Origin: Deinococcales bacterium
GTDB taxonomy: Bacteria; Deinococcota; Deinococci; Deinococcales; JAAFIG01
DNA: 64,000 nt
Assembly: GCA_031414595.1 (NCBI GenBank)
Contig: JANNVX010000086.1
Span: 1 to 64,000 of the forward strand
Direction of reading: 5' to 3'
Below are positions 1 through 64,000 of this stretch, piece after piece. The notes under the pieces were generated by a model. It ran no database searches. It was not told the origin of the DNA and saw only the letters and a program-made list of their open reading frames with translations. The stretch's first letter is position 1, and each line of letters begins with the position of its first letter. The position numbers were made by a program, and so were the translations under genes.

Positions 1-140
1 TAGAGCGTGAAGTAAAGACTTGGGTTAAAGAGCGGAATAAGCGCTGTATAAAGATTAATTGGCAATTTTCGATCAAATCTGCTCGGACGAAATTTGCGGA
101 CAGGTATCCAAAGATTACTTCTTAATCCGACGCTGCACTA
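1..140 (+). mobile_element. 3' end of IS630-family insertion sequence (transposase C-terminus plus probable right end)
   Basis: Frame from nt 3 reads EREVKTWVKERNKRCIKINWQFSIKSARTKFADRYPKITS* (stop 123-125), resembling the IS630 tail W..RN....INWQF....AR.K....YP; followed by TCCGACGCTGCACTA ending in TA, the IS630 target dinucleotide. Truncated by the window edge. Confidence 0.75.
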
Positions 141-143
141 AGT

Positions 144-179
144 GCGAACAGCCCGCAGGTGCTGTCTTGTGAGCAAGAA
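144..179. repeat. Single copy of the GCG-N3-AGCCCG / GGTGCT-N9-GCAAGA unit found arrayed at 41817-42014
   Basis: GCGAACAGCCCGCA-GGTGCT-GTCTTGTGA-GCAAGAA has the same conserved blocks and 9-nt variable core as the 41.8 kb array. Confidence 0.55.
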
Positions 180-284
180 AAGGAGTAACAACGAAACGAA
201 ATTAACGTTTGAATGACAATTTGACCGCTTTTTGGTCAAATAAGAGTGATTAAGTTAATTTCGTATAAGCCTTATTCAATAAAT

Positions 285-1265
285 CTAGTACATTTCTGGA
301 AAGATTTTTTTTAACCGAAAAATAAAACCATAAAAAAGACCAAACACTTTATCGGGAATGGCTAAAATAATTATTGTAAAAATTGAAATAAAAGTCCATG
401 AATAATTTTTAATAATTAAATGGCTTGCCAACTTATAATCAATCTCAAAATTACGATTTAAATTATTTATTTTTGCACTCAAAGTAAATCTAAGTAAAAA
501 AACAAGATTTTTTTTTCGACAAATATCAATTGATTCTCGAGAAAAACCCAGATTTTTTGCAAAATCCAAAAGTGCTTCAAATTCTATAATAAACACATTA
601 TAAAAATTATAACCACCACTGTTATGTCCGCGAACAAATAAAGCATTGTCTTCTAAATAATAAATATTGTCATGCCAAATGACTTCTAAAAATAGATATG
701 ATTGACTAATACTACCTTCAAGTTTTTCTGGACTTAAGATGCGTGAAGATAGTTCTCTTCTAAAAATAATGATGGACAAAAAGGTGATTTGAGTTCCTAA
801 AAAAGCCAAGAGGTTATCTTTATCAAACACTTGGCTTTTGCTTTTGAAAACAGGTTTTTTGGCTTGCCTAATGCTATTTTTGAATGGGGCATAGTTGATA
901 ATTAAACCAGACAGGCTGGTATCATTTTTAAGTATTGCAACAATACGACGAAAGGTTTGGGTCACAACCAAATCATCATCTGAAATAATCCAAATAAATC
1001 GCCCAGTGGCGTAGGTACTCACCACTGAAACATTTATTGGTCCGATATTTGAATCTTGATTGATAACTTTCCAAATGAGTTGTGGATAGGTCTGCTCAAA
1101 CTCCTTAACGAGTTCCAAAGTCCGATCTGTAGAAGCATTATTTGAAATCACGATTTCAAATAATTGCCGATCTTCTAAAGAAATAGCATCCACAACCGAC
1201 TGCAAAGAATCCCCTAAGAATTTTGCACGGTTAAAGGTTGGGATACAAATCGAAAGTAGAATCAT
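285..1265 (-). CDS. GT2 glycosyltransferase (RfbV/abequosyltransferase-like)
   Basis: LSICIPTFNR, ISNNASTD and WIISDDD GT-A motifs; very AT-rich; last gene of the dideoxyhexose cluster. Confidence 0.85.
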   Translation of the reverse strand: MILLSICIPTFNRAKFLGDSLQSVVDAISLEDRQLFEIVISNNASTDRTLELVKEFEQTYPQLIWKVINQDSNIGPINVSVVSTYATGRFIWIISDDDLVVTQTFRRIVAILKNDTSLSGLIINYAPFKNSIRQAKKPVFKSKSQVFDKDNLLAFLGTQITFLSIIIFRRELSSRILSPEKLEGSISQSYLFLEVIWHDNIYYLEDNALFVRGHNSGGYNFYNVFIIEFEALLDFAKNLGFSRESIDICRKKNLVFLLRFTLSAKINNLNRNFEIDYKLASHLIIKNYSWTFISIFTIIILAIPDKVFGLFYGFIFRLKKIFPEMY

Positions 1266-2539
1266 TGTACCCTTTGATTTAAGTGCCTATTCACCCAAAT
1301 TGGATTACAAAAAGCAAGTGGTAACAAGGCAATCATTGTGGCTATAGGAGCGCCAATGACACCAATTCTTGGAATGAGAATAAGATTTAAGAGACAATGC
1401 ACAACAAATCCGACCATCAGCCAATAAACTTGGGGCTTGAGAATACCGATACCATTCAATACCACAGAATGCACATTTACCCAAGTCCATAAACACGTCC
1501 AGCAAGCCAAACCAATAACAAGCTCAGGTTCAAATAATTGCTTTCCTGTCCAAAGTTGCACAATTGGTTGATACAGCCAAAGTAAAATAAAACTTGCACT
1601 CATCATGCCCACGATGGTCACCAGACTTGAACGTTGCCAAGCATTTCGCGCCCAAACCCAATCGAGTCTTGCTGTGGCTCGGGTATAAGCGGATTGCAAT
1701 GGCGATAAAAGTGCTAGATGAAGGGTTATCAACACCGAAAATAATCTTTGCAAAATAACAAAATGCCCAACTTGTTCAAGATTGGTCGCGCTGGCTACAA
1801 ACAATGGCAGTGTACCAAAAATGCCAATACCAAAGATTGCGAGTAACCAAAACCAGAGACTCGAGTGCCATAGTTCTTGAAAGGTTCTTTGCAAGTCTAT
1901 GCGGTTTGGCATTTCCAGTTTCCATTGGCGTTTTTGAACAAACCACAGCACTGCAAAAGCATTGAATATAACTGCAACTGTATAGAAGGCAAAAATGGTA
2001 AAACTCAGTTCTGAGGTTCTCGAGACCATCCAAACAGTCAGAGCAAGTACAAGGGCTTGGCTGATGTCGAGAACACCACGCTCAAAGGCTTCTTCGTAAG
2101 CATAAAATACTTGTGTCCCTAAATTAAAAGTAATTGTTAAACCGCAAGCAATTGCAAAAAAGAAAAAAACCAAGCGTGAATTCGTTTCGATATTTGGCAG
2201 TACAAGCATGATTAAACCTACAAGGATTCCAAGTACCGTACCAAAAATCAGCAATAGCAGCGAAATACTCCAAAATAAGCGTGCTTCGAGATTGTCTTGT
2301 CCACCTCGGGCATTGAGGTCGGCTAGTTTTAAGCGCAGTGCTTGCCCAAAACCCAAATCCAAATTGGGCATTAAGGTGTAAATGGTGTAAAGCAAAGCCC
2401 AAAGCCCAAAGGCAGTGGCATCAAGCGTCCGCGCCAGAATTCCCGTAATCAGCAATTGACTGACCGCACTCGAGATTCGCCCACCAAGAGAAGCCATAGA
2501 GCCTAGGGCTAGGCGTTTACTCGAGGCTTCTAGCGTCAT
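1262..2539 (-). CDS. Wzx-like polysaccharide flippase (MOP family)
   Basis: About 12 hydrophobic segments, LDLGFG motif, sugar-cluster context. Confidence 0.8.
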   Translation of the reverse strand: MTLEASSKRLALGSMASLGGRISSAVSQLLITGILARTLDATAFGLWALLYTIYTLMPNLDLGFGQALRLKLADLNARGGQDNLEARLFWSISLLLLIFGTVLGILVGLIMLVLPNIETNSRLVFFFFAIACGLTITFNLGTQVFYAYEEAFERGVLDISQALVLALTVWMVSRTSELSFTIFAFYTVAVIFNAFAVLWFVQKRQWKLEMPNRIDLQRTFQELWHSSLWFWLLAIFGIGIFGTLPLFVASATNLEQVGHFVILQRLFSVLITLHLALLSPLQSAYTRATARLDWVWARNAWQRSSLVTIVGMMSASFILLWLYQPIVQLWTGKQLFEPELVIGLACWTCLWTWVNVHSVVLNGIGILKPQVYWLMVGFVVHCLLNLILIPRIGVIGAPIATMIALLPLAFCNPIWVNRHLNQRVQ

Positions 2540-2541
2540 GA

Positions 2542-4272
2542 TTATGTGCCTTCCATTTCGAGTGGTTGAAATTCGGGTTCCATACCAGTAATCGGTTGAC
2601 CAAAAGCAATTTTAGGATAAACATTGGTATTGGTGTCGATCATGATTTGTAAGAGTTGTGGTTTGTTTGGTTCAATCCAAAGCCACTCGAGGGCTGCTTT
2701 AATTTCTTCTTCTCGAGATATTGTTTGCGCCTCAATACCATAAGCCAGAGCCACTCGAGTAAAATCAGGTGCATCGTAACCCCAGAGTGTAGATTGGTAA
2801 CGTTCATGAAAATAAGATTGTTGGAATTGCCTAACCATACCGTGGGTCTGATTGTTAATAATAATAATTTTCATGGGTAATTGATTACGGACAATGGTTT
2901 GTAATTCTTGGATGTTGCATTGAAAACCACCATCACCTGCTATTACAACCACAGGAGCTTGATTGGCAAAAGCAGCACCGATAGCGGCTGGCAAGGCAAA
3001 GCCCATTGACCCCATACCGCCAGAGGTTAAAAAGCGCTGATGAGCGGCAATCTCGAGTGATTGGGCTGCCCACATTTGATGCTGACCAACATCTACAACA
3101 AAAGCACTGCTGAGGCTCGAGGCTTGAGACAGTTGGTGCATGAACATATTTGGATTGATGCCAGAAATATCTTTTAACTCGAGAGTATCGGCGTACTCAA
3201 GCTGCATTTCAGTTAATTGTTGCCGCCAACCTGAAAAATCTGTTTTCTCGAGCCAAGTGCTATTTGTCTTGATTGCAGCCTCGAGAAACGAAAGTAGGTT
3301 CTCGGTCAGCGTTTCACAACCAACTACACGGTTGTTCATTTCGGCGGTTTGGACATCCACATGAAAAATTGTTTTCTCACCTTTGAATTCTTTGGTCATT
3401 GCCCCTGTTTGACGCACATCCAAGCGGCTACCGAGGACAATTAGTAAGTCTGATTCGCCAATTGCAAGGTTTGCCCAACGATTACCATAACTACCAATCA
3501 TCCCAACATGTAGTGGGTGTGAATGAGCAATGGTATCTACACCCATCAGCGAGTAGACAACGGGTACACCTAGACGCTCGGCAAACTCAAGGAAGGCGTT
3601 ACTGGCTCGAGATGCACGAACACCACCACCAGCCAGTATCAAAGGTTTCTTGGCTTGTTGTAGTGCTTGCCCAAGTTCTTGTAAGAAAATAGTGCGTTCT
3701 GGATTCTCAAGAGATGGCTTTTTCAACTCGAGTTTTGGAACGCTCGGTTCACCAATTTCGACCCGTTGGACATCCATTGGAATATCAAGCAGCACAGGTC
3801 CTGGTCTGCCCTCGAGGGCTAATTGAAAAGCCTTATGGAGTATTTCTGGGAAGTCTTCAGGGTTCTGGACTTGCCAAGCTGCTTTGGTGATGGGTTTGAC
3901 CATACTGATAATATCGGTTTCTTGAAAGCCTAGTTGCCGAATGGCTTTATCGCCTTTTTGTTCATGTCGGTTGACTTGCCCGGTGATAAAAACAGTCGGT
4001 ACAGAATCAAAGTAACAACTGCCAATACTGGTCAGTAAATTGGTTGCGCCAGGTCCACTGGTGGCAAGTGCAACACCAGGTAAGCCTTTGATTCGCGCCC
4101 AGCCTTCAGCCGCAAAAGCAGCCCCTTGTTCGTGGTGCATAGAAATAATTTTAATGCTTGTGTGCTGATAAATTGAATCAAGCATAAAAGTAATCATGCC
4201 GCCAACCAATTCAAACACATGCGTTACACCTTGTTGCTCGAGGTATTTACTGAGGTAGTCGGCTACTTTCAT
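2542..4272 (-). CDS. ThDP-dependent acetolactate-synthase-like enzyme, YerE-like
   Basis: HHEQGAAFAAEG, TSGPGATN and GDGG...NN ThDP motifs; ATG 4272 overlaps the upstream stop; lies inside the CDP-sugar operon. Confidence 0.85.
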   Translation of the reverse strand: MKVADYLSKYLEQQGVTHVFELVGGMITFMLDSIYQHTSIKIISMHHEQGAAFAAEGWARIKGLPGVALATSGPGATNLLTSIGSCYFDSVPTVFITGQVNRHEQKGDKAIRQLGFQETDIISMVKPITKAAWQVQNPEDFPEILHKAFQLALEGRPGPVLLDIPMDVQRVEIGEPSVPKLELKKPSLENPERTIFLQELGQALQQAKKPLILAGGGVRASRASNAFLEFAERLGVPVVYSLMGVDTIAHSHPLHVGMIGSYGNRWANLAIGESDLLIVLGSRLDVRQTGAMTKEFKGEKTIFHVDVQTAEMNNRVVGCETLTENLLSFLEAAIKTNSTWLEKTDFSGWRQQLTEMQLEYADTLELKDISGINPNMFMHQLSQASSLSSAFVVDVGQHQMWAAQSLEIAAHQRFLTSGGMGSMGFALPAAIGAAFANQAPVVVIAGDGGFQCNIQELQTIVRNQLPMKIIIINNQTHGMVRQFQQSYFHERYQSTLWGYDAPDFTRVALAYGIEAQTISREEEIKAALEWLWIEPNKPQLLQIMIDTNTNVYPKIAFGQPITGMEPEFQPLEMEGT

Positions 4273-5300
4273 ATTGTTTGCCACCAATCTATAGTCCGCT
4301 TGATGCTGTCTTGAAGTGAAATTTCAACCTGTAAACCCAGTTCGTTTCTGATTCGGTCAATCTTTGGTACGTACCTCGAGATGGTTTTATCTGGTTGTGA
4401 TTGGGCAACTTTAATACTCGAACCTTGAAATTCTGCACTGACAGCTTGGGCAGTCTCGAGGATTGAATGGCTGTCATCGCTTCCAACATTATAGGCTCGA
4501 GTCGATGCGCCATGAAATAAAATTTTGAATAACCAAACGGTGTGTTCTGCCATGTATAAATATGAACGAGTTGGTGTTCCATCGCCAAGGATTTGAATTG
4601 GTTGCTGCTGCATGGCTTGTCTGATAAAATTGCCAATCGCAAAGTGTGAATCGAGTGGTAAATGAGCGCCTAGTACAGCAAAAGTTCGGCTAATTTTAAA
4701 GTCCAAATCAAATTCTAGTTTGGCAGAGTGAAAGAGTAATTCTGAAACTCGTTTAGCTTCACCGTAAGCGGCATTGTGTTTCGAGACATCTGGAGCGCCA
4801 AGGTACGTTTCTGGTACATGAGTCATATCCGATGGAATTTGACCATAAACCGCACCACTCGAGGTGAATAAAACTTTGGCTTTTGGGTTTACTTGACAAA
4901 GTTCTATAAAATGTTTGGTTGCTTCGAGTTGCTGCTTAAAAACTTTGCCAGCTACATTTGCGCTGGTGTTCTGCACTTCGGCTGCTGCATGAATCATAAA
5001 GTCAATCGGTTCTTTGGGAAATACAAATGAACTTGCATCGCCTTGAATCCACTGTAAATCTTGGTGATTACCGAGGTGTGGCATGGTAGTTTTGAATTGC
5101 TGTGGGTCTCGAGAGAGGGCTGTGATTCTAAATTTTGTATTAAATTTTTTATTAGATTCAAGTAGTGTTTCGAGAAACCATTTACCAAATAAGCCTGTTG
5201 CACCTGTGATAAACCAATGTGTGCCGCTTTGCGCCTTGAAATCTGTTTCAAGGCGGTCAAGCATAAAGTCATAGTCTACGGGTAACAATTGTTTCATCAA
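4269..5300 (-). CDS. NAD-dependent epimerase/dehydratase (extended SDR), YerF-like candidate
   Basis: [16 protein letters not shown] and YGEAK motifs. Confidence 0.85.
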
Positions 5301-6610
5301 ATTCCCAAGCCACTTTTCATACTCGAGACAATAAAGTCAAGCATTTCTCGAGATAAACCGGGGTACACCCCAATCCAAAACGTCTGATTCATCACCCGAT
5401 CAGTTTGAGTGCTACCACCCACCACCCGATGCACTACATCTTTATAAGCTGGTTGCTGCAGTAAATTCCCTCCGAATAATAACCGTGTACCTATTTTGTG
5501 CTTTTCTAAATGTTGCACCAAAGCATTTCTTGAGACTGGTGCATCTTCACGCACTGTAATTGGGAATCCAAACCAACTTGGCTCAGAGTTTAGTGTAGCT
5601 TCGGGAAGCACAAGGTACTGCTCGAGTGGGCGTAATTGCTCGAGTAAATAATCAAAGTTCTCGCGGCGCTTGGCTATAAAACCATCTAATTTCTCGAGTT
5701 GTGCCACACCAACGGCTGCCTGCATATCCGAGAGTTTGAGGTTATACCCAATGTGGCTGTAGGTGTACTTATGGTCATAGCCATGCGGGAGTTCGCCAAG
5801 TTGCCAGTCAAAGCGTTTACCACAAGTATTGTCCACACCCGGCTCGCACCAACAGTCACGTCCCCAATCGCGGAAGGATTCAACCAGTTTTTTTAAGAGT
5901 GGGTTATTGGTCAGTACCGCCCCACCTTCACCCATGGTGATGTGATGCGCTGGGTAGAAACTAATGGTGGCAAGGTCGCCAAACGTTCCGACTTTTTGAC
6001 CGTTATAGGTTGCACCCAAAGCATCACAGGAATCTTCGATCACCCATAAGTTATGACGTTTAGCGGTTTCCATGACGGCAGCCACATTAAATGGATTACC
6101 CAAGGTATGGGCAATCATTATTGCTTTGGTTTTGCTCGAGATGGCTGCCTCGAGATGGGTGGTATCTATATTATAGGTCGGAATATGAGCATCTAAAAAG
6201 ACTGGCACAAGGTTATTTTGGACAATTGGATTGACTGTGGTAGGGAAGCCCTCGGCGGCGGTAATCACTTCGTCACCGGGCAGCAAACGGCGGTTCTCGA
6301 GCAAAGGGCTGGTCAGGGCAGACAACGCCACCAGATTGGCACTCGAGCCAGAATTGACCAACAAGCACGAACGAACCCCGAACCACTTAGCGAATTCGCG
6401 CTCGAACTGCTTGGCAAAACGCCCTGTGGTCAGCCAAAAATCGAGGCTCGAGTCAACAAGATGCTGCATTTCGGTGTGGTCAAAGACTTTGCCTGAAACA
6501 GGAACAGCACTCTCATTTGGTGTGAAGGTTTTATTGGGGAATGCCACACTGTGGTATTCGCGTACCAACTCGAGAATTTGTGAACGAATTTCTTCTTTGC
6601 TTCGGTTCAT
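5297..6610 (-). CDS. rfbH: CDP-4-keto-6-deoxyglucose 3-dehydrase E1 (DdhC)
   Basis: [29 protein letters not shown] (His in place of the PLP Lys), [18 protein letters not shown]; start set at MNRSKEE. Confidence 0.95.
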
Positions 6611-7557
6611 GATGCACCTAATAACTTTTTGTACCAAGGAATGGTTTTCTCGAGACCCCCATGCAAGGTGTGTGCGGCAGTCCAACCGAGTAGACGCTTG
6701 GCTTTGCTCGAGTCGAGGTATTGGTCTTGAATCTCGAATTTGGCGGTGTTTTCGATGATTGGTGCAAGGTGTTTAGCGTTCATGACTTCAAGCACTGCAT
6801 CTACAATCTCGAGAACCGTAAATGGTTTTTCTGGCGAGAAATTAAAGCCTTGTCCACGAATACCATCTTGGTTTGAGGCAAGTGCTAAAAACGCATCCAC
6901 CACATCTTCAACAAACAAATAATCACGCTGCATTGTGCCGTCTGAACGCAGTTTAATCGGTTGATTCTCGAGGGTTGCTTTGATTGTTCCGGGGATAATC
7001 CGACTCCAATTTAAGTCGCCAGCCCCATAAATGTTGCCGCAACGAGCAATCGTGACTGGCATATCGTAAGTGTGGGCGTAAGTCTGGGCGATAATGTCGG
7101 TACAGGTTTTACTGGCATCGTAGGGGTGTAAACCACGCAAGGGCATATCCTCGGTGTAGGGCAGCACAGGACTATCGCCGTAAGCCTTGTCGCTCGAGGC
7201 AATAACAATCCGCTTGACTTGTTGTTCACGGCAAACCTCGAGCAGTTGGTATGTACCCCTAATGTTGGCTTCAAAGGTCTCGAGTGGGTTGCGTAAAGCT
7301 GTGCCAACAATGGTTTGTGCGCCGAGATGAAACACCGTGTCTATTTCAAATTTACCGATGGCGCGACGCAGTGCAGTTATATCCTCGAGTGCGCCATTAA
7401 CCACATTGATTTTTTCAATATCCCCGGAGCGAATCAGTTCAGATTGCGTGTCCCAGTCCTGAACCAATGCCACCACATATTTGTGCTGCTCGAGTAAACG
7501 CCGCACCAAACTCGAGCCAACCATGCCAGTTGCGCCCGTTACTAAAATGCGGTTCAT
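6607..7557 (-). CDS. rfbG: CDP-glucose 4,6-dehydratase-like SDR
   Basis: [16 protein letters not shown] and YDASK motifs; sits between rfbF and rfbH; ATG 7557 overlaps the rfbF stop. Confidence 0.75.
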
Positions 7558-8327
7558 GCCCAGACCTTCCACGGAGCATGACCAGATTGCCATAAATCCT
7601 CGAGAATTCGCTTTTCCCGCAGGGTGTCCATTGGTTGCCAGAATCCAGCGTGCTGAAATGCCATCAGTTGATGTTCAGTTGCTAGTTTCTCGAGTGGGTC
7701 GCGTTCCCAGTAGGTCTCATCGCCACTAATATACTCAAGGATTTCTCGCTCGAGGACAAAGTAACCGCCGTTAATCCAACCTTCGCCAGTCTGCGGTTTT
7801 TCGACAAAGGATTTGATTTGATCGCCGTCTACCAGCACCTCACCGAATCTTGAAGGCGGGCGGACGGCGGTCATGGTGGCGTATTTACCGTGGTTTTGGT
7901 GAAATTCAAGCAGGGCTTTTATGTTCACATCGGCGACACCATCACCGTAGGTCAACATAAAAGTCTGGTCATTGCCAAGCCATTTTTTGATGCGTTTAAC
8001 CCGTCCGCCAGTTTGGGTATTTAAGCCAGTATCCACTAGATGGACAATCCAATTGGGTTGCCGACCATGATGAATTTCTGTTTTTCCAGACGATAAATCT
8101 ATGGTGATGTCATTATTTTTGGCATAAAAATTGAGGAAATACTCTTTAACAAATTCGCTCATGTACCCAAGGGCAACAATAAATTCGTTTACACCATGAT
8201 GGGCGTAGGTGTTCATGATGTGCCAAAGAATCGGTTTGCCGCCAATTTCAACCATTGGTTTAGGGCGAACACTGGTTTCCTCGGACAAGCGTGTGCCGAG
8301 TCCACCAGCCAGAATGACAGCTTTCAT
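7554..8327 (-). CDS. rfbF: Glucose-1-phosphate cytidylyltransferase
   Basis: LAGGLGTRLSEET..RPKPMVEIG, TYGDGV, FWQPMDTLR, APWKVW. Confidence 0.95.
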   Translation of the reverse strand: MKAVILAGGLGTRLSEETSVRPKPMVEIGGKPILWHIMNTYAHHGVNEFIVALGYMSEFVKEYFLNFYAKNNDITIDLSSGKTEIHHGRQPNWIVHLVDTGLNTQTGGRVKRIKKWLGNDQTFMLTYGDGVADVNIKALLEFHQNHGKYATMTAVRPPSRFGEVLVDGDQIKSFVEKPQTGEGWINGGYFVLEREILEYISGDETYWERDPLEKLATEHQLMAFQHAGFWQPMDTLREKRILEDLWQSGHAPWKVWA

Positions 8328-8389
8328 AACTTTAGAATACCAGTAAAAAATACATTGGTGTGTGCAGAAGTAGTGTTACTGTTGACCAC

Positions 8390-9544
8390 ATGTTAAACTC
8401 GGGTACGAAGCGCTTTTTTTGGCTTGGTTTTTTACTGTTTTTCTTGGTCGCATGTCCACCAGTCCCAACCCTACAAGGCGATGTGACCAGCCAACTCGAG
8501 ACACTTAATAATCCCTATCTGCATCCAGACCCCTTCTCGAGAAACGTCTGGGATTTACAAGTTGTGCAAGACCGTGTCCTGATTGCTTCCGGCGACGCAT
8601 GGAAGAATTCTGGCACAAACATCCAAAAAATTGATGTCGTGTCCTACTCGAGTAACAATTTTTTCACCAAAGAATTTACGGTAGATGATGAACAGATTCA
8701 TCGTTTTATTGTGGCTGGCGCGAAAGTGCTGATTCCGGGCTTTGACCCGCTCGAAGATTGGAGTTTGGGTAATTTTTATACCCTCGAGACAGGCTGCCTT
8801 GCTCCTGTGCCGTGTTGGTCTAAGTCCCGAACTATTCCATTTGGGGTACATACTTACGATTTAATCGAATTTGAGAATAAACTCTTTGTAATGATAGGTG
8901 GTTATGAAACCAAATCGGGCTTGCTCGAGTCAGACGATGCTGGGCTAACTTGGAAATCGGTGACGACTCCAGAACTCTTAGGTTTGACTTTTACGCGGTT
9001 TTTTGTGTTTGACAAAGAATTATTTGCTGTCCAAGAAGTTCGGGCAGACTCGAGTAGCACTGGGCTTGCGAAGTACCACAATGGGGTGTTCTCGAGTGCT
9101 GGGTTATTAGACAAAAACCTTGTGCCAGACTTGCCAGACACATGGCGTGGGCGCTTAGGGCGAATCAGTACCTTTAAGAATCGGCTTTTGTACACGGCAG
9201 CCAGTCTTGGGGTCAATGTTGCGCTGCCCGAAGCAGTCTATTCAGCCGCTTCACTAAGTAGTGCCGAACGCATTGCGTTGCGAATTGATGAGCATCCAAC
9301 TGACCTGTTGATTCTCGAGAACAAAGTGGTTTTGCTGACCACCCAAACCCAAGCTAGTCAATACACCAACCGCTTGTACACCTCGAGTGATGGTCTGAAT
9401 TTCAAGGAACAATTTTTATTTACTTCAAATCGGTTTGCCCGAAGTATCGAGCGACTTGGAGCAGCTTGGATTTTTGGTTTGGGTTGTCTCGAGTCCGAAA
9501 ATTGCGCTGAAGCTGGGGCTTTACTGCGTTTGACTGCGCGATAA
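8390..9544 (+). CDS. Hypothetical lipoprotein, beta-propeller-like
   Basis: Lipobox LVAC; Asp-box-like SDDAGLTW and SSDGLNF; TACTGT 7 nt before ATG 8390. Confidence 0.7.
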   Translation: MLNSGTKRFFWLGFLLFFLVACPPVPTLQGDVTSQLETLNNPYLHPDPFSRNVWDLQVVQDRVLIASGDAWKNSGTNIQKIDVVSYSSNNFFTKEFTVDDEQIHRFIVAGAKVLIPGFDPLEDWSLGNFYTLETGCLAPVPCWSKSRTIPFGVHTYDLIEFENKLFVMIGGYETKSGLLESDDAGLTWKSVTTPELLGLTFTRFFVFDKELFAVQEVRADSSSTGLAKYHNGVFSSAGLLDKNLVPDLPDTWRGRLGRISTFKNRLLYTAASLGVNVALPEAVYSAASLSSAERIALRIDEHPTDLLILENKVVLLTTQTQASQYTNRLYTSSDGLNFKEQFLFTSNRFARSIERLGAAWIFGLGCLESENCAEAGALLRLTAR

Positions 9545-10006
9545 GCGGCTAAAAGCAATCCAATCGGTGGCAACTGCTTGATGTCCAAGTAAACGAAGCA
9601 TCATCATGATTTGCCCTCGGTGGTACGTGCCGTGATTGACCACATGCCGAGCGATTTCTTCAAAACTATTGGTGTACCCAGCGCCATCAAAGGCTTGGTA
9701 CTGGATTTCTTGTTGCGGGTCGTGTTGCACAATCAGTTGCGCCCAATTTTGTTGGACTGGTTGCCAAGCAGCGCGAATCAAAGCAATGTGTGAAAAGTCT
9801 TTTGGATTGGGGCGGGTAAATTCGGCATGGCGGATGCGGTGCGCCCAAGCATTATCTGCCATTAAGCAATGTACTAAAGTGTCACGAATGCTGGAAAAGC
9901 TATTGCCAAGGTCTTTGGTGAATTCTTCGGGACTTAAAACCTCACAGACCTCGAGTGTACGGGCTGTTGCCCACTGGTGAAATTTCCATGCACTGATTAA
10001 GTCCAT
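9521..10006 (-). CDS. DinB family protein
   Basis: SIRDTLVH and HVVNHGTYHRGQ motifs. Confidence 0.9.
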   Translation of the reverse strand: MDLISAWKFHQWATARTLEVCEVLSPEEFTKDLGNSFSSIRDTLVHCLMADNAWAHRIRHAEFTRPNPKDFSHIALIRAAWQPVQQNWAQLIVQHDPQQEIQYQAFDGAGYTNSFEEIARHVVNHGTYHRGQIMMMLRLLGHQAVATDWIAFSRLSRSQTQ

Positions 10007-10009
10007 GGT

Positions 10010-10573
10010 TTAGTCTACTTCTTTCCAACGGCTGCTTCGGGTGTTTTCAATACCCAATTGGTCTAGCACTCGAGCCGTAATAAAACCAAGTAAATCTTTG
10101 ATACTTTGTGGGTTTCCATAAAATCCGGGGTTGGCGGCTAAAATTCTTGCGCCCGCATCATAGGCTTTGAGCATTGATTCAAGCATTGGTCTCGAGTAGG
10201 GAGTTTCGCGTGGCACAAGCACCAACGGACGACGTTCTTTGAGGTGGACATGGGCAGCCCTTGTAATCAGGGTGTCCGCCATGCCGTGGGCGATTTTAGC
10301 GAGGGTACTGGCACTACAAGGAATCACCACCATGCCAAGGGTACGAAAAGACCCACTGGCGATACCTGCGCCAACGTCACGGTCATCATGAACTTGACTG
10401 GCTAAAGCACTTACATCCCTTGGGTTCATCCCAAGTTCTTGTGCCAAAACCCGTTTTGCCCCTTCGGAAATAATCAGGTGGGTCTCGAGGGCTAGATTTT
10501 GGCTGGTCTCGAGAAAATCTAAGGCGTACTGAATTCCACTTGCTCCAGTCATTCCAATCACAAGTCGCTGCAT
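10010..10573 (-). CDS. ubiX: Flavin prenyltransferase UbiX family
   Basis: GMTGASG, ASGSF, PCSASTLAKIA, LKERRPLVLVPRETP. Confidence 0.92.
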   Translation of the reverse strand: MQRLVIGMTGASGIQYALDFLETSQNLALETHLIISEGAKRVLAQELGMNPRDVSALASQVHDDRDVGAGIASGSFRTLGMVVIPCSASTLAKIAHGMADTLITRAAHVHLKERRPLVLVPRETPYSRPMLESMLKAYDAGARILAANPGFYGNPQSIKDLLGFITARVLDQLGIENTRSSRWKEVD

Positions 10574-10676
10574 ATAAAAATTCTGACACAAGAAGCGCGG
10601 GACGATTATTCATCCGTGTTCACATAGAAGCGTTAAACTATTCAAACCACCCTGCGTGGTCTGAAAGGTTATAAGT

Positions 10677-11261
10677 GTGCATAAAGAACTGATTTTAGCG
10701 TCTGGCAGTCCGCGAAGGCGTGAATTACTGGAAAAACTGGGCATTGCATTTCGCGTGCTATCAGCCGATATTGATGAAACAAGTATTGAAACCAATCCTT
10801 CAAAAATGGTTCAAACCTTAGCACTCGAGAAAGCCCAAGCCGTCGCCAAACTCGAGCCGAGCGCAATTATTCTGGCAGCTGACACAACCGTGGCTTTTGA
10901 AAACAGTATTCTCAATAAACCCAGCAACTTGTACGAAAATGCCGAATTTATTAGGCGTTTGTCTGGTGTCTGGCACGAAGTTTATACGGGAATTGCTTTT
11001 GTAACACCAGACCAAACTGTGGTAGCCGTAGAAATGACTCGAGTCAAATTTAGGGATTTAAGCCAAGCCGAGATTTTAGGCTATGCCAGTAGCGGTGAAG
11101 GACTGGACAAAGCTGGTGGTTACGGTATTCAAGCCCTAGGTATGGCACTGGTCGAACGCATCGAAGGGGATTTTTTTAATGTTGTTGGTTTACCAATTAA
11201 CAAAATGCTGCAAACTGCTCAGGGTATTGGACTCGAGTTGCTGCCGTGGGTGAGGGAATGA
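10677..11261 (+). CDS. maf: Maf nucleotide pyrophosphatase
   Basis: LILASGSPRRRELL, ADTTV, DKAGGYGIQ, NVVGLP. Confidence 0.95.
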   Translation: MHKELILASGSPRRRELLEKLGIAFRVLSADIDETSIETNPSKMVQTLALEKAQAVAKLEPSAIILAADTTVAFENSILNKPSNLYENAEFIRRLSGVWHEVYTGIAFVTPDQTVVAVEMTRVKFRDLSQAEILGYASSGEGLDKAGGYGIQALGMALVERIEGDFFNVVGLPINKMLQTAQGIGLELLPWVRE

Positions 11262-12031
11262 ACTCAAGAGTTGGTTTACTCTTTAGCGCTCTTTTGGTGC
11301 TTTCTTTAATCAGCACTCGCTTTGCGCCCAAAGCACCTTTGGCACTCTCGAGTACCGTGACTCCGCTTTGGACGGTCTTTAGTGCGGTCAGTTTGAATCT
11401 TCGTCATTTTCTTGAAGCCTTGATTTTAGAGCGCGACTTACGCACCGAAAATGCTGCTCTTAAAAATAAAGTTGGGGAACTTGAGTTGCGAGCCTATCAA
11501 CTTGATTTAGAAGTCAAGAAACTCGAGGAACTTGCCGATATTAAACGCACCCAAAGTCCCTCGGTTTTTAAGGCTGCCCAAGTGATTGCTTTTAATTTTG
11601 ATGCCTTAAATGCCGAACTGAGAATCAATAAAGGAAGTGCCGATGGGGTGCAATTAAAAATGGCAGTCACCACCCCGCAAGGCTTGGTTGGCAATGTGAT
11701 GCAAGTCGATCAGCATAGTGCAATTGTGCGAACCATCTTAGACCCAGAATTTCGGGTTGGTGTCAAGGTTGCTAAGTTCAATAATGTGGCGGTGGCGCGT
11801 GGTGTGGCAGGGCGAGTCTTACGGGCAGAGAATTATAAAAATCCCAAAGCCAAAAATGGCGATGTGGTCTGGAGTTCTAACTCGGCAGGTGGGGTTTTTC
11901 CTTCGGTTCGGTTAGGCACAATTATTTCGGTCAGTCAATCTCGAGGCGATACCCTTGGGCAAACCCTTGAAATCAATCCTTTTGTGGACATGACGGCGCT
12001 GGAACAAGTCTATTTGCTGAGGTTGCCATGA
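11258..12031 (+). CDS. mreC: Rod shape-determining protein MreC
   Basis: N-terminal TM, coiled coil LRTENAALK, INKGSADGV, GLVG; follows maf. Confidence 0.9.
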   Translation: MNSRVGLLFSALLVLSLISTRFAPKAPLALSSTVTPLWTVFSAVSLNLRHFLEALILERDLRTENAALKNKVGELELRAYQLDLEVKKLEELADIKRTQSPSVFKAAQVIAFNFDALNAELRINKGSADGVQLKMAVTTPQGLVGNVMQVDQHSAIVRTILDPEFRVGVKVAKFNNVAVARGVAGRVLRAENYKNPKAKNGDVVWSSNSAGGVFPSVRLGTIISVSQSRGDTLGQTLEINPFVDMTALEQVYLLRLP

Positions 12032-12528
12032 TTGCACGGCGCATCATTTTTATTTTGGTAATTCTTGGTTTACAAGGCGCAATGGGAATTTTAATTCCAG
12101 TTTTTCTTTCACCACCCGATTTATTTTTATTGGTTGCCTTGTTTGCGGCGGCTCGAGTACCGCTTTTTTTAGCCCTTTGCATTGGTTACAGCCTTGGCTT
12201 ACTCCAAGATATTCTAGGGGCAGGTTTAATTGGTTTTCATGCGGCTGGAATTCTGGCAGGGGTTTTTACCTCGGGGTTTGTGCGTCGAGGCTTATCGGCA
12301 GAAACCAGTTTTAACCATGCGACAACTGCATTTGTGGCGTTAATTGCCAAGTGGCTAGTCTTTATTGCCCTCAATTACTGGACACGCCAAGGGATTTTAT
12401 CCTTCGAGACGCTGCTCTACCGTTTTCTGCCAGAGATTGCCCTGACCTTATTGGTTGGTCCAATCGTCTTTTCTTTCGCAAATTGGGCATTTGGACGAGG
12501 CAACTCCAACAACGACGGTTTGCTGTAG
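12028..12528 (+). CDS. mreD: Rod shape-determining protein MreD
   Basis: PDL and GLLQD motifs, multi-TM, directly after mreC. Confidence 0.85.
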
Positions 12529-12580
12529 TCCAACAAATCTGTATCACACGCCCTTCGCCTCCTCCCTGTATACTCGAGCC

Positions 12581-13582
12581 ATGACCCAACGAACATTTGT
12601 TGATTCGCCAATGGAACGCGCCCTTGTCCTCGAGATTGTCCGAGTGACCGAACAAGCTGCCCTTCGTGCCAGTCATTTTGTTGGTAAAGGCGATAAAATT
12701 GCCGTGGATGGGGCTGGAACAGAAGCCATGCGGCAGATTTTAGGCGAAACCCATATTCGTGGCACAGTCGTGATTGGCGAAGGCGAAATGGATGAAGCCC
12801 CAATGCTCTACATTGGCGAACAAGTCGGTTTGCAAACCCCAGACTCCTTTGAAGTTGACATCGCGGTTGATCCCGTCGAAGGAACAACCGTGGCAGCACG
12901 GGGATTGCCAAACAGCGTAGCAGTGATTGCACTTTCTGAAAAAAACGGTTTACTTGGCGCTCCGGACATGTACATGGAAAAACTGGTGGTTGGACCGCCA
13001 GCCGCAGGACGGGTCAATTTGGCTTGGCATCTCGAGGCAAACCTCAATGCGATTGCGGTTAGCTTGGAACGCAGTATCTCGGATTTAACAATTGTGGTGC
13101 TTGACCGTCCACGGCACGAAGACCTGATTTCGCGCATCCGAGCGGCGGGCGCAAGGGTCAAACTGATTGGCGACGGCGATGTGATTGCTGCCTTAGCGGT
13201 TGCCATGCGTGGTACTGGAGTTCATGCCTTGATGGGTTCTGGCGGAGCGCCTGAAGGGGTACTGACGGCGGCTGCCATGAAATGCCTAGGCGGGGAAATC
13301 CAAGGGCAGTTCTTACCCGCCGATACCGCCGAATTCGAGCGTTGCCAGCGTATGGGCGTAGACCCGAATAAAATTTATAACACCCATGAACTTGCACCTG
13401 GTAAAGAAATTGTTTTTGCCGCGACAGGCATCACCGATGGTGAGCTTTTGCAAGGTGTACGACGTTTTGCGGGTGGGGCAAGAACCCAAACCATCGCCAT
13501 GGGTTATGCCACCCGTGTGGTGCGCTTTATGGACACGGTGCATCTGGAAGGCGAAGGGGCGCGGGTCAACATTCGGGTGTAG
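12581..13582 (+). CDS. glpX: Class II fructose-1,6-bisphosphatase
   Basis: [37 protein letters not shown] 6 nt before ATG 12581. Confidence 0.95.
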
Positions 13583-13683
13583 AATTTCTTGCGGCTCGAG
13601 ACAGCACAAAAGACGTGGATGCACTTTCTTAATCCGTGGGCAAGAACAAAAAGCCCGTTATGCGTTAGAGGATGTGTGGGAAG

Positions 13684-14037
13684 ATGTCTGACCTTGAAAT
13701 TTTGGCACACGCAGCCGCAAGGCGCGACAGTTTACAACTCAGGGCTTTAACCCTCGAGTTTTTACAAAACCACAAAATACTTGTGCATATTATGATGCCA
13801 AACATCGAAGATAAGAAGCTCTTAGCCATCGCCGCAGGACTACTCGAGTTATTCGCTACTCGCACCAAGCAAGAAGCACCTGCTTGGGTGGATACGATTG
13901 GCAGTACCGAACCGTTTTTCTTGGTGGCAGCAGCCGAAAGAATGCCACGATTACGAGAATTGTGTTTGACCCAATCGCCACCAGAATTACAAAAACGCGG
14001 TTTGTATGCACCGCCGAATTTTCTCGAGTTTGCGTGA
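13684..14037 (+). CDS. Hypothetical protein at the island edge
   Basis: Open 117-codon frame MSDLEILA...SPPELQKRGLYAPPNFLEFA; start overlaps the stop of a short upstream remnant. Confidence 0.7.
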   Translation: MSDLEILAHAAARRDSLQLRALTLEFLQNHKILVHIMMPNIEDKKLLAIAAGLLELFATRTKQEAPAWVDTIGSTEPFFLVAAAERMPRLRELCLTQSPPELQKRGLYAPPNFLEFA

Positions 14038-14088
14038 GGCTGAAATAGCATAAATAAGTTTGAATGGTATAAGATTCACGAAGGAGAA

Positions 14089-15480
14089 ATGGTGATGGCA
14101 ATTAAAGCCGCAAGAACTACAAAAAAAAAATCCCCCCAGCTTGTGCAAACGCCAGAACTAAAAAATTTGGTGACTTCTAAAGATACCAAAACGACTGATG
14201 TTCATAATTGGTATTTTTTTCCACATTCTTTCTCGCCAAATCTTATCGATTTCCTCTTGAACAAATATGCCAAAAATCAGAAGCAAATTGATGGTCGGCT
14301 TTTAGATATGTTTTCAGGAGGTGGCACATCTATTCTTAGAGCAAAACAATTAGGTCTAAATGCTGATGGTTTTGATATTATGCCGTTAAGTGTTTGTGTA
14401 GGAAATGCAAAATTGCAAATTTATAACGAAAAAGAGATTAAAAAACACCTCAAAAAAATCATAAAAGAACCAGAAGTGGAAATTTTAGATTTAATAAATA
14501 ATATTCCCGAAAAATTTGTAACATCTATTTTTCTTGAAGGCACATTGGCACGACTTTTTTATATCAAAAAAGCTATTTTACAGACCCCTGTTCATATTCA
14601 AGATTTTTTTCTAACTGCCTTACTTAAAACTGTTGAAGAAACTATGAATGCAAAAAAAGCGGGTGGTTTTCTTAGGGGATCGCCTAGAAAAAGAAAAAGT
14701 GCCACAATTTCAATACCGATTCAAGAAATAGATAAAAAAGTACATACAACTATTGAAGAAGCCGTCAAACAGTTCATTCATATTGTTAATGGAATGCTGC
14801 TAAGTAAACCAGAATTTAATGAGGCATCTCCTAATTGTCAGATACAATTAGGAGATGCCCGAGCAATCCCAAAACCAGCAGAACTATACAAATGGGTGAT
14901 TACTTCTCCACCCTATCCTAACAGACAAGATTATACTCGTATCTTTGCAACAGAGCTACTTTTTACTTTCTCCGAAGACCTTGAAAATCACAAAACTTTA
15001 AGGTATTCAACACTTCGGTCACATCCAGAAGCAAAAGCACCAACTTGCAAAGTAACTGGATATACCGAGCCTACAATTTTGAAATCACTTGAAGAAAAAA
15101 TGATTAGCAATTTTAATATAGAACGCGAGAAAAAAATGGAAAGAGCAAAGCAGAGAGGTGAAGTTAAAAAATTCGGAAAATTTGACGCTCGGTTAGGACG
15201 AATGATACGAGGTTACTTTGAGGATATGTACCTTGTGCTACAGTCGCTTCGCCCGCATTTACACAAGGATGCCCATGTTTGTTTTGTTGTAAGCAATGTA
15301 CGTCATTTTGGTGTTTCAGTTGAAGTTGATAAACTTTTAGCTGAAATTGCTGAAAACATTGGCTATACTTGTAAAGAGATTTTGGTTGCTCGAGAACGCG
15401 GCAACAGCGCACAACAAATGCGTTTGTATACGCGTAGCCCTTCTCGAGAAAGCATTGTGGTGTTACAACCTACTCCGTAA
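14089..15480 (+). CDS. Amino-type DNA methyltransferase (SPPY, probably N4-cytosine)
   Basis: SAM-binding DMFSGGGTS precedes catalytic ITSPPY; HNWYFFPHSFS near the N-terminus, GNSAQQM near the C-terminus; AAGGAG RBS. Confidence 0.88.
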   Translation: MVMAIKAARTTKKKSPQLVQTPELKNLVTSKDTKTTDVHNWYFFPHSFSPNLIDFLLNKYAKNQKQIDGRLLDMFSGGGTSILRAKQLGLNADGFDIMPLSVCVGNAKLQIYNEKEIKKHLKKIIKEPEVEILDLINNIPEKFVTSIFLEGTLARLFYIKKAILQTPVHIQDFFLTALLKTVEETMNAKKAGGFLRGSPRKRKSATISIPIQEIDKKVHTTIEEAVKQFIHIVNGMLLSKPEFNEASPNCQIQLGDARAIPKPAELYKWVITSPPYPNRQDYTRIFATELLFTFSEDLENHKTLRYSTLRSHPEAKAPTCKVTGYTEPTILKSLEEKMISNFNIEREKKMERAKQRGEVKKFGKFDARLGRMIRGYFEDMYLVLQSLRPHLHKDAHVCFVVSNVRHFGVSVEVDKLLAEIAENIGYTCKEILVARERGNSAQQMRLYTRSPSRESIVVLQPTP

Positions 15481-16297
15481 TTGAGTCCCATTTCTCGAGT
15501 GTCCCATCAAAGAATCGATTATCCATTTTCATTGGTTTTGGTAAAACACACTCGAAACCAAGTATTCTATTAGTAAACTTGGTCAACTCAGAAGCACAAT
15601 GAATAAAGTAAGGATCACTATTCGGATTCTCAAGCCGTTCAACAATTTGCAGTAATTGTGTGTCACTTGATATTAGTGCCGTTGCTTGCACAACCAAGGC
15701 GCAAGCATATATCCAAGAATCAATTACATCAAGATAAGTATTTCTCTGTAGAAAGTCACATATCTTCGAGATTTCGTCATATCTTCCATTTTCTTCTTCA
15801 AGGATATTTATTTGTATTTTTCCGTGGTCGTTTATGAAATTTTTTCCACTATCCAAATAATCAGTGCAATCTCTGAAGTCTTCAGTATCAAGATATTTTA
15901 GGGCTATTACACTCAAATCCCTATCTGTTTGTCTTCTTCGGTAAGAAAATCCTGCTTCAGCTAACTTAAAATGAACCTTACCTTCAAAATTTCCATGTAG
16001 GATTTCATAATTGCTCATTTGTGACATATAAAACAGCGCATCATCTCCGTCAATATTTGACTTCTCGATTAAAAATCCTAAAATTCGTGCGCCCTTAACA
16101 TAATTATCAGCAATCCCTTTGGGTATTCTTTCTGAAAAAGCTCGAGAAATCTCTACAATTTGTTTACTGTCAAAAAATGGAGGAAGTTCTATAGTTTTGG
16201 CTTTTTCTAGATATGTCAGAGCATAGTGAATAGCATTGGTATCAAGAAAATACACAGGTCTAGTCGAAATGCTTTCGCTGGTATTTGGCTGAGTCAC
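15470..16297 (-). CDS. PIN-domain protein (putative nuclease)
   Basis: YFLDTNA at the N-terminus, NYE, DVIDSWIYACA and LISSD acidic PIN pattern. Confidence 0.75.
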   Translation of the reverse strand: MTQPNTSESISTRPVYFLDTNAIHYALTYLEKAKTIELPPFFDSKQIVEISRAFSERIPKGIADNYVKGARILGFLIEKSNIDGDDALFYMSQMSNYEILHGNFEGKVHFKLAEAGFSYRRRQTDRDLSVIALKYLDTEDFRDCTDYLDSGKNFINDHGKIQINILEEENGRYDEISKICDFLQRNTYLDVIDSWIYACALVVQATALISSDTQLLQIVERLENPNSDPYFIHCASELTKFTNRILGFECVLPKPMKMDNRFFDGTLEKWDSITE

Positions 16298-17481
16298 TTT
16301 TTCTCCGAATCTTTTGTTATTTGAGGAAAAAATTCTGATTGAATTTTTTCAATAAACTCTTTGGTGAATGGTAAAGATACTTCTTCCTGAGTAGCAGTTG
16401 CAATTGTATAGCTTGCTAGTTTAATGAGTCTTCGCGGGTTTGATTTTACATCTCCACGAAGCAAATCTGCAATGTTTTCAGGAAATGGAAATACTTGAGA
16501 ACTATTATCCCAGCCGTCTAATCTTGAACCTTTTAACCTATGTTCAAGTAGTTTTTTGACATCATCATCGGTTAATGGTGCAATGTTGAATTTAGACTGT
16601 TCTCCATTTGCGAGTCTTTCCCAAAGGGCGGGCTGTAATTTTTCTGTTACCTCAGCCGCTTGTGGGGTCATTGCAAGAATTATCCACATATCGTGATCAC
16701 TTGCGAGATTGTACAACCGTTTAAGCGTTGCCAAGTAATCACCAGACTGTCGAGAAGTCAGCTTACGATTAAGCGATACATCTTCAAATTCGTCAATCAA
16801 AAGAGCAACACCCCCAGCATTACTGGCTAATTGTAATGCACGAATAAGGGCTGAGAAATACGGGGCTTCTTCGTTTTCTGCAACTAAACTTCCCGGTTTC
16901 CCAGCAACAAAATCCCTGTATTCATAATAGGGTTTATCTAAAGTTTGCACCACAAGCATTCCAAACCTATATGCAATTTCTTCGACAGATGTAATCCCCT
17001 TTTGTATCACGCCTTTAGCGATTTCATCAATGGCTTCTTTTTCTCGCCGATTCCTTTTAACGCTCTCGAGCCAACTATGAAAAGGATTGGTATTAAACAA
17101 AGGACTTTGTGAGTTTGACAGGCTAGGAGAGACGAATTCCCATATCATTTTTGCAAATGGCTCACGCCCAATTTGTTTCAAAAGATAGTTTGCCAAATCA
17201 TAAAATTGTACTCCTGGAGTATCAAAATAAAAGGATCGAATTCTTAGGGCTGGGAATTTTTCTCGCTCTAACCAGCGAAGTATGTAGGATTTACCACTTC
17301 CATATTCACCCAAAACGGCATAAGCCTTTGCTCCTTCAACTCGATTCATACGATCAAAAAAACTATTAAAGTGGCTTAACCATCTTTCAGGCATCCATAA
17401 CTCACTGTTTCCAATGGGTGCGCCACTTCCTGCCGACTCAAAGGGATTGAAACTTAGTCCAAAATCACTTAATTCTGCCAT
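16294..17481 (-). CDS. P-loop/AAA+-like ATPase (BrxD- or Orc1-like architecture)
   Basis: NPF N-terminal motif, Walker A GEYGSGKS, Walker B LLIDEFED, ALWERL, NPRRLIK. Confidence 0.85.
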   Translation of the reverse strand: MAELSDFGLSFNPFESAGSGAPIGNSELWMPERWLSHFNSFFDRMNRVEGAKAYAVLGEYGSGKSYILRWLEREKFPALRIRSFYFDTPGVQFYDLANYLLKQIGREPFAKMIWEFVSPSLSNSQSPLFNTNPFHSWLESVKRNRREKEAIDEIAKGVIQKGITSVEEIAYRFGMLVVQTLDKPYYEYRDFVAGKPGSLVAENEEAPYFSALIRALQLASNAGGVALLIDEFEDVSLNRKLTSRQSGDYLATLKRLYNLASDHDMWIILAMTPQAAEVTEKLQPALWERLANGEQSKFNIAPLTDDDVKKLLEHRLKGSRLDGWDNSSQVFPFPENIADLLRGDVKSNPRRLIKLASYTIATATQEEVSLPFTKEFIEKIQSEFFPQITKDSEKK

Positions 17482-18464
17482 AATGCCCTCAATTCTCGAT
17501 GAAATCGAATATGTGAAATATAGCGTCCACGTTCATCTCTCATGTAGCCTCTTAGCTGATAATCTGCTTGGGACTTTAGAGTCGCTCCAGCATGGGCAAA
17601 AGATGCTGATGTTGGTATTAAAACTACATCAGCATATTGCTCTTTTTGGATTGCTAATATGGATTTGAATAAACGCTCAAGTGTAATCCCAATTTTTGGA
17701 GCATTATCGAAAATAAAATTCCTAATTGAAATAGTTGTCCACTCATTTGAAGGGCTGATTAAACCACTAAAGAGTTTCTTCAAGGCTGTATCTGATTTTT
17801 CTTCATGCAAACAAGTTAGGTACATAACACCAATACCACCGTTATCCTCAAGAAAAATTTCTTCTAAGAATCCCAATTCATTTCTACACCAATGCCGAAT
17901 TCCATAAAAAACAGCATTCACTTCATCTGGTGTTTTTAAGAGGCGATATTTTTCAGGGTCAGTAAAATTTTTTAACTCAACAGGAGTTATCTCTGGATGC
18001 TTTGGATTTCCCGACCAAGTAACTTTACTGCCACTTTTAATTAAAGTGTCAAAACTGGTAGGTAAAGTATCAAAAAGACTAAAAAATACTCTTTGGCAGT
18101 CAGTTTGATTAACAATAAGTCTAACAAATACATCTCGCTCTAAAAAACTAAGTCTCGAGAAATCGCAGTCTGTAACCCTAACCAATCTCTGAGCATCTGA
18201 ATTTTGTTTATTTATTTTATACAAACCTTCTTTTAACTCTAAAACACCCAAGTGTTTTAAGATATTTCTTTGGTGAAACAAAGTTGACCTTGACGGTTTT
18301 TTAGTTTGCCCAAAACGAATAGAAAATTCGCCTGTTCGCATTTTTTCATCAAGTTCACCTGCTTTTAGCCCGTCAGGTGAAGCACTAACATAAAGGATAA
18401 GCTCTTTCAGAGCCAAAAAATCTACAGAACGCATCCACAGCGATTTTAATGCGTTGGTTGACAT
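17469..18464 (-). CDS. Hypothetical protein with probable winged-helix region
   Basis: 331-aa AT-rich ORF; SRSTLFHQRNILKHLGVLELKEGLY resembles a wHTH recognition helix and wing; overlaps the ATPase start; TACGCT 6 nt before ATG. Confidence 0.7.
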   Translation of the reverse strand: MSTNALKSLWMRSVDFLALKELILYVSASPDGLKAGELDEKMRTGEFSIRFGQTKKPSRSTLFHQRNILKHLGVLELKEGLYKINKQNSDAQRLVRVTDCDFSRLSFLERDVFVRLIVNQTDCQRVFFSLFDTLPTSFDTLIKSGSKVTWSGNPKHPEITPVELKNFTDPEKYRLLKTPDEVNAVFYGIRHWCRNELGFLEEIFLEDNGGIGVMYLTCLHEEKSDTALKKLFSGLISPSNEWTTISIRNFIFDNAPKIGITLERLFKSILAIQKEQYADVVLIPTSASFAHAGATLKSQADYQLRGYMRDERGRYISHIRFHRELRALWQN

Positions 18465-18499
18465 AGCATTAGCGTATCACACTCCTGTATTGTCATTGG

Positions 18500-19777
18500 T
18501 CACTTTGCAAATTCAAATTTATTTCTTAGCCCCTCGAGCCTTGCCCTCACTTTCTCCTCCCAGCCTTCACCTGTGGCATTATAAAATTCGTGCTGCTCGA
18601 GTTCTGGCGGCAAATAACGCTGCTTAAAACTACCTTCTGGGTCATCAAAATAATAGGCGTAGCCGCTTCCGTAACCAAGGCTTTTCATGTATCCCGTTGG
18701 TGCGTTCCGAAGGTGCAACGGGACGCTTGCGCCAGTATGCTGACCAGCAGTCTCGAGAACAGCCTTCCAAGCACTGTAAATCGCGTTAGACTTAGGCGCA
18801 AGCGCTAAGTACACCACAGCTTGGGCAAGTGCCAAATCCCCTTCTGGACTGCCCAAAAACTCGGCACTGTCACGGGCTGCAATTGCCAGACGAAGCGCCA
18901 CGGGGTCGGCAAGTCCAATGTCCTCGGATGCCATTCGCACCAAGCGTCGTGCCACATAAAGGCTGTCTGCGCCACCTGCAATCATTCGGGCTAACCAGTA
19001 CAAACTTGCGTCCACATGAGAGGCTCTGACCGATTTATGCAAGGCGCTAATCAGGTTGTAAAAATCCTCGCCATTTTTGTCCATCGCGGGTGTCTGAGCG
19101 CCCAAGGCTTCACGCACCATCTCGAGGGTGAGGTGTTCGCCAGTTTGGGCAGCCACCTCAAGGGCAGTCAGGGCTTTACGGGCATCGCCATCCACGGCAC
19201 GGGACAGTGCTTCAAGTGCGTCTAAATCGGCTGTTACATTCGGTAGCCCTTGAGGGTCAGTCAGGGCTTTTTGTAGTAAGCCCAGTATTTGCATCGGTGG
19301 AATCGGCTCGAGTTTTAAGATTCGGGTTCTCGAGCGCAGCGCGGGATTGACTTCAAAGCTCGGATTCTCGGTGGTTGCGCCAATCAGGATTAAAAGCCCA
19401 GATTCAACATGAGGCAACAGTGCATCTTGTTGGGCTTTGTTAAAGCGGTGGATTTCGTCTAAGAATAAAACTGTGCGCTGTCCAAAACCTCTGGCAGTTT
19501 CGGCATGGGTCACAACATCCCGCACGTCTTTAACGCCAGCACTAACAGCCGATAATCCGACAAACTGGGCATTGGTTAAACTCGAGATTAAACGTGCCAA
19601 AGTGGTTTTACCGCAACCCGGTCCACCCCAAAGAATCAGGCTTGAGAGTTGCCCGCGCTCGAGCATCAAGCGCAAAGGTTTGTTTGGGGCAGTTAAATGG
19701 GGTTGCCCAACGACTTCATCTAAAGTGCGAGGGCGCATTCGTTCGGCAAGTGGGGCATTAGGGGCAAATAAAGTCAT
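18500..19777 (-). CDS. rarA: Replication-associated recombination protein A (MgsA)
   Basis: [45 protein letters not shown]. Confidence 0.96.
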
Positions 19778-19787
19778 CTGTGAATGT

Positions 19788-20465
19788 TTAGAAGGCGGAT
19801 GTTGTATTTTGTTCAGTCAGCACTTGCCATGGTTGGTTTTTTGTGCCATTACCATAGGTGATCGATAACGAAGTGGATTTTCCATTGGCAACCGCCAGTA
19901 TTTCGACTTCAAAGAACACTTCATTCCAACCGCTTTTGTAATTGATCGTACTCTTATAGATGATGTTATCACTTTGGCAGTTGTTATAAATAATTGAACC
20001 ATCAAGATTGGCGTACTGACGGTAAGCACTGATTATTTTTAAGCCAACGGTTGGATTCGGAACGGTCAGGGATTTGGTTTGTGTTACCGAACTGATGATA
20101 TTTAAGTTGTTGGGGTCGTTGTAATACACCAAGTACATCGAAGCCGTAGCTAAGCCAGAAGGCGAAACGGTATTTGTTCCAGATGTGCAATTAAAGGCTT
20201 TTTTGATGTCTAATTTTTCGCTTGGTAAAACAGGTAGGGTCACAGAAAAACTGCCATTTGCGGCGATGTTACCGGCTGGAATGGGTGCAATGGTCTTAAA
20301 GCCCGGATACTCGAGTTGAATAGCTTTTACCCCATCTTTCCAACCTGCAATCGTTCCAGTGATGGTTGGTGTTTGTCCCAAATCACTGTTGGTAGGTGTT
20401 GTTGGGCAGGCAGTCAAAAGCGTACCCAATGCCAAGATTGTTGGAAAGACAACTGTTGTTTTCAT
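19788..20465 (-). CDS. Hypothetical lipoprotein
   Basis: Lipobox [12 protein letters not shown] and KSGWN motifs; TACCCT 6 nt before ATG 20465. Confidence 0.75.
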
Positions 20466-20531
20466 GATCAAAGGGTATCACAAGAAGCTAAAAAATGATC
20501 CAAACTGCCTTGGACTGCGTATACTTAAGTA

Positions 20532-21818
20532 ATGAATGGTTTGGCAACAGCAACATTTGGTGGGACACTCGAGGTTCTTGGTATTTCTGAGGTTTTGCAA
20601 CTGGTTTCTAGCAGTAAAAAAACCGGAGTGTTGCGTTTTACGCCAAACAATCCAAACCTCGAGTTAAAACTGGCATTGCGCGATGGTCGGGTGGTTGGTG
20701 TCTCTGGGCGGAGCGTACCAAAATTAGCCGATGTGCTGCTAAAATTCGGAGTTTCGCCGCAAGTTGTCGGTTCGCTTGGGGCAGCCTTGACCCAAAGTAA
20801 AAATCCACAGGTACTAAACACGATTGGGCGTGAAAAACTCGAGCAGTGTTTGCGTTGGCGGCTCGAGACTGGTTTGTTGTTGCTTTGGCAGTTACAGGTT
20901 GGTGCATTTGAATTCAGTCACGGTGAACCGCCCAGCACCCTAGAATCTGGCTTAAATCTTGAAACAGTGATGCTTGAAGTGGCACGACGCACCGATGAAC
21001 TGAGCCGTATCCTGCTGCCCGATGTGACCCCAGACACGATTTACAACATTGCTGAACGGGTTGGGGATTTCTCGAGTGCGCTGCGGAGTTTAATGCCAGC
21101 CGATTGGAATTTACTAAACGCCATAGACGGTAATTCTAATTTGGCAGCTGTGGCAATCAATGCGGTACTACCTTGGGATGAACTGATTCGTGGCATTAAC
21201 CAACTTGAAAGCATTGGCTTTATTGAACCAAGTGCGGCTCAACGTGGTTTAGAACGCAAGTACAAGCGCTTGGTCAAAACCGATTTAGCCCCAGCCTTTA
21301 CGCTACCAACTTTGGACGGCTCGAGTGTTTCTTTGGGTAGTTTACGTGGTAAACGCACCTTATTGACTTTTTTTCGCCATGCCGGTTGCCCATTTTGCAA
21401 CTTACGGGTTCACCATCTGATCGAAGCCTATCCACGCCTCGAGCGATTAGGGGTACAAGTGATTGGGGTCTTTGGCTCGAGTTTAGAAGGTTTACGCGCT
21501 CGGGTTGGGCAACAAAACCCACCGTTTCCACTGCTTGCCGACCCTGACGATGCGATTCATAATTTGTACGGTACTGGACACAGCATTTTAGGCTTTATGG
21601 CATCGTTTGCCCCAAATGGCATTGCCGCCTTTCTCGAGGGTTCACGGCTTGGCATTACCCACGGTCAAACCGATGGCGAAGCCACCCGAATGCCAGCCGA
21701 TTTTTTAATCGGTCCAGATTTACGCATCGAAGCGGCACTGTATGGTGGCAATGCGTTTGAGCATATTGCCATCAAAGCCCTCGAGCAGTGGGGACAAAAC
21801 GGGCTGGTGGCAGCTTAA
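20532..21818 (+). CDS. DUF4388 (PatA-N-like) domain fused to a peroxiredoxin-like redoxin domain
   Basis: GTLEVLGISEVLQLVSSSKKTGVL N-terminus and W..GAFEF; C-terminal APAFTLP...FFRHAGCPFC...PADFLI. Confidence 0.8.
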   Translation: MNGLATATFGGTLEVLGISEVLQLVSSSKKTGVLRFTPNNPNLELKLALRDGRVVGVSGRSVPKLADVLLKFGVSPQVVGSLGAALTQSKNPQVLNTIGREKLEQCLRWRLETGLLLLWQLQVGAFEFSHGEPPSTLESGLNLETVMLEVARRTDELSRILLPDVTPDTIYNIAERVGDFSSALRSLMPADWNLLNAIDGNSNLAAVAINAVLPWDELIRGINQLESIGFIEPSAAQRGLERKYKRLVKTDLAPAFTLPTLDGSSVSLGSLRGKRTLLTFFRHAGCPFCNLRVHHLIEAYPRLERLGVQVIGVFGSSLEGLRARVGQQNPPFPLLADPDDAIHNLYGTGHSILGFMASFAPNGIAAFLEGSRLGITHGQTDGEATRMPADFLIGPDLRIEAALYGGNAFEHIAIKALEQWGQNGLVAA

Positions 21819-21828
21819 AACGAGAAAA

Positions 21829-21853
21829 AACTTTGGTCGCAAAGACCAAAGTT
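21829..21853. terminator. Probable bidirectional intrinsic terminator
   Basis: AACTTTGGTC-GCAAA-GACCAAAGTT perfect 10-bp stem between convergent genes. Confidence 0.7.
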
Positions 21854-21873
21854 AATTTTACTCGAGTTTTAAC

Positions 21874-22461
21874 TTAGCGTTTAATCAAAGAGAACTCAAA
21901 AATTTTCGTCGGACGGTTCTTCTCGAGGTTCATGTTTTCAACCCGTAAACCCGTGAATAATTAGTTCTTCTCGAGTTTAAGAATATCGAATTCTTGTGGG
22001 TAATCTTTGACGGTGGCAAGCCCAAACGCCATGCAGCCTGTCAAACTAACATCCCGTTTGCTGTTCAGAGGTAGGGCTGTGTCACCACAACCAGTTTGGT
22101 TTAAGACAGCTTGAATATCTGGAACATGAGCCGTGATGAATTTTCCAGTTTGACCCCAAGTGACTTTCAATGTATTGGCATTGATTGCTTCACCAAAAGT
22201 GTACAGTCCAACAATTTTATTGGTGAATAACTGCACGTTGCAGGCTGGGTCAGCAAAAATGGTGTATTTAAGTTGCCAAGTGCTGGCTGTAAATACAAAA
22301 TTGCGTTTGATAAAAGCGGTCTCAGCCCCCACCACAAATGTTTCGCAACCTTTACTGTCCCACGTACCCACTAAATCGGTGTTCTTAAAGGCAGCTTGCT
22401 GAGCCGAAACTTGAAGAACAGCCAAACCAGCAACAATGCAAGCAAGAATAATTTTTTTCAT
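21874..22461 (-). pseudogene. Secreted APCDD1-like protein interrupted by an in-frame TAA (21961-21963)
   Basis: Signal peptide MKKIILAC with AAGGAG RBS; W.S.GCE, D..C, CG and DV..TGC pattern; the frame continues past the stop as LFTGLRVENMNLEKNRPTKIFEFSLIKR*. Confidence 0.65.
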
Positions 22462-22469
22462 GATGAACT

Positions 22470-22821
22470 CCTTTTTGGCAATACAATGCCGTCTCGAGTT
22501 GCTTTTCGGGTGGCAGGGCGGCAGCGCTGTAGACATCTGTTCCCAGACCAGTCCGAAACCGAATTGCCAGTACCTCGGTGTTATCTTCGATGCGGTGGGC
22601 ATGACGCTGGTTGTCGTTGAGTAATAAGTACCTATCTGGTGTGACCGCAAACCGAGCGCGTCCGACTTGGTGTAACTCGAGACTAGAAAAAACGCTGTAC
22701 AAAGATAAAGACGTGGTGTGAACTGGGATTTCTTGCATTACCTTTGGCATGAATTAAAACGTTGATCCATCCTTTAGGGTTAGGCGCATCCAAACTGTGT
22801 CCAAGGGTTTTAGGGCTGCAT
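22470..22821 (-). pseudogene. Degraded AraC-family regulator (N-terminal ligand domain only)
   Basis: Fragments GWINVLIHAKG and HTTSLSL...VTPDRYLLLN lie in different frames; no HTH before the next RBS. Confidence 0.55.
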
Positions 22822-22909
22822 AATCGGTTAAGAACACCCCCTTAGTTTAACTGGTCAAGCCAAGCCTTTGTACTCGAGCCGTGGGGACAGAACAGGTTAG
22901 TGGCATAAG

Positions 22910-22939
22910 AAAACCCCCGCCATAAGCGGGGGCTTTTTT
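22910..22939 (-). terminator. slpA intrinsic terminator
   Basis: AAAACCCCCGC-CATAA-GCGGGGGCTTTTTT just downstream of the slpA stop. Confidence 0.85.
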
Positions 22940-22957
22940 ACTCGAGTTCTGAGAAGA

Positions 22958-25900
22958 TTAGAATGTGAGGCTGTAAGCGATGGTGAAGCGTGAACCCCAC
23001 GTCACTACTGGCGCACCAGTGATGTTGGTGTGGTTAAACAATCCGTAACGGAATGCCAAGCCATAGTAATTGAAGTTGAAGTCAATACCAGTCAAAACAA
23101 TTGATGCGGCAGCGTCGCTACCCCACGCACTAAATGGTACTGGAGCAGCAAAGCTAGGACCAAAGCCAGTTCCGCTGCGACCAATGTCGGTACGGGTGCT
23201 GAAGCTCACTCCAAAGGTACTACCTGGGAGTGGACCGTTTGCCCAGCTTAAACCAGCACTGAACAACCATGTGCTTGCGTTGGCTGAACCGGAACGGGTA
23301 TCAATTGCAACACCAAGAGCAACTTTCGAGCCAAGCAAGAAATCGCCATTGGCAGTGATATTTGCACCAAGGGTGGTGTTATCTCCAGCTAATGAACCAC
23401 TGCCTGTTTGCGAGCCAAAGTAGGCTTTTGGAGCAATGGTGAATCCAGCTAAGTTGAGTGAAGTGTCAACATAGGCATAGATTGAAGTGCGTGTACCAGC
23501 CACAACAGTGTTGGTGCTGCTGTTAAAGCCAGCCACGACGTTGACACCTGGGATTAACTTACCAGCGTTAGCAATGGATACACCAAGGTCGGAGCGACCA
23601 TAGGTAGCCACACCAGCAGCATTTTCTGCATCGCTGAAGAAGTAGGTTTGAAGGTCAAATCCAGCCAAAGCCAAGCCAACAACAACACCAAAGTCAGTCG
23701 AACCACTAATGGTTGCGCCACCGTTGGTATTCATGCTACTGAGCAACAAGCCACCTTGGAAGTTGATACCTGCGGGACGTGCTGGACCATTTCCTAAAGC
23801 CGAACCTGTGATGCGTGAACGGCTATCAAAGTATGCACCGACATTCAAGAAACCAAGCAAGTTCTTAGCACCAAGGGTTACGCCAAAGCCCGTTTGGTTA
23901 TCGGCATAAGGACCATCGTTGGTGCTGCCATCGGTATTATTGGCACTACCTTCTGTAAGTGCGCTACCCCAAGCATCATCAACAAAGCGCCAGTTACCAG
24001 CAATGGTAAATGGATCAAAAGCCAAGCCAACTGTAACAAACGAAGCAACGCGGTTGGTGGTTAAAGCTGGAAGTGTTTGGGTCAAGCTGCTTGCGTTCCA
24101 CTCGCCAGCCAAGTCAACAAAGCCAAAGAGTTTTCCAGCAAAGTCAACACCAAATTGGGTAACGCTATCTGCACGTACACCAGTACCAACAATGTCTTCA
24201 CCAGCAAGAGAAATATAAGCGCCGCCAGTTAAACCTTGGATAAGGCTTAATGTACCTTTCGCACCAACAGTGTAGTAGCTATCGCCATCTAAGCCAAGGG
24301 TTGATTGGTAAACAATGCTGAGGTTAGGGTCAAGTGGCAATAAACCAGCGCCGCTCAAGCTGGCAACAAAGCCGTCGCCATTGCCGCCTGTGTTCATGGC
24401 AAACTTAGTGAAAGCATAAGGAACATTTACACCAAAGTTAATAAATAATGGGGCTGCACCAACATTGTAGGTTAGTGCCAAGCTCGAGAGGGAGAAGCCA
24501 AGGAACGAAAGGCTTGTTCCACGACCACCACTCAAGTTGGTGAATGGTCCACCAGTGGTGGCTTGTGCGCCGTTGACTATACCTGCTGGAACCATTGTTA
24601 AAACCAAACCGATTGAGAAGTTATTGCCTAGACCATTGGTTTTACCACCGGTTAAAGCACGTGGCTTGAAGGTAAAGACCAAAGTTGCACTTGGAGCAAT
24701 ACGACCTTCGGTATCAACAACTTGACCTGATTGACCGTTAATACCAACGGTACGTGTACCGTTGGTACCACCGTCACCACCAGCAAAGTCAGAGAAAGTG
24801 CGGGCATTGGTGCTTACACTTCCATCGCCAGTACCGCTCGAGAAACCAAATCCGAAACCGCCATTTGGCAATGCCAAACGATCAATATCAAAGTCACGTC
24901 CTAAGCCTGTGCCATCTTCACGCCAAATCAAAGCACGGCGGTAGCTTAGACCAATTGTGCCACTAACTGTAAAGGCATTGGCTTCTAAGACTGTAACACG
25001 ACCTTCAACCGCAGTTACACGGCTTTCGACACGTCCAACACGAGCTTCAAGTTCGCCTACACGGTCAGCCAGGTTGGTCTGGTCACGGCGAATCAAGGTG
25101 GTGAATTCGCGCAGTGACTCGAGGTCTTCTTGGCTGGCGGCGGTGGCTGCCAAGTCATCCAAGGCAGCATTGGTAACCGACAGACCGCGTTCGAGTTGGG
25201 TTACTTTGTCTTGGAGGCTCAGTACGTCTTGGTTCAAAAGCACAACAAGGTCGTTCAAAGCAGCAATGCTGTCGGCTTGACCTTCAACGGTTGCGCCAAG
25301 TTCGCCAAATTGTGCTTCGAGGTCATCAATGCGTCCGTTTAATTCGTCGTAGCGGTCTTGGAGTTCACGGGCTTGTGCCAAAGCAGTGTCAGCCGCGATG
25401 CTGGTGGCTTCTACTTGGTCTGCAAGCGCAGCAAAGGCTTCTGGGTCAACGCCTTCTGGCAGGTTCTCGAGGGCAGATGCAACGGCTTCGGCGAGGTCAC
25501 GGGCTTGGTTTGCAGTTTCTGCAACTCCTGCCAAGTCATCGTTGGTGGCGTAATCGCCGGCTGGTTGGGCTTCTTGCGCCAGCGCTAAAGCATCATCAGC
25601 AGTTTGTTGGGCAACTTCGGCGGCGGCGGCAGCAGCAGCAGCAGCGTCCCCAGCGTCCCCAGCCGCAGCCATTGCGTCGTCAGCAGCTTGCTGGGCATTT
25701 GCGGCTGCATCTAAGGCATCGTCGGCACTTTGTTGTGCAACTTCTACGCCAGCCGCAGCGTCATCGGCGCTTTGTTGGGCGGCAGCAGCAGCAACCATTG
25801 CATCTTCAGCCGCAGCAAGGGCAGTATCGGCTGTTTCTTGGGCAGTAGCCGCAGCAGCTAAGGCATCGTCGGCACTTTGTTGTGCAACTTCTACGCCAGC

Positions 25901-27511
25901 CGCAGCGTCATCGGCGCTTTGTTGGGCAGCAGCAGCCGCAGCCATTGCATCATCAGCAGTTTGTTGGGCAGTTTCGGCGGCAGCAGCAGCAGCGTCGGCA
26001 GCTTCTTGGGCAGCAATGGCAACAGCCATTGCGTCGTCGGCAGCTTGTTGTGCATTTGCAGCCGCATCAAGTGCATCGTCAGCGCTTTGTTGGGCAACTT
26101 CTACGCCAGCAGTTGCGTCATCGGCGGTTTGTTGGGCAGCAGCCGCCGAAGCAAGTGCGTCGTCGGCGGTTTGTTGGGCAGCAGCAGCAGCAGCTAATGC
26201 GTCATCGCCTGTTTGTTGGGCAGCATCGGCAGCCGCTTGGGCAGCTTCAGCCGCATCTTGGGCAGCCGTAGCGCGGGCAGCCACAACAGCAATGTTGGCA
26301 TCGGCAGCCGCTTGGGCAGCCATAGCCGCTCTTTGGGCAGCATCGGCAGCCGCTTGGGCATCTCTGGCTTGTTGAGCCAAGGCAGCAGCATTGGCATCGC
26401 CGTTTTTGGCAGCCAGTGCAGCAGCTTGGGCAGCAGCATCGGCAGCCGCTTGGGCAGCACTAGCACGAGCAGCCAAGGCAACAGCATTTGCGTCACTCGA
26501 GGCTTGGGCAGCTTTAGCAGCATCAAGCGCAGCTTGGGCAGCGTCAGCAGCTTTTTGGGCGGCAGCCAATGCGTCATCGGCGGTTTGTTGGGCAGCCACA
26601 GCAGCAGCAGCAGCAGCGTCAGCAGCGCCACCAGCAGCATCGGCGGTTTGTTGTGCGCCAGCCGCAGCAGCGTTTGCACCAGCCGCAGCGTCTTGTGCAG
26701 CCATGGCAACAGCCATTGCGTCGTCAGCAGCTTGTTGTGCATTTGCAGCCGCGTTGATTGCGTCATCGGCGCTTTGTTGGGCGGTTTCTACACCAGCAGC
26801 AGCGTCGTCGGCGGTTTGTTGTGCGTTTGCAGCAGCAGCCAGTGCATCATCACCTGTTTTTTGTGCGCCAGCCGCAGCAGCAGCAGCATTTGCAGCGCCG
26901 TCATTGGCTTCTTGGGCAGCAGCAGCCGCAGCTTCGGCGAGGTCACGGGCTTGGGTTGCAATTTCTTCAACTCGAGCCAAATCGTCGGCGGTGACTGCAT
27001 TGTCCTCGAGTTCGGCAACGCGAACACCGAGTTGGGCAAGGTCAGCAGCCAATTCTTGGATCGCGTTTTGCAAGACAACCAAGTCAGCAGCAGTCAAGAA
27101 GTTCTTGAGGTCGTCTTTGGTGGCAACGTTAGCTGGTAAACCTGGCGTTCTAGCAATTGCAGCGTCCAATTCGGCTTTGGTAGCGTACTTTGGAATACCG
27201 CATTCGCCATTGCGAACTGCGTCGAGCAAACGAGCGATGATAGCGGCGGCTTGGTAACGGGTAACAGCTTCGTTACCACGGTAAGTGCCATCTGGGAAAC
27301 CGCGAATGATACCGCAATTCGCAGCGACTTGGATGGCGGCGGATGCCCAGTGACCGGCTGGAACGTCTTTCAGTTCGGCTGGTTTCTGGTTCTGGGTTTG
27401 GGCAGTTGCTGGATCTACTTGCCCAGTCGGGTTTGTGCCTGTTTGCGCGAAAGCGGTTACACCCGCACTAAGCGCAGCAGTCAACAACATTGCAGCCGTG
27501 ATTTTCTTCAT
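22958..27511 (-). CDS. slpA: SlpA-type envelope protein: SLH domain, long coiled coil, outer-membrane beta-barrel
   Basis: Signal peptide; SLH DVPAGHWA...GFPDGTYRGNEAVTRYQAA; LNDLVVLLNQDVLSLQD and LREFTTL stalk motifs; beta-strand-rich C-terminus ending YSLTF. Confidence 0.9.
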   Translation of the reverse strand: MKKITAAMLLTAALSAGVTAFAQTGTNPTGQVDPATAQTQNQKPAELKDVPAGHWASAAIQVAANCGIIRGFPDGTYRGNEAVTRYQAAAIIARLLDAVRNGECGIPKYATKAELDAAIARTPGLPANVATKDDLKNFLTAADLVVLQNAIQELAADLAQLGVRVAELEDNAVTADDLARVEEIATQARDLAEAAAAAAQEANDGAANAAAAAAGAQKTGDDALAAAANAQQTADDAAAGVETAQQSADDAINAAANAQQAADDAMAVAMAAQDAAAGANAAAAGAQQTADAAGGAADAAAAAAVAAQQTADDALAAAQKAADAAQAALDAAKAAQASSDANAVALAARASAAQAAADAAAQAAALAAKNGDANAAALAQQARDAQAAADAAQRAAMAAQAAADANIAVVAARATAAQDAAEAAQAAADAAQQTGDDALAAAAAAQQTADDALASAAAAQQTADDATAGVEVAQQSADDALDAAANAQQAADDAMAVAIAAQEAADAAAAAAETAQQTADDAMAAAAAAQQSADDAAAGVEVAQQSADDALAAAATAQETADTALAAAEDAMVAAAAAQQSADDAAAGVEVAQQSADDALDAAANAQQAADDAMAAAGDAGDAAAAAAAAAEVAQQTADDALALAQEAQPAGDYATNDDLAGVAETANQARDLAEAVASALENLPEGVDPEAFAALADQVEATSIAADTALAQARELQDRYDELNGRIDDLEAQFGELGATVEGQADSIAALNDLVVLLNQDVLSLQDKVTQLERGLSVTNAALDDLAATAASQEDLESLREFTTLIRRDQTNLADRVGELEARVGRVESRVTAVEGRVTVLEANAFTVSGTIGLSYRRALIWREDGTGLGRDFDIDRLALPNGGFGFGFSSGTGDGSVSTNARTFSDFAGGDGGTNGTRTVGINGQSGQVVDTEGRIAPSATLVFTFKPRALTGGKTNGLGNNFSIGLVLTMVPAGIVNGAQATTGGPFTNLSGGRGTSLSFLGFSLSSLALTYNVGAAPLFINFGVNVPYAFTKFAMNTGGNGDGFVASLSGAGLLPLDPNLSIVYQSTLGLDGDSYYTVGAKGTLSLIQGLTGGAYISLAGEDIVGTGVRADSVTQFGVDFAGKLFGFVDLAGEWNASSLTQTLPALTTNRVASFVTVGLAFDPFTIAGNWRFVDDAWGSALTEGSANNTDGSTNDGPYADNQTGFGVTLGAKNLLGFLNVGAYFDSRSRITGSALGNGPARPAGINFQGGLLLSSMNTNGGATISGSTDFGVVVGLALAGFDLQTYFFSDAENAAGVATYGRSDLGVSIANAGKLIPGVNVVAGFNSSTNTVVAGTRTSIYAYVDTSLNLAGFTIAPKAYFGSQTGSGSLAGDNTTLGANITANGDFLLGSKVALGVAIDTRSGSANASTWLFSAGLSWANGPLPGSTFGVSFSTRTDIGRSGTGFGPSFAAPVPFSAWGSDAAASIVLTGIDFNFNYYGLAFRYGLFNHTNITGAPVVTWGSRFTIAYSLTF
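25485..26954 (-). repeat. Ala-rich AQQ(T/S)ADDA coding repeat tract bounded by an exact 24-bp direct repeat
   Basis: GCTTCGGCGAGGTCACGGGCTTGG at 25485-25508 and 26931-26954; many ~14-residue repeats between them. Confidence 0.9.
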
Positions 27512-27960
27512 TACTACCCCCTAAAGGTATGCGCGGCTTTTTGGCTTTTTGGCTTATCTTTGGGGTCTCGAGGCGAGTTGCCGTGTTTCCTCTCTCGATT
27601 GTCCTAGACGTACCAATTGGCGTAGGCGTTGCACGTTGCAGGTACTCGAGAACCGTTTGGGGTTTTCGCTCACGCGAAGAGGTTCTGTTGTGACGCTGCT
27701 CCAATTAAAGATTTTAACACAATGAGAGCAGGCAAAGTCAACTCTGAGAAGAAACGGCATAAAAAGGGTATTCAACGTGGCTTTGTTACTGTGTGAGAGC
27801 AATTATTAGTGAATTGGGCTAATCTGCCTTATTTCCTCATAAAGCTACCATAGTTGTTCTTTTTGTGGTTTGTCGTACAATTAAATCAACAGCGTTCCTG
27901 ACGAATTAAATCTACATCAAAAAACCAATCGGGCATTTTTACGCTCATCAATCTGTTTAC

Positions 27961-29394
27961 CTACAGAAGTAAACTACCTCGAGCCTGCATCGGTTGGGAA
28001 AAAATTAGAATCGTGATGGTATTGATTAAAAGCACTAAAAGCACCTGCGGCAAAATAACTGCCAGCACCGCTCGAGTCAAGCGCTTTTGCCCAGAGGCTT
28101 TTTGATAAGCAATGTAGAGACTGCTCAGAAATGCCAGATAAGACACCACAACTTGAAAAGGGAAAATTGCATCTAAACGGACTGTGCTGACCAAAGCTGG
28201 AGGCTCGAGCGGTAGCTCTAAGCGCATCAACAGGTTGATGATATTGGGTAGTAAGGTACTTGCACCTGTTATAAAATGAAATAGATAGTGTCCACCCCAA
28301 ATTGCCAGCATCAACGGATATAAAACCCCAACCCAATCCCTGAGCAAACCTCGAGAGGCTTTGGCTGCCAGTACAGTCAGGCTAAAACCAAGCCCGAGCG
28401 CCACGGTAAAAATAATTCCAAGTAATAACGCCTCGTCTCGAGTACCAAGAAGGGCTGATAACCATGCCGCCAGCCCAAAATAAGGTGGAATCATCGCAAA
28501 GGCATTCAGTAAACCCGCCCATGTCAGTAAAACCACAAACCAAGTCCAATCCGATTTTGGTTTGTCTATAATCGCTTCACGTAGAGGGTTTCTGACCTCG
28601 AGTGCAACATTATCGTAAGGACACGCCCGAAGACAGTTCAGGCATAAAGTACAGTCCTCGTTGCTCTGGATGCTCGGCACAAATAAATTGGTCTCGCAGC
28701 CGGGGAAAGTTCCGATGGTCTTGGCGTTTATCGGCTCGAGTTGTAACAACACATGTTCTGCTCGATTGCCCTGTATTGGCGCTCGAGTTGAATTGGTCTC
28801 GAGTCTGCCATTTAAGCAGTATTTACCTTCGCAGGAATTGCAGACATTTTGGTCTTTAGCCGTAATCTGGGTTGGACTGACCTTAGACAAAGCAAAATTA
28901 AAATTACCAAGTGGACAGACATATTTACAAAACGTCCCGACGGGAAAAACAGCATCCACCACCAGTGCTGCCACAAAATAAGCAATCATCAGCCAAGCCG
29001 TAATCCAAGGGCTTGCCCACAAATCAAAGTATTCGTAGGTGAACAAAAACAAGACCGTCGCGCCAATCACCAAATATTTATTGCGTAAACTTTTAGGAAA
29101 ACTAAATTCTGGCAAGAACCGCTTCAAGAACTTGGTTGAACCTCGAGTTAGCATTAAAGGACAGGCAGCACAAAATAAATTCCCAAAAACCGCCAATGCC
29201 AAAGCCACCAAACCACGATAATGCACCCAAACCGCTACGGTTGCGGTGTTGGTCGGTGCGAGTTGTCGCCCAGTAAAACCATCGTAAATGGCAAGTAAGG
29301 CAAGCACAAAAAGAGGAACTTGCAACACAAATCTCGAGTAGTGCCAACGCAAAAATGCACCCAGAATTGGTAAACGCAAAACATCAAGCGTCAT
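27961..29394 (-). CDS. Polytopic membrane protein with 4Fe-4S motifs (NapH/FixG-like)
   Basis: FCAACP, FCKYVCP and CTLCLNCLRACP motifs, multiple TM segments. Confidence 0.85.
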   Translation of the reverse strand: MTLDVLRLPILGAFLRWHYSRFVLQVPLFVLALLAIYDGFTGRQLAPTNTATVAVWVHYRGLVALALAVFGNLFCAACPLMLTRGSTKFLKRFLPEFSFPKSLRNKYLVIGATVLFLFTYEYFDLWASPWITAWLMIAYFVAALVVDAVFPVGTFCKYVCPLGNFNFALSKVSPTQITAKDQNVCNSCEGKYCLNGRLETNSTRAPIQGNRAEHVLLQLEPINAKTIGTFPGCETNLFVPSIQSNEDCTLCLNCLRACPYDNVALEVRNPLREAIIDKPKSDWTWFVVLLTWAGLLNAFAMIPPYFGLAAWLSALLGTRDEALLLGIIFTVALGLGFSLTVLAAKASRGLLRDWVGVLYPLMLAIWGGHYLFHFITGASTLLPNIINLLMRLELPLEPPALVSTVRLDAIFPFQVVVSYLAFLSSLYIAYQKASGQKRLTRAVLAVILPQVLLVLLINTITILIFSQPMQARGSLLL

Positions 29395-29750
29395 GGATTA
29401 ATTCCAAGTTTAGCTTCGCCAGTTAAAGTCTGTGTGCCTTTTTTGGCGGTGATGCTCAGTACCCAATCGCCCGACATCGTAAAGCCAAAGTTATCTAGGG
29501 CATAGCGCCCAGCCTCCAGTTCTCGAGCTTCGGCTTGGACTGGCGACATCCCTGCATGGGTCATATCGCCACGCACCGTAACAATCGCTTTGGTCAAGGG
29601 TTTACTTTGATACTCGAGCAGCAGCACGATTGGCACTTTACCGACTTTGGGATTGGTGATTTCAAGTTTGACTGTCAGTTCGTTTTGCTTAGCTGGAGTG
29701 CAAGCCAGCAGCAGACACAACAAAAACAAGGCTTTCAAAAAGAACTTCAC
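29391..29750 (-). CDS. YtkA/FixH-like lipoprotein
   Basis: Lipobox LLAC; DMTHAGM, GRY and FTMSGDW motifs. Confidence 0.85.
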   Translation of the reverse strand: MKFFLKALFLLCLLLACTPAKQNELTVKLEITNPKVGKVPIVLLLEYQSKPLTKAIVTVRGDMTHAGMSPVQAEARELEAGRYALDNFGFTMSGDWVLSITAKKGTQTLTGEAKLGINP

Positions 29751-30241
29751 AATGGCACTTCCTTGTTCTTAGGACGAACAAACAACACAAAAGCCAGTGC
29801 CAGCAACGCAATCACCACAGGTAGGGCAGCCAGAACCACCAGTAACGTCAAGTCTGGTTGCCCAGCTTTAGAAGCTGGTAACAACAACCGCACCGATTGG
29901 GTCAACGGAAACTGCACTGCCTTTGCCACCTCGAGCGCCTCGGCAGGAAAAGTTGTATCGCGGAGTTTCAGGGTGTACGCACCGCTTGGCACACTAACCA
30001 CCACGCGGTACTCACCATCTGCCACTGGCTTAACCACGCCACTCGAGACCTCGCCTGTTTCGGACAGCAAGCTATACGCCAAACTCGCGCCGTTAATCGG
30101 TTCGCCTTGGACTCCGTTCATTAAAACCACCAAGTCTTTTTTCTCGCTGAACACATCCAAGTTGACTGCCACAGCATGGGCAGAGGCACTCGAGAAGAAA
30201 GAGGAAAGACAAAAGAGAAAGGTAAAAAGAACCAACTTCAT
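29747..30241 (-). CDS. Exported protein with C-terminal membrane anchor
   Basis: Signal peptide ending SASA-H; C-terminal TM; TAGACT 7 nt before ATG. Confidence 0.7.
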   Translation of the reverse strand: MKLVLFTFLFCLSSFFSSASAHAVAVNLDVFSEKKDLVVLMNGVQGEPINGASLAYSLLSETGEVSSGVVKPVADGEYRVVVSVPSGAYTLKLRDTTFPAEALEVAKAVQFPLTQSVRLLLPASKAGQPDLTLLVVLAALPVVIALLALAFVLFVRPKNKEVPL

Positions 30242-30430
30242 GGCTAAAAGTCTAATCAGACTCAATCAGACGTTTGCCTGACCTTTGGATGTATGACTGT
30301 TCTACGCCAATTGTCTGAGGCACGATTTTGGATTCTCGAGTAGGCTAAGAAAAGATTTTAGAGGAAGGAGGGACGAGAAAAAAGAAATTGTGGGTCTTGC
30401 TGCCAACAAATTAAGGTTCTTTCCTCCATC

Positions 30431-31252
30431 ATGTTCACTTTCCTAGATTTTTTAGACATTGCCCTGGTTGCCGTCCTGCTCTACCAAGCCTACCGCTTGA
30501 TGGCAGATTCACACACCCTCAATTTGGTGCGTGGGTTGGTGGTTTTTGGACTGGCACTGTATGCGGCGCAGTGGCTAGGCTTAACCACTTTTTACGCTAT
30601 TCTCGAGCGAATAGCCGCGATTGGGGTCTTTGCCCTGATTGTGATTTTTCAACCTGAACTGCGAGCCGTTCTCGAGCGGGTTGGCAGACCGCGCCAAACC
30701 GAGGATGCGCCGCAAATGCTGGCACTCAACGAAATTACCAGGGCTGTCGAATGGTTGGCTGAACGCAAAATTGGGGCGCTGATTGCCTTGGAGCGCCAAA
30801 CCCCACTGGGCGATTATGCAGGCAGTGGGATTAAACTTGATGCTGAGGTCTCGAGTGGACTCTTAGAAACCATTTTTGCCCGCAACACCCCTCTGCACGA
30901 TGGCGGTGTGATTGTCCAACATGGCAGAATCCGTGCTGCTGGTTGCTTATTTCCACTGCAAAGCGACTCGAGCGGGGTACAGCGCTTATACGGTACTCGT
31001 CACCGTGCCGCACTGGGATTATCACAACAAACCGACGCACTGATTGTGGTGATTTCCGAGGAACGCGGCTCAATCCGTTTAGCCGAAGATGGGGTGCTTA
31101 GCCCAGATTTAACGGTGCTTGAATTGCGAGAACGACTCCGCAGCAGTGCCGCCCAAAAACCACGCAGCACCCGAATTGGACGCAGCTTTTTTAAGCTGAC
31201 CCGCCAAAAACTAAAAGAAACGCAGGTCAGCGAGGTCGGCAATGCCAATTAA
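30431..31252 (+). CDS. cdaA: Diadenylate cyclase CdaA
   Basis: Three N-terminal TMs, IFQPELR, PLHDGG, GTRHRAA, SEERG. Confidence 0.93.
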   Translation: MFTFLDFLDIALVAVLLYQAYRLMADSHTLNLVRGLVVFGLALYAAQWLGLTTFYAILERIAAIGVFALIVIFQPELRAVLERVGRPRQTEDAPQMLALNEITRAVEWLAERKIGALIALERQTPLGDYAGSGIKLDAEVSSGLLETIFARNTPLHDGGVIVQHGRIRAAGCLFPLQSDSSGVQRLYGTRHRAALGLSQQTDALIVVISEERGSIRLAEDGVLSPDLTVLELRERLRSSAAQKPRSTRIGRSFFKLTRQKLKETQVSEVGNAN

Positions 31253-31853
31253 ACTTCCTGCTCATTTAGAGAAAATGATTCTCGATAACTGGTTTGCCAA
31301 ACTCGGGGCATTACTGATTGCCATTGCCTTATGGTTTGCTGCCACCAATGAACGGCGCAGCACTGCCACCAGAGGCTTAGAAATACCGCTTGAAATTAGG
31401 GGACTGGACGAAAACCGAGTAATCAAAGACTTACCCAAAACCATTGCCCTTAAAATCCAAGGCGCTCGAGGCGAACTTGAACAAATCCAAAGCAGCAATC
31501 TCGAAGCCAGTATCAACATCAGCAGTCGCCCTGACGGTTTCTTCTCGAGCGATGTCCGAGTAGATGCCCCCAGCAATATCAAAATCCTGAGTTACGAACC
31601 ACGTCGAATCTCGGCAACCTTAAAAAGTGTAATCAGGGAAAGCATTCTGGTTAAAATTGCTCCCTTAGAAAACGCCAACCCAACCCCCTCGAGTTTTACC
31701 GTCCTTGCCATCGGCACAAGCGAACAAGTCAGCCAAGTCGTCTTTGCCCTAGGTGTGGCTGGCAATAACCAAACCGAACTGACCCCAGTGGACGGCACAG
31801 GAAAACTGGTCGAAGGTGTACGCCTCGAGCCAAGCAGCGTGGAATTGCGATAA
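31242..31853 (+). CDS. cdaR: CdaR/YbbR-like regulator
   Basis: NW.AK...LLIAIALW TM followed by a YbbR-like domain; coupled to cdaA. Confidence 0.8.
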   Translation: MPIKLPAHLEKMILDNWFAKLGALLIAIALWFAATNERRSTATRGLEIPLEIRGLDENRVIKDLPKTIALKIQGARGELEQIQSSNLEASINISSRPDGFFSSDVRVDAPSNIKILSYEPRRISATLKSVIRESILVKIAPLENANPTPSSFTVLAIGTSEQVSQVVFALGVAGNNQTELTPVDGTGKLVEGVRLEPSSVELR

Positions 31854-31854
31854 C

Positions 31855-32784
31855 TTAGCTTTTAATCACCTGTTCGGCTTTGTAACTCGAGCGAACCAGC
31901 GGACCCGCCACAACCTCGAGAAACCCGTACTCGAGGGCTTCGATTCGGATTTCATCAAATTCTGAGGGTGGGATGTAGCGCTCGACTGCCAAATGGTTGC
32001 GGGTTGGGCGCAAATACTGCCCAAAAGTCACAATGTCAACCTTGGCTGCTCTGATGTCCGCGAGTGCTTCCCGAATTTCTTCTCGGGTTTCGCCCAGCCC
32101 AAGCATTAGACTGGTTTTGGTGTAGACACTGGGCTTATAGGCTTTTGCACCAGCCAAGACCCGCAGGGTTTGTTCATAACCCGCCCTCGAGTCCCTGACT
32201 GGATGGGTTAAACGGCGTACCGTCTCGAGGTTCTGGGCATAAACTTCGACACCGCTATCAATCACAGCATACACAGACTCGAGATTGCCTTGAAAATCTG
32301 GGGTCAGTGCCTCGACTTTGGCGTGTGGGACTCGGGTTTTAATGGCTTCTACAGTTCGGGCAAAATGTGCCGCGCCGCCATCTGGCAGGTCATCACGGTC
32401 AACACTGGTCAGCACCACATACTTTAAGCCCATCAGTTCGACGGACTCGGCAATATGTTCGGGTTCGCTTAAGTCAAGTCGCCCAAGCGGATTGCCTGTA
32501 TTGACCGCACAGAACTTACAAGCCCGAGTACAAACACTGCCCAGCAGCATAAACGTGGCTGTACCCGCGCTCCAGCATTCGGCGATATTTGGACACATCG
32601 CTTCTTGGCAAACTGTTGCCAGTCCGTGCCGCCCGACAATATCCTTGATGCTCGAGTAACCGATGCCGCTTGGCAGTGAGACTTTTAACCAATCGGGTTT
32701 GCGTTCACGCACCGCAGGTGCGCCTTTGACCAGCACCCCATCTTTGACCACGGGGAAATCGTATTCACGGGATGGTTTAATCAT
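31855..32784 (-). CDS. lipA: Lipoyl synthase
   Basis: [30 protein letters not shown]. Confidence 0.97.
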
Positions 32785-32939
32785 GGTATGTCCTCGAGTT
32801 GTAAAGCACTGCGTACAGTTTGCCGAATCATTGCAGCAGCATTTCGGAAGGCTTGTACTTCATCAAAATTAGGGGCTTCAAGTTCGCCAGGATAACGACT
32901 TCGGTTTGCAGCTAAATTAAGTAAATTAGCTCTGGACAT
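32781..32939 (-). pseudogene. HEPN-domain remnant (C-terminal portion only)
   Basis: 52 aa MSRANLLNLAANRSRYPG...[10 protein letters not shown] retaining the RYP motif; start overlaps the MNT gene end. Confidence 0.55.
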
Positions 32940-33234
32940 AAACTTGAATACCTTCGGCGAGAACGGCTTCGGCAATAAAGGATTCCATTCCCACAAGATG
33001 TGAATAGTGCATAGGAGTAATATCCAATGCAAACGAACGGTCTTGACAAGCAGCATAGGCTTTTTGGGCTGCTTTCATTAAGTCAGTAGGCTGATCAAAT
33101 ACCAAAAGCATGTCCACATCACTATCTTGATGGGCTTGACCCCTAGCATGGCTGCCAAATAAAAAAACTTGCTTTGCTCCACTGGCTTGAGCGGCTTTTT
33201 TGGCATACTGCTTTATTTCCAATAACCCAACCAT
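32926..33234 (-). CDS. Minimal nucleotidyltransferase (MNT)
   Basis: LFGSHARG.....SDVD motif, 102 aa. Confidence 0.9.
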   Translation of the reverse strand: MVGLLEIKQYAKKAAQASGAKQVFLFGSHARGQAHQDSDVDMLLVFDQPTDLMKAAQKAYAACQDRSFALDITPMHYSHLVGMESFIAEAVLAEGIQVYVQS

Positions 33235-33320
33235 ACCAATATCCTACTACTTCAAACCAAAAACATTTGTACATACCAATAACCTTTGCACACCTAACAT
33301 TGTGAGGTTAAACTACAATC

Positions 33321-34403
33321 ATGACTTTAGCCGCCACCCATCCAACTTTCAAAGCCCGTGGTTTAATAGAGCGTTGGCGCTCGAGACTGCCCGTATCCGA
33401 ACTCACCCCTGTCATTTCACTCGGCGAGGGCGACACCCCACTGGTTGAACTTCGTGGCACACCTGAATCTACGGACCGCGGTATTCGGCTTTTTGCCAAA
33501 TTCGACGGGGCAAACCCCACGGGCAGTTTCAAAGACCGAGGCATGACGATGGCAGTTTCTAAAGCACTCGAGGACGGAGCAAAAGCCATTGCCTGTGCCA
33601 GTACCGGCAACACCAGTGCAGCCGCCGCAGCTTATGCCTCCCGAGCCGGGGTTGACTGCATTATTGTGCTGCCTGCCGGGTATGTGGCAGCCGGTAAAAT
33701 TGCACAGACGATTCTAATGGGTGCAAAAATTGTGCAAATCGAAGGGAATTTTGATGATGCGCTGCGTTTGGTGCGTGAACTCTGCGAAGTCACACCAATT
33801 GCTCTGGTCAACAGTGTTAATCCGTACCGTATCGAAGGACAAAAAAGCATTGCCTTTGAAGTTGCCGAAAGTTTTGACTGGGATGCTCCCGAGTACCACG
33901 CCATGCCTGTAGGCAACGCAGGAAATATTACTGCCCACTGGAAAGGATACAGCGAATTATTTGCTGATAACACCATCCCCAGAAAACCGATTATGCTTGG
34001 TTTCCAAGCTGCTGGCGCAGCCCCGATTGTCTTAGGTCACGCTGTCGAAAAACCCGAAACGATTGCCACAGCCATTCGCATTGGCAACCCTGCCAGTTGG
34101 TGTTATGCCATCGGCGCACGAGACGAATCTGGTGGAGTCATCGAAGCTGTGACCGACGAAGAAATCCTAACTGCTTACCAATTTCTGGCAAAAGAAGGGA
34201 TGTTTTGTGAACCAGCCAGTGCTGCGGGTTTTGCTGGAGCATGGCGCATGATTAAAGAAGGTCGCATCCCAGACGGCTCGAGGATTGTTTGTACCCTGAC
34301 TGGACACGGCTTAAAAGACCCAACCACTGCCAGTAGTCTTGCCGGTCTCGAGAATCCTGTGCCAGCCACACTTGAGGCACTGCAACGGGCTATTGGGGTT
34401 TGA
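33321..34403 (+). CDS. thrC: Threonine synthase
   Basis: NPTGSFKDRG, CASTGNTS, PVGNAGN, EPASAA, TGHGLKD. Confidence 0.96.
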   Translation: MTLAATHPTFKARGLIERWRSRLPVSELTPVISLGEGDTPLVELRGTPESTDRGIRLFAKFDGANPTGSFKDRGMTMAVSKALEDGAKAIACASTGNTSAAAAAYASRAGVDCIIVLPAGYVAAGKIAQTILMGAKIVQIEGNFDDALRLVRELCEVTPIALVNSVNPYRIEGQKSIAFEVAESFDWDAPEYHAMPVGNAGNITAHWKGYSELFADNTIPRKPIMLGFQAAGAAPIVLGHAVEKPETIATAIRIGNPASWCYAIGARDESGGVIEAVTDEEILTAYQFLAKEGMFCEPASAAGFAGAWRMIKEGRIPDGSRIVCTLTGHGLKDPTTASSLAGLENPVPATLEALQRAIGV

Positions 34404-35278
34404 TGTTTAGTCTCGAGCCAGTCGCTGATGGTGTTTGGGCAGCCATTAGCCAAGACCCAACCTATGCCATGTCAAACGCTGCAATTATTGACCTTGGTGA
34501 TAAAACACTGGTTTTTGACTCGAGCATGTCGCCAGTGGCAGCACTCGAGCTACGGCAATTGGCTGAAGAAACCACAAAAAAACCTGTATCGTACTTAATA
34601 AATTCGCATCATCATTTGGATCATTGCTTGGGCAATCAGGTCTTTGCCGATACCACCATTATCTCGAGCAATACCACCAGAGATTTAATGCAGATGCGGT
34701 TTGCTCGGCTCGAGACAGAGAATTTTGCTGAGGCAATACTTGATTTGCAAAGACAAGTGGCAACCACGCCTTGGGAAAGGAATTTATTGGCTTTGGAACT
34801 TGCTGAACTCGAGATGTTGCAAGCCTTTATGCCCAATTTCAAACCAACTTTACCAAGTGTCACTTTCTCAGATTCTTTTGAATTGATTGGTTCAAAACGC
34901 ACTGTTCAAATCCAAACTTTTGGCGTTGGACACACCACCTTGGATGCTGTTTTGACCGTGGAAGAGGTACTTGTGACTGGTGATTTGGTCTTAAATCAGC
35001 ATTTGGCTTTTATGGGACATGGAAACCCCCAAAGTTGGTTAGAACGCCTTCATGACCTCGAGCAAATACAGGGCGTTGTGCAAATTATTCCAGGGCATGG
35101 TGATGTTGGTCAAACCAGTCTTGTTGAAGCAATGCGGCTTCAACTGCTCGAGATGATCGCTTTGGCAAGTGCAGCCCAAAACATTGCTACAGCCCAACCA
35201 CCAGCCCACTGGCTCGGGTGGGGTTTACCCGCCAGTTACCGTGCCAATCTCGAGTTTTTAAGCACAAAAGGGGTTTAA
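34400..35278 (+). CDS. MBL-fold metallo-hydrolase
   Basis: SHHHLDH, GHT, TGD and PGHG motifs. Confidence 0.9.
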   Translation: MMFSLEPVADGVWAAISQDPTYAMSNAAIIDLGDKTLVFDSSMSPVAALELRQLAEETTKKPVSYLINSHHHLDHCLGNQVFADTTIISSNTTRDLMQMRFARLETENFAEAILDLQRQVATTPWERNLLALELAELEMLQAFMPNFKPTLPSVTFSDSFELIGSKRTVQIQTFGVGHTTLDAVLTVEEVLVTGDLVLNQHLAFMGHGNPQSWLERLHDLEQIQGVVQIIPGHGDVGQTSLVEAMRLQLLEMIALASAAQNIATAQPPAHWLGWGLPASYRANLEFLSTKGV

Positions 35279-35279
35279 T

Positions 35280-35561
35280 ATGGACTTAACAGAAATTACA
35301 CTTGAAGATTTTTCGCCGCTCGTAACCCAAGAATTTAAGCTCGAGGGCAGCGAGGTCGCCTTTACCTTGCTCGAGACAAAACCCTTAAATACCCATGAGG
35401 GAGCGCCACGTAGAGCTTTTTCTTTGTTGTTTGCGTCTCCAGTCCCAGCCCCTCAAGGCACATATGCACTGCTGCACACTTCGCTTGGACGGCTCGAGAT
35501 TTTTCTTGTCCCCATTGCAAAAGCTGGTGAAGGTGTGCAGCTCGAAGCGGTTTTTAGTTAG
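35280..35561 (+). CDS. DUF6916-like small protein
   Basis: R.AFSLLF...PQGTY.L.H..LG.LEIFLVPI...EAVF pattern. Confidence 0.8.
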   Translation: MDLTEITLEDFSPLVTQEFKLEGSEVAFTLLETKPLNTHEGAPRRAFSLLFASPVPAPQGTYALLHTSLGRLEIFLVPIAKAGEGVQLEAVFS

Positions 35562-36021
35562 CACGGTGCATTTTGACATACACCCCTGTGGCTTCGGTCT
35601 CGAGTTCGGTAAAGCCCATGCGTTTGTACCAGTCCCGAGCATGATTATTGATTTCGACATGCAAGGTAATATCTAAACCAGACTTTTTTGCTTCTATAAA
35701 TAACTGCTCGAAACACCACTTGGCAATGCCGCGCTTTTGGTAGGGCGGACTGACAATAATATCCATTAACCGAATTTCGCTGCTTCTATGCACATAAAGC
35801 CGCCCGACTGGAACACCCTCCAGTAAAATCAAATCAAAAGCCGCGCCTTGGTAATGCTGATAATAGTGACTGCGTTGAGCCAAAAACTGGCTCTCGAGGA
35901 AAACTTTTTTCTGCTCCAAAGTCCACGGCACAAGACTCATCTCTTCGGCTCGAGATTCGGTATAAAGCCCGAGCAGAAACGGAATGTCCGCTTCTGCTTC
36001 GGTTTGCAAGGCAATGTCCAT
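35554..36021 (-). CDS. GNAT acetyltransferase
   Basis: FL..LY.ESR.EE, QF.AQ..HY, PPYQKRGIA, LHV..NN.A..WY.RMGF. Confidence 0.9.
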   Translation of the reverse strand: MDIALQTEAEADIPFLLGLYTESRAEEMSLVPWTLEQKKVFLESQFLAQRSHYYQHYQGAAFDLILLEGVPVGRLYVHRSSEIRLMDIIVSPPYQKRGIAKWCFEQLFIEAKKSGLDITLHVEINNHARDWYKRMGFTELETEATGVYVKMHRAN

Positions 36022-36028
36022 ACTGACA

Positions 36029-37042
36029 TTAAACCATGTAGGTGTTGGTGAACCCAGAGCGCAACCCAGAGCGTAAATCGTTTAAGCGTGGGTGCATTTC
36101 AGAGACCGACTCAAGAACCCGCCGAACCCCATTTTTCTCGAGGTACAGCGTATTCTGGTTTTGGTTGCGCTTAAATTCTAGCACCCCTCGAGCGGTTTGT
36201 ACTTTAGCATTGCGTAAAGCCTTTAAGAAATTTAGGTTATCGCTATTGGCAGCTTGAATCAGCAGCGCCGCACTTTCTTGCCCAAGTTGCAGCACAGCAT
36301 CTTCGCCAAAACTCGAGAAAGCAGTGGTGGCACTTAGCTTGGTTAAGGCACTGACACTGATAGGAACTCGAGCCGAACGCAGCATCTCGAGGTTGGTGGC
36401 ATCCGAGGCGATGATGTGCAAATGAGCGGGTTTGAGGGCTTTAATCTGCTCGAGAACAGCCGCCCAATCTTCGGAGACAATTGTTTGCAGAACCTGACCG
36501 CCAGCACTTTCAAAGCCGCTTCTGAAGGCATAAGGCAAGTCGTATCCTGCTTCGCGCATACTGCAAACAATCACGGACGTGTTGCCGCGCCCAATGTTAC
36601 TTTTGCGTTGGTTGGCAACAAAACCGCCCAATGCCCATTCGGATTGCCAGAGTTTTAGGCTGTTAGAAAGAATAAATGGACTGGTCTCGAGGGCTGGAAT
36701 TTTAGCACCAAATTCGTTGCAAATGGCGGGTAAGGCGTACTGCTCGAGAATCGGGCGCAGGGCATCGGCATACCCATCACCAAGCGAAACCAGTACATCA
36801 AAGGTTTTGGTCTCGAGAATTTGGGCTAAGGCTCGAGCGGCGGATGTGGTGGTGCTGCCAGCCTCGACAAAGGTAAGTTCAAAGTTCTGGTTTGGGGTTA
36901 AGCCGCTTAAAAACTGGCTCGAGAAGGCTTTGGGGGACAGTGCCAGTACCCGCAGTCTATGCGGGGCAGCTTGGGCAACAATGCCAATGGCGGGAATGGC
37001 AGCGCCAACCCCAAGGGCTTGTAAGAAATCGCGTCTTTTCAT
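36029..37042 (-). CDS. Tat-exported type I periplasmic-binding-fold protein (LivJ-like)
   Basis: MKRRDFL Tat signal; YDLPYAF..GFE.AGG; no permease or ATPase genes adjacent. Confidence 0.7.
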   Translation of the reverse strand: MKRRDFLQALGVGAAIPAIGIVAQAAPHRLRVLALSPKAFSSQFLSGLTPNQNFELTFVEAGSTTTSAARALAQILETKTFDVLVSLGDGYADALRPILEQYALPAICNEFGAKIPALETSPFILSNSLKLWQSEWALGGFVANQRKSNIGRGNTSVIVCSMREAGYDLPYAFRSGFESAGGQVLQTIVSEDWAAVLEQIKALKPAHLHIIASDATNLEMLRSARVPISVSALTKLSATTAFSSFGEDAVLQLGQESAALLIQAANSDNLNFLKALRNAKVQTARGVLEFKRNQNQNTLYLEKNGVRRVLESVSEMHPRLNDLRSGLRSGFTNTYMV

Positions 37043-37053
37043 GGGTAGACTCC

Positions 37054-37569
37054 TTATCCCCTTGGTGGGAAAACACCTTGCAGGGCAATACAAAAATTAA
37101 CCACCAAATACGGCATTTGGTTGTTGTGGGGTAGGCTACTCCCAGCCGGTGCAAGACTTGGGGCAAGAATTGTGTTAGGTGCAGCATTGACATAGGGTGT
37201 TTTGCCAACAACCCGAGCAGGCACAGAACCGCTTGGGCTGTTGGTGTCACCAACGGCATTCAATGCTCCAAAGGTGTGATTGTGCTGTGGAATCTCGGTT
37301 TCCAATAAAGTCACATTGCTTTCACCAGTGGTTTCGCCCAAGCTGTAAAACGATAAGCCAGGTCCTTGACCCGGTTGCAGTGGGCTGCGTCCTTGTAAAT
37401 TGGGTAAACCAAAGGTGGTTCGCCCGTCACCACCGTAGGTTATACCGAGCAAACTAAACAAAGCCGTATTTTGCGAAATAGATATAAGTTGTCCATCACA
37501 AGTTGCCCAGCCTCTCGGGGCAAAGTTAAAACCGACCATCCTGATTTCAGCTACAAATTGATCTGACAT
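37054..37569 (-). CDS. Tail-collar domain protein 3 (microcystin-dependent MdpB-like)
   Basis: FVAEIR..GFNFAPRGWA.CDGQ, TYGGDG.TTF.LP.LQGR, PHNNQMPYL..NFCIALQGVFP. Confidence 0.92.
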   Translation of the reverse strand: MSDQFVAEIRMVGFNFAPRGWATCDGQLISISQNTALFSLLGITYGGDGRTTFGLPNLQGRSPLQPGQGPGLSFYSLGETTGESNVTLLETEIPQHNHTFGALNAVGDTNSPSGSVPARVVGKTPYVNAAPNTILAPSLAPAGSSLPHNNQMPYLVVNFCIALQGVFPPRG

Positions 37570-37578
37570 AGAAGCTCC

Positions 37579-38097
37579 TTATGTTTGCGTTGGGAAAATA
37601 CCAAACAGCGCAATAATAAAATTGACTGCTAGAATCGGTTGGATGTTGTTGTGTGGTTGTGAACCACCCGCATTACCAACGGTGCCGGCGTTCATATTGA
37701 CACTTGGACTTTCGATAATATGCAAATCAATATCGGCTACCCCAAGAGTCACAGTGCTGCTTGGTACACCTGTACTGCCTGTACTGCTCGAGACAACAAC
37801 CGCGTGGGTGTGTTGCGGGATTTGCTGGCTAATCAGTGTAACGCTTTCTGTGCCGCTTTTTTCGCCAAGGGTACGGCTACCTAACCCACTTCCTGTCCCT
37901 TGATGAACGGGTATTCGTGAACGTAAATCTGGCAGGGCAAACGTGCTTTGTCCATCGCCCCCATAAGTTGTGCCAATCAATGCAAATAAAGCGTCGTTTT
38001 GGGAAATAGCTTGTAATGAACCATCGCAAAATGCCCAACCAACAGGAGCAAAATTTCCACCGAACATCCTGATTTCACCAATATAAGGATTACTCAT
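37579..38097 (-). CDS. Tail-collar domain protein 2
   Basis: YIGEIRMFGGNFAP.GW..CDG, TTYGGDG, PHNNIQP. Confidence 0.92.
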   Translation of the reverse strand: MSNPYIGEIRMFGGNFAPVGWAFCDGSLQAISQNDALFALIGTTYGGDGQSTFALPDLRSRIPVHQGTGSGLGSRTLGEKSGTESVTLISQQIPQHTHAVVVSSSTGSTGVPSSTVTLGVADIDLHIIESPSVNMNAGTVGNAGGSQPHNNIQPILAVNFIIALFGIFPTQT

Positions 38098-38107
38098 CTT
38101 GCTCTCC

Positions 38108-38608
38108 TTAGTTCCGACTCGGAAAAATGCCAGCTAAGGCAATACAGAAACTAATCACCGAATACGGCTGCATATTGTTGTGTGGTTGTGAACCACCCGC
38201 ATTACCAACGGTTGAAGCCTGTAAAACCGCTCCGTTATTTTGTGCCGCATAAAGTTTTGCTGCACCATTGGCAAAACTGTTATTGGTCGGTATGGCGGCT
38301 GCACTAGCACTGCTCGAGGCATTCAGGGTGTGGGTGTGGCTTGGCATTTGGCTGACAACTAAAGTATGGGATTCCGAGCCACCCACTTGCCCTTGTGTAA
38401 AACCAGACCCCATATGAATTGGGGTACGACCTTGAAAATTCGGTAAGGCAAAAGTGGTTTGCCCATTACCACCATACGTTGTGCCTAGTAAACTAAATAA
38501 GGCTTGATTTTGATTGATGGGTAGAAATTGCCCATTGCATAATGCCCAAAATTTAGGCGGAAAATTAAAAGCCATCATGCGGATTTCACCAATAAATGGA
38601 TCTGACAT
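38108..38608 (-). CDS. Tail-collar domain protein 1
   Basis: FIGEIR...FNFPP..WA.CNGQ, TTYGGNG, PHNNMQPY. Confidence 0.92.
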   Translation of the reverse strand: MSDPFIGEIRMMAFNFPPKFWALCNGQFLPINQNQALFSLLGTTYGGNGQTTFALPNFQGRTPIHMGSGFTQGQVGGSESHTLVVSQMPSHTHTLNASSSASAAAIPTNNSFANGAAKLYAAQNNGAVLQASTVGNAGGSQPHNNMQPYSVISFCIALAGIFPSRN

Positions 38609-38620
38609 AAGACCCCTCCT

Positions 38621-41473
38621 TTAGAATGTTGGAACAACCACGGTACAAGTACCATAACCGGGGGTAGCACTGCCTAAAATACTTGTTTTGCCAGCAGTAT
38701 TTAAATTACTGCGTGGAGCATCTGACAACCAAGAGGTTACAGTTGCAGCACTGGTCAAAGGTGTGCCAGTTGCCCCGTGCAAATTAAAGGTATTTGCAGC
38801 GACTCGGCGCAAAAGATAGTTGTTTGCATTTACATCCGAGAAATTGATGTTATTGCTTACGGCGTTTAAGCATACGGTTGCCCCTGTGCCACCTGAAGTA
38901 CCACCTTGGACTTGAATGCCTGTAATCGGAAGCGGGTCAGTGCTTGTGGCGGTATTGCTCAGTAACGAGAGTTGTAAATTAGCGGTCGAAGTCGGTGCAG
39001 AACCAGCATTGACTAGGATACCAGCACCTTCAGCGTCAAGTACAGTATTGGTTTCAATCAAAGCCTGTAAAGTAGCTGCTTGACGCAGGCGGATGTCCAT
39101 ACCAGCACTTGCGCCAGTGTCTGCCCCAAGGTGCAAATCTATGGTGTTGCCTTTGATTCGTAACTTATGGGTTTGGGCTGGGGTATCGGCATCTATGCGA
39201 ATACCAGAACCATCCACTGTAATTAAATCTATGCGGTTATCATCTATGGTGGTGGTGGTTGCGCCACTGCTTTGGTACTGGGTGTTAATGCCATAAAAAG
39301 CATTCTCGCGGATACTGGTTTTCTCGACCTTCAAGACCATCCCTGCACTCGAGCCGACAACCGTATTGACCCTGATTCCACTGCTGTCACCTGCTTGAAT
39401 CCGCGAAGCCACTGTGGCTGCATTGCCAGAAGTTACAGCCACTGTACCAATCACCTCTAAGGTGTTGCTACTTGTACCACTGGCGGTGTACAGCACACCA
39501 TCATGGGTGGTTACAGCTGCCCCCACATTGTTGATTGTTACATCCTCGAGCCGTAGTAAATTTGTGCCAGTGTTTGGACTGGTTTCCACACCTTCGTTCT
39601 GCGAGTTGCTGATTCGCATATTTTTCAAGCTAACCGAACCAAATTGGGTGGCTAAATTTACGCCATCGGCAGTATGACCCGTTAAAATCCCGCCGCTTTC
39701 GGCAGTTGTGCCTGTACCTGTCACAGCAAACGAACCCGTGGTGTTGGTTAATTGAATGCCGTTTGCACCTCCACTCGAGGCGACTCTGGTTAAACTCACT
39801 GCCATTGTACCGTTGGTGATGTTCACAGCTTGGTTTGCACCTGCGGCAATACTGGCGTTCGTTACAGTTAGCGTACCGCCAGCCGTACCATTTAAGCCGC
39901 CAAACGTTAAGCCTTTGATGGTGTTGCCTGTGGCTACGGTCATCGGGGTTTGAACCGTTGGGGCTGTACCAGCCACCGCTAGTGTCTCTACGCCAACCAC
40001 AAGGGCTTCGCCAGAACCAATCGCTTGTTGACCATTTTTTAAGACCAAGGCAGTTGTGTTGGTGCTGTTGCCTTTGAGGTAAATAAAGTCATTGATAGCC
40101 GTGGTGTTAGCTGCCGCCACATTGAGGCTCTGGGCATTCTGGAATGGTGCGTTGCTGCGTCCGTCGCCGCCAGCCGAGGCAGCCGAATCTATGTACCAAA
40201 CGGTATTGCTTGGGGCTGCAAGGGTTGCCGAGAAATTAGGGCTGGTGCAAGTCCCATCAGAAATCTGGTAATTAAACGAATCGGCTACTCGAGAATTGAC
40301 CAATGGACGAATTGTGACTGTGCCAGTTGAAGCGTTGGCAATGCCAAGATTACCGCCGTTGGTGGTGGTAGCACTGGCAATAGCGCGGTTTTGTGGGGTC
40401 AGGGTCGCGCCGCCTAGGGCTGTAAACCGTGCTATCAGGGTAGCGTTTGCGCCCGTGTAGGCTTTTTCAGTGTTGCCAATAATGCCAGTTAGATTAGCGG
40501 CTGTGCCATTATCAAAGAAATTTCCGCCCATCCAAGCCGTGTCCACGCCTACACCCACAGTACGAACGCCGGGGATAAAGGTACTACCCGTTAAAGTTGT
40601 GCCGCACATACTGGTGATTTGTGGGCTACCGCCAAAGCTGGTGGCTCGAGCGCTTGCACCACTATTTGTGCCTTGTTCAGAAGTGCTTTCGGTGACTCGA
40701 TTGACATTATCGGTAAAGACTAAGAAGGTCATGCTATAACGGTAAGCAGGGTTGCCGTTTCCAGCGTCGCCTGCTTGTGGAACTTGCAGAGCCAGTGTAA
40801 CTGTGCCAGTTCCATTGGCGGCAATAGTACGGCTAGTGGCACTACTACGTGCCACATACGCATATTGCAAAATGCCTTCGCCTGTAATTGGATTAACATT
40901 GATTAATGACCCATTGGATGCTGTAGTCAGGGTGGTGATTTCGCTGCGCTGATAAATTTGCAAATCGGCATTATTATTGTCTACACAAACAGTGGCTGGC
41001 AAAGTGCAGCCTGTAGTTTTCATAGCATTAACAGGGATAAGATTATTGACATCAACCGTGCCACCCGCAAAGGTTTGAACATTCCTAAAAGCACTCCCGC
41101 CGCTATTATTATTCTGGCGGTATGCTACTAAGGTCAGGTTTGTACGAGCAGCCGCCGCGTTGTTGGTCACAGTAAACCGTGCCATCAGGTAACGGTTGGT
41201 GGTAGCTGGCACATCAATAGATTGAAAGACTTGGCTATTGAATACCAAGGTAGATTCAGTGATTGGTGTCAGGGCTTGGCTCGAGACTCGATTTGGTACA
41301 AATTTAGCGGTTTGTACTTTACCCTCTCCACCAAATTGAACGGTTAGGCTACCCAGCAGTGTGGGTGCAAACGGTTGCTCGAGAACTGGCGGTTTGGCTT
41401 CTGGTGTGGGCGCTTGAGGACAAGCCACCAAGAGCGCAGGCAGTAGTAAAAGTGCCGTCACATAGTGCTTCAT
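38621..41473 (-). CDS. 950-aa surface lipoprotein (N-terminal beta domain, Ig/cadherin-like segment, beta-helix)
   Basis: Lipobox LVAC; DSFNYQISDG; WYID.....GDGR...PF followed by Asn/Gly/Thr-rich beta-helix-like repeats. Confidence 0.85.
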   Translation of the reverse strand: MKHYVTALLLLPALLVACPQAPTPEAKPPVLEQPFAPTLLGSLTVQFGGEGKVQTAKFVPNRVSSQALTPITESTLVFNSQVFQSIDVPATTNRYLMARFTVTNNAAAARTNLTLVAYRQNNNSGGSAFRNVQTFAGGTVDVNNLIPVNAMKTTGCTLPATVCVDNNNADLQIYQRSEITTLTTASNGSLINVNPITGEGILQYAYVARSSATSRTIAANGTGTVTLALQVPQAGDAGNGNPAYRYSMTFLVFTDNVNRVTESTSEQGTNSGASARATSFGGSPQITSMCGTTLTGSTFIPGVRTVGVGVDTAWMGGNFFDNGTAANLTGIIGNTEKAYTGANATLIARFTALGGATLTPQNRAIASATTTNGGNLGIANASTGTVTIRPLVNSRVADSFNYQISDGTCTSPNFSATLAAPSNTVWYIDSAASAGGDGRSNAPFQNAQSLNVAAANTTAINDFIYLKGNSTNTTALVLKNGQQAIGSGEALVVGVETLAVAGTAPTVQTPMTVATGNTIKGLTFGGLNGTAGGTLTVTNASIAAGANQAVNITNGTMAVSLTRVASSGGANGIQLTNTTGSFAVTGTGTTAESGGILTGHTADGVNLATQFGSVSLKNMRISNSQNEGVETSPNTGTNLLRLEDVTINNVGAAVTTHDGVLYTASGTSSNTLEVIGTVAVTSGNAATVASRIQAGDSSGIRVNTVVGSSAGMVLKVEKTSIRENAFYGINTQYQSSGATTTTIDDNRIDLITVDGSGIRIDADTPAQTHKLRIKGNTIDLHLGADTGASAGMDIRLRQAATLQALIETNTVLDAEGAGILVNAGSAPTSTANLQLSLLSNTATSTDPLPITGIQVQGGTSGGTGATVCLNAVSNNINFSDVNANNYLLRRVAANTFNLHGATGTPLTSAATVTSWLSDAPRSNLNTAGKTSILGSATPGYGTCTVVVPTF

Positions 41474-41637
41474 TGTTCACCCCCCAAAGTATCTTGGAGT
41501 TCGTCCAAGGGATTATCTGGGAAGCCTGTTGTGCCTATGGGTAAGGACACACCAGTCATCGAATGCCATTGGTGCTTTTCAAGTTGTGGCGTGTAATACG
41601 TCTTTTTTGTGAAAATCGGATCGGTCGGGATCATCAT
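41470..41637 (-). CDS. Unannotated 55-aa peptide with RiPP-leader-like YxxPxL motif
   Basis: MMIPTDPIFTKKTYYTPQLEKHQWHSMTGVSLPIGTTGFPDNPLDELQDTLGGEQ*; AAAGGAGG RBS (second ATG, 41634, is better spaced); stop overlaps the lipoprotein start as ATGA. Below the ORF-track cutoff. Confidence 0.75.
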   Translation of the reverse strand: MMIPTDPIFTKKTYYTPQLEKHQWHSMTGVSLPIGTTGFPDNPLDELQDTLGGEQ

Positions 41638-41657
41638 TTCCTCCTTTGGTTTGTTCT

Positions 41658-41701
41658 ACTCTATCTAAAAAGCGTCACACAAGCGTCACACGGAGCGTTA
41701 C
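41658..41701 (-). promoter_or_regulatory. Promoter with three GT(G/A)ACGCT direct repeats upstream of a TAGAGT -10
   Basis: AGCGTCAC at 41671 and 41682, AGCGTTAC at 41694 on the + strand; -10 at 41658-41663. Confidence 0.65.
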
Positions 41702-41816
41702 ATCTGAAATCGGTCTTTAAGAATTACGAATATAAACACTATCACATTTTAATAAATCAAGTCCTAAGCTATTAAAAAGCAACTGCATTGTTACAGTGTC
41801 TCATTTCTTGGCTGGT

Positions 41817-42014
41817 GCGAGTAGCCCGCAAGCGACCCAAGCCCGAAGCGCCCAAAGCCCGAAGGTGCTGTTTCAGGGGCAAGACAGGTGCTGCTGTAGG
41901 GGTCAAGAAGGTGCTATTCCACGAGCAAGAAGCGCGAGTAGCCCGACAGCGACCCAGCCCGCTAAGTGCATCTTTAGGGTCAAGACAGGTGTTATTCCAC
42001 GAGCAAGAAGCGCG
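41817..42014. repeat. Composite array of GGTGCT-N9/10-CAAGA and GCG-N3/5-AGCCCG units
   Basis: Five 22-23-nt units (41864, 41887, 41910, 41965, 41988) and five shorter AGCCCG units; ATTCCACGAGCAAGAAGCGCG occurs twice, 78 bp apart. Confidence 0.8.
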
Positions 42015-42039
42015 GGTTTTAGCGTAGACTGAAAACCAT

Positions 42040-43212
42040 ATGATTGCACAGGTTGTCGGCTACGGAATGATTGATGGACTTGGGAATAATCCAAAAGACT
42101 GCTTTGCCAACATGGTCAATGACCAAGATTTTGTGACTGACCTGAGTTTTTTTGTCAATGGTCAAATCACCAGAGGGATTCAAGTCAATTATCAAAATTT
42201 GGTTTTGCCGACTGGTTTTTCAGATAAGGGCATCACCCAAACCCAGCGCCTAGCGATGCACGCCACGGCTCAAGCCATTACCCATGCTAATTTACCGCAT
42301 AGCTCCAATGTTGCGGTAATTCTGTCCACAGTCAGTAACGATGCTGAATTTATCGAAGAATACTTTTCTAAGTTTATCGAGAACCGCCGGGTCAGTCCTC
42401 GAGCCGTGGTCAATCGTTTACCAGACATTGCTTGTAATCAAATTGCTTGTCATTACGATTTTCGCGGGGTTTCGTATTCGTTGTTTGCCTCTTGTAGCAC
42501 TGGTTTAATGTCCATAGACAGCGCCATGAAATTGCTCGAGGACTACGATTATGTGGTGGTTGGCGCAGCCGACGCGGGGTGTTTTGGTTTTTCGATGAAG
42601 TATTTTGCGTATATTGGAGCTTTGGGTAATTTTAGTGCGCCTTTTGATGTTTCCCGCAAAGGTTTTTGCATGGGTGAAGGGGCTGGTACACTGATTTTAC
42701 AAAGTAGCGAAAAAGCCAAAGAGTACGGCAGTACCGTTTATGCCACGCTTTATCCGGTTGGCATGGCATCGGATGCGTATGATGCGACTTTTCCACATCA
42801 GGACGGACGCGGCGCAATTTTAGCCATAGATAAAGCCATGAAGCACATTCCAAGCAACGGAATTCACGCCGTCAATGCCCATGCGACTTCAACCCCGATT
42901 GGCGACGCGGTAGAATATAAGGTCTTAGCCGAAAAGTTTCCCCATATTCCGATTTACGCCCCAAAAAGTAAAATCGGGCATACCTTAGCTGCCTCTGGGA
43001 TTCTCGAGACAATTTATGCAATTGAATCCATGCGTCACGGAGTTATTCCACAAATTCATAACTTAAAACACTGTGATTTTTTGCGTGAAGAAGGCAAACT
43101 CAATTTCACCTCGAGCCAATTTGGTGCTGAACCGACCCTGAGAACCCTAAAAAACTCTTTTGGTTTTGGTGGCAAGTGCGCCTCGATGGTGATTGAAGTG
43201 ACAAGGGACTAA
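42040..43212 (+). CDS. Stand-alone beta-ketoacyl-ACP synthase (FabF-like, divergent)
   Basis: Cys-His-His triad: ASCSTG, NAHATST, KSKIGHTL; NSFGFGG. Confidence 0.88.
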   Translation: MIAQVVGYGMIDGLGNNPKDCFANMVNDQDFVTDLSFFVNGQITRGIQVNYQNLVLPTGFSDKGITQTQRLAMHATAQAITHANLPHSSNVAVILSTVSNDAEFIEEYFSKFIENRRVSPRAVVNRLPDIACNQIACHYDFRGVSYSLFASCSTGLMSIDSAMKLLEDYDYVVVGAADAGCFGFSMKYFAYIGALGNFSAPFDVSRKGFCMGEGAGTLILQSSEKAKEYGSTVYATLYPVGMASDAYDATFPHQDGRGAILAIDKAMKHIPSNGIHAVNAHATSTPIGDAVEYKVLAEKFPHIPIYAPKSKIGHTLAASGILETIYAIESMRHGVIPQIHNLKHCDFLREEGKLNFTSSQFGAEPTLRTLKNSFGFGGKCASMVIEVTRD

Positions 43213-43230
43213 AGGCGTAAGATAGCTCCA

Positions 43231-44460
43231 ATGAAGCCGAAATTCTCCTATGCTTGGGTGATTGTTGCAGTCACGGCAGTGGTCTTGTTGGTCACGGCTG
43301 GCGCTCGCAGTGCGCCAGGGGCTTGGCTGATCGAAATGGAACGTGACACGGGTTGGTCGAGGGCGAGTTTATCCTTGGCAACTGGTCTGGGTTTAATTTT
43401 ATTTGGTTTGGGTGGTCCTATTTCTGGGTTGCTGATGGCAAAACTAGGGGTTCGGGCAGTCACCGCCGCCAGTTTAATCATCACAGCCCTCGCCATGTGG
43501 CTTTCAAGCCGAGTGCAGACCCAACTCGAGTTAAATCTGTTCTTTGGGTTGTTGTCTGGTATTGGTACAGGTTTGGTTGCCAGTGTGCTTGGGGCGACCA
43601 TCGCCAACAGGTGGTTTGTCGAACGGCGTGGTTTGGTGATTGGTATTTTTGGGGCAAGTACCAGTGCTGGGCAGTTGGTCTTCTATCCACTGCTAACGAC
43701 TTTAGCGGTCAATATCGGTTGGCGCTCGAGTGCCTTGGTCTTAGCCAGTATTACGATTGCGATTCTTGTGCCAGTCTTGTTTTTAATGCGTTCCGACCCG
43801 TCTGAAGTTGGGCAACGTCCGCTTGGAGCAAATCTGGACACGCCACTAACCGCACCCCAAGCCGACCTTGGAATCATGAGTAAAGCACTCCGTCACCCTG
43901 ATTTTTGGTTACTGGCAATTACTTTTTATATTTGTGGGGCGACCAGCAATGGTTTAATCGGTCAGCATTTAATTCCTCATGCGGTGGATCATGGTTTAAC
44001 CCAGCCTATTGCAGCCAGTATGGTTGCACTCATGGGAGCTTTTAATTTTGTGGGAACAATTGCTTCGGGTTGGCTAACCGACCGTTATGACCCGCGTCGT
44101 TTGCTCTTGGTGTATTACTTTTTTCGTGGTGTTAGCCTGCTTTTTCTGCCCTATATGCACGATGTTGGCGGACTGAGTATTTTTGCGGTTCTTTTTGGTT
44201 TAGATTACATTGCGACTGTGCCACCAACTGTGATGTTGGTAGCCAAAACCTTTGGCAGACACAATGTTGGCATTGTCTACGGTTGGGTCTTTGCGGCACA
44301 TCAGTTAGGAGCGGCAATGGCAGCTTGGATTGGTGGTTTGGCAAGGGATAATTTGGGTGATTACACCTTGGCGTTTACGGTAGCTGGAATAATTGCCGTG
44401 CTTGGTGGGTTCTTGGCATTGGGTATTCGTCGGGAAACTCGAGAAGTGGCTATGCGCTAA
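43231..44460 (+). CDS. MFS transporter
   Basis: About 12 TMs, RWFVERRGL, GWLTDRYDPR, HQLG. Confidence 0.92.
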   Translation: MKPKFSYAWVIVAVTAVVLLVTAGARSAPGAWLIEMERDTGWSRASLSLATGLGLILFGLGGPISGLLMAKLGVRAVTAASLIITALAMWLSSRVQTQLELNLFFGLLSGIGTGLVASVLGATIANRWFVERRGLVIGIFGASTSAGQLVFYPLLTTLAVNIGWRSSALVLASITIAILVPVLFLMRSDPSEVGQRPLGANLDTPLTAPQADLGIMSKALRHPDFWLLAITFYICGATSNGLIGQHLIPHAVDHGLTQPIAASMVALMGAFNFVGTIASGWLTDRYDPRRLLLVYYFFRGVSLLFLPYMHDVGGLSIFAVLFGLDYIATVPPTVMLVAKTFGRHNVGIVYGWVFAAHQLGAAMAAWIGGLARDNLGDYTLAFTVAGIIAVLGGFLALGIRRETREVAMR

Positions 44461-44562
44461 ATATGATATTTTTCACATTTGAGTCCCTGACGCGATATTG
44501 TAAGATTATTGTAAGGAATTAGTAATGATTGGTTGGTAGAATTCTAGCTGTAGGAGTTTATC

Positions 44563-46362
44563 ATGAAATCTTTAAGTCAAATTACCGGTTTAGCACTCAG
44601 CGCTTTTATTGGCGCAGTGTTTGCTTCGTGCAGTACACTAAAAACCGAAGCCAAGCAAGAATACCTACTAACCTTAAATTTAACTACCAACGACACCCAG
44701 GAGACTGTCTTGCAACGTTACGGCGGAGCAGTGCTTTCTTTTGACTCACAAGCAGGTTTTGCAATTCTTAAAACTGATCGTTTGCCTGTCAGTAACGACT
44801 CGGCAGTTAAACACCTCGAGCCAAATACGACCCTCGAGACCACCGATGCCAGAATCAACCTTAATCAACCCAACATCAGCACCCAAGGCGCAAGCTCAGG
44901 GACTGCCAGTGTTGGTATGAGTGGCTGGGCTACATGGTCAAGTGGTTGGTCAACGTGGTCTAGTGGCTGGTCTACATGGTCAAGTGGTCAGACCTTACCG
45001 TTTACGCAAGCCCAAACCAGCAATGCTTATATGAGCAGCCGTGTGCCTCAAGCCCATGCGATTGCCCACAATTTTGCTGCTGGTGTGATTGTGGCTGTTT
45101 TAGACACGGGTATTGACCTGAACCACCCCGGATTTGCTGGGCGTTTAATCCAACCAGCCAAGCGCTGGAATTTTGTGGACAAAAACAACGATGTTACCGA
45201 AGTCAATAATGGTAAAGGCTACGGGCATGGTACAGCCGTAGCTGGCATTATTTTACAAGTTGCTCCCAAAGCCACAATTATGCCACTCAAAGTCTTGGAT
45301 TCAGATGGCAAGGGGGACTTAGATGATGTGATTGCTGCGATTGATTACGCGGTTAAAAATGGCGCTCGAGTGATCAATATCTCTTTGGGTTCAAAAGAGT
45401 ATTCAGAAGCCTTAAAAACCGTGATTAGCAATGCCATTAGTAAAAATGTCTATATTGTGGCTTCGGTTGGTAATGACAGTAAGAAAAATAAAGCTTCTTA
45501 CCCCGCAGCCATGGGTTATTCATTTGGAACAGGCAAACTCATTGGGGTTGGCAGTATTAACGACAACGATCAAATCTCGAGTTTTTCCAATAGTGGCGAT
45601 GATGTCTTTATGTACGCACCTGGCGAAAACGTGCAAACTTATGCGCCAAATGGTCGAACTGCCAATGCTACAGGAACTTCTTTTGCTGCGCCTTTGGTGA
45701 CTGGGGCAATGGCACTGGCGTATGGTGAAGCCTATGACGAAACCTCTAGCGCTTATTTGAGAGAAATTGGCACGACTCTTGGGTCATCAAATGATAAAAA
45801 ACGGGTTTGGTGGCGCAACTACGCCGAAGTAGACCCTGATTCAACTTGTAAAACACCAAATGGCAGTTGGTGTTTTGCCCAAGGCACACTTGATGTCGAA
45901 AAATTGCTCTTGAGTATTCCTGATTTCAAGCCAGCCAAACAAAAAAGTAAAGTAGATTTTGTAAGAAATGGTGGTTTTGAACTGGATGATTTCCAAGGTT
46001 GGAAAGCCACTGGAATCACAACAACCGCACCCTTTAGCGGGACAACCAGCATACGAATGTACCCGATTGGCAAACTGACTCAAAAAATTAATGGTTTATC
46101 GCCTAATACAAACTACCGTTTAACAGCTTGGGCAAAGGTGGATACAAAATCAGATTCGGTTAGTTTCTTGGTTAAAGACTTTGGAGGCAGTGCAGTCAGT
46201 GTAAGCACCACAACTCAACAGCATCAGTTTTTCAAGCCAATCAATCTGGTTTTCACCACGGGTACAAAAAACACATCGGCTGAACTGGTGGTTGACCGAA
46301 ATTCGTCGTTTTCCCTAGCCGATGCCTACATTGATTCGATTAGCATCACCCAAGTTTGGTAA
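44563..46362 (+). CDS. S8 subtilisin-like serine peptidase lipoprotein with C-terminal CBM-like domain
   Basis: Lipobox FASC; VLDTG, GHGTAVAG, GTSFAAP; C-terminal VRNGGFE...GL.PNTNY.LTAW. Confidence 0.9.
   Translation: MKSLSQITGLALSAFIGAVFASCSTLKTEAKQEYLLTLNLTTNDTQETVLQRYGGAVLSFDSQAGFAILKTDRLPVSNDSAVKHLEPNTTLETTDARINLNQPNISTQGASSGTASVGMSGWATWSSGWSTWSSGWSTWSSGQTLPFTQAQTSNAYMSSRVPQAHAIAHNFAAGVIVAVLDTGIDLNHPGFAGRLIQPAKRWNFVDKNNDVTEVNNGKGYGHGTAVAGIILQVAPKATIMPLKVLDSDGKGDLDDVIAAIDYAVKNGARVINISLGSKEYSEALKTVISNAISKNVYIVASVGNDSKKNKASYPAAMGYSFGTGKLIGVGSINDNDQISSFSNSGDDVFMYAPGENVQTYAPNGRTANATGTSFAAPLVTGAMALAYGEAYDETSSAYLREIGTTLGSSNDKKRVWWRNYAEVDPDSTCKTPNGSWCFAQGTLDVEKLLLSIPDFKPAKQKSKVDFVRNGGFELDDFQGWKATGITTTAPFSGTTSIRMYPIGKLTQKINGLSPNTNYRLTAWAKVDTKSDSVSFLVKDFGGSAVSVSTTTQQHQFFKPINLVFTTGTKNTSAELVVDRNSSFSLADAYIDSISITQVW
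44920..44988 (+). repeat. Three 21-bp coding repeats (SGW[AS]TWS)
   Basis: AGTGGCTGGGCTACATGGTCA / AGTGGTTGGTCAACGTGGTCT / AGTGGCTGGTCTACATGGTCA. Confidence 0.9.
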
Positions 46363-46717
46363 CGGCTGGCGTGGTCTCGAGCATGGTTTTCCAAGTGGTT
46401 TCGTCGCGCCCAATTGCCAGTGCTTTGCCAACCCGAACCAAAGGCAAACGCAGCAAGCGTGGTTCGTCTTGGACTCGAATAAACCAGCCATCTTCACTGA
46501 GTTTTAGGTACTCGAGACCAGAGGCTTGAAAGGTTTTGCCAGTGCGGTCAAGCACCAAATCCCAACCGAACTTATCCAAGAAACGTTTCAGTTCGCCAGC
46601 CGCAATCGGGCGCTCGAGTAAATCCACCAGATGAATTTTAATTTTGCGTTCCTTAAAAAAACGCTCGGCGGCACGGGTTTCTTGTGACTTTTGAATGCCA
46701 AAAATTTGGGCTTCCAT
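46346..46717 (-). CDS. ArsC/Spx/MgsR family protein (lacks the N-terminal Cys)
   Basis: QIFG..KSQETRAAERFFKER, PRLLRLPLVR. Confidence 0.85.
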   Translation of the reverse strand: MEAQIFGIQKSQETRAAERFFKERKIKIHLVDLLERPIAAGELKRFLDKFGWDLVLDRTGKTFQASGLEYLKLSEDGWFIRVQDEPRLLRLPLVRVGKALAIGRDETTWKTMLETTPAVTKLG

Positions 46718-46719
46718 AC

Positions 46720-47385
46720 TTATAACCGTGTTGTAATCACCATAAAGCGCACATCCGCACCTTCAAAACCGGGGGTCTGAACGGCGACAAAAACCGCCAA
46801 GTTATTGCCCAACAAATGAGCGCTTCGCATTTCATAGCTTAAAGCACAGGCTCGAGATTTAGGTAAGGTTAGCCCATCTTTTTGTAAGACTCGGGTTTTT
46901 CCAGCCGCACTTAAAGTCAATTCTAAACGCGAAGCGATTTCGTCAGGGCAAGTTTTAGCAGCTTGTTTCTCGAAGTTGCTGTTTAGCTCCAAGGTATAGG
47001 TGCGACCCGCATAGATAAATTCACTGCGTTGACCGCTTAAATTTGGTGCTGTTGGGGCAATACCAATAAATTTTCCTTGATTGCCACTGACAATTTTGTA
47101 ACGGGTTAGTAAACTCTGCACTGTGCTTTTTATGGCGGCTCGAGCTTGAGCGGTAGAACTACTTTCAACTTCAATCATCTTTTCGGTTTGGGCAAGCAAA
47201 GTGTTTTTTGCCACATCCACAATTTGAATTTGGGCATATGGATACCCAATACCGTCGGTCATGCCAAATTGTTCAAACGCCAAGTAACGCCCATCTTTGG
47301 AAAAACCAATGAATTCAAGATTGGCTGCGTCTCCGGCTCGAGCAAAGGAAAAAAGTAAAACGAAGAAAAGTAAAATTCTGGGCAT
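46720..47385 (-). CDS. Secreted DUF2259-like protein
   Basis: Signal peptide; GD.A....IGFS.DGRY.AFEQFG..DG.G.PY; LP.SRAC.L.Y; PGFEG. Confidence 0.8.
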   Translation of the reverse strand: MPRILLFFVLLFSFARAGDAANLEFIGFSKDGRYLAFEQFGMTDGIGYPYAQIQIVDVAKNTLLAQTEKMIEVESSSTAQARAAIKSTVQSLLTRYKIVSGNQGKFIGIAPTAPNLSGQRSEFIYAGRTYTLELNSNFEKQAAKTCPDEIASRLELTLSAAGKTRVLQKDGLTLPKSRACALSYEMRSAHLLGNNLAVFVAVQTPGFEGADVRFMVITTRL

Positions 47386-47427
47386 GGCAATACTGTAACA
47401 TTTATTGCGAATAAAATGTGTCCAACC

Positions 47428-47454
47428 GTAGGGGCGAACCCCTGTGTTCGCCCT
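47428..47454 (+). repeat. GTAG-type REP-like palindrome
   Basis: GTAG-GGGCGAAC-CCCTGT-GTTCGCCC(T) hairpin in an intergenic region. Confidence 0.75.
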
Positions 47455-47508
47455 TGTAGGAGGGCATTTTTTGACAACGTGCGTCAGGCTTGTGTTTTTA
47501 TAACTAAG

Positions 47509-48102
47509 TTATTGCAACACAACCACGCCAAGCGGCGTTTTTAAGCTGGCTTTTAAGCGCGGTAATGCCGATAACTGCACAGGTAACTCGAGACCAAGGG
47601 TTTGCAATTTTGTTGTAACCAATTCTGGTTGTGGGTGATACCCTGTCAGCGCCAGCAGTTCTAAACCACAATTCTCGAGGCTGCGGCTTGGGTTTGGGCT
47701 GTGCCACTGAATTAAAGTTGGGACAAGACCGCCTTGTGGTAAATGTCCATCATCTGGAATCGTAATCTGCCACGAATATGCGCCTCGAGTAATGGCTGTG
47801 ATTGTGCCATCAAGATTTTCTATGTTCTCAAGATTCTCGCAACGTGCCACCCAATGAATTAAACGTGGTTCTAAAATCGGTTTGTCGAGTTCAAACCATC
47901 TGGCTCGAGACGGTACTTGGGCATCTGGGTCAATCGCAATGATTTCGAGGTAGGTATCTGCGCCAAGTTTTGCCAGTAGATTATGTGTTCCCATCAGCGT
48001 GTGCTTACCGCCAGCTTGGGCTTTTACGCCAGTCTGTTCTTCAAACCAAGCTGCCCCGATTTCTAAACTTGGCGCAGCAATCACCAGATGGTCTAAGGTC
48101 AT
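47509..48102 (-). CDS. VOC/glyoxalase-like protein
   Basis: LDHLVIAA, GGKH..MGTHN.L, YLEIIA.DP, P.LIQW. Confidence 0.9.
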   Translation of the reverse strand: MTLDHLVIAAPSLEIGAAWFEEQTGVKAQAGGKHTLMGTHNLLAKLGADTYLEIIAIDPDAQVPSRARWFELDKPILEPRLIHWVARCENLENIENLDGTITAITRGAYSWQITIPDDGHLPQGGLVPTLIQWHSPNPSRSLENCGLELLALTGYHPQPELVTTKLQTLGLELPVQLSALPRLKASLKTPLGVVVLQ

Positions 48103-49433
48103 CCAATCCCCTCGAGCCAAGCCGTAAAATCACGTTGCCCTCGAGCGTACAACACTGGGCGTTTTTCTTGTTTGGTCAGTTTTTTCTTATTTTGTAATTC
48201 GGCCGGTTTCTCGTTCTGCTCGAGGTCTGGGACCAATGCCCAATTGGTGTTCATCGGCTGGAAATTCTTGCTCTCGGCAGTCGCAAGAAAACGTACCAAG
48301 CCACCAAGCATACTGGTAACGGGCGGTACGACTGGCTCGAGACCAAGCGCGAGTCTAGCGGCGTTCAGACCTGCCAGCCAACCCGTGGCAGCGCTCTCTA
48401 AGTAGCCTTCTGTGCCAGCCAGCACCCCAGCCGTGAACAAATTTGGGTGTGCCTTAAATTGCAGCGTCGGCTCGAGCAGTTTTGGAGCGCAAAGGTAGGT
48501 ATTGCGGTGCATCACCCCGTAGCGTGCAATTTCGGCATTCTCGAGACCGGGAATCAGGCGCACCACCCCCCTCTGGTCGCCCCATTTAAGCCCAGTCTGA
48601 AAACCGACGATGCTCCAGAGTTGCCCGAGCTTATCCTCTTGGCGAAGTTGTGCCACGGCATACGGTTCGCGCCCAGTGCGTGGGTCTGGTAGCCCTTTGG
48701 GTTTGAGTGGACCAAAACGCGGCGTGTCAATGCCGCGCCTTGCAATTTCTTCGATGGGCATACAACCTTCAAAAAACTCGAGTTTTTCCCAGTCGTGTGG
48801 GGTGTGACTGCGTGCCTCCTCGAGTGCCACAAAGAATTTCAGGTATTCTTCTTTGTTAAACGGGCAGTTCAAGTAATCGGCTTCTTGTCCGTAACGCCCA
48901 GCGCGGTAGACCACATCCATATTGATGCCTTCAAACTCGAGGACTGGCGCAGCCGCATCATAAAAACTCAGGCGTTCCCCACTTGCAAAACGTTGCACAA
49001 TATCTTCAGCGAGTGCGTCCGAAGTCAGCGGACCCGAAGCCAGCACCACAATCCCGTCTGGCACTCGAGTCAATTCTTTACGGTGCAGCGTAATGTTTTT
49101 GTTAGTCTCGAGCAGTGCCGTGATATAGGCACTAAAACCGTCACGCTCGACCGCCAAGGCATTGCCTGCCGGAATTCGGTTGGCATCGGCGGCTTGCATA
49201 ATCGGGGCTTTGGCAATTCGCATTTCGGCTTGCAGTAGTCCCTTGGCGTTGTTGTCACCTTCGCCACCAAAGCTGTTGCTACAGACCAATTCCGACGCGC
49301 CGTGCGAGCGATGAGCTGGGGTCATGCGGCTTGGGCGCATTTCAAAAAGTTGGACGTGTACACCTAAGCTGGCGGCGGCAAGGGCGGCTTGTGAACCTGC
49401 CAAACCCGCCCCAATGATTGTTATTTCTTTCAT
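48099..49433 (-). CDS. trmFO: tRNA (uracil-5)-methyltransferase, FAD/folate dependent
   Basis: IGAGLAGS, ELVCSNS, FYDAAAP, FFEGCMPIE, RYGVMHRN, GTEGY.ES, FQPMN. Confidence 0.96.
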   Translation of the reverse strand: MKEITIIGAGLAGSQAALAAASLGVHVQLFEMRPSRMTPAHRSHGASELVCSNSFGGEGDNNAKGLLQAEMRIAKAPIMQAADANRIPAGNALAVERDGFSAYITALLETNKNITLHRKELTRVPDGIVVLASGPLTSDALAEDIVQRFASGERLSFYDAAAPVLEFEGINMDVVYRAGRYGQEADYLNCPFNKEEYLKFFVALEEARSHTPHDWEKLEFFEGCMPIEEIARRGIDTPRFGPLKPKGLPDPRTGREPYAVAQLRQEDKLGQLWSIVGFQTGLKWGDQRGVVRLIPGLENAEIARYGVMHRNTYLCAPKLLEPTLQFKAHPNLFTAGVLAGTEGYLESAATGWLAGLNAARLALGLEPVVPPVTSMLGGLVRFLATAESKNFQPMNTNWALVPDLEQNEKPAELQNKKKLTKQEKRPVLYARGQRDFTAWLEGIG

Positions 49434-49555
49434 AGGCTAGTTTAACTCGAGCAACACGGGCATTTAACTTTGCTTTAATCTTTCTTTACTTTTCTTGCAA
49501 AATTCGTGGTGTACCAGTATTTTTATAGGGGTGTTCGCAGCCCCATGCGATTTGA

Positions 49556-49657
49556 GTTCGTCTCACGCTTGTGTGACGCTCGGTGAGTATGCTGATGCGA
49601 CGCTCAAGCGACGCTCCAAAGAATAAGGTGTGGCTCGAGCAGTAGCAAGGAGAAATT
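49556..49657 (+). promoter_or_regulatory. Promoter block with 11-bp-period ACGCT repeats (copy 1)
   Basis: TCACGCT 49563, TGACGCT 49574, CGACGCT 49598 and 49609; TAAGGT -10 at 49624; AAGGAG RBS. Confidence 0.7.
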
Positions 49658-50377
49658 ATGAAAAACGTGTTGAAATTTGGTTTAGTTGGAATCGCCGCCC
49701 TCGCCCTCAGCAGCACCCTGACCAACAGCACTGCCCAAGGTCGTTTGGTGTTTGACGGCACATATGCTGTCAGTGGTAAAAACCCAGATGGTAGCGCCTA
49801 CGCTGGAACAATGACGATTAGCCCTTATGGTGATGGCTACCGTATGCTCCAAGTTTATGGCAGCACCACCTACCGTGGCATTGGCAATGACGTTGGTGAT
49901 TACTTGGCTGGTGCTTATTTGTCTGAGGGTGAACCAACTGTTACTTTGTACCGTGTTTCCGCCGCCAATACCTTGTCTGGTTACTGGCAAGATTATAGCA
50001 GCACCAAAGAAGGTACAGAAGAAGCCACCCTTGCCAGCCGTGCATTTTCGTTTGTGCCTAGCGTCCCAGTTGCCAACACATGGGATTACAGTGGCTCTTA
50101 CGCAATTAAAGGCACAAATCCAGATGGTAGTGCTTATACTGGCAGCATGATTCTGACCACCTACGGTGATGGCTACCGTGCATCGTTTGCCAGTGGCGGA
50201 GTTGCTTTGCGTGGAATCGCCAATTACATTGGTAACAACTTAGCCATCGCTTGGTTGACTGGCAACATCCCAAGTGTCAGCATTTTTACTGGTAATCCAC
50301 GTACTGGCAACCTGACTGGTTACTGGCAGGATTACAACAGCCTTAAAGAAGGCACAGAAACCGCCACTTGGCGCTAA
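49658..50377 (+). CDS. Secreted double beta-domain protein, paralog 1
   Basis: Signal peptide; two copies of G.Y...G.NPDGS.Y.G.M...YGDGYR...GYWQDY....EGTE. Confidence 0.85.
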   Translation: MKNVLKFGLVGIAALALSSTLTNSTAQGRLVFDGTYAVSGKNPDGSAYAGTMTISPYGDGYRMLQVYGSTTYRGIGNDVGDYLAGAYLSEGEPTVTLYRVSAANTLSGYWQDYSSTKEGTEEATLASRAFSFVPSVPVANTWDYSGSYAIKGTNPDGSAYTGSMILTTYGDGYRASFASGGVALRGIANYIGNNLAIAWLTGNIPSVSIFTGNPRTGNLTGYWQDYNSLKEGTETATWR

Positions 50378-50426
50378 AGTCCCCAAATCCTCTTGGGTTT
50401 TCAATGCACTAACATCATGGAGTTCT

Positions 50427-51149
50427 ATGAAAAATATTTTCAAATTTGGTCTAGCAGGAATTGCTGCTGTCGTTCTTAGCAGCACCCTCACCAACAGTGC
50501 TGCCCAAGAACGATTGCAGTTTGCTGGGACGTACAACATCAAAGGTAAAGGCACGGATGGCACAGCCTATACTGGTACAATGACGATTGCTCCGTATGGC
50601 GATGGCTATCGTCTGGCACAAAGATTTGGCGACGAAACTTACCGTGGTATTGCTACAGATATAGGCGATAACTTGGGTGTGGCACTGCTCAGTGGCGGTA
50701 AGCCCCAAGTGACGATTTACCGTGTCACAAGTGGCAACACCATGACTGGCTTTTGGCAAGATTACGACAATCCCAAAGAAGGCACAGAAGAAGCCACTGT
50801 ATCAGGAGCTACTGCTTTCTCGGGTGCTTCAAAAGTGCTTGCCGCCGCAACTTGGAACTACAGTGGTACATATGGCATCAATGGTAAAAATCCAGATGGC
50901 AGTGCCTACACTGGAACAATGGTTGTGTCCGACTACGGGGCTGGTTACCGTGTCAGGTTCACCTCTGGTGGCACAACGTGGCGTGGTATTGCCACCTACA
51001 TCGGAAGTTACTTATCAATCGCTTGGCAAGCTGGTGGCATACCCCAAGTTTCGGTTTTTGCGGGCAATCCAACCACTGGCGAACTCAAAGGTTATTACCA
51101 AGATTATGACAGCCTGAAAGAAGGCACAGAAACTGCAACCTTGAAATAA
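50427..51149 (+). CDS. Secreted double beta-domain protein, paralog 2
   Basis: Same signal peptide and duplicated domain as paralog 1. Confidence 0.85.
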   Translation: MKNIFKFGLAGIAAVVLSSTLTNSAAQERLQFAGTYNIKGKGTDGTAYTGTMTIAPYGDGYRLAQRFGDETYRGIATDIGDNLGVALLSGGKPQVTIYRVTSGNTMTGFWQDYDNPKEGTEEATVSGATAFSGASKVLAAATWNYSGTYGINGKNPDGSAYTGTMVVSDYGAGYRVRFTSGGTTWRGIATYIGSYLSIAWQAGGIPQVSVFAGNPTTGELKGYYQDYDSLKEGTETATLK

Positions 51150-51159
51150 CGATGTGGCT

Positions 51160-51195
51160 CGAGACCTCGAAAAAAGCGTACTTTTCGGGGTCTTT
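51160..51195 (+). terminator. Probable terminator after paralog 2
   Basis: AGACCTCGAAAA...TTTTCGGGGTCTTT hairpin with G-U pairs. Confidence 0.55.
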
Positions 51196-51230
51196 ACTTA
51201 TTCAAGTGGGCAATTTTTGAAGTTTCAATA

Positions 51231-51343
51231 GTTCGTCTCACGTTTGTGTGACGCTCGATGAGTATGCTGATGCGACGCTCATGCGACGCTCATGCGACGC
51301 TCCAAAGAATAAGGTGTGGCTCGAGCAGTACCAAGGAGAATTT
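51231..51343 (+). promoter_or_regulatory. Promoter block with 11-bp-period repeats (copy 2, one extra unit)
   Basis: Near-identical to 49556-49657 but ATGCGACGCTC occurs three times in tandem. Confidence 0.75.
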
Positions 51344-52063
51344 ATGAAAAATATTTTGAAATTTGGTTTAGTTGGAATCGCCGCCTTCGCATTCAGCAGT
51401 AGCCTGACCACCAGTACCGCCCAAAGCCGTTTGATGTTTGATGGTGAATACAGGGTAACGGGTCTAAACCCTGACGGTAGTGATTACGGCGGGGCAATGA
51501 CCATTGCTCGTTATGGTGATGGGTATCGCATTACCCAAGCCTTTGGTAGCGATACCTATCTTGGAATTGGCAATGATATGGGCGACTACTTAGCTGGGGC
51601 TTTTATTTATAATGGCAAACCAGTTGTTAGCTTGTATCGTGTTATCGATGCCAACACCTTGTCTGGTTTCTGGCAAGAATTTGACAGTACCAAAGAAGGT
51701 CAAGAAAAAGCAGTCCTTAACAATGCCACATTTTCGTTAATTCCAGCTGCCCCTGTTGCAACCACCTGGAATTACAGTGGTACTTATGGTATCAAAGGCA
51801 CTGCTCCCAGTGGTGCGGCATATACCGGAACGATGGCGCTGACAAACTATGGTGATGGCTACCGTGCTTCTTATGTCAGTGGTACGACAACTTGGCGAGG
51901 AATTGCCAGTTACATTGGTAAGTACCTAGCAATTTCTTGGCAAGCAGGAAATAATGTTCAGGTTTCGATTTTTGAAGGCAATCCACGTACTGGCGACCTC
52001 AAAGGCTACTGGCAAGATTACAATAGCCTAAAAGAAGGCGCAGAAACCGCAACACTAAAATAA
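51344..52063 (+). CDS. Secreted double beta-domain protein, paralog 3
   Basis: Start reassigned to MKNILKFG at 51344 behind AAGGAG; same duplicated domain. Confidence 0.85.
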   Translation: MKNILKFGLVGIAAFAFSSSLTTSTAQSRLMFDGEYRVTGLNPDGSDYGGAMTIARYGDGYRITQAFGSDTYLGIGNDMGDYLAGAFIYNGKPVVSLYRVIDANTLSGFWQEFDSTKEGQEKAVLNNATFSLIPAAPVATTWNYSGTYGIKGTAPSGAAYTGTMALTNYGDGYRASYVSGTTTWRGIASYIGKYLAISWQAGNNVQVSIFEGNPRTGDLKGYWQDYNSLKEGAETATLK

Positions 52064-52172
52064 GAAACCAGCCCTCGAGACTCCAGAAACATAATTTTTT
52101 GGAGTTTTTGCTCCCGCCAACGCAAAACAAATAAGCGCTGACTCGAGTACCACAAGTACCACTCGGAGGCTT

Positions 52173-52928
52173 ATGAAAAATATGTTCAAGTTCGCTTTGG
52201 CAGGTATCGCTGCCATTATTCTCAGCAGCAGCTTAACCACCAGCACTGCTCAAGGTCGTTTGGCATTTGAAGGAACGTATGCCGTAACAGGTAAAACCCC
52301 AGATGCGGCTGCCTACTCTGGTACAATGACCATCGTGCCTTACGGACAAGGCTACCGTATTACCCAAGTTTTTGGGATTTATACTTATTACGGAATTGGT
52401 ACAGCCGTGGGCAATAATCAAGTAGGGGACTTTTTTGTAGCCGCTTTTCTGCACGAAAACCAATCAAGTTTGAGTCTGTACGCGGTCACGGCTGCCAATA
52501 CTTTATCCAGTGTTTGGCAAGATTATGACAGCACCAGACGCGGCATAGAACAATCTGTTTTAGCGAACCGTAGTTTTTCAGTCATTCCAAGTCTGCCTGC
52601 CCAGAACAATTTGGATTACTCTGGAACGTATCGGGTTGCGGGTACGGACTCAGGTGGTGTGGCATATTCAAATTATGTTTACGTCTCGCGTTCAGGCAGT
52701 GGTTACATCGCACAGCGTTACTACCAGCGTTATTACGCGAACAACGACACTGCACTTTTTGGCGTTGGAGGCAAACTTGATGGGTTTCTTGTTTTTGCTT
52801 GGAATTACAACGGTGTACCAAGGATCTCGGTTTACGAAGGCAATCCTGATGTGAATGGTAAAATGGTTGGTTTTTGGCAATCGTATGATTCTCTAAAAAG
52901 AGGTTCAGAATCGGTCTACCCAGAATAA
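52173..52928 (+). CDS. Secreted double beta-domain protein, paralog 4 (most divergent)
   Basis: Same signal peptide; WQDYDS..RG.E and FWQSYDSLKRG.E domain ends. Confidence 0.85.
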   Translation: MKNMFKFALAGIAAIILSSSLTTSTAQGRLAFEGTYAVTGKTPDAAAYSGTMTIVPYGQGYRITQVFGIYTYYGIGTAVGNNQVGDFFVAAFLHENQSSLSLYAVTAANTLSSVWQDYDSTRRGIEQSVLANRSFSVIPSLPAQNNLDYSGTYRVAGTDSGGVAYSNYVYVSRSGSGYIAQRYYQRYYANNDTALFGVGGKLDGFLVFAWNYNGVPRISVYEGNPDVNGKMVGFWQSYDSLKRGSESVYPE

Positions 52929-52941
52929 AACTTAAACTCGA

Positions 52942-52975
52942 GAAAAGCCCAAACTTAAACCTGTGGGCTTTTTTC
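52942..52975. terminator. Probable bidirectional terminator
   Basis: GAAAAGCCCA...TGGGCTTTTTTC between convergent genes. Confidence 0.6.
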
Positions 52976-54010
52976 TTGGAATTCTGCCCATGCCATCTCG
53001 AGGGCAGCTTCTGGCACACGCTCTAGCTTAGGTTTAGCAATATCCTCCAGCAGCACAAAACGCATCCCTACCGAATCTGCTTTTTTATCTCGTGCCATAA
53101 ATTTGCGTACCTCTGCCCACTCGAGACTGGGTAAGGCTTGGGGGTTTTGGTACGCCAGAAAAGCGGCTGTCATTTTGGTTAAATCAGCGTAGCCCAAGGT
53201 TTTACCCAGAATAGCTGCATAGTGCATTCCGTATCCCACCGCTTCGCCATGATTAACACCGTGCTGCGTAATTGCCTCGAGTGCATGAGCTAAAGTATGC
53301 CCAAAGTTCAAAAAAGCCCGTTCATTTTGTTCAAATGGGTCACGCTCGACAATATCAATTTTGACTTGCACCCCAGAGGCTAGGGTTGTCTCGAGCTTCG
53401 GGTGTAAGGCGTTAAAACCAGTCTCGAGAACAAGGTTACACAATGCAGGGTTACGAATTAGCCCGTGCTTAAAAAGTTCGGCTGCACCTTCCCTAAAAAT
53501 TCTTTCGGGCAAGGACTCGAGGGTGCTGGTGTCCATAAAAACCGCTCGGGGTTGATGAAACGCACCCACCAAGTTCTTACCTTCGGGCAGGTTGACCCCA
53601 GTCTTACCGCCAACACTGGCATCCACCATTGCCAGAAGCGTAGTCGGACAAACATAAAAAGCAATGCCGCGTAAATAACTGGCTGCCACGTACCCTGCCA
53701 AGTCCGAAGTTGCTCCACCACCAAGGGCAAACACGGCGCTGTCGCGGGTCAAACCGATTTGGGCAAGTTGCGAGAGTAATTTTGTGTGAAGCTCTAAGGT
53801 CTTGGCACTTTCGCCGCTTGGTACGGGCAGCAAATGAACCTCAGACCCACCAGACTCGAGACTTTGGACAAGTGTATCCGCGTACAAAGGCACGATTTTT
53901 TCGTCCGCCAGCACAACCACTTTACGCTCTGGGATTTGCAGGGTTTCTAATAGCCTTCGAGCAATCCGAATCGGGTAACTTGGGGTCAAGTTAAGACTTA
54001 ATTTAATCAT
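52955..54010 (-). CDS. aroB: 3-dehydroquinate synthase
   Basis: GE.AK, GGGATSDLAG, PTTLLAMVDASVGGKTG, LNFGHT, HGEAV. Confidence 0.96.
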   Translation of the reverse strand: MIKLSLNLTPSYPIRIARRLLETLQIPERKVVVLADEKIVPLYADTLVQSLESGGSEVHLLPVPSGESAKTLELHTKLLSQLAQIGLTRDSAVFALGGGATSDLAGYVAASYLRGIAFYVCPTTLLAMVDASVGGKTGVNLPEGKNLVGAFHQPRAVFMDTSTLESLPERIFREGAAELFKHGLIRNPALCNLVLETGFNALHPKLETTLASGVQVKIDIVERDPFEQNERAFLNFGHTLAHALEAITQHGVNHGEAVGYGMHYAAILGKTLGYADLTKMTAAFLAYQNPQALPSLEWAEVRKFMARDKKADSVGMRFVLLEDIAKPKLERVPEAALEMAWAEFQEKSPQV

Positions 54011-54019
54011 GGCGCTATT

Positions 54020-54232
54020 TTACTTTTTTAAGTACCATTGTGCAGCCCTTAGCCCAACCAACAACCCCAAAAAAGCCCCAAGCACCATACTTTGGCTTCT
54101 CGAGAAGATAAAAACTCCAAGCATTGCCCCAAGCAAAACACCAAGTATCGGAAACAAAAACCAGATGTGCAAACGGTGCAAGCGTTCAAAGGCATCTTGT
54201 AAAATAATGGTGGTTATCTCGAGCCATTTCAT
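54020..54232 (-). CDS. Small membrane protein
   Basis: Two hydrophobic helices; TAGACT 6 nt before ATG; directly upstream of aroB. Confidence 0.65.
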   Translation of the reverse strand: MKWLEITTIILQDAFERLHRLHIWFLFPILGVLLGAMLGVFIFSRSQSMVLGAFLGLLVGLRAAQWYLKK

Positions 54233-54313
54233 GTTGTAAGTCTAGTCTAAAAACCTAAAATATGACATAATTTAGGGCATTGCGTACTTTGGTTGGTAAA
54301 GGGGATTAGCAGC

Positions 54314-55348
54314 ATGGCTTCGTTGGATTTTGACTTTGAGAAAAAAGTGTTCTTAGAATTTTATGATTCTCATTTAACAAAATTACTTGGATTTGTTGAA
54401 AAAATAGTAGATACACTTCAAGACTTAGTTAAAGAATTACCTGAATCTGATGGCTTTATGTTTTTGGGACGAGTCAAAGATAAAAATGAATGTATCGAAA
54501 AATTTCTCCGAAAATACAAAAATGATCTTGAAGCAAAGCGTGAAGAATATACAATCAAAGATTCTATTTCAGATTTGGTTGGTTTTAGAATTGTCTGCAT
54601 TTATGTAAATCAAATTGATTTAATCAAAAAAGCACTTATTGATGAATTTGAAATGCTCGAAGAAACCAATAAAATCGAACAAATTCAAGCAACTGAAAAT
54701 ACTTTTGGTTATCAGGCTTTGCATATGGATATGAAGTTGAGTCAAAATTATTTACAGATACGAGAATACAAGCAGTTTTCTGGGTTGCAATTTGAAATTC
54801 AAATCAGAACTATTATTCAAGATGCTTGGAGTGTTGTTGACCATAAGATCAAATACAAAAAAGAGATCCCCATTACGCTAAAACGAAAAATTAATGTCCT
54901 ATCTGCACTTTTTGAACTAGCAGACCGAGAATTTATGTCCATTAAAAACGAAAATACGTTTTTAATACAAGCCAATACGCAAATGATTTCTAATGCCATT
55001 GCTAACCAGAACCCGTCTAACTTAGGTTTAGATATTGTTTCTTTTACGGGTTTTCTGCGAAGTAAATTTCCTGATGCAACCTTTAAGGTTGAAGCGATAG
55101 AAAGATTTTTTAATGAATTGCAAGCCAAGAATGCTGACCTAAGTCTTGCTGACTTGGTTTTGTTATATGAGACAAATTATGACTTGGTGAAGCAATTTCA
55201 ATTAGAATACAAGTTAAATTTTAATGCTTTTACTTTTTTGCGGCATTCCCTTTATCTCGCAGACAAAAACACCTATGCCTTGCTTTTGAGAGAATATCAA
55301 GTAGTAAAACTAAACCACTGGTTAGAAAACGAAAAACCGCCACCTTAA
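54314..55348 (+). CDS. Small alarmone synthetase (RelA/SpoT synthetase domain) with C-terminal extension
   Basis: RVKD....IEK..RK, DLVGFRIV, GYQALH, EIQIRT..QDAW...DH...YK; AT-rich. Confidence 0.9.
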   Translation: MASLDFDFEKKVFLEFYDSHLTKLLGFVEKIVDTLQDLVKELPESDGFMFLGRVKDKNECIEKFLRKYKNDLEAKREEYTIKDSISDLVGFRIVCIYVNQIDLIKKALIDEFEMLEETNKIEQIQATENTFGYQALHMDMKLSQNYLQIREYKQFSGLQFEIQIRTIIQDAWSVVDHKIKYKKEIPITLKRKINVLSALFELADREFMSIKNENTFLIQANTQMISNAIANQNPSNLGLDIVSFTGFLRSKFPDATFKVEAIERFFNELQAKNADLSLADLVLLYETNYDLVKQFQLEYKLNFNAFTFLRHSLYLADKNTYALLLREYQVVKLNHWLENEKPPP

Positions 55349-55391
55349 TAAGTGGCGGGTGAACGACTTGTATAAATATCGTTCTCTCTAA
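55331..55391 (-). ncRNA. Predicted ~60-nt two-hairpin small RNA antisense to the synthetase 3' end
   Basis: Downstream of a near-consensus promoter; hairpin GAACGA/TCGTTC, then terminator CCGCCAC-N8-GTGGCGG-TTTTT; no ORF. Confidence 0.55.
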
Positions 55392-55396
55392 GCAAG

Positions 55397-55425
55397 ATGG
55401 TACACCACAATTTAATCAGTGTCAA
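55397..55425 (-). promoter_or_regulatory. Sigma70-type promoter TTGACA-N17-TACCAT
   Basis: -35 at 55425-55420, -10 at 55402-55397, 17-nt spacer; ACAAATCAAC direct repeats just upstream. Confidence 0.7.
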
Positions 55426-55499
55426 CAAATCAACATGTACACAAATCAACAAATCCCAGACCTCGAGCCTACCTCATGAGGAAAAGTTAGGATGAAACC

Positions 55500-57746
55500 A
55501 TGACCCCGATGCAGCGCCTAAGACCCATTCATTGGGATGAAGTAGTTGGACAAGAACACGTCAAGGACGTGTTAAGACCAGCTTTGGAACGTGGGCGGAT
55601 TGGTCATGCCTATCTGTTTAGTGGTCCGCGTGGTGTCGGCAAAACCACCACGGCACGGCTGATTGCCATGACGGTTAATTGCGAAACGGCAGGTGTCAAA
55701 CCGTGTGGTACGTGCGATTCGTGTAAAAGCGTGATTGCAGGGCGGCATCCAGATGTTCTCGAGATTGATGCTGCCAGCAACAACAGCGTGGATGATGTCC
55801 GTGACTTGCGTGAAAAAGTGGCGCTGCAACCGATGCGAGGCGACAAAAAAGTCTATATCCTCGACGAAGCCCATATGATGAGTAAAAGTGCTTTTAATGC
55901 CCTCTTAAAAACCCTTGAAGAACCGCCGAGCCATGCGGTTTTTGTGCTTGCCACGACCGAACCAGAACGTTTACCAGCCACGATTCTCAGCCGTTGTCAG
56001 CATTACCGTTTTCGGCGTTTATCGGCGGATGAAATCGCGGGGAAACTCTTAAAAACCGCAACTGCCGAAGGGGTCAATCCATCGCCGCAAGCCTTAAATT
56101 TAATTGCTCGAGCCGCCGACGGTGCAATGCGTGACGGCGAGAGTTTACTCGAGCGTTTGTTGTCCTCGGGCGAACCGAATTTAACCCTCGAGATGGTTGA
56201 AGGTGCGCTTGGTTTGCCACCCCAAGACCGCGTTGAAGCCTTGGCGTTTGCCTTGGCTCGAGGTGACACAAAGCGTTTGATGCAGAGTTTAACTGCCTTT
56301 TACTCGGATGGTTTTGCGCCGCGCACGATTGTTGAACGGGTTAAAATTGCGCTGCGTGACCAATTACACGCCCAGCTTGGTTTAAGTAAAAACGTGACTG
56401 AAACATTTGCCGAAGTCAATTTGCTGCGTTTAATCAAAGCCCTTGATGAAGAAGACGGGCGTTTTGCACGGTCATCTGACCTGATTGCCTTAGAGATGGC
56501 GTTCACCAAAGCGATGTTAGCCCCAGACTCGAGCAGTGAGGCGGGTATGGTTTCACCAGCCCTAGAATCCCGAGTCGCCAACCTCGAGAAACAAGTTCGA
56601 GGCGCATTCCAAAAAGTGGTAGACGATGCCTTAAAAGCCAGTGGACAACGCGCCCCGAGTCAAGTTCCAGACTTTGACCCAATGGCAAGAACCCCGCGCC
56701 GTCCAGCCACCCCAGTACAACAAGATGAGCCGCCATTTGAAGTGCCAGAATCTCGAGCAGAGCAACCTCGAGTCTCAGAACTGCCACCATCTCGAGTTTC
56801 AGAACTCGCCCGAGAAAAAACGCCACTTGGCTCGAAAGGCTGGGCGGATGTGATTCTAAAAGCTGACTTGCGCTTGCGAGCCATTCTCAAAGAAGCGGTT
56901 GGGCATCTCAGTGCCGATACTTTGGTGATTGAGTACAGCAACCCAAAACACAAATGGCACGCTGACCAGGTGGCTGCCAAACTCGAGGAATTGGCGGCGC
57001 TAACCCAACAAGTCATTGGACAGGGCATTGCCCTTGAACTGGTCATGCCAGACGGCACTAAAAAAAACTCGAGAACCGTTCATAACCCCAGTACAAGCTC
57101 CTCAGCCGCTCGAGTAATTCCGGCTGTTTTGGAGAATTTACAACCGTTGGTGCAACCTGAACCAGAAATCCAAATTGTCCAACCTGAACCAGAAATTCAA
57201 CCTGTGCAACCTGACCCTGAACCTACCGTAGGGGCGAGGCATGCCTCGTCCGAACCCGAAACGCCCCTTGCCTTGCCCGAACCCGAAATCCCCGAATCTC
57301 TTTTTCTCGAGCCTGAACCCAATAAAACCGCCTTTCGAGTCGCCTCAGATTTAGCCTTTGATGCGCTTGGTTCAAACCCTGCCAAAGCGGGTTTGTTTAG
57401 CCCTGCCGAATTTATTGCGGCGCTCGAGCCAGATGCCGTAACCACTGAACCATTTTTTGAGGACACACCAATTCCTACTGAATATAGCCTTCTCGAGACT
57501 TATGACTTAGAAACCAGTGCCGATGCACCACCATTGGCTGCCCTTGAAATGGATTTTGGCGACCTCGAAAACACAACCCCAACCAAAGTCGTCTCGAGTC
57601 TTGTGGGACATCCGAATTATGCTTTGGTCAGTAAACTGTTCTCACATCGGGTGCGTGAAATTGGTAAGCTCGAGGTCAAAACGGTGATTGCCGAGGATGA
57701 CACAGCCAGCACACTGCCAACGCTGCCAACCGATGATTTGGAGTAA
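55500..57746 (+). CDS. dnaX: DNA polymerase III subunits gamma/tau
   Basis: GPRGVGKTT, PCG.C.SC, EIDAAS, DEAHM, NALLKTLEEPP, SRC; long Pro/Glu-rich C-terminal linker. Confidence 0.95.
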   Translation: MTPMQRLRPIHWDEVVGQEHVKDVLRPALERGRIGHAYLFSGPRGVGKTTTARLIAMTVNCETAGVKPCGTCDSCKSVIAGRHPDVLEIDAASNNSVDDVRDLREKVALQPMRGDKKVYILDEAHMMSKSAFNALLKTLEEPPSHAVFVLATTEPERLPATILSRCQHYRFRRLSADEIAGKLLKTATAEGVNPSPQALNLIARAADGAMRDGESLLERLLSSGEPNLTLEMVEGALGLPPQDRVEALAFALARGDTKRLMQSLTAFYSDGFAPRTIVERVKIALRDQLHAQLGLSKNVTETFAEVNLLRLIKALDEEDGRFARSSDLIALEMAFTKAMLAPDSSSEAGMVSPALESRVANLEKQVRGAFQKVVDDALKASGQRAPSQVPDFDPMARTPRRPATPVQQDEPPFEVPESRAEQPRVSELPPSRVSELAREKTPLGSKGWADVILKADLRLRAILKEAVGHLSADTLVIEYSNPKHKWHADQVAAKLEELAALTQQVIGQGIALELVMPDGTKKNSRTVHNPSTSSSAARVIPAVLENLQPLVQPEPEIQIVQPEPEIQPVQPDPEPTVGARHASSEPETPLALPEPEIPESLFLEPEPNKTAFRVASDLAFDALGSNPAKAGLFSPAEFIAALEPDAVTTEPFFEDTPIPTEYSLLETYDLETSADAPPLAALEMDFGDLENTTPTKVVSSLVGHPNYALVSKLFSHRVREIGKLEVKTVIAEDDTASTLPTLPTDDLE
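57060..57085 (+). other. A8 run, candidate slippage/frameshift site generating gamma
   Basis: ACT AAA AAA AAC; adding one A gives KKKLENRS* (TAA 57083-57085). Confidence 0.6.
57228..57251 (+). repeat. GTAG-type REP-like palindrome inside dnaX
   Basis: GTAG-GGGCGAGGC-AT-GCCTCGTCC, read in frame as VGARHASS. Confidence 0.7.
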
Positions 57747-57749
57747 AAA

Positions 57750-58274
57750 ATGAAAAAAATTGTGTTACTGCTGCTTTTGTGTGCTTCTGTGGCTCGAGCT
57801 TCTGATGCCAGCTTAAAGGTTACACCCGCCATCAGTCTGGAACGTGGTTTGACCGTGGTGCAAGGGCAGCAACTCGAGTTTCGGGTTTCACCGGGCATCG
57901 AGAAATTACAGACCGTGACCTTAAATATCACCCGAGGCGGAAGGGTTATGGGTGAGTATGCGATGCGCCAAGACGGTGCGGATTATGTGGCAAAATTACC
58001 ACTTGAATTGCCCTACGCCCATATTGTGACGGTGCGTTTGTATCAAGAAGCCAAAGTTTGGTCTTCGGCACTGGATTTAACTGCCTTGCAACCCGAAGAT
58101 GCCAAACTTGTTCCAGCCAACTCGAGTTTTACGCAAGCGCTTAATTTTTCTGTCACCGAAGGCAAAGCGGGTGGGGATGCCAATCCCTTGTGGGGCATTC
58201 TGGCATTGGTGATTTTAGGTGCTGGTGTGTTTATTGGTACTCGAGGCAAACCCAAGGTGATTTCTAATGCGTGA
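57750..58274 (+). CDS. Exported protein with C-terminal membrane anchor
   Basis: Signal peptide MKKIVLLLL; C-terminal TM. Confidence 0.7.
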   Translation: MKKIVLLLLLCASVARASDASLKVTPAISLERGLTVVQGQQLEFRVSPGIEKLQTVTLNITRGGRVMGEYAMRQDGADYVAKLPLELPYAHIVTVRLYQEAKVWSSALDLTALQPEDAKLVPANSSFTQALNFSVTEGKAGGDANPLWGILALVILGAGVFIGTRGKPKVISNA

Positions 58275-58692
58275 ACGAACTGGTCTAACCGATGTTAAAG
58301 ATGTTCTCGAGTCTGCCAAGACAATTGCCGTGCTGGGGGTCAGTGCCAACCTCGATAAACCCGCCCATTATGTGCCGCAGTACATGTTTGAACGTGGATA
58401 CAAGGTTCTGCCTGTCAATGCCTTACTTGTTGGTCAGATGATGTTTGACCAGCCTGTACTGGCTACTTTAGCTGAATTAAAACAACCGATTGATATTGTG
58501 GACATGTTTCGCCGTTCAGAATTTCTCGAGTCACACCTAGAAGATATTCTTGCGATGCGCCCCCTACCTAAACTGGTGTGGTTACAATTGGGGATTCGCA
58601 ATGATGATTTTACAAAAAAGTTGCTCGAGGCGGGAATAGAAGTGGTGCAGGACAGGTGCTTTCTGGCGGATCATGTAGATTTGCGTTTGTGA
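58267..58692 (+). CDS. CoA-binding protein (YccU-like)
   Basis: TIAVLG.S, GY.V.PVN, DIVDMFR, VWLQLGI, VVQDRC. Confidence 0.92.
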   Translation: MRERTGLTDVKDVLESAKTIAVLGVSANLDKPAHYVPQYMFERGYKVLPVNALLVGQMMFDQPVLATLAELKQPIDIVDMFRRSEFLESHLEDILAMRPLPKLVWLQLGIRNDDFTKKLLEAGIEVVQDRCFLADHVDLRL

Positions 58693-58730
58693 CGGATTAG
58701 TATATAACCCGTCACAACCTGCCTCATAAG

Positions 58731-60245
58731 TTAATTCAGTGTGGTTTGCACATAGCCTAAACACATTTCTTCTTCTGTGCCTTCACCCCAAACAATGTAC
58801 TTGGGTTTGCGTTGTTCGCCACCAAGGTACGGTTGGTTGGCTTGGCTGTTATCAAAGACACAAGTGATTCTAAAAGTATCGCCTGGCTGGACTTTAACAG
58901 CTTGTTCAAACCAGTAAAAACCTTGCCAATGAAAATCCCAATTGGGAATATCGAGCAGCACTTTACGATTGTCTTTGTTGGGGTTAATCTCGAGCTTGAT
59001 GCTTTTGCCAAGGTAGTGCATATGACCAGCCAAACCATGCAGGGTTAAATTGGCGGGGACGGGGTACTCGCAAACCGTTTCGATTCGGGTTGCATCTGAA
59101 CCGTTGATGTACTGGTCTATATTTCGCACACAGCTTCGCAGTACACTTCCGCCTTTGCGGTTGCGATTACCGCTCGAGTTATTAAGCGCTAAAACCCGTT
59201 CATAAGCGGCTTCGCGGTTACAAGCATTCTTTGGGTCATTTGGGTACGCTCCAGCACAAGGCAACTCGACGGGGGCAGTAGGGGCAAAATTCAAAATTGC
59301 TTTGAGGCGCATTCCAATTGGCGCAAGCTCGAGTTTAACTGCGCTTTGGTCGGGTTTAGCGCCGTTAGCAAGGTTGTAATGGACTTGCAGTAACAATTGC
59401 GAACCAGCCCGCAAACGAATTCCAGTGCTTTCGGGGAATTTGACGGCTGGGCTACCAGGTGCCCAAGCGCCAATCGGTTGTAAGCCATTTGCCACTCGAG
59501 GACCGCCAAAACAAGTGTAGCCATCGCGGTTATCGCCTTCGTCACGCTCGAGTTTTTGCGCCTCATTAATCAAACCCGCCTCGAGTTCAAACATCAAGAC
59601 ATGATGCACCACTGCCTTATTGCCCGGCAGGATGTCGTACCCCGTAATAAAACGTTCGCCTTCGAGCTTAGGGTCTACCCGAAAACAACGGTACTCATCG
59701 GATAGGGTCTTATTTGGCACAAATAACTGAGGCATAGACAATTTCAGGTCTGAGCGAACATTGACCTTGGTGACTCGAGACTCGGCAGAAACAGCTTTTT
59801 TGCTGTCGCCAGCCGGAGCGCCACTCCAAGACCAATTGGCAAGAATCGCAATTTCGTCTTTACTGAGGCGCAATTCGTGCTTTAACTTAGGACTTTCACC
59901 GTTGGGCGGAAAAGGTGGCATTCTTTGCGCCCGAGTATCCAAGTAAATTTGCCGATGATAGGCTGTGACAGTTTTCAGGTTGTCTAAAGCAAATGGAGCA
60001 ATACCGTCTTGGACATGGCAAGAGACACAATTTGCCTCGAGAATCGGTTTGACATGCTGGTAATAATTGGGAATGTAATCCAGAAGGGGTGGCACGGTGC
60101 TGCCGTTGTTGCCGGCTAGACTTAAGTGTGCGCCATGCTTAGAGACTGGACGGGTCTCACCAGCCCCAACCGAACGAAACGCCATGCCAATTGCACCGAG
60201 TCCAAAAAGACAGGCAGCCGCCAAAACCAGTTGTGAACTTTTCAT
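58731..60245 (-). CDS. Copper type II (PHM/DBH-like) monooxygenase with N-terminal CxxCH haem c motif
   Basis: CVSCH; DEYRCF, VVHH, QVHY, HMH, WDFHWQ and EEMC copper-site motifs; signal peptide. Confidence 0.85.
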   Translation of the reverse strand: MKSSQLVLAAACLFGLGAIGMAFRSVGAGETRPVSKHGAHLSLAGNNGSTVPPLLDYIPNYYQHVKPILEANCVSCHVQDGIAPFALDNLKTVTAYHRQIYLDTRAQRMPPFPPNGESPKLKHELRLSKDEIAILANWSWSGAPAGDSKKAVSAESRVTKVNVRSDLKLSMPQLFVPNKTLSDEYRCFRVDPKLEGERFITGYDILPGNKAVVHHVLMFELEAGLINEAQKLERDEGDNRDGYTCFGGPRVANGLQPIGAWAPGSPAVKFPESTGIRLRAGSQLLLQVHYNLANGAKPDQSAVKLELAPIGMRLKAILNFAPTAPVELPCAGAYPNDPKNACNREAAYERVLALNNSSGNRNRKGGSVLRSCVRNIDQYINGSDATRIETVCEYPVPANLTLHGLAGHMHYLGKSIKLEINPNKDNRKVLLDIPNWDFHWQGFYWFEQAVKVQPGDTFRITCVFDNSQANQPYLGGEQRKPKYIVWGEGTEEEMCLGYVQTTLN

Positions 60246-60319
60246 GAAACCAGCATAGCCTCTAAAAGGTCATGAATCAAGCATGGAAATTACGATTCTC
60301 GAGCCGTACAATAAAAACC

Positions 60320-61033
60320 ATGAAAAACCCGATGATTTTACTCTTGGCACTGACCCTGCTTGGTTTTGCCACCGCCCAAAACCGCACCTTGGAAACCGCA
60401 AAAACCTTGTATGGCAAAGGTGACTTCAAGGGTGCGGTACAAATTGCCGAAGATATTCTCACTTCCGACGGTCAAGCCTTTGCCGCCAAAGCCAACAACA
60501 CCTATGCCCTGACCCAAGCCGACAGCAAACAAGACCCCATTTATGGGCAATCCGAAAAATACGCCCGCAAAGCCATTTCGCTCGATACAAAAAACCCAGA
60601 AGCCTACTTTGAACTGGCAAGGGCTTTAGGACGCTTAAGTCAATTGCGCGGCGTAGGTGCAGCTTTAGCCCAAGGACTCGGAACGCAAATCCGAGAGAGC
60701 TTAGAAAGCGCCCTGCAATACGACCCAAAACACGCCCCAAGCATGGTGGGTTACGGGCTTTGGCATGCCGAAATTGTCAGTAAAGGTGTGGGCTGGTTGT
60801 ACGGTGCAAGTGCTGAAGCTGCTGTTTTGTACTTTGAACGCGCCATTAAACTCGAGCCGAAAATGATTATCCATAAAGTCGAATATGCCAGAGGGCTACT
60901 GCTGCTCGACAAGAAAAAGTATCTCGAGAAAGCTATAGATTTACTCGAGGAAGCCATTAAACTCAAACCCGAAGATGCTGCTGAACAACTCGATTTGACT
61001 CGAGCCAAAGCCGATTTGGCTGCCCTACGTTAA
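60320..61033 (+). CDS. Secreted TPR-like protein
   Basis: Signal peptide, helical repeats (A...DP/N.EAY); TACAAT 7 nt before ATG 60320. Confidence 0.75.
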   Translation: MKNPMILLLALTLLGFATAQNRTLETAKTLYGKGDFKGAVQIAEDILTSDGQAFAAKANNTYALTQADSKQDPIYGQSEKYARKAISLDTKNPEAYFELARALGRLSQLRGVGAALAQGLGTQIRESLESALQYDPKHAPSMVGYGLWHAEIVSKGVGWLYGASAEAAVLYFERAIKLEPKMIIHKVEYARGLLLLDKKKYLEKAIDLLEEAIKLKPEDAAEQLDLTRAKADLAALR

Positions 61034-61777
61034 TAAATCACGCAGGGTTTGCAGGTATTCACGGTGTGTAAAATCAAGCCGCAAAGGTGTGACCGAAATA
61101 AAACCTTGTTCAACCGCCGTGTAATCCGAATCCGCTTCGGTGTCGCCTGTCGCCACACCACCGACCCAATAATAGGTTTTACCTTCTGGGTCGCGTCGTT
61201 CAGAAACATTATCCTCGTAATGATGTGTGCCTTGTACCGTCACCCGCACACCTTTGGGAATACCGGTGGGGATATTGACGTTCAGTACAGTTTTACTCGG
61301 TAAGCCCTGCTCGAGAATCTGAGCCGCCAAAACCCGAGCAAAGGCGGCACTGTGTGCATAATCCATATCATCGGAAAACGACTGGCTAAAAGCAATACTG
61401 GGGATTCCAATGTGCGTCCCTTCGATGGCACAAGCAAACGTTCCAGAATGGGTTAAATCGTAGCCAAGGTTCGGTCCGTAATTGATGCCGCTAACCACCA
61501 AATCTGGTTTGCCAAGCTGATGAACCCCCATCACCACACAATCGGTCGGTGTGCCATCCACACGGTAGGCTTTAATACTTGGATGTAAGCCCTCGAGCTT
61601 GGTTGACTTAAAACGCAACGGACGACGAATTGTAATCCCGTGTCCGACACCAGATTGTTCAAATTCAGGGGCAACAATCACCACATTGGCAAGGTCGGCA
61701 AGGGCGTTAGCAAGGGCGAGAAGTCCATGACTGTAAACACCATCGTCGTTAGCCACCAAAATTGTTTTTCGGTTCAT
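61025..61777 (-). CDS. surE: 5'/3'-nucleotidase SurE
   Basis: ILVANDDG, EQSG.GH, GTPTDCV, SGINYG.N.G, SGT, ISVTPL. Confidence 0.95.
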   Translation of the reverse strand: MNRKTILVANDDGVYSHGLLALANALADLANVVIVAPEFEQSGVGHGITIRRPLRFKSTKLEGLHPSIKAYRVDGTPTDCVVMGVHQLGKPDLVVSGINYGPNLGYDLTHSGTFACAIEGTHIGIPSIAFSQSFSDDMDYAHSAAFARVLAAQILEQGLPSKTVLNVNIPTGIPKGVRVTVQGTHHYEDNVSERRDPEGKTYYWVGGVATGDTEADSDYTAVEQGFISVTPLRLDFTHREYLQTLRDLLT

Positions 61778-61829
61778 CAGGCTAGGATTCTACGCTTTTG
61801 CCTTTCGCCTTTTGGGTTATGCTTATTCG

Positions 61830-62558
61830 GTGTTGGATTTATGTTTAATTGTGGCGCATCCCGATGACGAATGCTACGGCACTGGTGGGACATTGGCAGA
61901 ATATGCCGCCAAAGGGCTAAAAACGGGCTTAATCACCCTAACCAAAGGCTCGAGTGGACGCAGCTTGGGCTTGTGTTCCCAAGAAGAACTGCCAGAATTT
62001 AGAGCCAAAGAGTTAATGGGCAGTGTCCAAGCGCTGAGCATCAGCAATTTTGTACATCTCGAGTACCCCGACGCAGCCCCAGCCGCTCGGGACAGCAACC
62101 ATAAAGATGACGCGCCAGCCTTGTTTTTGGGCGGTTTACAAGATTTTGTCCCCCAAGCCACGGCTGAAGTTGTGGCGCTGCTCGAGACTTGGCAACCCAA
62201 AGTGGTGATTACTTTTGCAGCCGATGGTGGTAATCGGCATCCAGACCATGTGGCTTCGCATTTTATTACCATGGCTGCCCTCGAGCAAACTGGGTTGTTA
62301 GCCAAAGGCACAAAGGTTTTTGCCTTTGCCAATCCGATGTTACTCAATCCAGACTGGGCAGATACATGGTTGCCACCAACCCATTTTCGGGATGTGACGG
62401 CGCATTTAGTGCCAAAATTTAAGGCAATTGCCTCGCACCGCACCCAAGCCTTGTCCACAGTCGGGTTTTTAGCAAGGCTACCTGAACGGGTTGCCCTCGA
62501 GACTTTCAGGCAACTCGTGCCAAAGTTAGATAATACAGAACCACAATCCGAGTTCTAA
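61830..62558 (+). CDS. PIG-L/LmbE family deacetylase
   Basis: AHPDDE, HPDH and H.TQ motifs; TATGCT 6 nt before GTG 61830. Confidence 0.88.
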   Translation: MLDLCLIVAHPDDECYGTGGTLAEYAAKGLKTGLITLTKGSSGRSLGLCSQEELPEFRAKELMGSVQALSISNFVHLEYPDAAPAARDSNHKDDAPALFLGGLQDFVPQATAEVVALLETWQPKVVITFAADGGNRHPDHVASHFITMAALEQTGLLAKGTKVFAFANPMLLNPDWADTWLPPTHFRDVTAHLVPKFKAIASHRTQALSTVGFLARLPERVALETFRQLVPKLDNTEPQSEF

Positions 62559-62573
62559 GGTAGACTGTGTTTA

Positions 62574-63554
62574 ATGAACCAATTTGAAGCACCAGCCAGA
62601 ACAGTTCTGACCGCCAAAGACCCGAGCATCGAAGCCCAAAGTGTCTCGAAACGCTATGGGCGTTATCCTGTGCTGGAAGCGGTTTCGTTTAAGGTACTGC
62701 CCGGCGAAGTGTATGCTTTAGCAGGACCAAACGGCGCGGGCAAAACCACTTTAATTCGGATTATCACCGGTTTATCCTTTCCGACTTCTGGCAAAATCCT
62801 GCTTTGCGGCGAGGATGTTCACACTGGGGGTTCAAAAGTACGCCGAGCTTTAGGCGCAGTGGTCGAAGCACCGGCAGCCTTTTATCCGCACATGACCGGA
62901 CGCGACAACCTGATGGCTCATGCCAAATTAGCTGGTGGGGTGGGATTTTCTACCGACCACCGCAATCCGCTATTGTTAGACGAGAACCGCATCCGCGAAG
63001 TGATTACCAATGTCGAACTGACCCGAATGCAAGACCGTTTTGTGCGCGAATACAGCCTAGGGCAACGCCAACGCCTCGGACTCGCCGCCGCCATCCTGAC
63101 CAACCCTCGAGTGCTGGTTTTGGATGAACCGACCAGTGGACTAGACCCCTTGGGCATCAACCTTGTTCACCGTGTTTTATCGGGCATGGCAGCCACGGGT
63201 ACAGCCGTGATTCTAAGCACCCACCACCTGCGCGAAGTCAGTCAGTACGCCCACCGCGTCGGTATCCTCTCGAGCGGCAAGTTATTAGACGAAGTAGACC
63301 TAGGCGCACGCAGTAGCGCTTACCGTTTTAGGGTAGATGATGCCCCTCGAGCCGCTGCCGCCATGTCAACCCAACCCTTTGTGGTGCGTTCCTTTGCCCG
63401 TCCGCCTTATGTGATTGTCCATTTGGATTCTGAACTTCGCGCCCCAGATGCCATCCGAGCCTTGGCAGTCGAAGGTATCCGAATGTTTGAAGCCAACCCA
63501 GACCATTTTGATTTATACGAGTATTACCGTGAACGGGTCGAAAGAGAATTTTAA
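62574..63554 (+). CDS. ABC transporter ATP-binding protein
   Basis: GPNGAGKTT, YSLGQRQR, LDEPTSGLD, STH. Confidence 0.95.
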   Translation: MNQFEAPARTVLTAKDPSIEAQSVSKRYGRYPVLEAVSFKVLPGEVYALAGPNGAGKTTLIRIITGLSFPTSGKILLCGEDVHTGGSKVRRALGAVVEAPAAFYPHMTGRDNLMAHAKLAGGVGFSTDHRNPLLLDENRIREVITNVELTRMQDRFVREYSLGQRQRLGLAAAILTNPRVLVLDEPTSGLDPLGINLVHRVLSGMAATGTAVILSTHHLREVSQYAHRVGILSSGKLLDEVDLGARSSAYRFRVDDAPRAAAAMSTQPFVVRSFARPPYVIVHLDSELRAPDAIRALAVEGIRMFEANPDHFDLYEYYRERVEREF

Positions 63555-63596
63555 GCTATGAGTCTCGAGCTACGGGCTATGAGCTATGAGCTATAA
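63555..63596. repeat. Six tandem heptamers (consensus GCTATGA)
   Basis: GCTATGA GTCTCGA GCTACGG GCTATGA GCTATGA GCTATAA. Confidence 0.8.
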
Positions 63597-63614
63597 GGAA
63601 AATCACACCCACGG

Positions 63615-63646
63615 TTCACCTTTTAACCCTTTCACCTTTTAACCCT
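63615..63646. repeat. Perfect 16-bp tandem duplication
   Basis: TTCACCTTTTAACCCT twice. Confidence 0.85.
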
Positions 63647-63663
63647 GCCCTTAAAGGAATCCC

Positions 63664-64000
63664 ATGACAAAAAATCTTTCTAATCGCGTTGGTTACGGTG
63701 TTCTTTCGCTCGAGTTCCGTAAATTACTGGGTTTTCGCAGTGTGCGGCTTGGTTTGCTGGTGGCTTTTATTCTGCCAGCCATTCTGACGCTTGCCCCCGA
63801 TGAGGGAATCGCCCAAGTGATTGGGGCGGATGTGATTCTGGTTTCGGGTTGGCAAGTTCCCGGGATGGCGCTCTATATCATGATGCCGTTTATGTTGCCG
63901 TTACTGACGGCTGTGACTTGTGCCGAGTTGGTTGGCGGCGAAATGGACTGGGGGACACTGCGCCCGTTGTTACTGCGCCCAGTCTCGAGAACCCGTGTGA
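63664..64000 (+). CDS. ABC-2 type permease (partial, runs off the window)
   Basis: MTKNLSNRVGYGVLSLEFRKLLG...ELVGGEMDWGTLRPLLLRPVSRTRV; AAGGA RBS; follows the ABC ATPase. Confidence 0.85.
   Translation, partial: MTKNLSNRVGYGVLSLEFRKLLGFRSVRLGLLVAFILPAILTLAPDEGIAQVIGADVILVSGWQVPGMALYIMMPFMLPLLTAVTCAELVGGEMDWGTLRPLLLRPVSRTRV

Follow-up and report, generated by a model that had tools for sequence, protein, structure and literature searches.

The locus described here is one copy of a widespread bacterial gene cassette that appears to be undescribed; a literature search found no paper that describes it. The core of the cassette consists of three ancient paralogs of a phage tail-fiber tip, each built from a collar domain and a head (ColA, ColB, and ColC), a dedicated GNAT acetyltransferase, and a DUF6916 protein; a giant Ig/beta-helix surface protein is usually encoded next to it, at this locus a 950-aa lipoprotein. 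That the cassette is conserved, real, and non-phage we regard as close to certain. The broader reading, which takes the locus for the Deinococcota version of a cellular, non-phage cassette of wide distribution and has it work by the full mechanism proposed below, has about an even chance of being correct.

Eight genes make up the locus within the window (the whole 64-kb stretch of DNA that was analyzed), and the ORF coordinates and Pfam matches bear out the positions and domains that a first-pass annotation of this DNA had assigned to them (Table 1). The Collar family (PF07484; gathering score 24 bits) matches ColA at 93.4 bits (E 8.4e-27), ColB at 100.7 bits (E 4.4e-29), and ColC at 97.1 bits (E 5.7e-28), in each case from residue 6-8 onward; DUF6916 (PF21880; gathering score 27 bits) is matched at 86.4 bits (E 1.4e-24), and the GNAT protein matches Acetyltransf_1 (E 2.4e-10). 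The DUF6916 gene begins 1 nt past the stop of an upstream metallo-beta-lactamase-fold gene. The binding-protein-like ORF was listed from 37093, and we took the Tat motif MKRRDFL at its codon 18 (37042) as the start. The genome holds just three Collar matches, which are ColA, ColB, and ColC, and one DUF6916. In G+C content, the region (0.48-0.50) does not differ from its flanks, which consist of lipA, thrC, and other housekeeping genes. A search of all eight cassette proteins against the PADLOC-DB defense models (E up to 0.01) returned no family.

Table 1. Genes and repeats of the cassette locus, in window coordinates.
Feature	Position	Strand	Remarks
Imperfect 78-117-nt repeats	41817-42017		
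Two perfect tandem 11-nt direct repeats	41670-41691	-	GTGTGACGCTT (minus-strand reading); repeat detection
pep55	41470-41637	-	55 aa; ORF list
950-aa lipoprotein	38621-41473	-	start overlaps pep55 stop by 4 nt (ATGA)
ColA	38108-38608	-	166 aa; collar + head; triplet position 1; 12-nt gap
ColB	37579-38097	-	172 aa; collar + head; triplet position 2; 10-nt gap
ColC	37054-37569	-	171 aa; collar + head; triplet position 3; 9-nt gap
Tat-signal binding-protein-like gene	36029-37042	-	337 aa from MKRRDFL; 11-nt gap
GNAT	35554-36021	-	155 aa; 7-nt gap
DUF6916	35280-35561	+	93 aa; without signal peptide; 8-nt 3' overlap with convergent GNAT

Within the order, ColB finds matches in 14 of 41 genomes. Exactly three tandem collar copies are present in 12 of these 14; genome G001 has three tandem copies and one weak match on a different contig, and G012 has a single weak partial match. 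At all eight loci from the same family, pep55, the lipoprotein, ColA, ColB, ColC, the Tat-signal protein, GNAT, and DUF6916 occur together. Relatives are encoded by at least 598 stretches in species-representative genomes, of which the best-scoring 80 form our distant set (hereafter the best 80 distant loci); these are not independent samples. ColB is 51-62% identical to its counterparts in the best 80 distant loci, which span, according to their record titles, about eleven phyla: Chloroflexota, Bacteroidota, Rhodothermota, Acidobacteriota, Pseudomonadota, Verrucomicrobiota, Bacillota, Myxococcota, Gemmatimonadota, Actinomycetota, and Eremiobacterota. Collar triplets are found at 73 of the best 80 distant loci (one triplet at 69, two at 4), together with GNAT at 71, DUF6916 at 63, and a giant Ig/beta-helix ORF resembling the 950-aa lipoprotein at 30; among the 60 of these loci with at least 2.5 kb on each side, the corresponding counts are 53, 45, and 25. 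Clustering of the remaining neighbors yields no extra family in more than 8 of the best 80 distant loci. Cassette relatives also occur in 73 plasmid records. The first-pass annotation had stated that triplets of this kind turn up repeatedly together with GNAT, DUF6916, and large surface proteins; this holds in the best 80 distant loci, and the genes are co-conserved as a cassette both in the family and far outside it.

The sequences identify ColA, ColB, and ColC as ancient paralogs in a largely fixed order. Three clades of the collar tree follow gene position (support 0.83 to 0.99), with 65 position-1 genes among the 71 tips of clade A, 68 position-2 genes among the 78 tips of clade B, and 57 position-3 genes among the 59 tips of clade C; of 78 triplets, 56 follow the order A-B-C and 6 the order B-A-C. 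All three proteins open with M-S-D/N-P-F/Y and have neither a hydrophobic leader nor a signal peptide, and 125 of the 132 collar proteins in the alignment have Ala, Ser, or Gly at position 2. Residues H96, H98, H149, and N151 are invariant in all three paralog classes. The frequency of the top residue is 0.35-0.45 at about residues 100-140 of the aligned proteins versus 0.75-0.95 elsewhere, and this central variable segment differs among the paralogs. ColA additionally matches Gp10_C at 24.2 bits, under the Pfam cutoff of that family, and PHROG tail-protein families cover its residues 7-159; the collar-plus-head module matches phrog_9116 with E 2e-22 to 4.5e-28. The match of ColB to the T4 short tail fiber gp12 (1ocy) is weak (E 8.5e-4), its alignment being limited to the collar (residues 6-73).

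Judging from this arrangement and from analogy, ColA, ColB, and ColC probably form a single 1:1:1 A:B:C heterotrimer. A precedent is provided by the virophage DSLV2, in which three consecutive Collar proteins were shown to co-purify 1:1:1, have the appearance of 16-nm fibers, and bind Synechococcus cells (PMC12724248, J Virol 2025). The DSLV2/Aquatic Virophage 1 lineage shares with the cassette three consecutive, co-oriented, short PF07484 genes with a variable head, but carries them as virion genes beside capsid genes, whereas the cassette is chromosomal and lies among housekeeping genes; GNAT, DUF6916, the Tat-signal protein, and the lipoprotein accompany the cassette, and none of them is reported for the virophages (PMC12724248). 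The likeness is one of domain and gene arrangement. The three paralogs had already been proposed at first pass to form a heterotrimeric tip, and the one-per-clade triplets in A-B-C order fit this proposal, as does the DSLV2 precedent; both lend it indirect support. Sequence signatures of obligate heteromerization are not striking, since just one alignment column is diagnostic for the three classes simultaneously when 85% conservation is required within each.

In T4 gp12 and gp37, an H-x-H motif binds metal on the trimer axis. The invariant H-x-H motif of the cassette proteins may be its counterpart. Among phage proteins, the closest known are the receptor-binding tips of the T4 fibers, namely the gp12 short tail fiber (1ocy, 1pdi, 5iv5), the gp10 C-terminal domain (PF21939), and the gp37 tip, with which the cassette proteins have the Collar domain in common. 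The T4 fibers are long, shafted homotrimers in a baseplate, whereas the cassette proteins are 166-172 aa long, shaftless, and present as three paralogs. Identity with a gp12-type fiber was rejected, given that they have no N-terminal shaft and that no Sheath, Baseplate_J, or capsid family is found in the genome. Short cellular tail-collar proteins with no demonstrated function are also grouped as COG4675 ("microcystin-dependent protein"; RhiB, MrpB). RhiB of the Rhizobium rhiABC(D) operon belongs to COG4675 and has a Collar domain (PMC13133039; PMC6969944), the Microcystis proteins MrpA and MrpB resemble RhiA and RhiB (PMC3328848), and COG4675 proteins are present in soil metaproteomes (PMC5579227). 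According to the rhi literature, however, the Collar domain of rhiABC is confined to RhiB, and its partners are LuxI/LuxR and an outer-membrane protein rather than GNAT and DUF6916. A Rhizobium plasmid that does carry the cassette encodes an Ig-domain protein, three "tail fiber proteins," an N-acetyltransferase, and a small convergent gene, and these are not annotated as rhi.

The first-pass annotation had also noted that phage structural genes are missing. The genome, which is 94.15% complete, yields no Sheath, Baseplate_J, or HK97-type capsid family, and there are no phage genes among the 52 other ORFs of the window. Phage matches occur at 330 places in 291 records, most of which contain a single match, and the best is 38% identical. 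Of 78 loci on viral contigs, 10 have strong short collar ORFs (three ORFs at 6 loci, six at 1, two at 2, and one at 1). Two viral contigs with triplets also carry a GNAT near the contig end and may, for this reason, be bacterial DNA. The scans of genome and window, together with phage matches of at most 38%, indicate that the triplet belongs to neither a prophage nor a contractile system. The view that the collar genes are decaying tail-fiber genes without a cellular role, left behind by a prophage, tailocin, or virophage, is highly improbable and already contradicted by the conservation data. It could account for the match of the entire collar-plus-head module to phage tail families (phrog_9116), for the PGAP name "tail fiber protein" given to collar orthologs, and for the few viral contigs with collar triplets, but the ORFs are intact, identity is far higher across phyla than to phage, partners and gene order are fixed, and base composition and housekeeping flanks do not set the locus apart; two of the viral triplets may not be viral at all. 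Three separate homotrimers, each paralog having its own specificity and the fixed triplet just broadening the target range, would be in keeping with T4 gp12 and similar phage collar-domain fibers, which are homotrimers and to which there is a weak sequence match, as well as with the dissimilar central segments and the single class-diagnostic column. We nevertheless consider this quite unlikely: the number of copies is not variable but exactly three, one per clade, in 12 of 14 genomes (with three in tandem in G001 as well), triplets or double triplets occupy 73 of the best 80 distant loci, gene order is conserved across phyla, and the virophage triplet forms a 1:1:1 complex (PMC12724248).

The GNAT is closely tied to the collar genes: at 70 of the best 80 distant loci, an ortholog scoring at least 70 bits with the local HMM is encoded no more than 2.5 kb from the triplet, the median distance being 390 nt. 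RimI, Naa50, and a mycobacterial N-terminal acetyltransferase are among its nearest solved relatives, all of them weak matches (E 6e-5 to 5e-3). Assignment as RimI itself was rejected, the equivalog model TIGR01575 scoring 33.1 bits versus a cutoff of 86.4. The conserved collar N-termini suggest, tentatively, that these could be what the GNAT acetylates. DUF6916 is convergent to GNAT at 25 of 45 loci and on the same strand at 20. It is predicted to fold into a small beta-barrel preceded by a helix at the N-terminus (pLDDT 95.3), for which a fold search gave no informative match (best Z 7.2, in a range that the tool calls common). DUF6916 is absent from two complete Deinococcus-like genomes that retain the triplet and is therefore dispensable in some lineages.

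The 950-aa protein bears the lipobox LLVAC (cut LLVAC|P), and an L-x-[AGS]-C lipobox is present in all 17 of its orthologs and paralogs, so that lipidation is predicted. A beta-sandwich N-domain (about residues 72-297) is followed by a cadherin/Ig-like domain (about 334-417; Cadherin_5 under the Pfam cutoff) and a right-handed beta-helix that reaches to the C-terminus; the annotation of the D. gobiensis ortholog names it a right-handed parallel beta-helix repeat protein. The N-domain is common to paralogous lipoproteins of about 340 and 605 aa in relatives, and its predicted model (pLDDT 74) has no clear fold match. Positions of about 330-950 of the lipoprotein HMM are what matches the giant triplet neighbors at 30 of the best 80 distant loci; at 50 of these 80, the HMM search detected no giant within 10 kb, and an unrelated giant neighbor is present at eight further distant loci. 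Big_9 and/or cadherin-like domains occur in 12 of 14 scanned giant neighbors, and both Dyadobacter giants end with a T9SS sorting domain. Upstream of the lipoprotein gene, a pep55 homolog, which has no signal peptide, is present at all eight same-family loci, but there is none at two loci from other families or at any of the best 80 distant loci. The peptide, restricted as it is to this one bacterial family, does not belong to the core; searches of Pfam, NCBIfam, PHROG, and PADLOC assign it to no family.

In the N-terminus of the Tat-signal protein, MKRRDFLQALGVGAAIPAIGIVAQA, the twin arginine is followed by a hydrophobic segment and an A-x-A site. All 15 homologs have the twin arginine, and TatC is encoded in the genome. 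In Pfam, the protein falls short of the cutoffs for both TAT_signal (18.7 versus 22.7 bits) and Peripla_BP_6 (30.2 versus 31.7 bits), and its subfamily lacks about 40 alignment columns that are present in full-size relatives. A profile of the 15-member family, however, matches solved binding proteins of the aromatic-acid type (4evq, E 3.2e-37; 4ey3, E 5e-29), and cassette-linked homologs from Chloroflexota and Bacteroidota are full Peripla_BP_6 members (120-176 bits). Because both the family profile and the relatives match, homology identifies it as a degenerate member of the type-I binding proteins. Such a protein is present at all ten order-level loci; in the window, its neighborhood contains no ABC permease or ATPase gene. 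The earlier description as an orphan Tat-exported protein with a binding fold is right as to signal and fold, but the protein is not peculiar to this locus, and at least three interchangeable Tat kinds exist. After curation, a Tat-signal protein of varying family belongs to the cassette at no fewer than 34 of the best 80 distant loci: a Tat-DUF6916 at 19, a Tat-signal binding protein at 4, unrelated proteins of 205-261 aa at 10, and another protein at 1. Two kinds are never found at one locus of this set. At about ten loci, the Tat-signal ORF directly follows ColC, and a crude Tat regular expression hits 41 of 2433 ORFs near the triplet versus 10 of 2041 farther off. That unrelated Tat proteins recur across cassettes suggests that the signal, not the fold, is the conserved property. 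A Tat-signal ORF was undetected at 46 of the best 80 distant loci, so Tat co-export could be the universal route only if partners were overlooked there or have their genes at other sites. In addition, Tat signals are common in this binding-protein subfamily (one solved relative is named "Twin-arginine translocation pathway signal"), and hence the signal alone says little.

These features can be assembled into a working mechanism. ColA, ColB, and ColC would fold in the cytoplasm into one A:B:C heterotrimer, held together by a metal site formed from the invariant H-x-H and QPHNN motifs, and the fast-changing loops at about residues 100-140 would form the binding face, whose ligand is probably a glycan. 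The targets of the GNAT would be the N-termini, with their conserved Met-(Ala/Ser/Gly)-Asp/Glu-Pro-Phe, which cluster on the collar face and would become acetylated, and DUF6916 may serve as an assembly factor or adaptor. As the head has no signal peptide, it would ride out of the cytoplasm on the Tat-signal protein encoded right after ColC, which at this locus has the degenerate binding-protein fold. A comparable arrangement is known from the Tat "hitchhiker" complexes of E. coli, hydrogenase-2 (HybO/HybC) and DMSO reductase (DmsA/DmsB), in which a signal-less protein that folds in the cytoplasm, probably with metal, is paired with a twin-arginine partner. The cassette likewise encodes a signal-less protein next to a Tat-signal partner, but this partner is found at 34 of the best 80 distant loci and varies in fold. 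Such piggyback export of the head is a possibility we put forward with reserve. Outside, the head could work together with the beta-helix lipoprotein, either in adhesion or in surface recognition; we lean slightly toward the view that the cassette acts outside the cytoplasm together with the giant protein. The first-pass reading, partly supported as a whole, had also proposed display of the tip on or with the lipoprotein and maturation roles for GNAT, DUF6916, and pep55, which are conjectural.

Several other functions can be set against this mechanism. The Tat-signal protein could be an ordinary periplasmic receptor for an aromatic or amino-acid-like ligand, with the head exported or released in another way. 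This is somewhat unlikely: the strong profile match to solved solute-binding proteins (4evq, 4ey3), the cassette-linked homologs that are full Peripla_BP_6 members, and the usual occurrence of Tat signals in the subfamily are what a receptor would lead one to expect, yet the version in the window is shortened and under the Pfam cutoff, has no transporter genes nearby, and is replaced in other cassettes by unrelated Tat proteins, about ten of them directly after ColC. Less probable still is a cytoplasmic complex of the collar trimer, GNAT, and DUF6916, the exported neighbors being co-regulated or merely linked. All five of these proteins are without signal peptides, GNAT enzymes use acetyl-CoA, a cytoplasmic cofactor, and the giant and the Tat-signal ORF went undetected at 50 and 46, respectively, of the best 80 distant loci; the recurring partners, however, are without exception exported, be they lipoproteins, T9SS substrates, or Tat proteins, and the last comprise Tat-signal paralogs of DUF6916 itself at 19 loci; the fold family is that of a receptor-binding tip, no defense-system model matches, and in this genome the promoter motif is common to secreted protease and lipoprotein genes. 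We likewise have little confidence, and slightly less than in the cytoplasmic complex, in a targeting module for interbacterial recognition or antagonism, whose head, instead of serving general adhesion, would recognize glycans on the surface of other bacteria and so act in kin recognition, in predation, or in a bacteriocin-like delivery carried out by the giant protein. Hypervariable head loops on an invariant frame and the patchy, plasmid-borne spread (73 plasmid records; 14 of 41 genomes of the order) would suit this role, as would the codon-based evidence of positive selection (Z 3.703) reported for tail-collar paralogs of Candidatus Solibacter usitatus (PMC3174227) and the binding of the virophage homolog to bacterial cells (PMC12724248). 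No toxin, immunity, or lysis gene recurs, however, no extra family exceeding 8 of the best 80 distant loci, and the lipobox would keep the beta-helix lipoprotein anchored in the membrane instead of released.

In the proposed mechanism, the operon would be driven by an activator-dependent promoter. The first-pass annotation had placed a repeat-bearing promoter before pep55, and the tandem pair of Table 1 locates it. The perfect pair, preceded upstream by a third, degenerate copy, is followed after a few bases by a -10-like TAGATA and stands 33 nt ahead of the start of pep55; the unit G(T/C)GACGCT recurs with an 11-nt period, and there is no -35 hexamer. The promoter is characterized by a conserved 11-bp direct-repeat pair that recurs in the genome. 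Its conservation ahead of the cassette extends to a relative of the same genus and, in the form TGACGSC-N4-TGACGCT, to a second genus. In the window, the motif is found 4 times versus 0.18 expected, and its tandem form 10 times in the genome versus 1 for a reversed control; nine of the ten tandem sites are upstream of and co-oriented with a gene start, and elsewhere in the genome the motif precedes secreted protease and lipoprotein genes. SARP/OmpR-type promoters (Streptomyces SARP, Pho-box) are activator dependent and have 11-bp-spaced direct repeats abutting the -10. The cassette resembles them in the period of its repeats, in their position against a -10-like hexamer, and in nine further sites in the genome. 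The repeats are a probable activator-binding site of the operon promoter. A gene for a BTAD + NB-ARC + TPR regulator, in whose N-terminus Pfam detects no winged-helix DNA-binding domain, sits between two of the repeat sites. An equal candidate is a response regulator of the OmpR family whose gene lies about 4 kb away.

The eight open reading frames listed in the first-pass annotation are all found in the window, seven of them packed on the minus strand with spacers of 7 to 12 nt (see table). A gene for a 55-aa product (pep55) opens the run, followed by a 950-aa lipoprotein, three paralogous tail-collar proteins (ColA, ColB, and ColC; together, the triplet), a binding-protein-like protein with a Tat signal (the Tat protein), and a GNAT; a DUF6916 gene on the other strand closes the cassette. 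The matches of the Tat protein to a binding-protein family (30.2 bits) and to TAT_signal (18.7 bits) each fall slightly below the cut-off. In an NCBIfam scan of the cassette proteins, the sole addition was a RimI-like match of the GNAT below threshold, and none of the proteins was matched by the PADLOC models. The collar proteins begin with M-S-D/N-P-F/Y and carry no leader. The start of pep55 is predicted from the sequence to be translationally coupled to the lipoprotein gene. Across eight family members, pep55 keeps the core Y-x-x-P-x-L-E-x-H-x-[WYF]...T-G-[VT]-x-L-[PS]-I-G, whose Y-x-x-P-x-L-E part resembles RiPP leader peptides; a RiPP leader was considered and rejected, as genes for a cyclase, a protease, or a recognition element are all absent from the cluster. 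The start of the DUF6916 gene is 1 nt past the stop of a gene for a metallo-beta-lactamase-fold protein, itself located after thrC (34400-35561, +). This abutment on the upstream gene is seen in the window and in two same-genus relatives, where DUF6916 may share a transcript with housekeeping genes and not with the cassette.

Genes and repeat of the cassette, and genes located downstream of tandem repeat sites in the genome
Feature	Position	Strand	Remarks
Tandem repeat	41670-41691	-	two perfect 11-nt direct repeats in front of pep55
pep55	41470-41637	-	no Pfam family
950-aa lipoprotein	38621-41473	-	4-nt ATGA overlap with pep55; lipobox LLVAC
ColA	38108-38608	-	Pfam Collar
ColB	37579-38097	-	Pfam Collar
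ColC	37054-37569	-	Pfam Collar
Tat protein, binding-protein-like	most likely start 37042, at MKRRDFL	-	sub-cut-off Pfam matches
GNAT	35554-36021	-	Pfam GNAT
DUF6916	35280-35561	+	Pfam DUF6916; overlaps GNAT 3' end by 8 nt
Secreted paralogues	49658-52928	+	downstream of tandem sites
Secreted Peptidase_C11			downstream of tandem sites
S8 subtilase lipoprotein, then SIMPL and LytR-CpsA-Psr genes			downstream of tandem sites
772-aa lipoprotein			downstream of tandem sites
Glu_cyclase operon			downstream of tandem sites
P450			downstream of tandem sites

Within the same order, a ColB match is present in 14 of 41 genomes, 12 of which have exactly three tandem copies; one of the remaining two has three tandem copies and a weak match elsewhere, and the other a single weak partial match. 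Ten order-level neighborhoods were compared, eight from the window's own family and two from another. All eight same-family loci share the gene order pep55, lipoprotein, ColA, ColB, ColC, Tat protein, and GNAT, with DUF6916 adjoining. At the two other-family loci, a pair of lipoproteins accompanies the triplet and the Tat protein, and neither GNAT nor DUF6916 was found; DUF6916 is missing genome-wide from these two complete genomes. DUF6916 occurs in 12 of the 41 genomes, ten of them with the triplet too, the other two being 82% and 57% complete. In cultured Deinococcus strains the cassette is plasmid-borne, and the plasmid of Deinococcus gobiensis has the same layout as the window, annotated there as hypothetical proteins, a right-handed beta-helix protein, tail fiber proteins, an "ABC transporter substrate-binding protein," and GNAT. 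This layout agrees with the assignment of the window to Deinococcota, as does its SlpA gene.

The cassette extends well beyond this lineage. A cross-phylum scan of one genome per species returned at least 598 collar relatives, and the best 80 of these (51-62% identity to ColB, about eleven phyla by record title) were scored with HMMs from the window's family. Among these best 80 loci, 69 contain one triplet and 4 contain two; GNAT occurs in 71 and DUF6916 in 63, while 30 have a giant ORF that matches the Ig-plus-beta-helix region of the lipoprotein and 5 have the binding-protein family; the median distance to the triplet is 390 nt for GNAT, 547 nt for DUF6916, and 209 nt for the giant ORF. The 60 loci from this set with at least 2.5 kb on either side include GNAT in 53, DUF6916 in 45, and the giant ORF in 25. 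When 584 unassigned ORFs around these best 80 triplets were clustered, no further family recurred in more than eight loci. A Rhizobium plasmid bears the same module, with an Ig-domain protein, three tail fiber proteins, an N-acetyltransferase, and a small convergent gene. The cassette is thus real and widespread, its core being ColABC, GNAT, and DUF6916, with the giant protein as a frequent partner. The association of the triplet with GNAT, DUF6916, and large surface proteins, put forward in the first-pass annotation, is borne out by these counts.

An alternative is that the triplet is simply phage DNA. Every collar protein is matched over its whole length by phage tail-protein families in PHROGs, and a phage collection contains ColB relatives at 330 places in 291 records, mostly as a single match, the best being 38% identical. 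In IMG/VR, strong short collar ORFs occur in 10 of 78 loci and are absent from 68; six of the ten have three collar ORFs, one has six, two have two, and one has one, and in two of the ten a GNAT is also present near the contig end. Three IMG/VR contigs of 2-5 kb (L109, L111, and L114) contain triplets of ~200-aa collar proteins, 46-51% identical to ColB; GNAT and DUF6916 are absent from their sequenced DNA, and these triplets are possibly virophage-type. No phage structural family is represented in the other 52 long ORFs of the window, among which are lipA, thrC, mreC, glpX, dnaX, aroB, and an SlpA-type S-layer protein, and the G+C content of the cassette equals that of its flanks. The genome, 94.15% complete, holds exactly three Collar matches and one DUF6916, and searches of it for Sheath, Baseplate_J, and HK97-capsid families found none. 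These searches give no support to the concern that the triplet might serve a prophage or contractile system encoded elsewhere. We conclude that the cassette is non-viral. The first-pass observation is thus confirmed and its interpretation partly supported; pep55 is a lineage-specific member of the cassette and not part of its core.

The three collar genes keep a largely fixed order: assigned by best match to the window paralogues, 56 of 78 triplets read A-B-C and 6 read B-A-C. In a maximum-likelihood tree of 237 collar proteins, three clades track gene position (65 of 71, 68 of 78, and 57 of 59 tips), indicating that the triplication is older than the spread across phyla and that each locus keeps one member per clade, as an obligate A:B:C assembly would predict. 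An A:B:C heterotrimer is therefore likely on sequence grounds, although just a single column is diagnostic of every class simultaneously (85% threshold). A complex prediction of ColA, ColB, and ColC (44-row alignments each) with the mature Tat chain, run without controls, scored 0.27 and 0.14, the mark being 0.32, and weighs neither for nor against a complex. Columns conserved in all three classes number 36, including H96, H98, H149, and N151 (ColB numbering). The trimer axis of T4 gp12 and gp37 carries zinc or iron bound at H-x-H motifs, and the collar H-x-H could, by analogy, be equivalent to this metal site; the match to T4 gp12 spans the collar only. Residues ~100-140 are variable (top-residue frequency 0.35-0.45 versus 0.75-0.95 elsewhere), which would fit a diversifying binding face. 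Positive selection among tail-collar paralogues has been described for Candidatus Solibacter usitatus (PMC3174227). The triplet pattern agrees with the tripartite tail of virophage DSLV2, the sole experimental precedent: three consecutive Collar proteins co-purify 1:1:1, and the complex appears as 16-nm fibers and binds Synechococcus cells (PMC12724248).

All 17 lipoprotein orthologues and paralogues have a lipobox, and both giants of Dyadobacter end in a C-terminal T9SS sorting domain, from which the giant partner is predicted to be exported by whichever route the lineage has. The Ig-plus-beta-helix part of the lipoprotein is the portion common to the giant proteins of other phyla, and 12 of 14 giant proteins scanned contain Big_9 and/or cadherin-like domains. 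The lipoprotein N-domain (~72-297) is also found in separate lipoproteins of ~340 and ~605 aa in relatives' cassettes; its model (pLDDT 74) is a generic beta-sandwich with no clear structural relative (best Z 5.4). Elsewhere in the window, 11 kb from the cassette, a 1517-aa protein (22958-27511, -) with SLH and an SlpA beta-barrel domain (187.5 bits) is an S-layer anchor of the Deinococcus/Thermus type.

A possible export route for the signal-less collar head is suggested by the Tat proteins. The twin arginine is invariant in 15 of 15 binding-protein-like homologues, and the genome encodes TatC. Solved solute-binding proteins are hit by the family profile (4evq, E 3.2e-37), with ~40 alignment columns lost in the window subfamily relative to full-size members. 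Regex screening and inspection identified a convincing Tat-signal ORF within the cassette in 34 of the best 80 of at least 598 loci (28 from the screen and six from N-terminal extensions of DUF6916 matches; six other flagged loci were dropped as implausible). The regex flagged 41 of 2433 ORFs near triplets versus 10 of 2041 farther off. The 34 comprise 19 DUF6916 paralogues, 4 binding proteins, 10 proteins of 205-261 aa, and one of 385 aa, and no locus among these best 80 has two kinds. The proteins of 205-261 aa match no Pfam family and show no profile similarity to DUF6916, GNAT, or (past the signal) the binding protein. In about ten of the best 80 loci the Tat gene is directly behind ColC, as in the window. 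Conservation seems to lie in the presence of one or another partner with a Tat signal, and this points to possible co-export of the head. Two observations weigh against Tat co-export: 46 of the best 80 loci have no such ORF, and members of this binding-protein subfamily usually carry Tat signals in any case.

The two remaining core proteins may act on the collar proteins. Of 132 aligned collar proteins, 125 have Ala, Ser, or Gly as residue 2; with these residues the initiator Met is removable, and N-alpha-acetylation typically occurs on them. Among the nearest solved GNATs, which match only weakly, are RimI, Naa50, and a mycobacterial N-terminal acetyltransferase. From this pattern and these matches, we tentatively propose that the cassette GNAT acetylates collar N-termini, a possibility we hold to be somewhat doubtful. 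DUF6916, modeled at pLDDT 95.3 as a six-stranded barrel with an N-terminal helix on it, gave nothing in Foldseek against the PDB or BFVD at E up to 0.001, the weak top rows being phage baseplate and hub chains. In an exhaustive alignment, its best Z scores (7.2 to MrkH/YcgR-N-type barrels, ~5 to phage neck proteins) are in the common-fold range. Our guess is that DUF6916 could be an assembly factor or adaptor. Its gene is convergent with GNAT in 25 of 45 loci and co-directional in 20; the 3' ends overlap in 16 of the 25 convergent pairs (loci L026-L105), with the exact 8-nt overlap in seven. The overlap, which in the window occupies 35554-35561, may reflect conserved C-terminal codons or antisense coupling.

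The repeat of the putative cassette promoter also precedes genes for exported proteins. On the minus strand, the 5' region reads GTAACGCT, then GTGTGACGCTT twice with an 11-nt period, followed by TAGATA, which resembles a -10 element, and then by a Shine-Dalgarno sequence and the start. The motif GTGYGACGCT has four copies in the window versus 0.18 expected, two of which precede the four secreted paralogues at 49658-52928. Genome-wide, GACGCT-N5-GACGCT, its tandem form, has ten occurrences versus one for a reversed control; nine of the ten sites are upstream of a gene start and co-oriented with it, and TATACT or TAGAAT is found 3-8 nt after several of them. The repeat is kept before the cassette of a same-genus relative whose lipoprotein, pep55, and collar proteins are only 53-65% identical, and a second genus retains, in front of its cassette, the variant TGACGSC-N4-TGACGCT with a -10-like hexamer after it. 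A sigma-70 scan predicted a promoter at TTAATA-18-TAAAAT (41775-41746); we judge the repeat-adjacent -10 more likely because the arrangement of repeat plus hexamer recurs at other genes. We infer a small regulon of exported proteins with the cassette as one of its members; this adds weight to an extracytoplasmic role. A signature of SARP and PhoB/OmpR-type activators is a set of direct repeats spaced at 11 bp and adjoining the -10. Between two tandem sites (those of the Glu_cyclase operon and P450; G000:C88 about 280377-289600, loci L195, L196, L200, and L201) is a gene for a 957-aa BTAD, NB-ARC, and TPR (AfsR/SARP-like) regulator, in the N-terminus of which Pfam finds no winged helix; an OmpR-family response regulator and histidine kinase pair is a few kb from it. 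Both regulators are candidates for reading the motif.

The four paralogues at 49658-52928 (+; 239, 240, ~240 with an internal start, and 251 aa) each have a signal peptide and an internally duplicated ~110-aa unit (G-T-Y...G-K-N-P-D-G-S-A-Y...Y-G-D-G-Y-R...W-Q-D-Y) and belong to no Pfam family. Arrays of the cassette-promoter repeat G(C/T)GACGCT precede the first and third. Imperfect direct repeats (78-117-nt spacing, 70-91% identity) occupy 41817-42017, between a beta-ketoacyl-synthase-like gene and the cassette; their 20-nt core occurs at just these two places in the window.

The nearest described systems are virophage tripartite tails, T4 fiber tips, and the COG4675 family (RhiB, MrpB). Members of this family are often annotated "tail fiber protein" in bacterial genomes, which inflates prophage predictions, and we know of no cellular function shown for COG4675 (MdpB/RhiB). 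RhiB of rhiABC(D) is a COG4675 protein (PMC13133039; PMC6969944), and MrpA and MrpB of Microcystis resemble RhiA and RhiB (PMC3328848); MrpC is a pilin of a different fold (PMC12397347). In a literature search covering mainly non-subscription journals, we found no description of the cassette and no mention of DUF6916; "tail collar" and "T9SS" appeared together in no paper, and PF07484 appeared among the matches only in the virophage paper. The window adds the Deinococcota layout, in which lipoproteins share an N-domain, the Tat binding-protein fold is degenerate, and the 55-aa gene is specific to the lineage; a tally of the interchangeable Tat partners; and the regulatory repeat with its proposed regulon. 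Here, COG4675-type proteins sit in a fixed cassette alongside a dedicated enzyme, a DUF protein, partners that are exported, and a recognizable regulatory site.

Taken jointly, these elements could describe a phage fiber tip domesticated in about eleven phyla into a new surface recognition device, a reading that we consider unlikely to hold in full. An obligate, metal-clamped, N-acetylated, lectin-like A:B:C head would fold in the cytoplasm and leave via Tat, bound to a signal-bearing partner whose identity is interchangeable, being a binding-protein fold in the window and a DUF6916 paralogue at other loci. The exported head would then arm giant beta-helix adhesins, here within a regulon of secreted proteases and lipoproteins under one activator reading the 11-bp direct repeats. 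If the heterotrimer and its export are true, this would be a rare viral receptor-binding module reused by cells and an unusual passenger of the Tat pathway. The surface action, Tat co-export, and acetylation that we infer are testable, and the plasmid-borne cassette of cultured Deinococcus strains makes such experiments feasible.

Away from the cassette, 14001-18000 has a low G+C of 0.36-0.38 versus ~0.48 and contains a DNA-methylase-like ORF, an AAA_22 ATPase, and ORFs of no family, possibly a mobile restriction or defense island. Further low-G+C stretches are 1-2000 and 54001-56000, the latter with a RelA_SpoT-domain gene. A 504-aa protein at 58731-60245 (-) combines Cu2_monooxygen and Cu2_monoox_C, both halves of the copper type II ascorbate-dependent monooxygenases, which are best known from animals.
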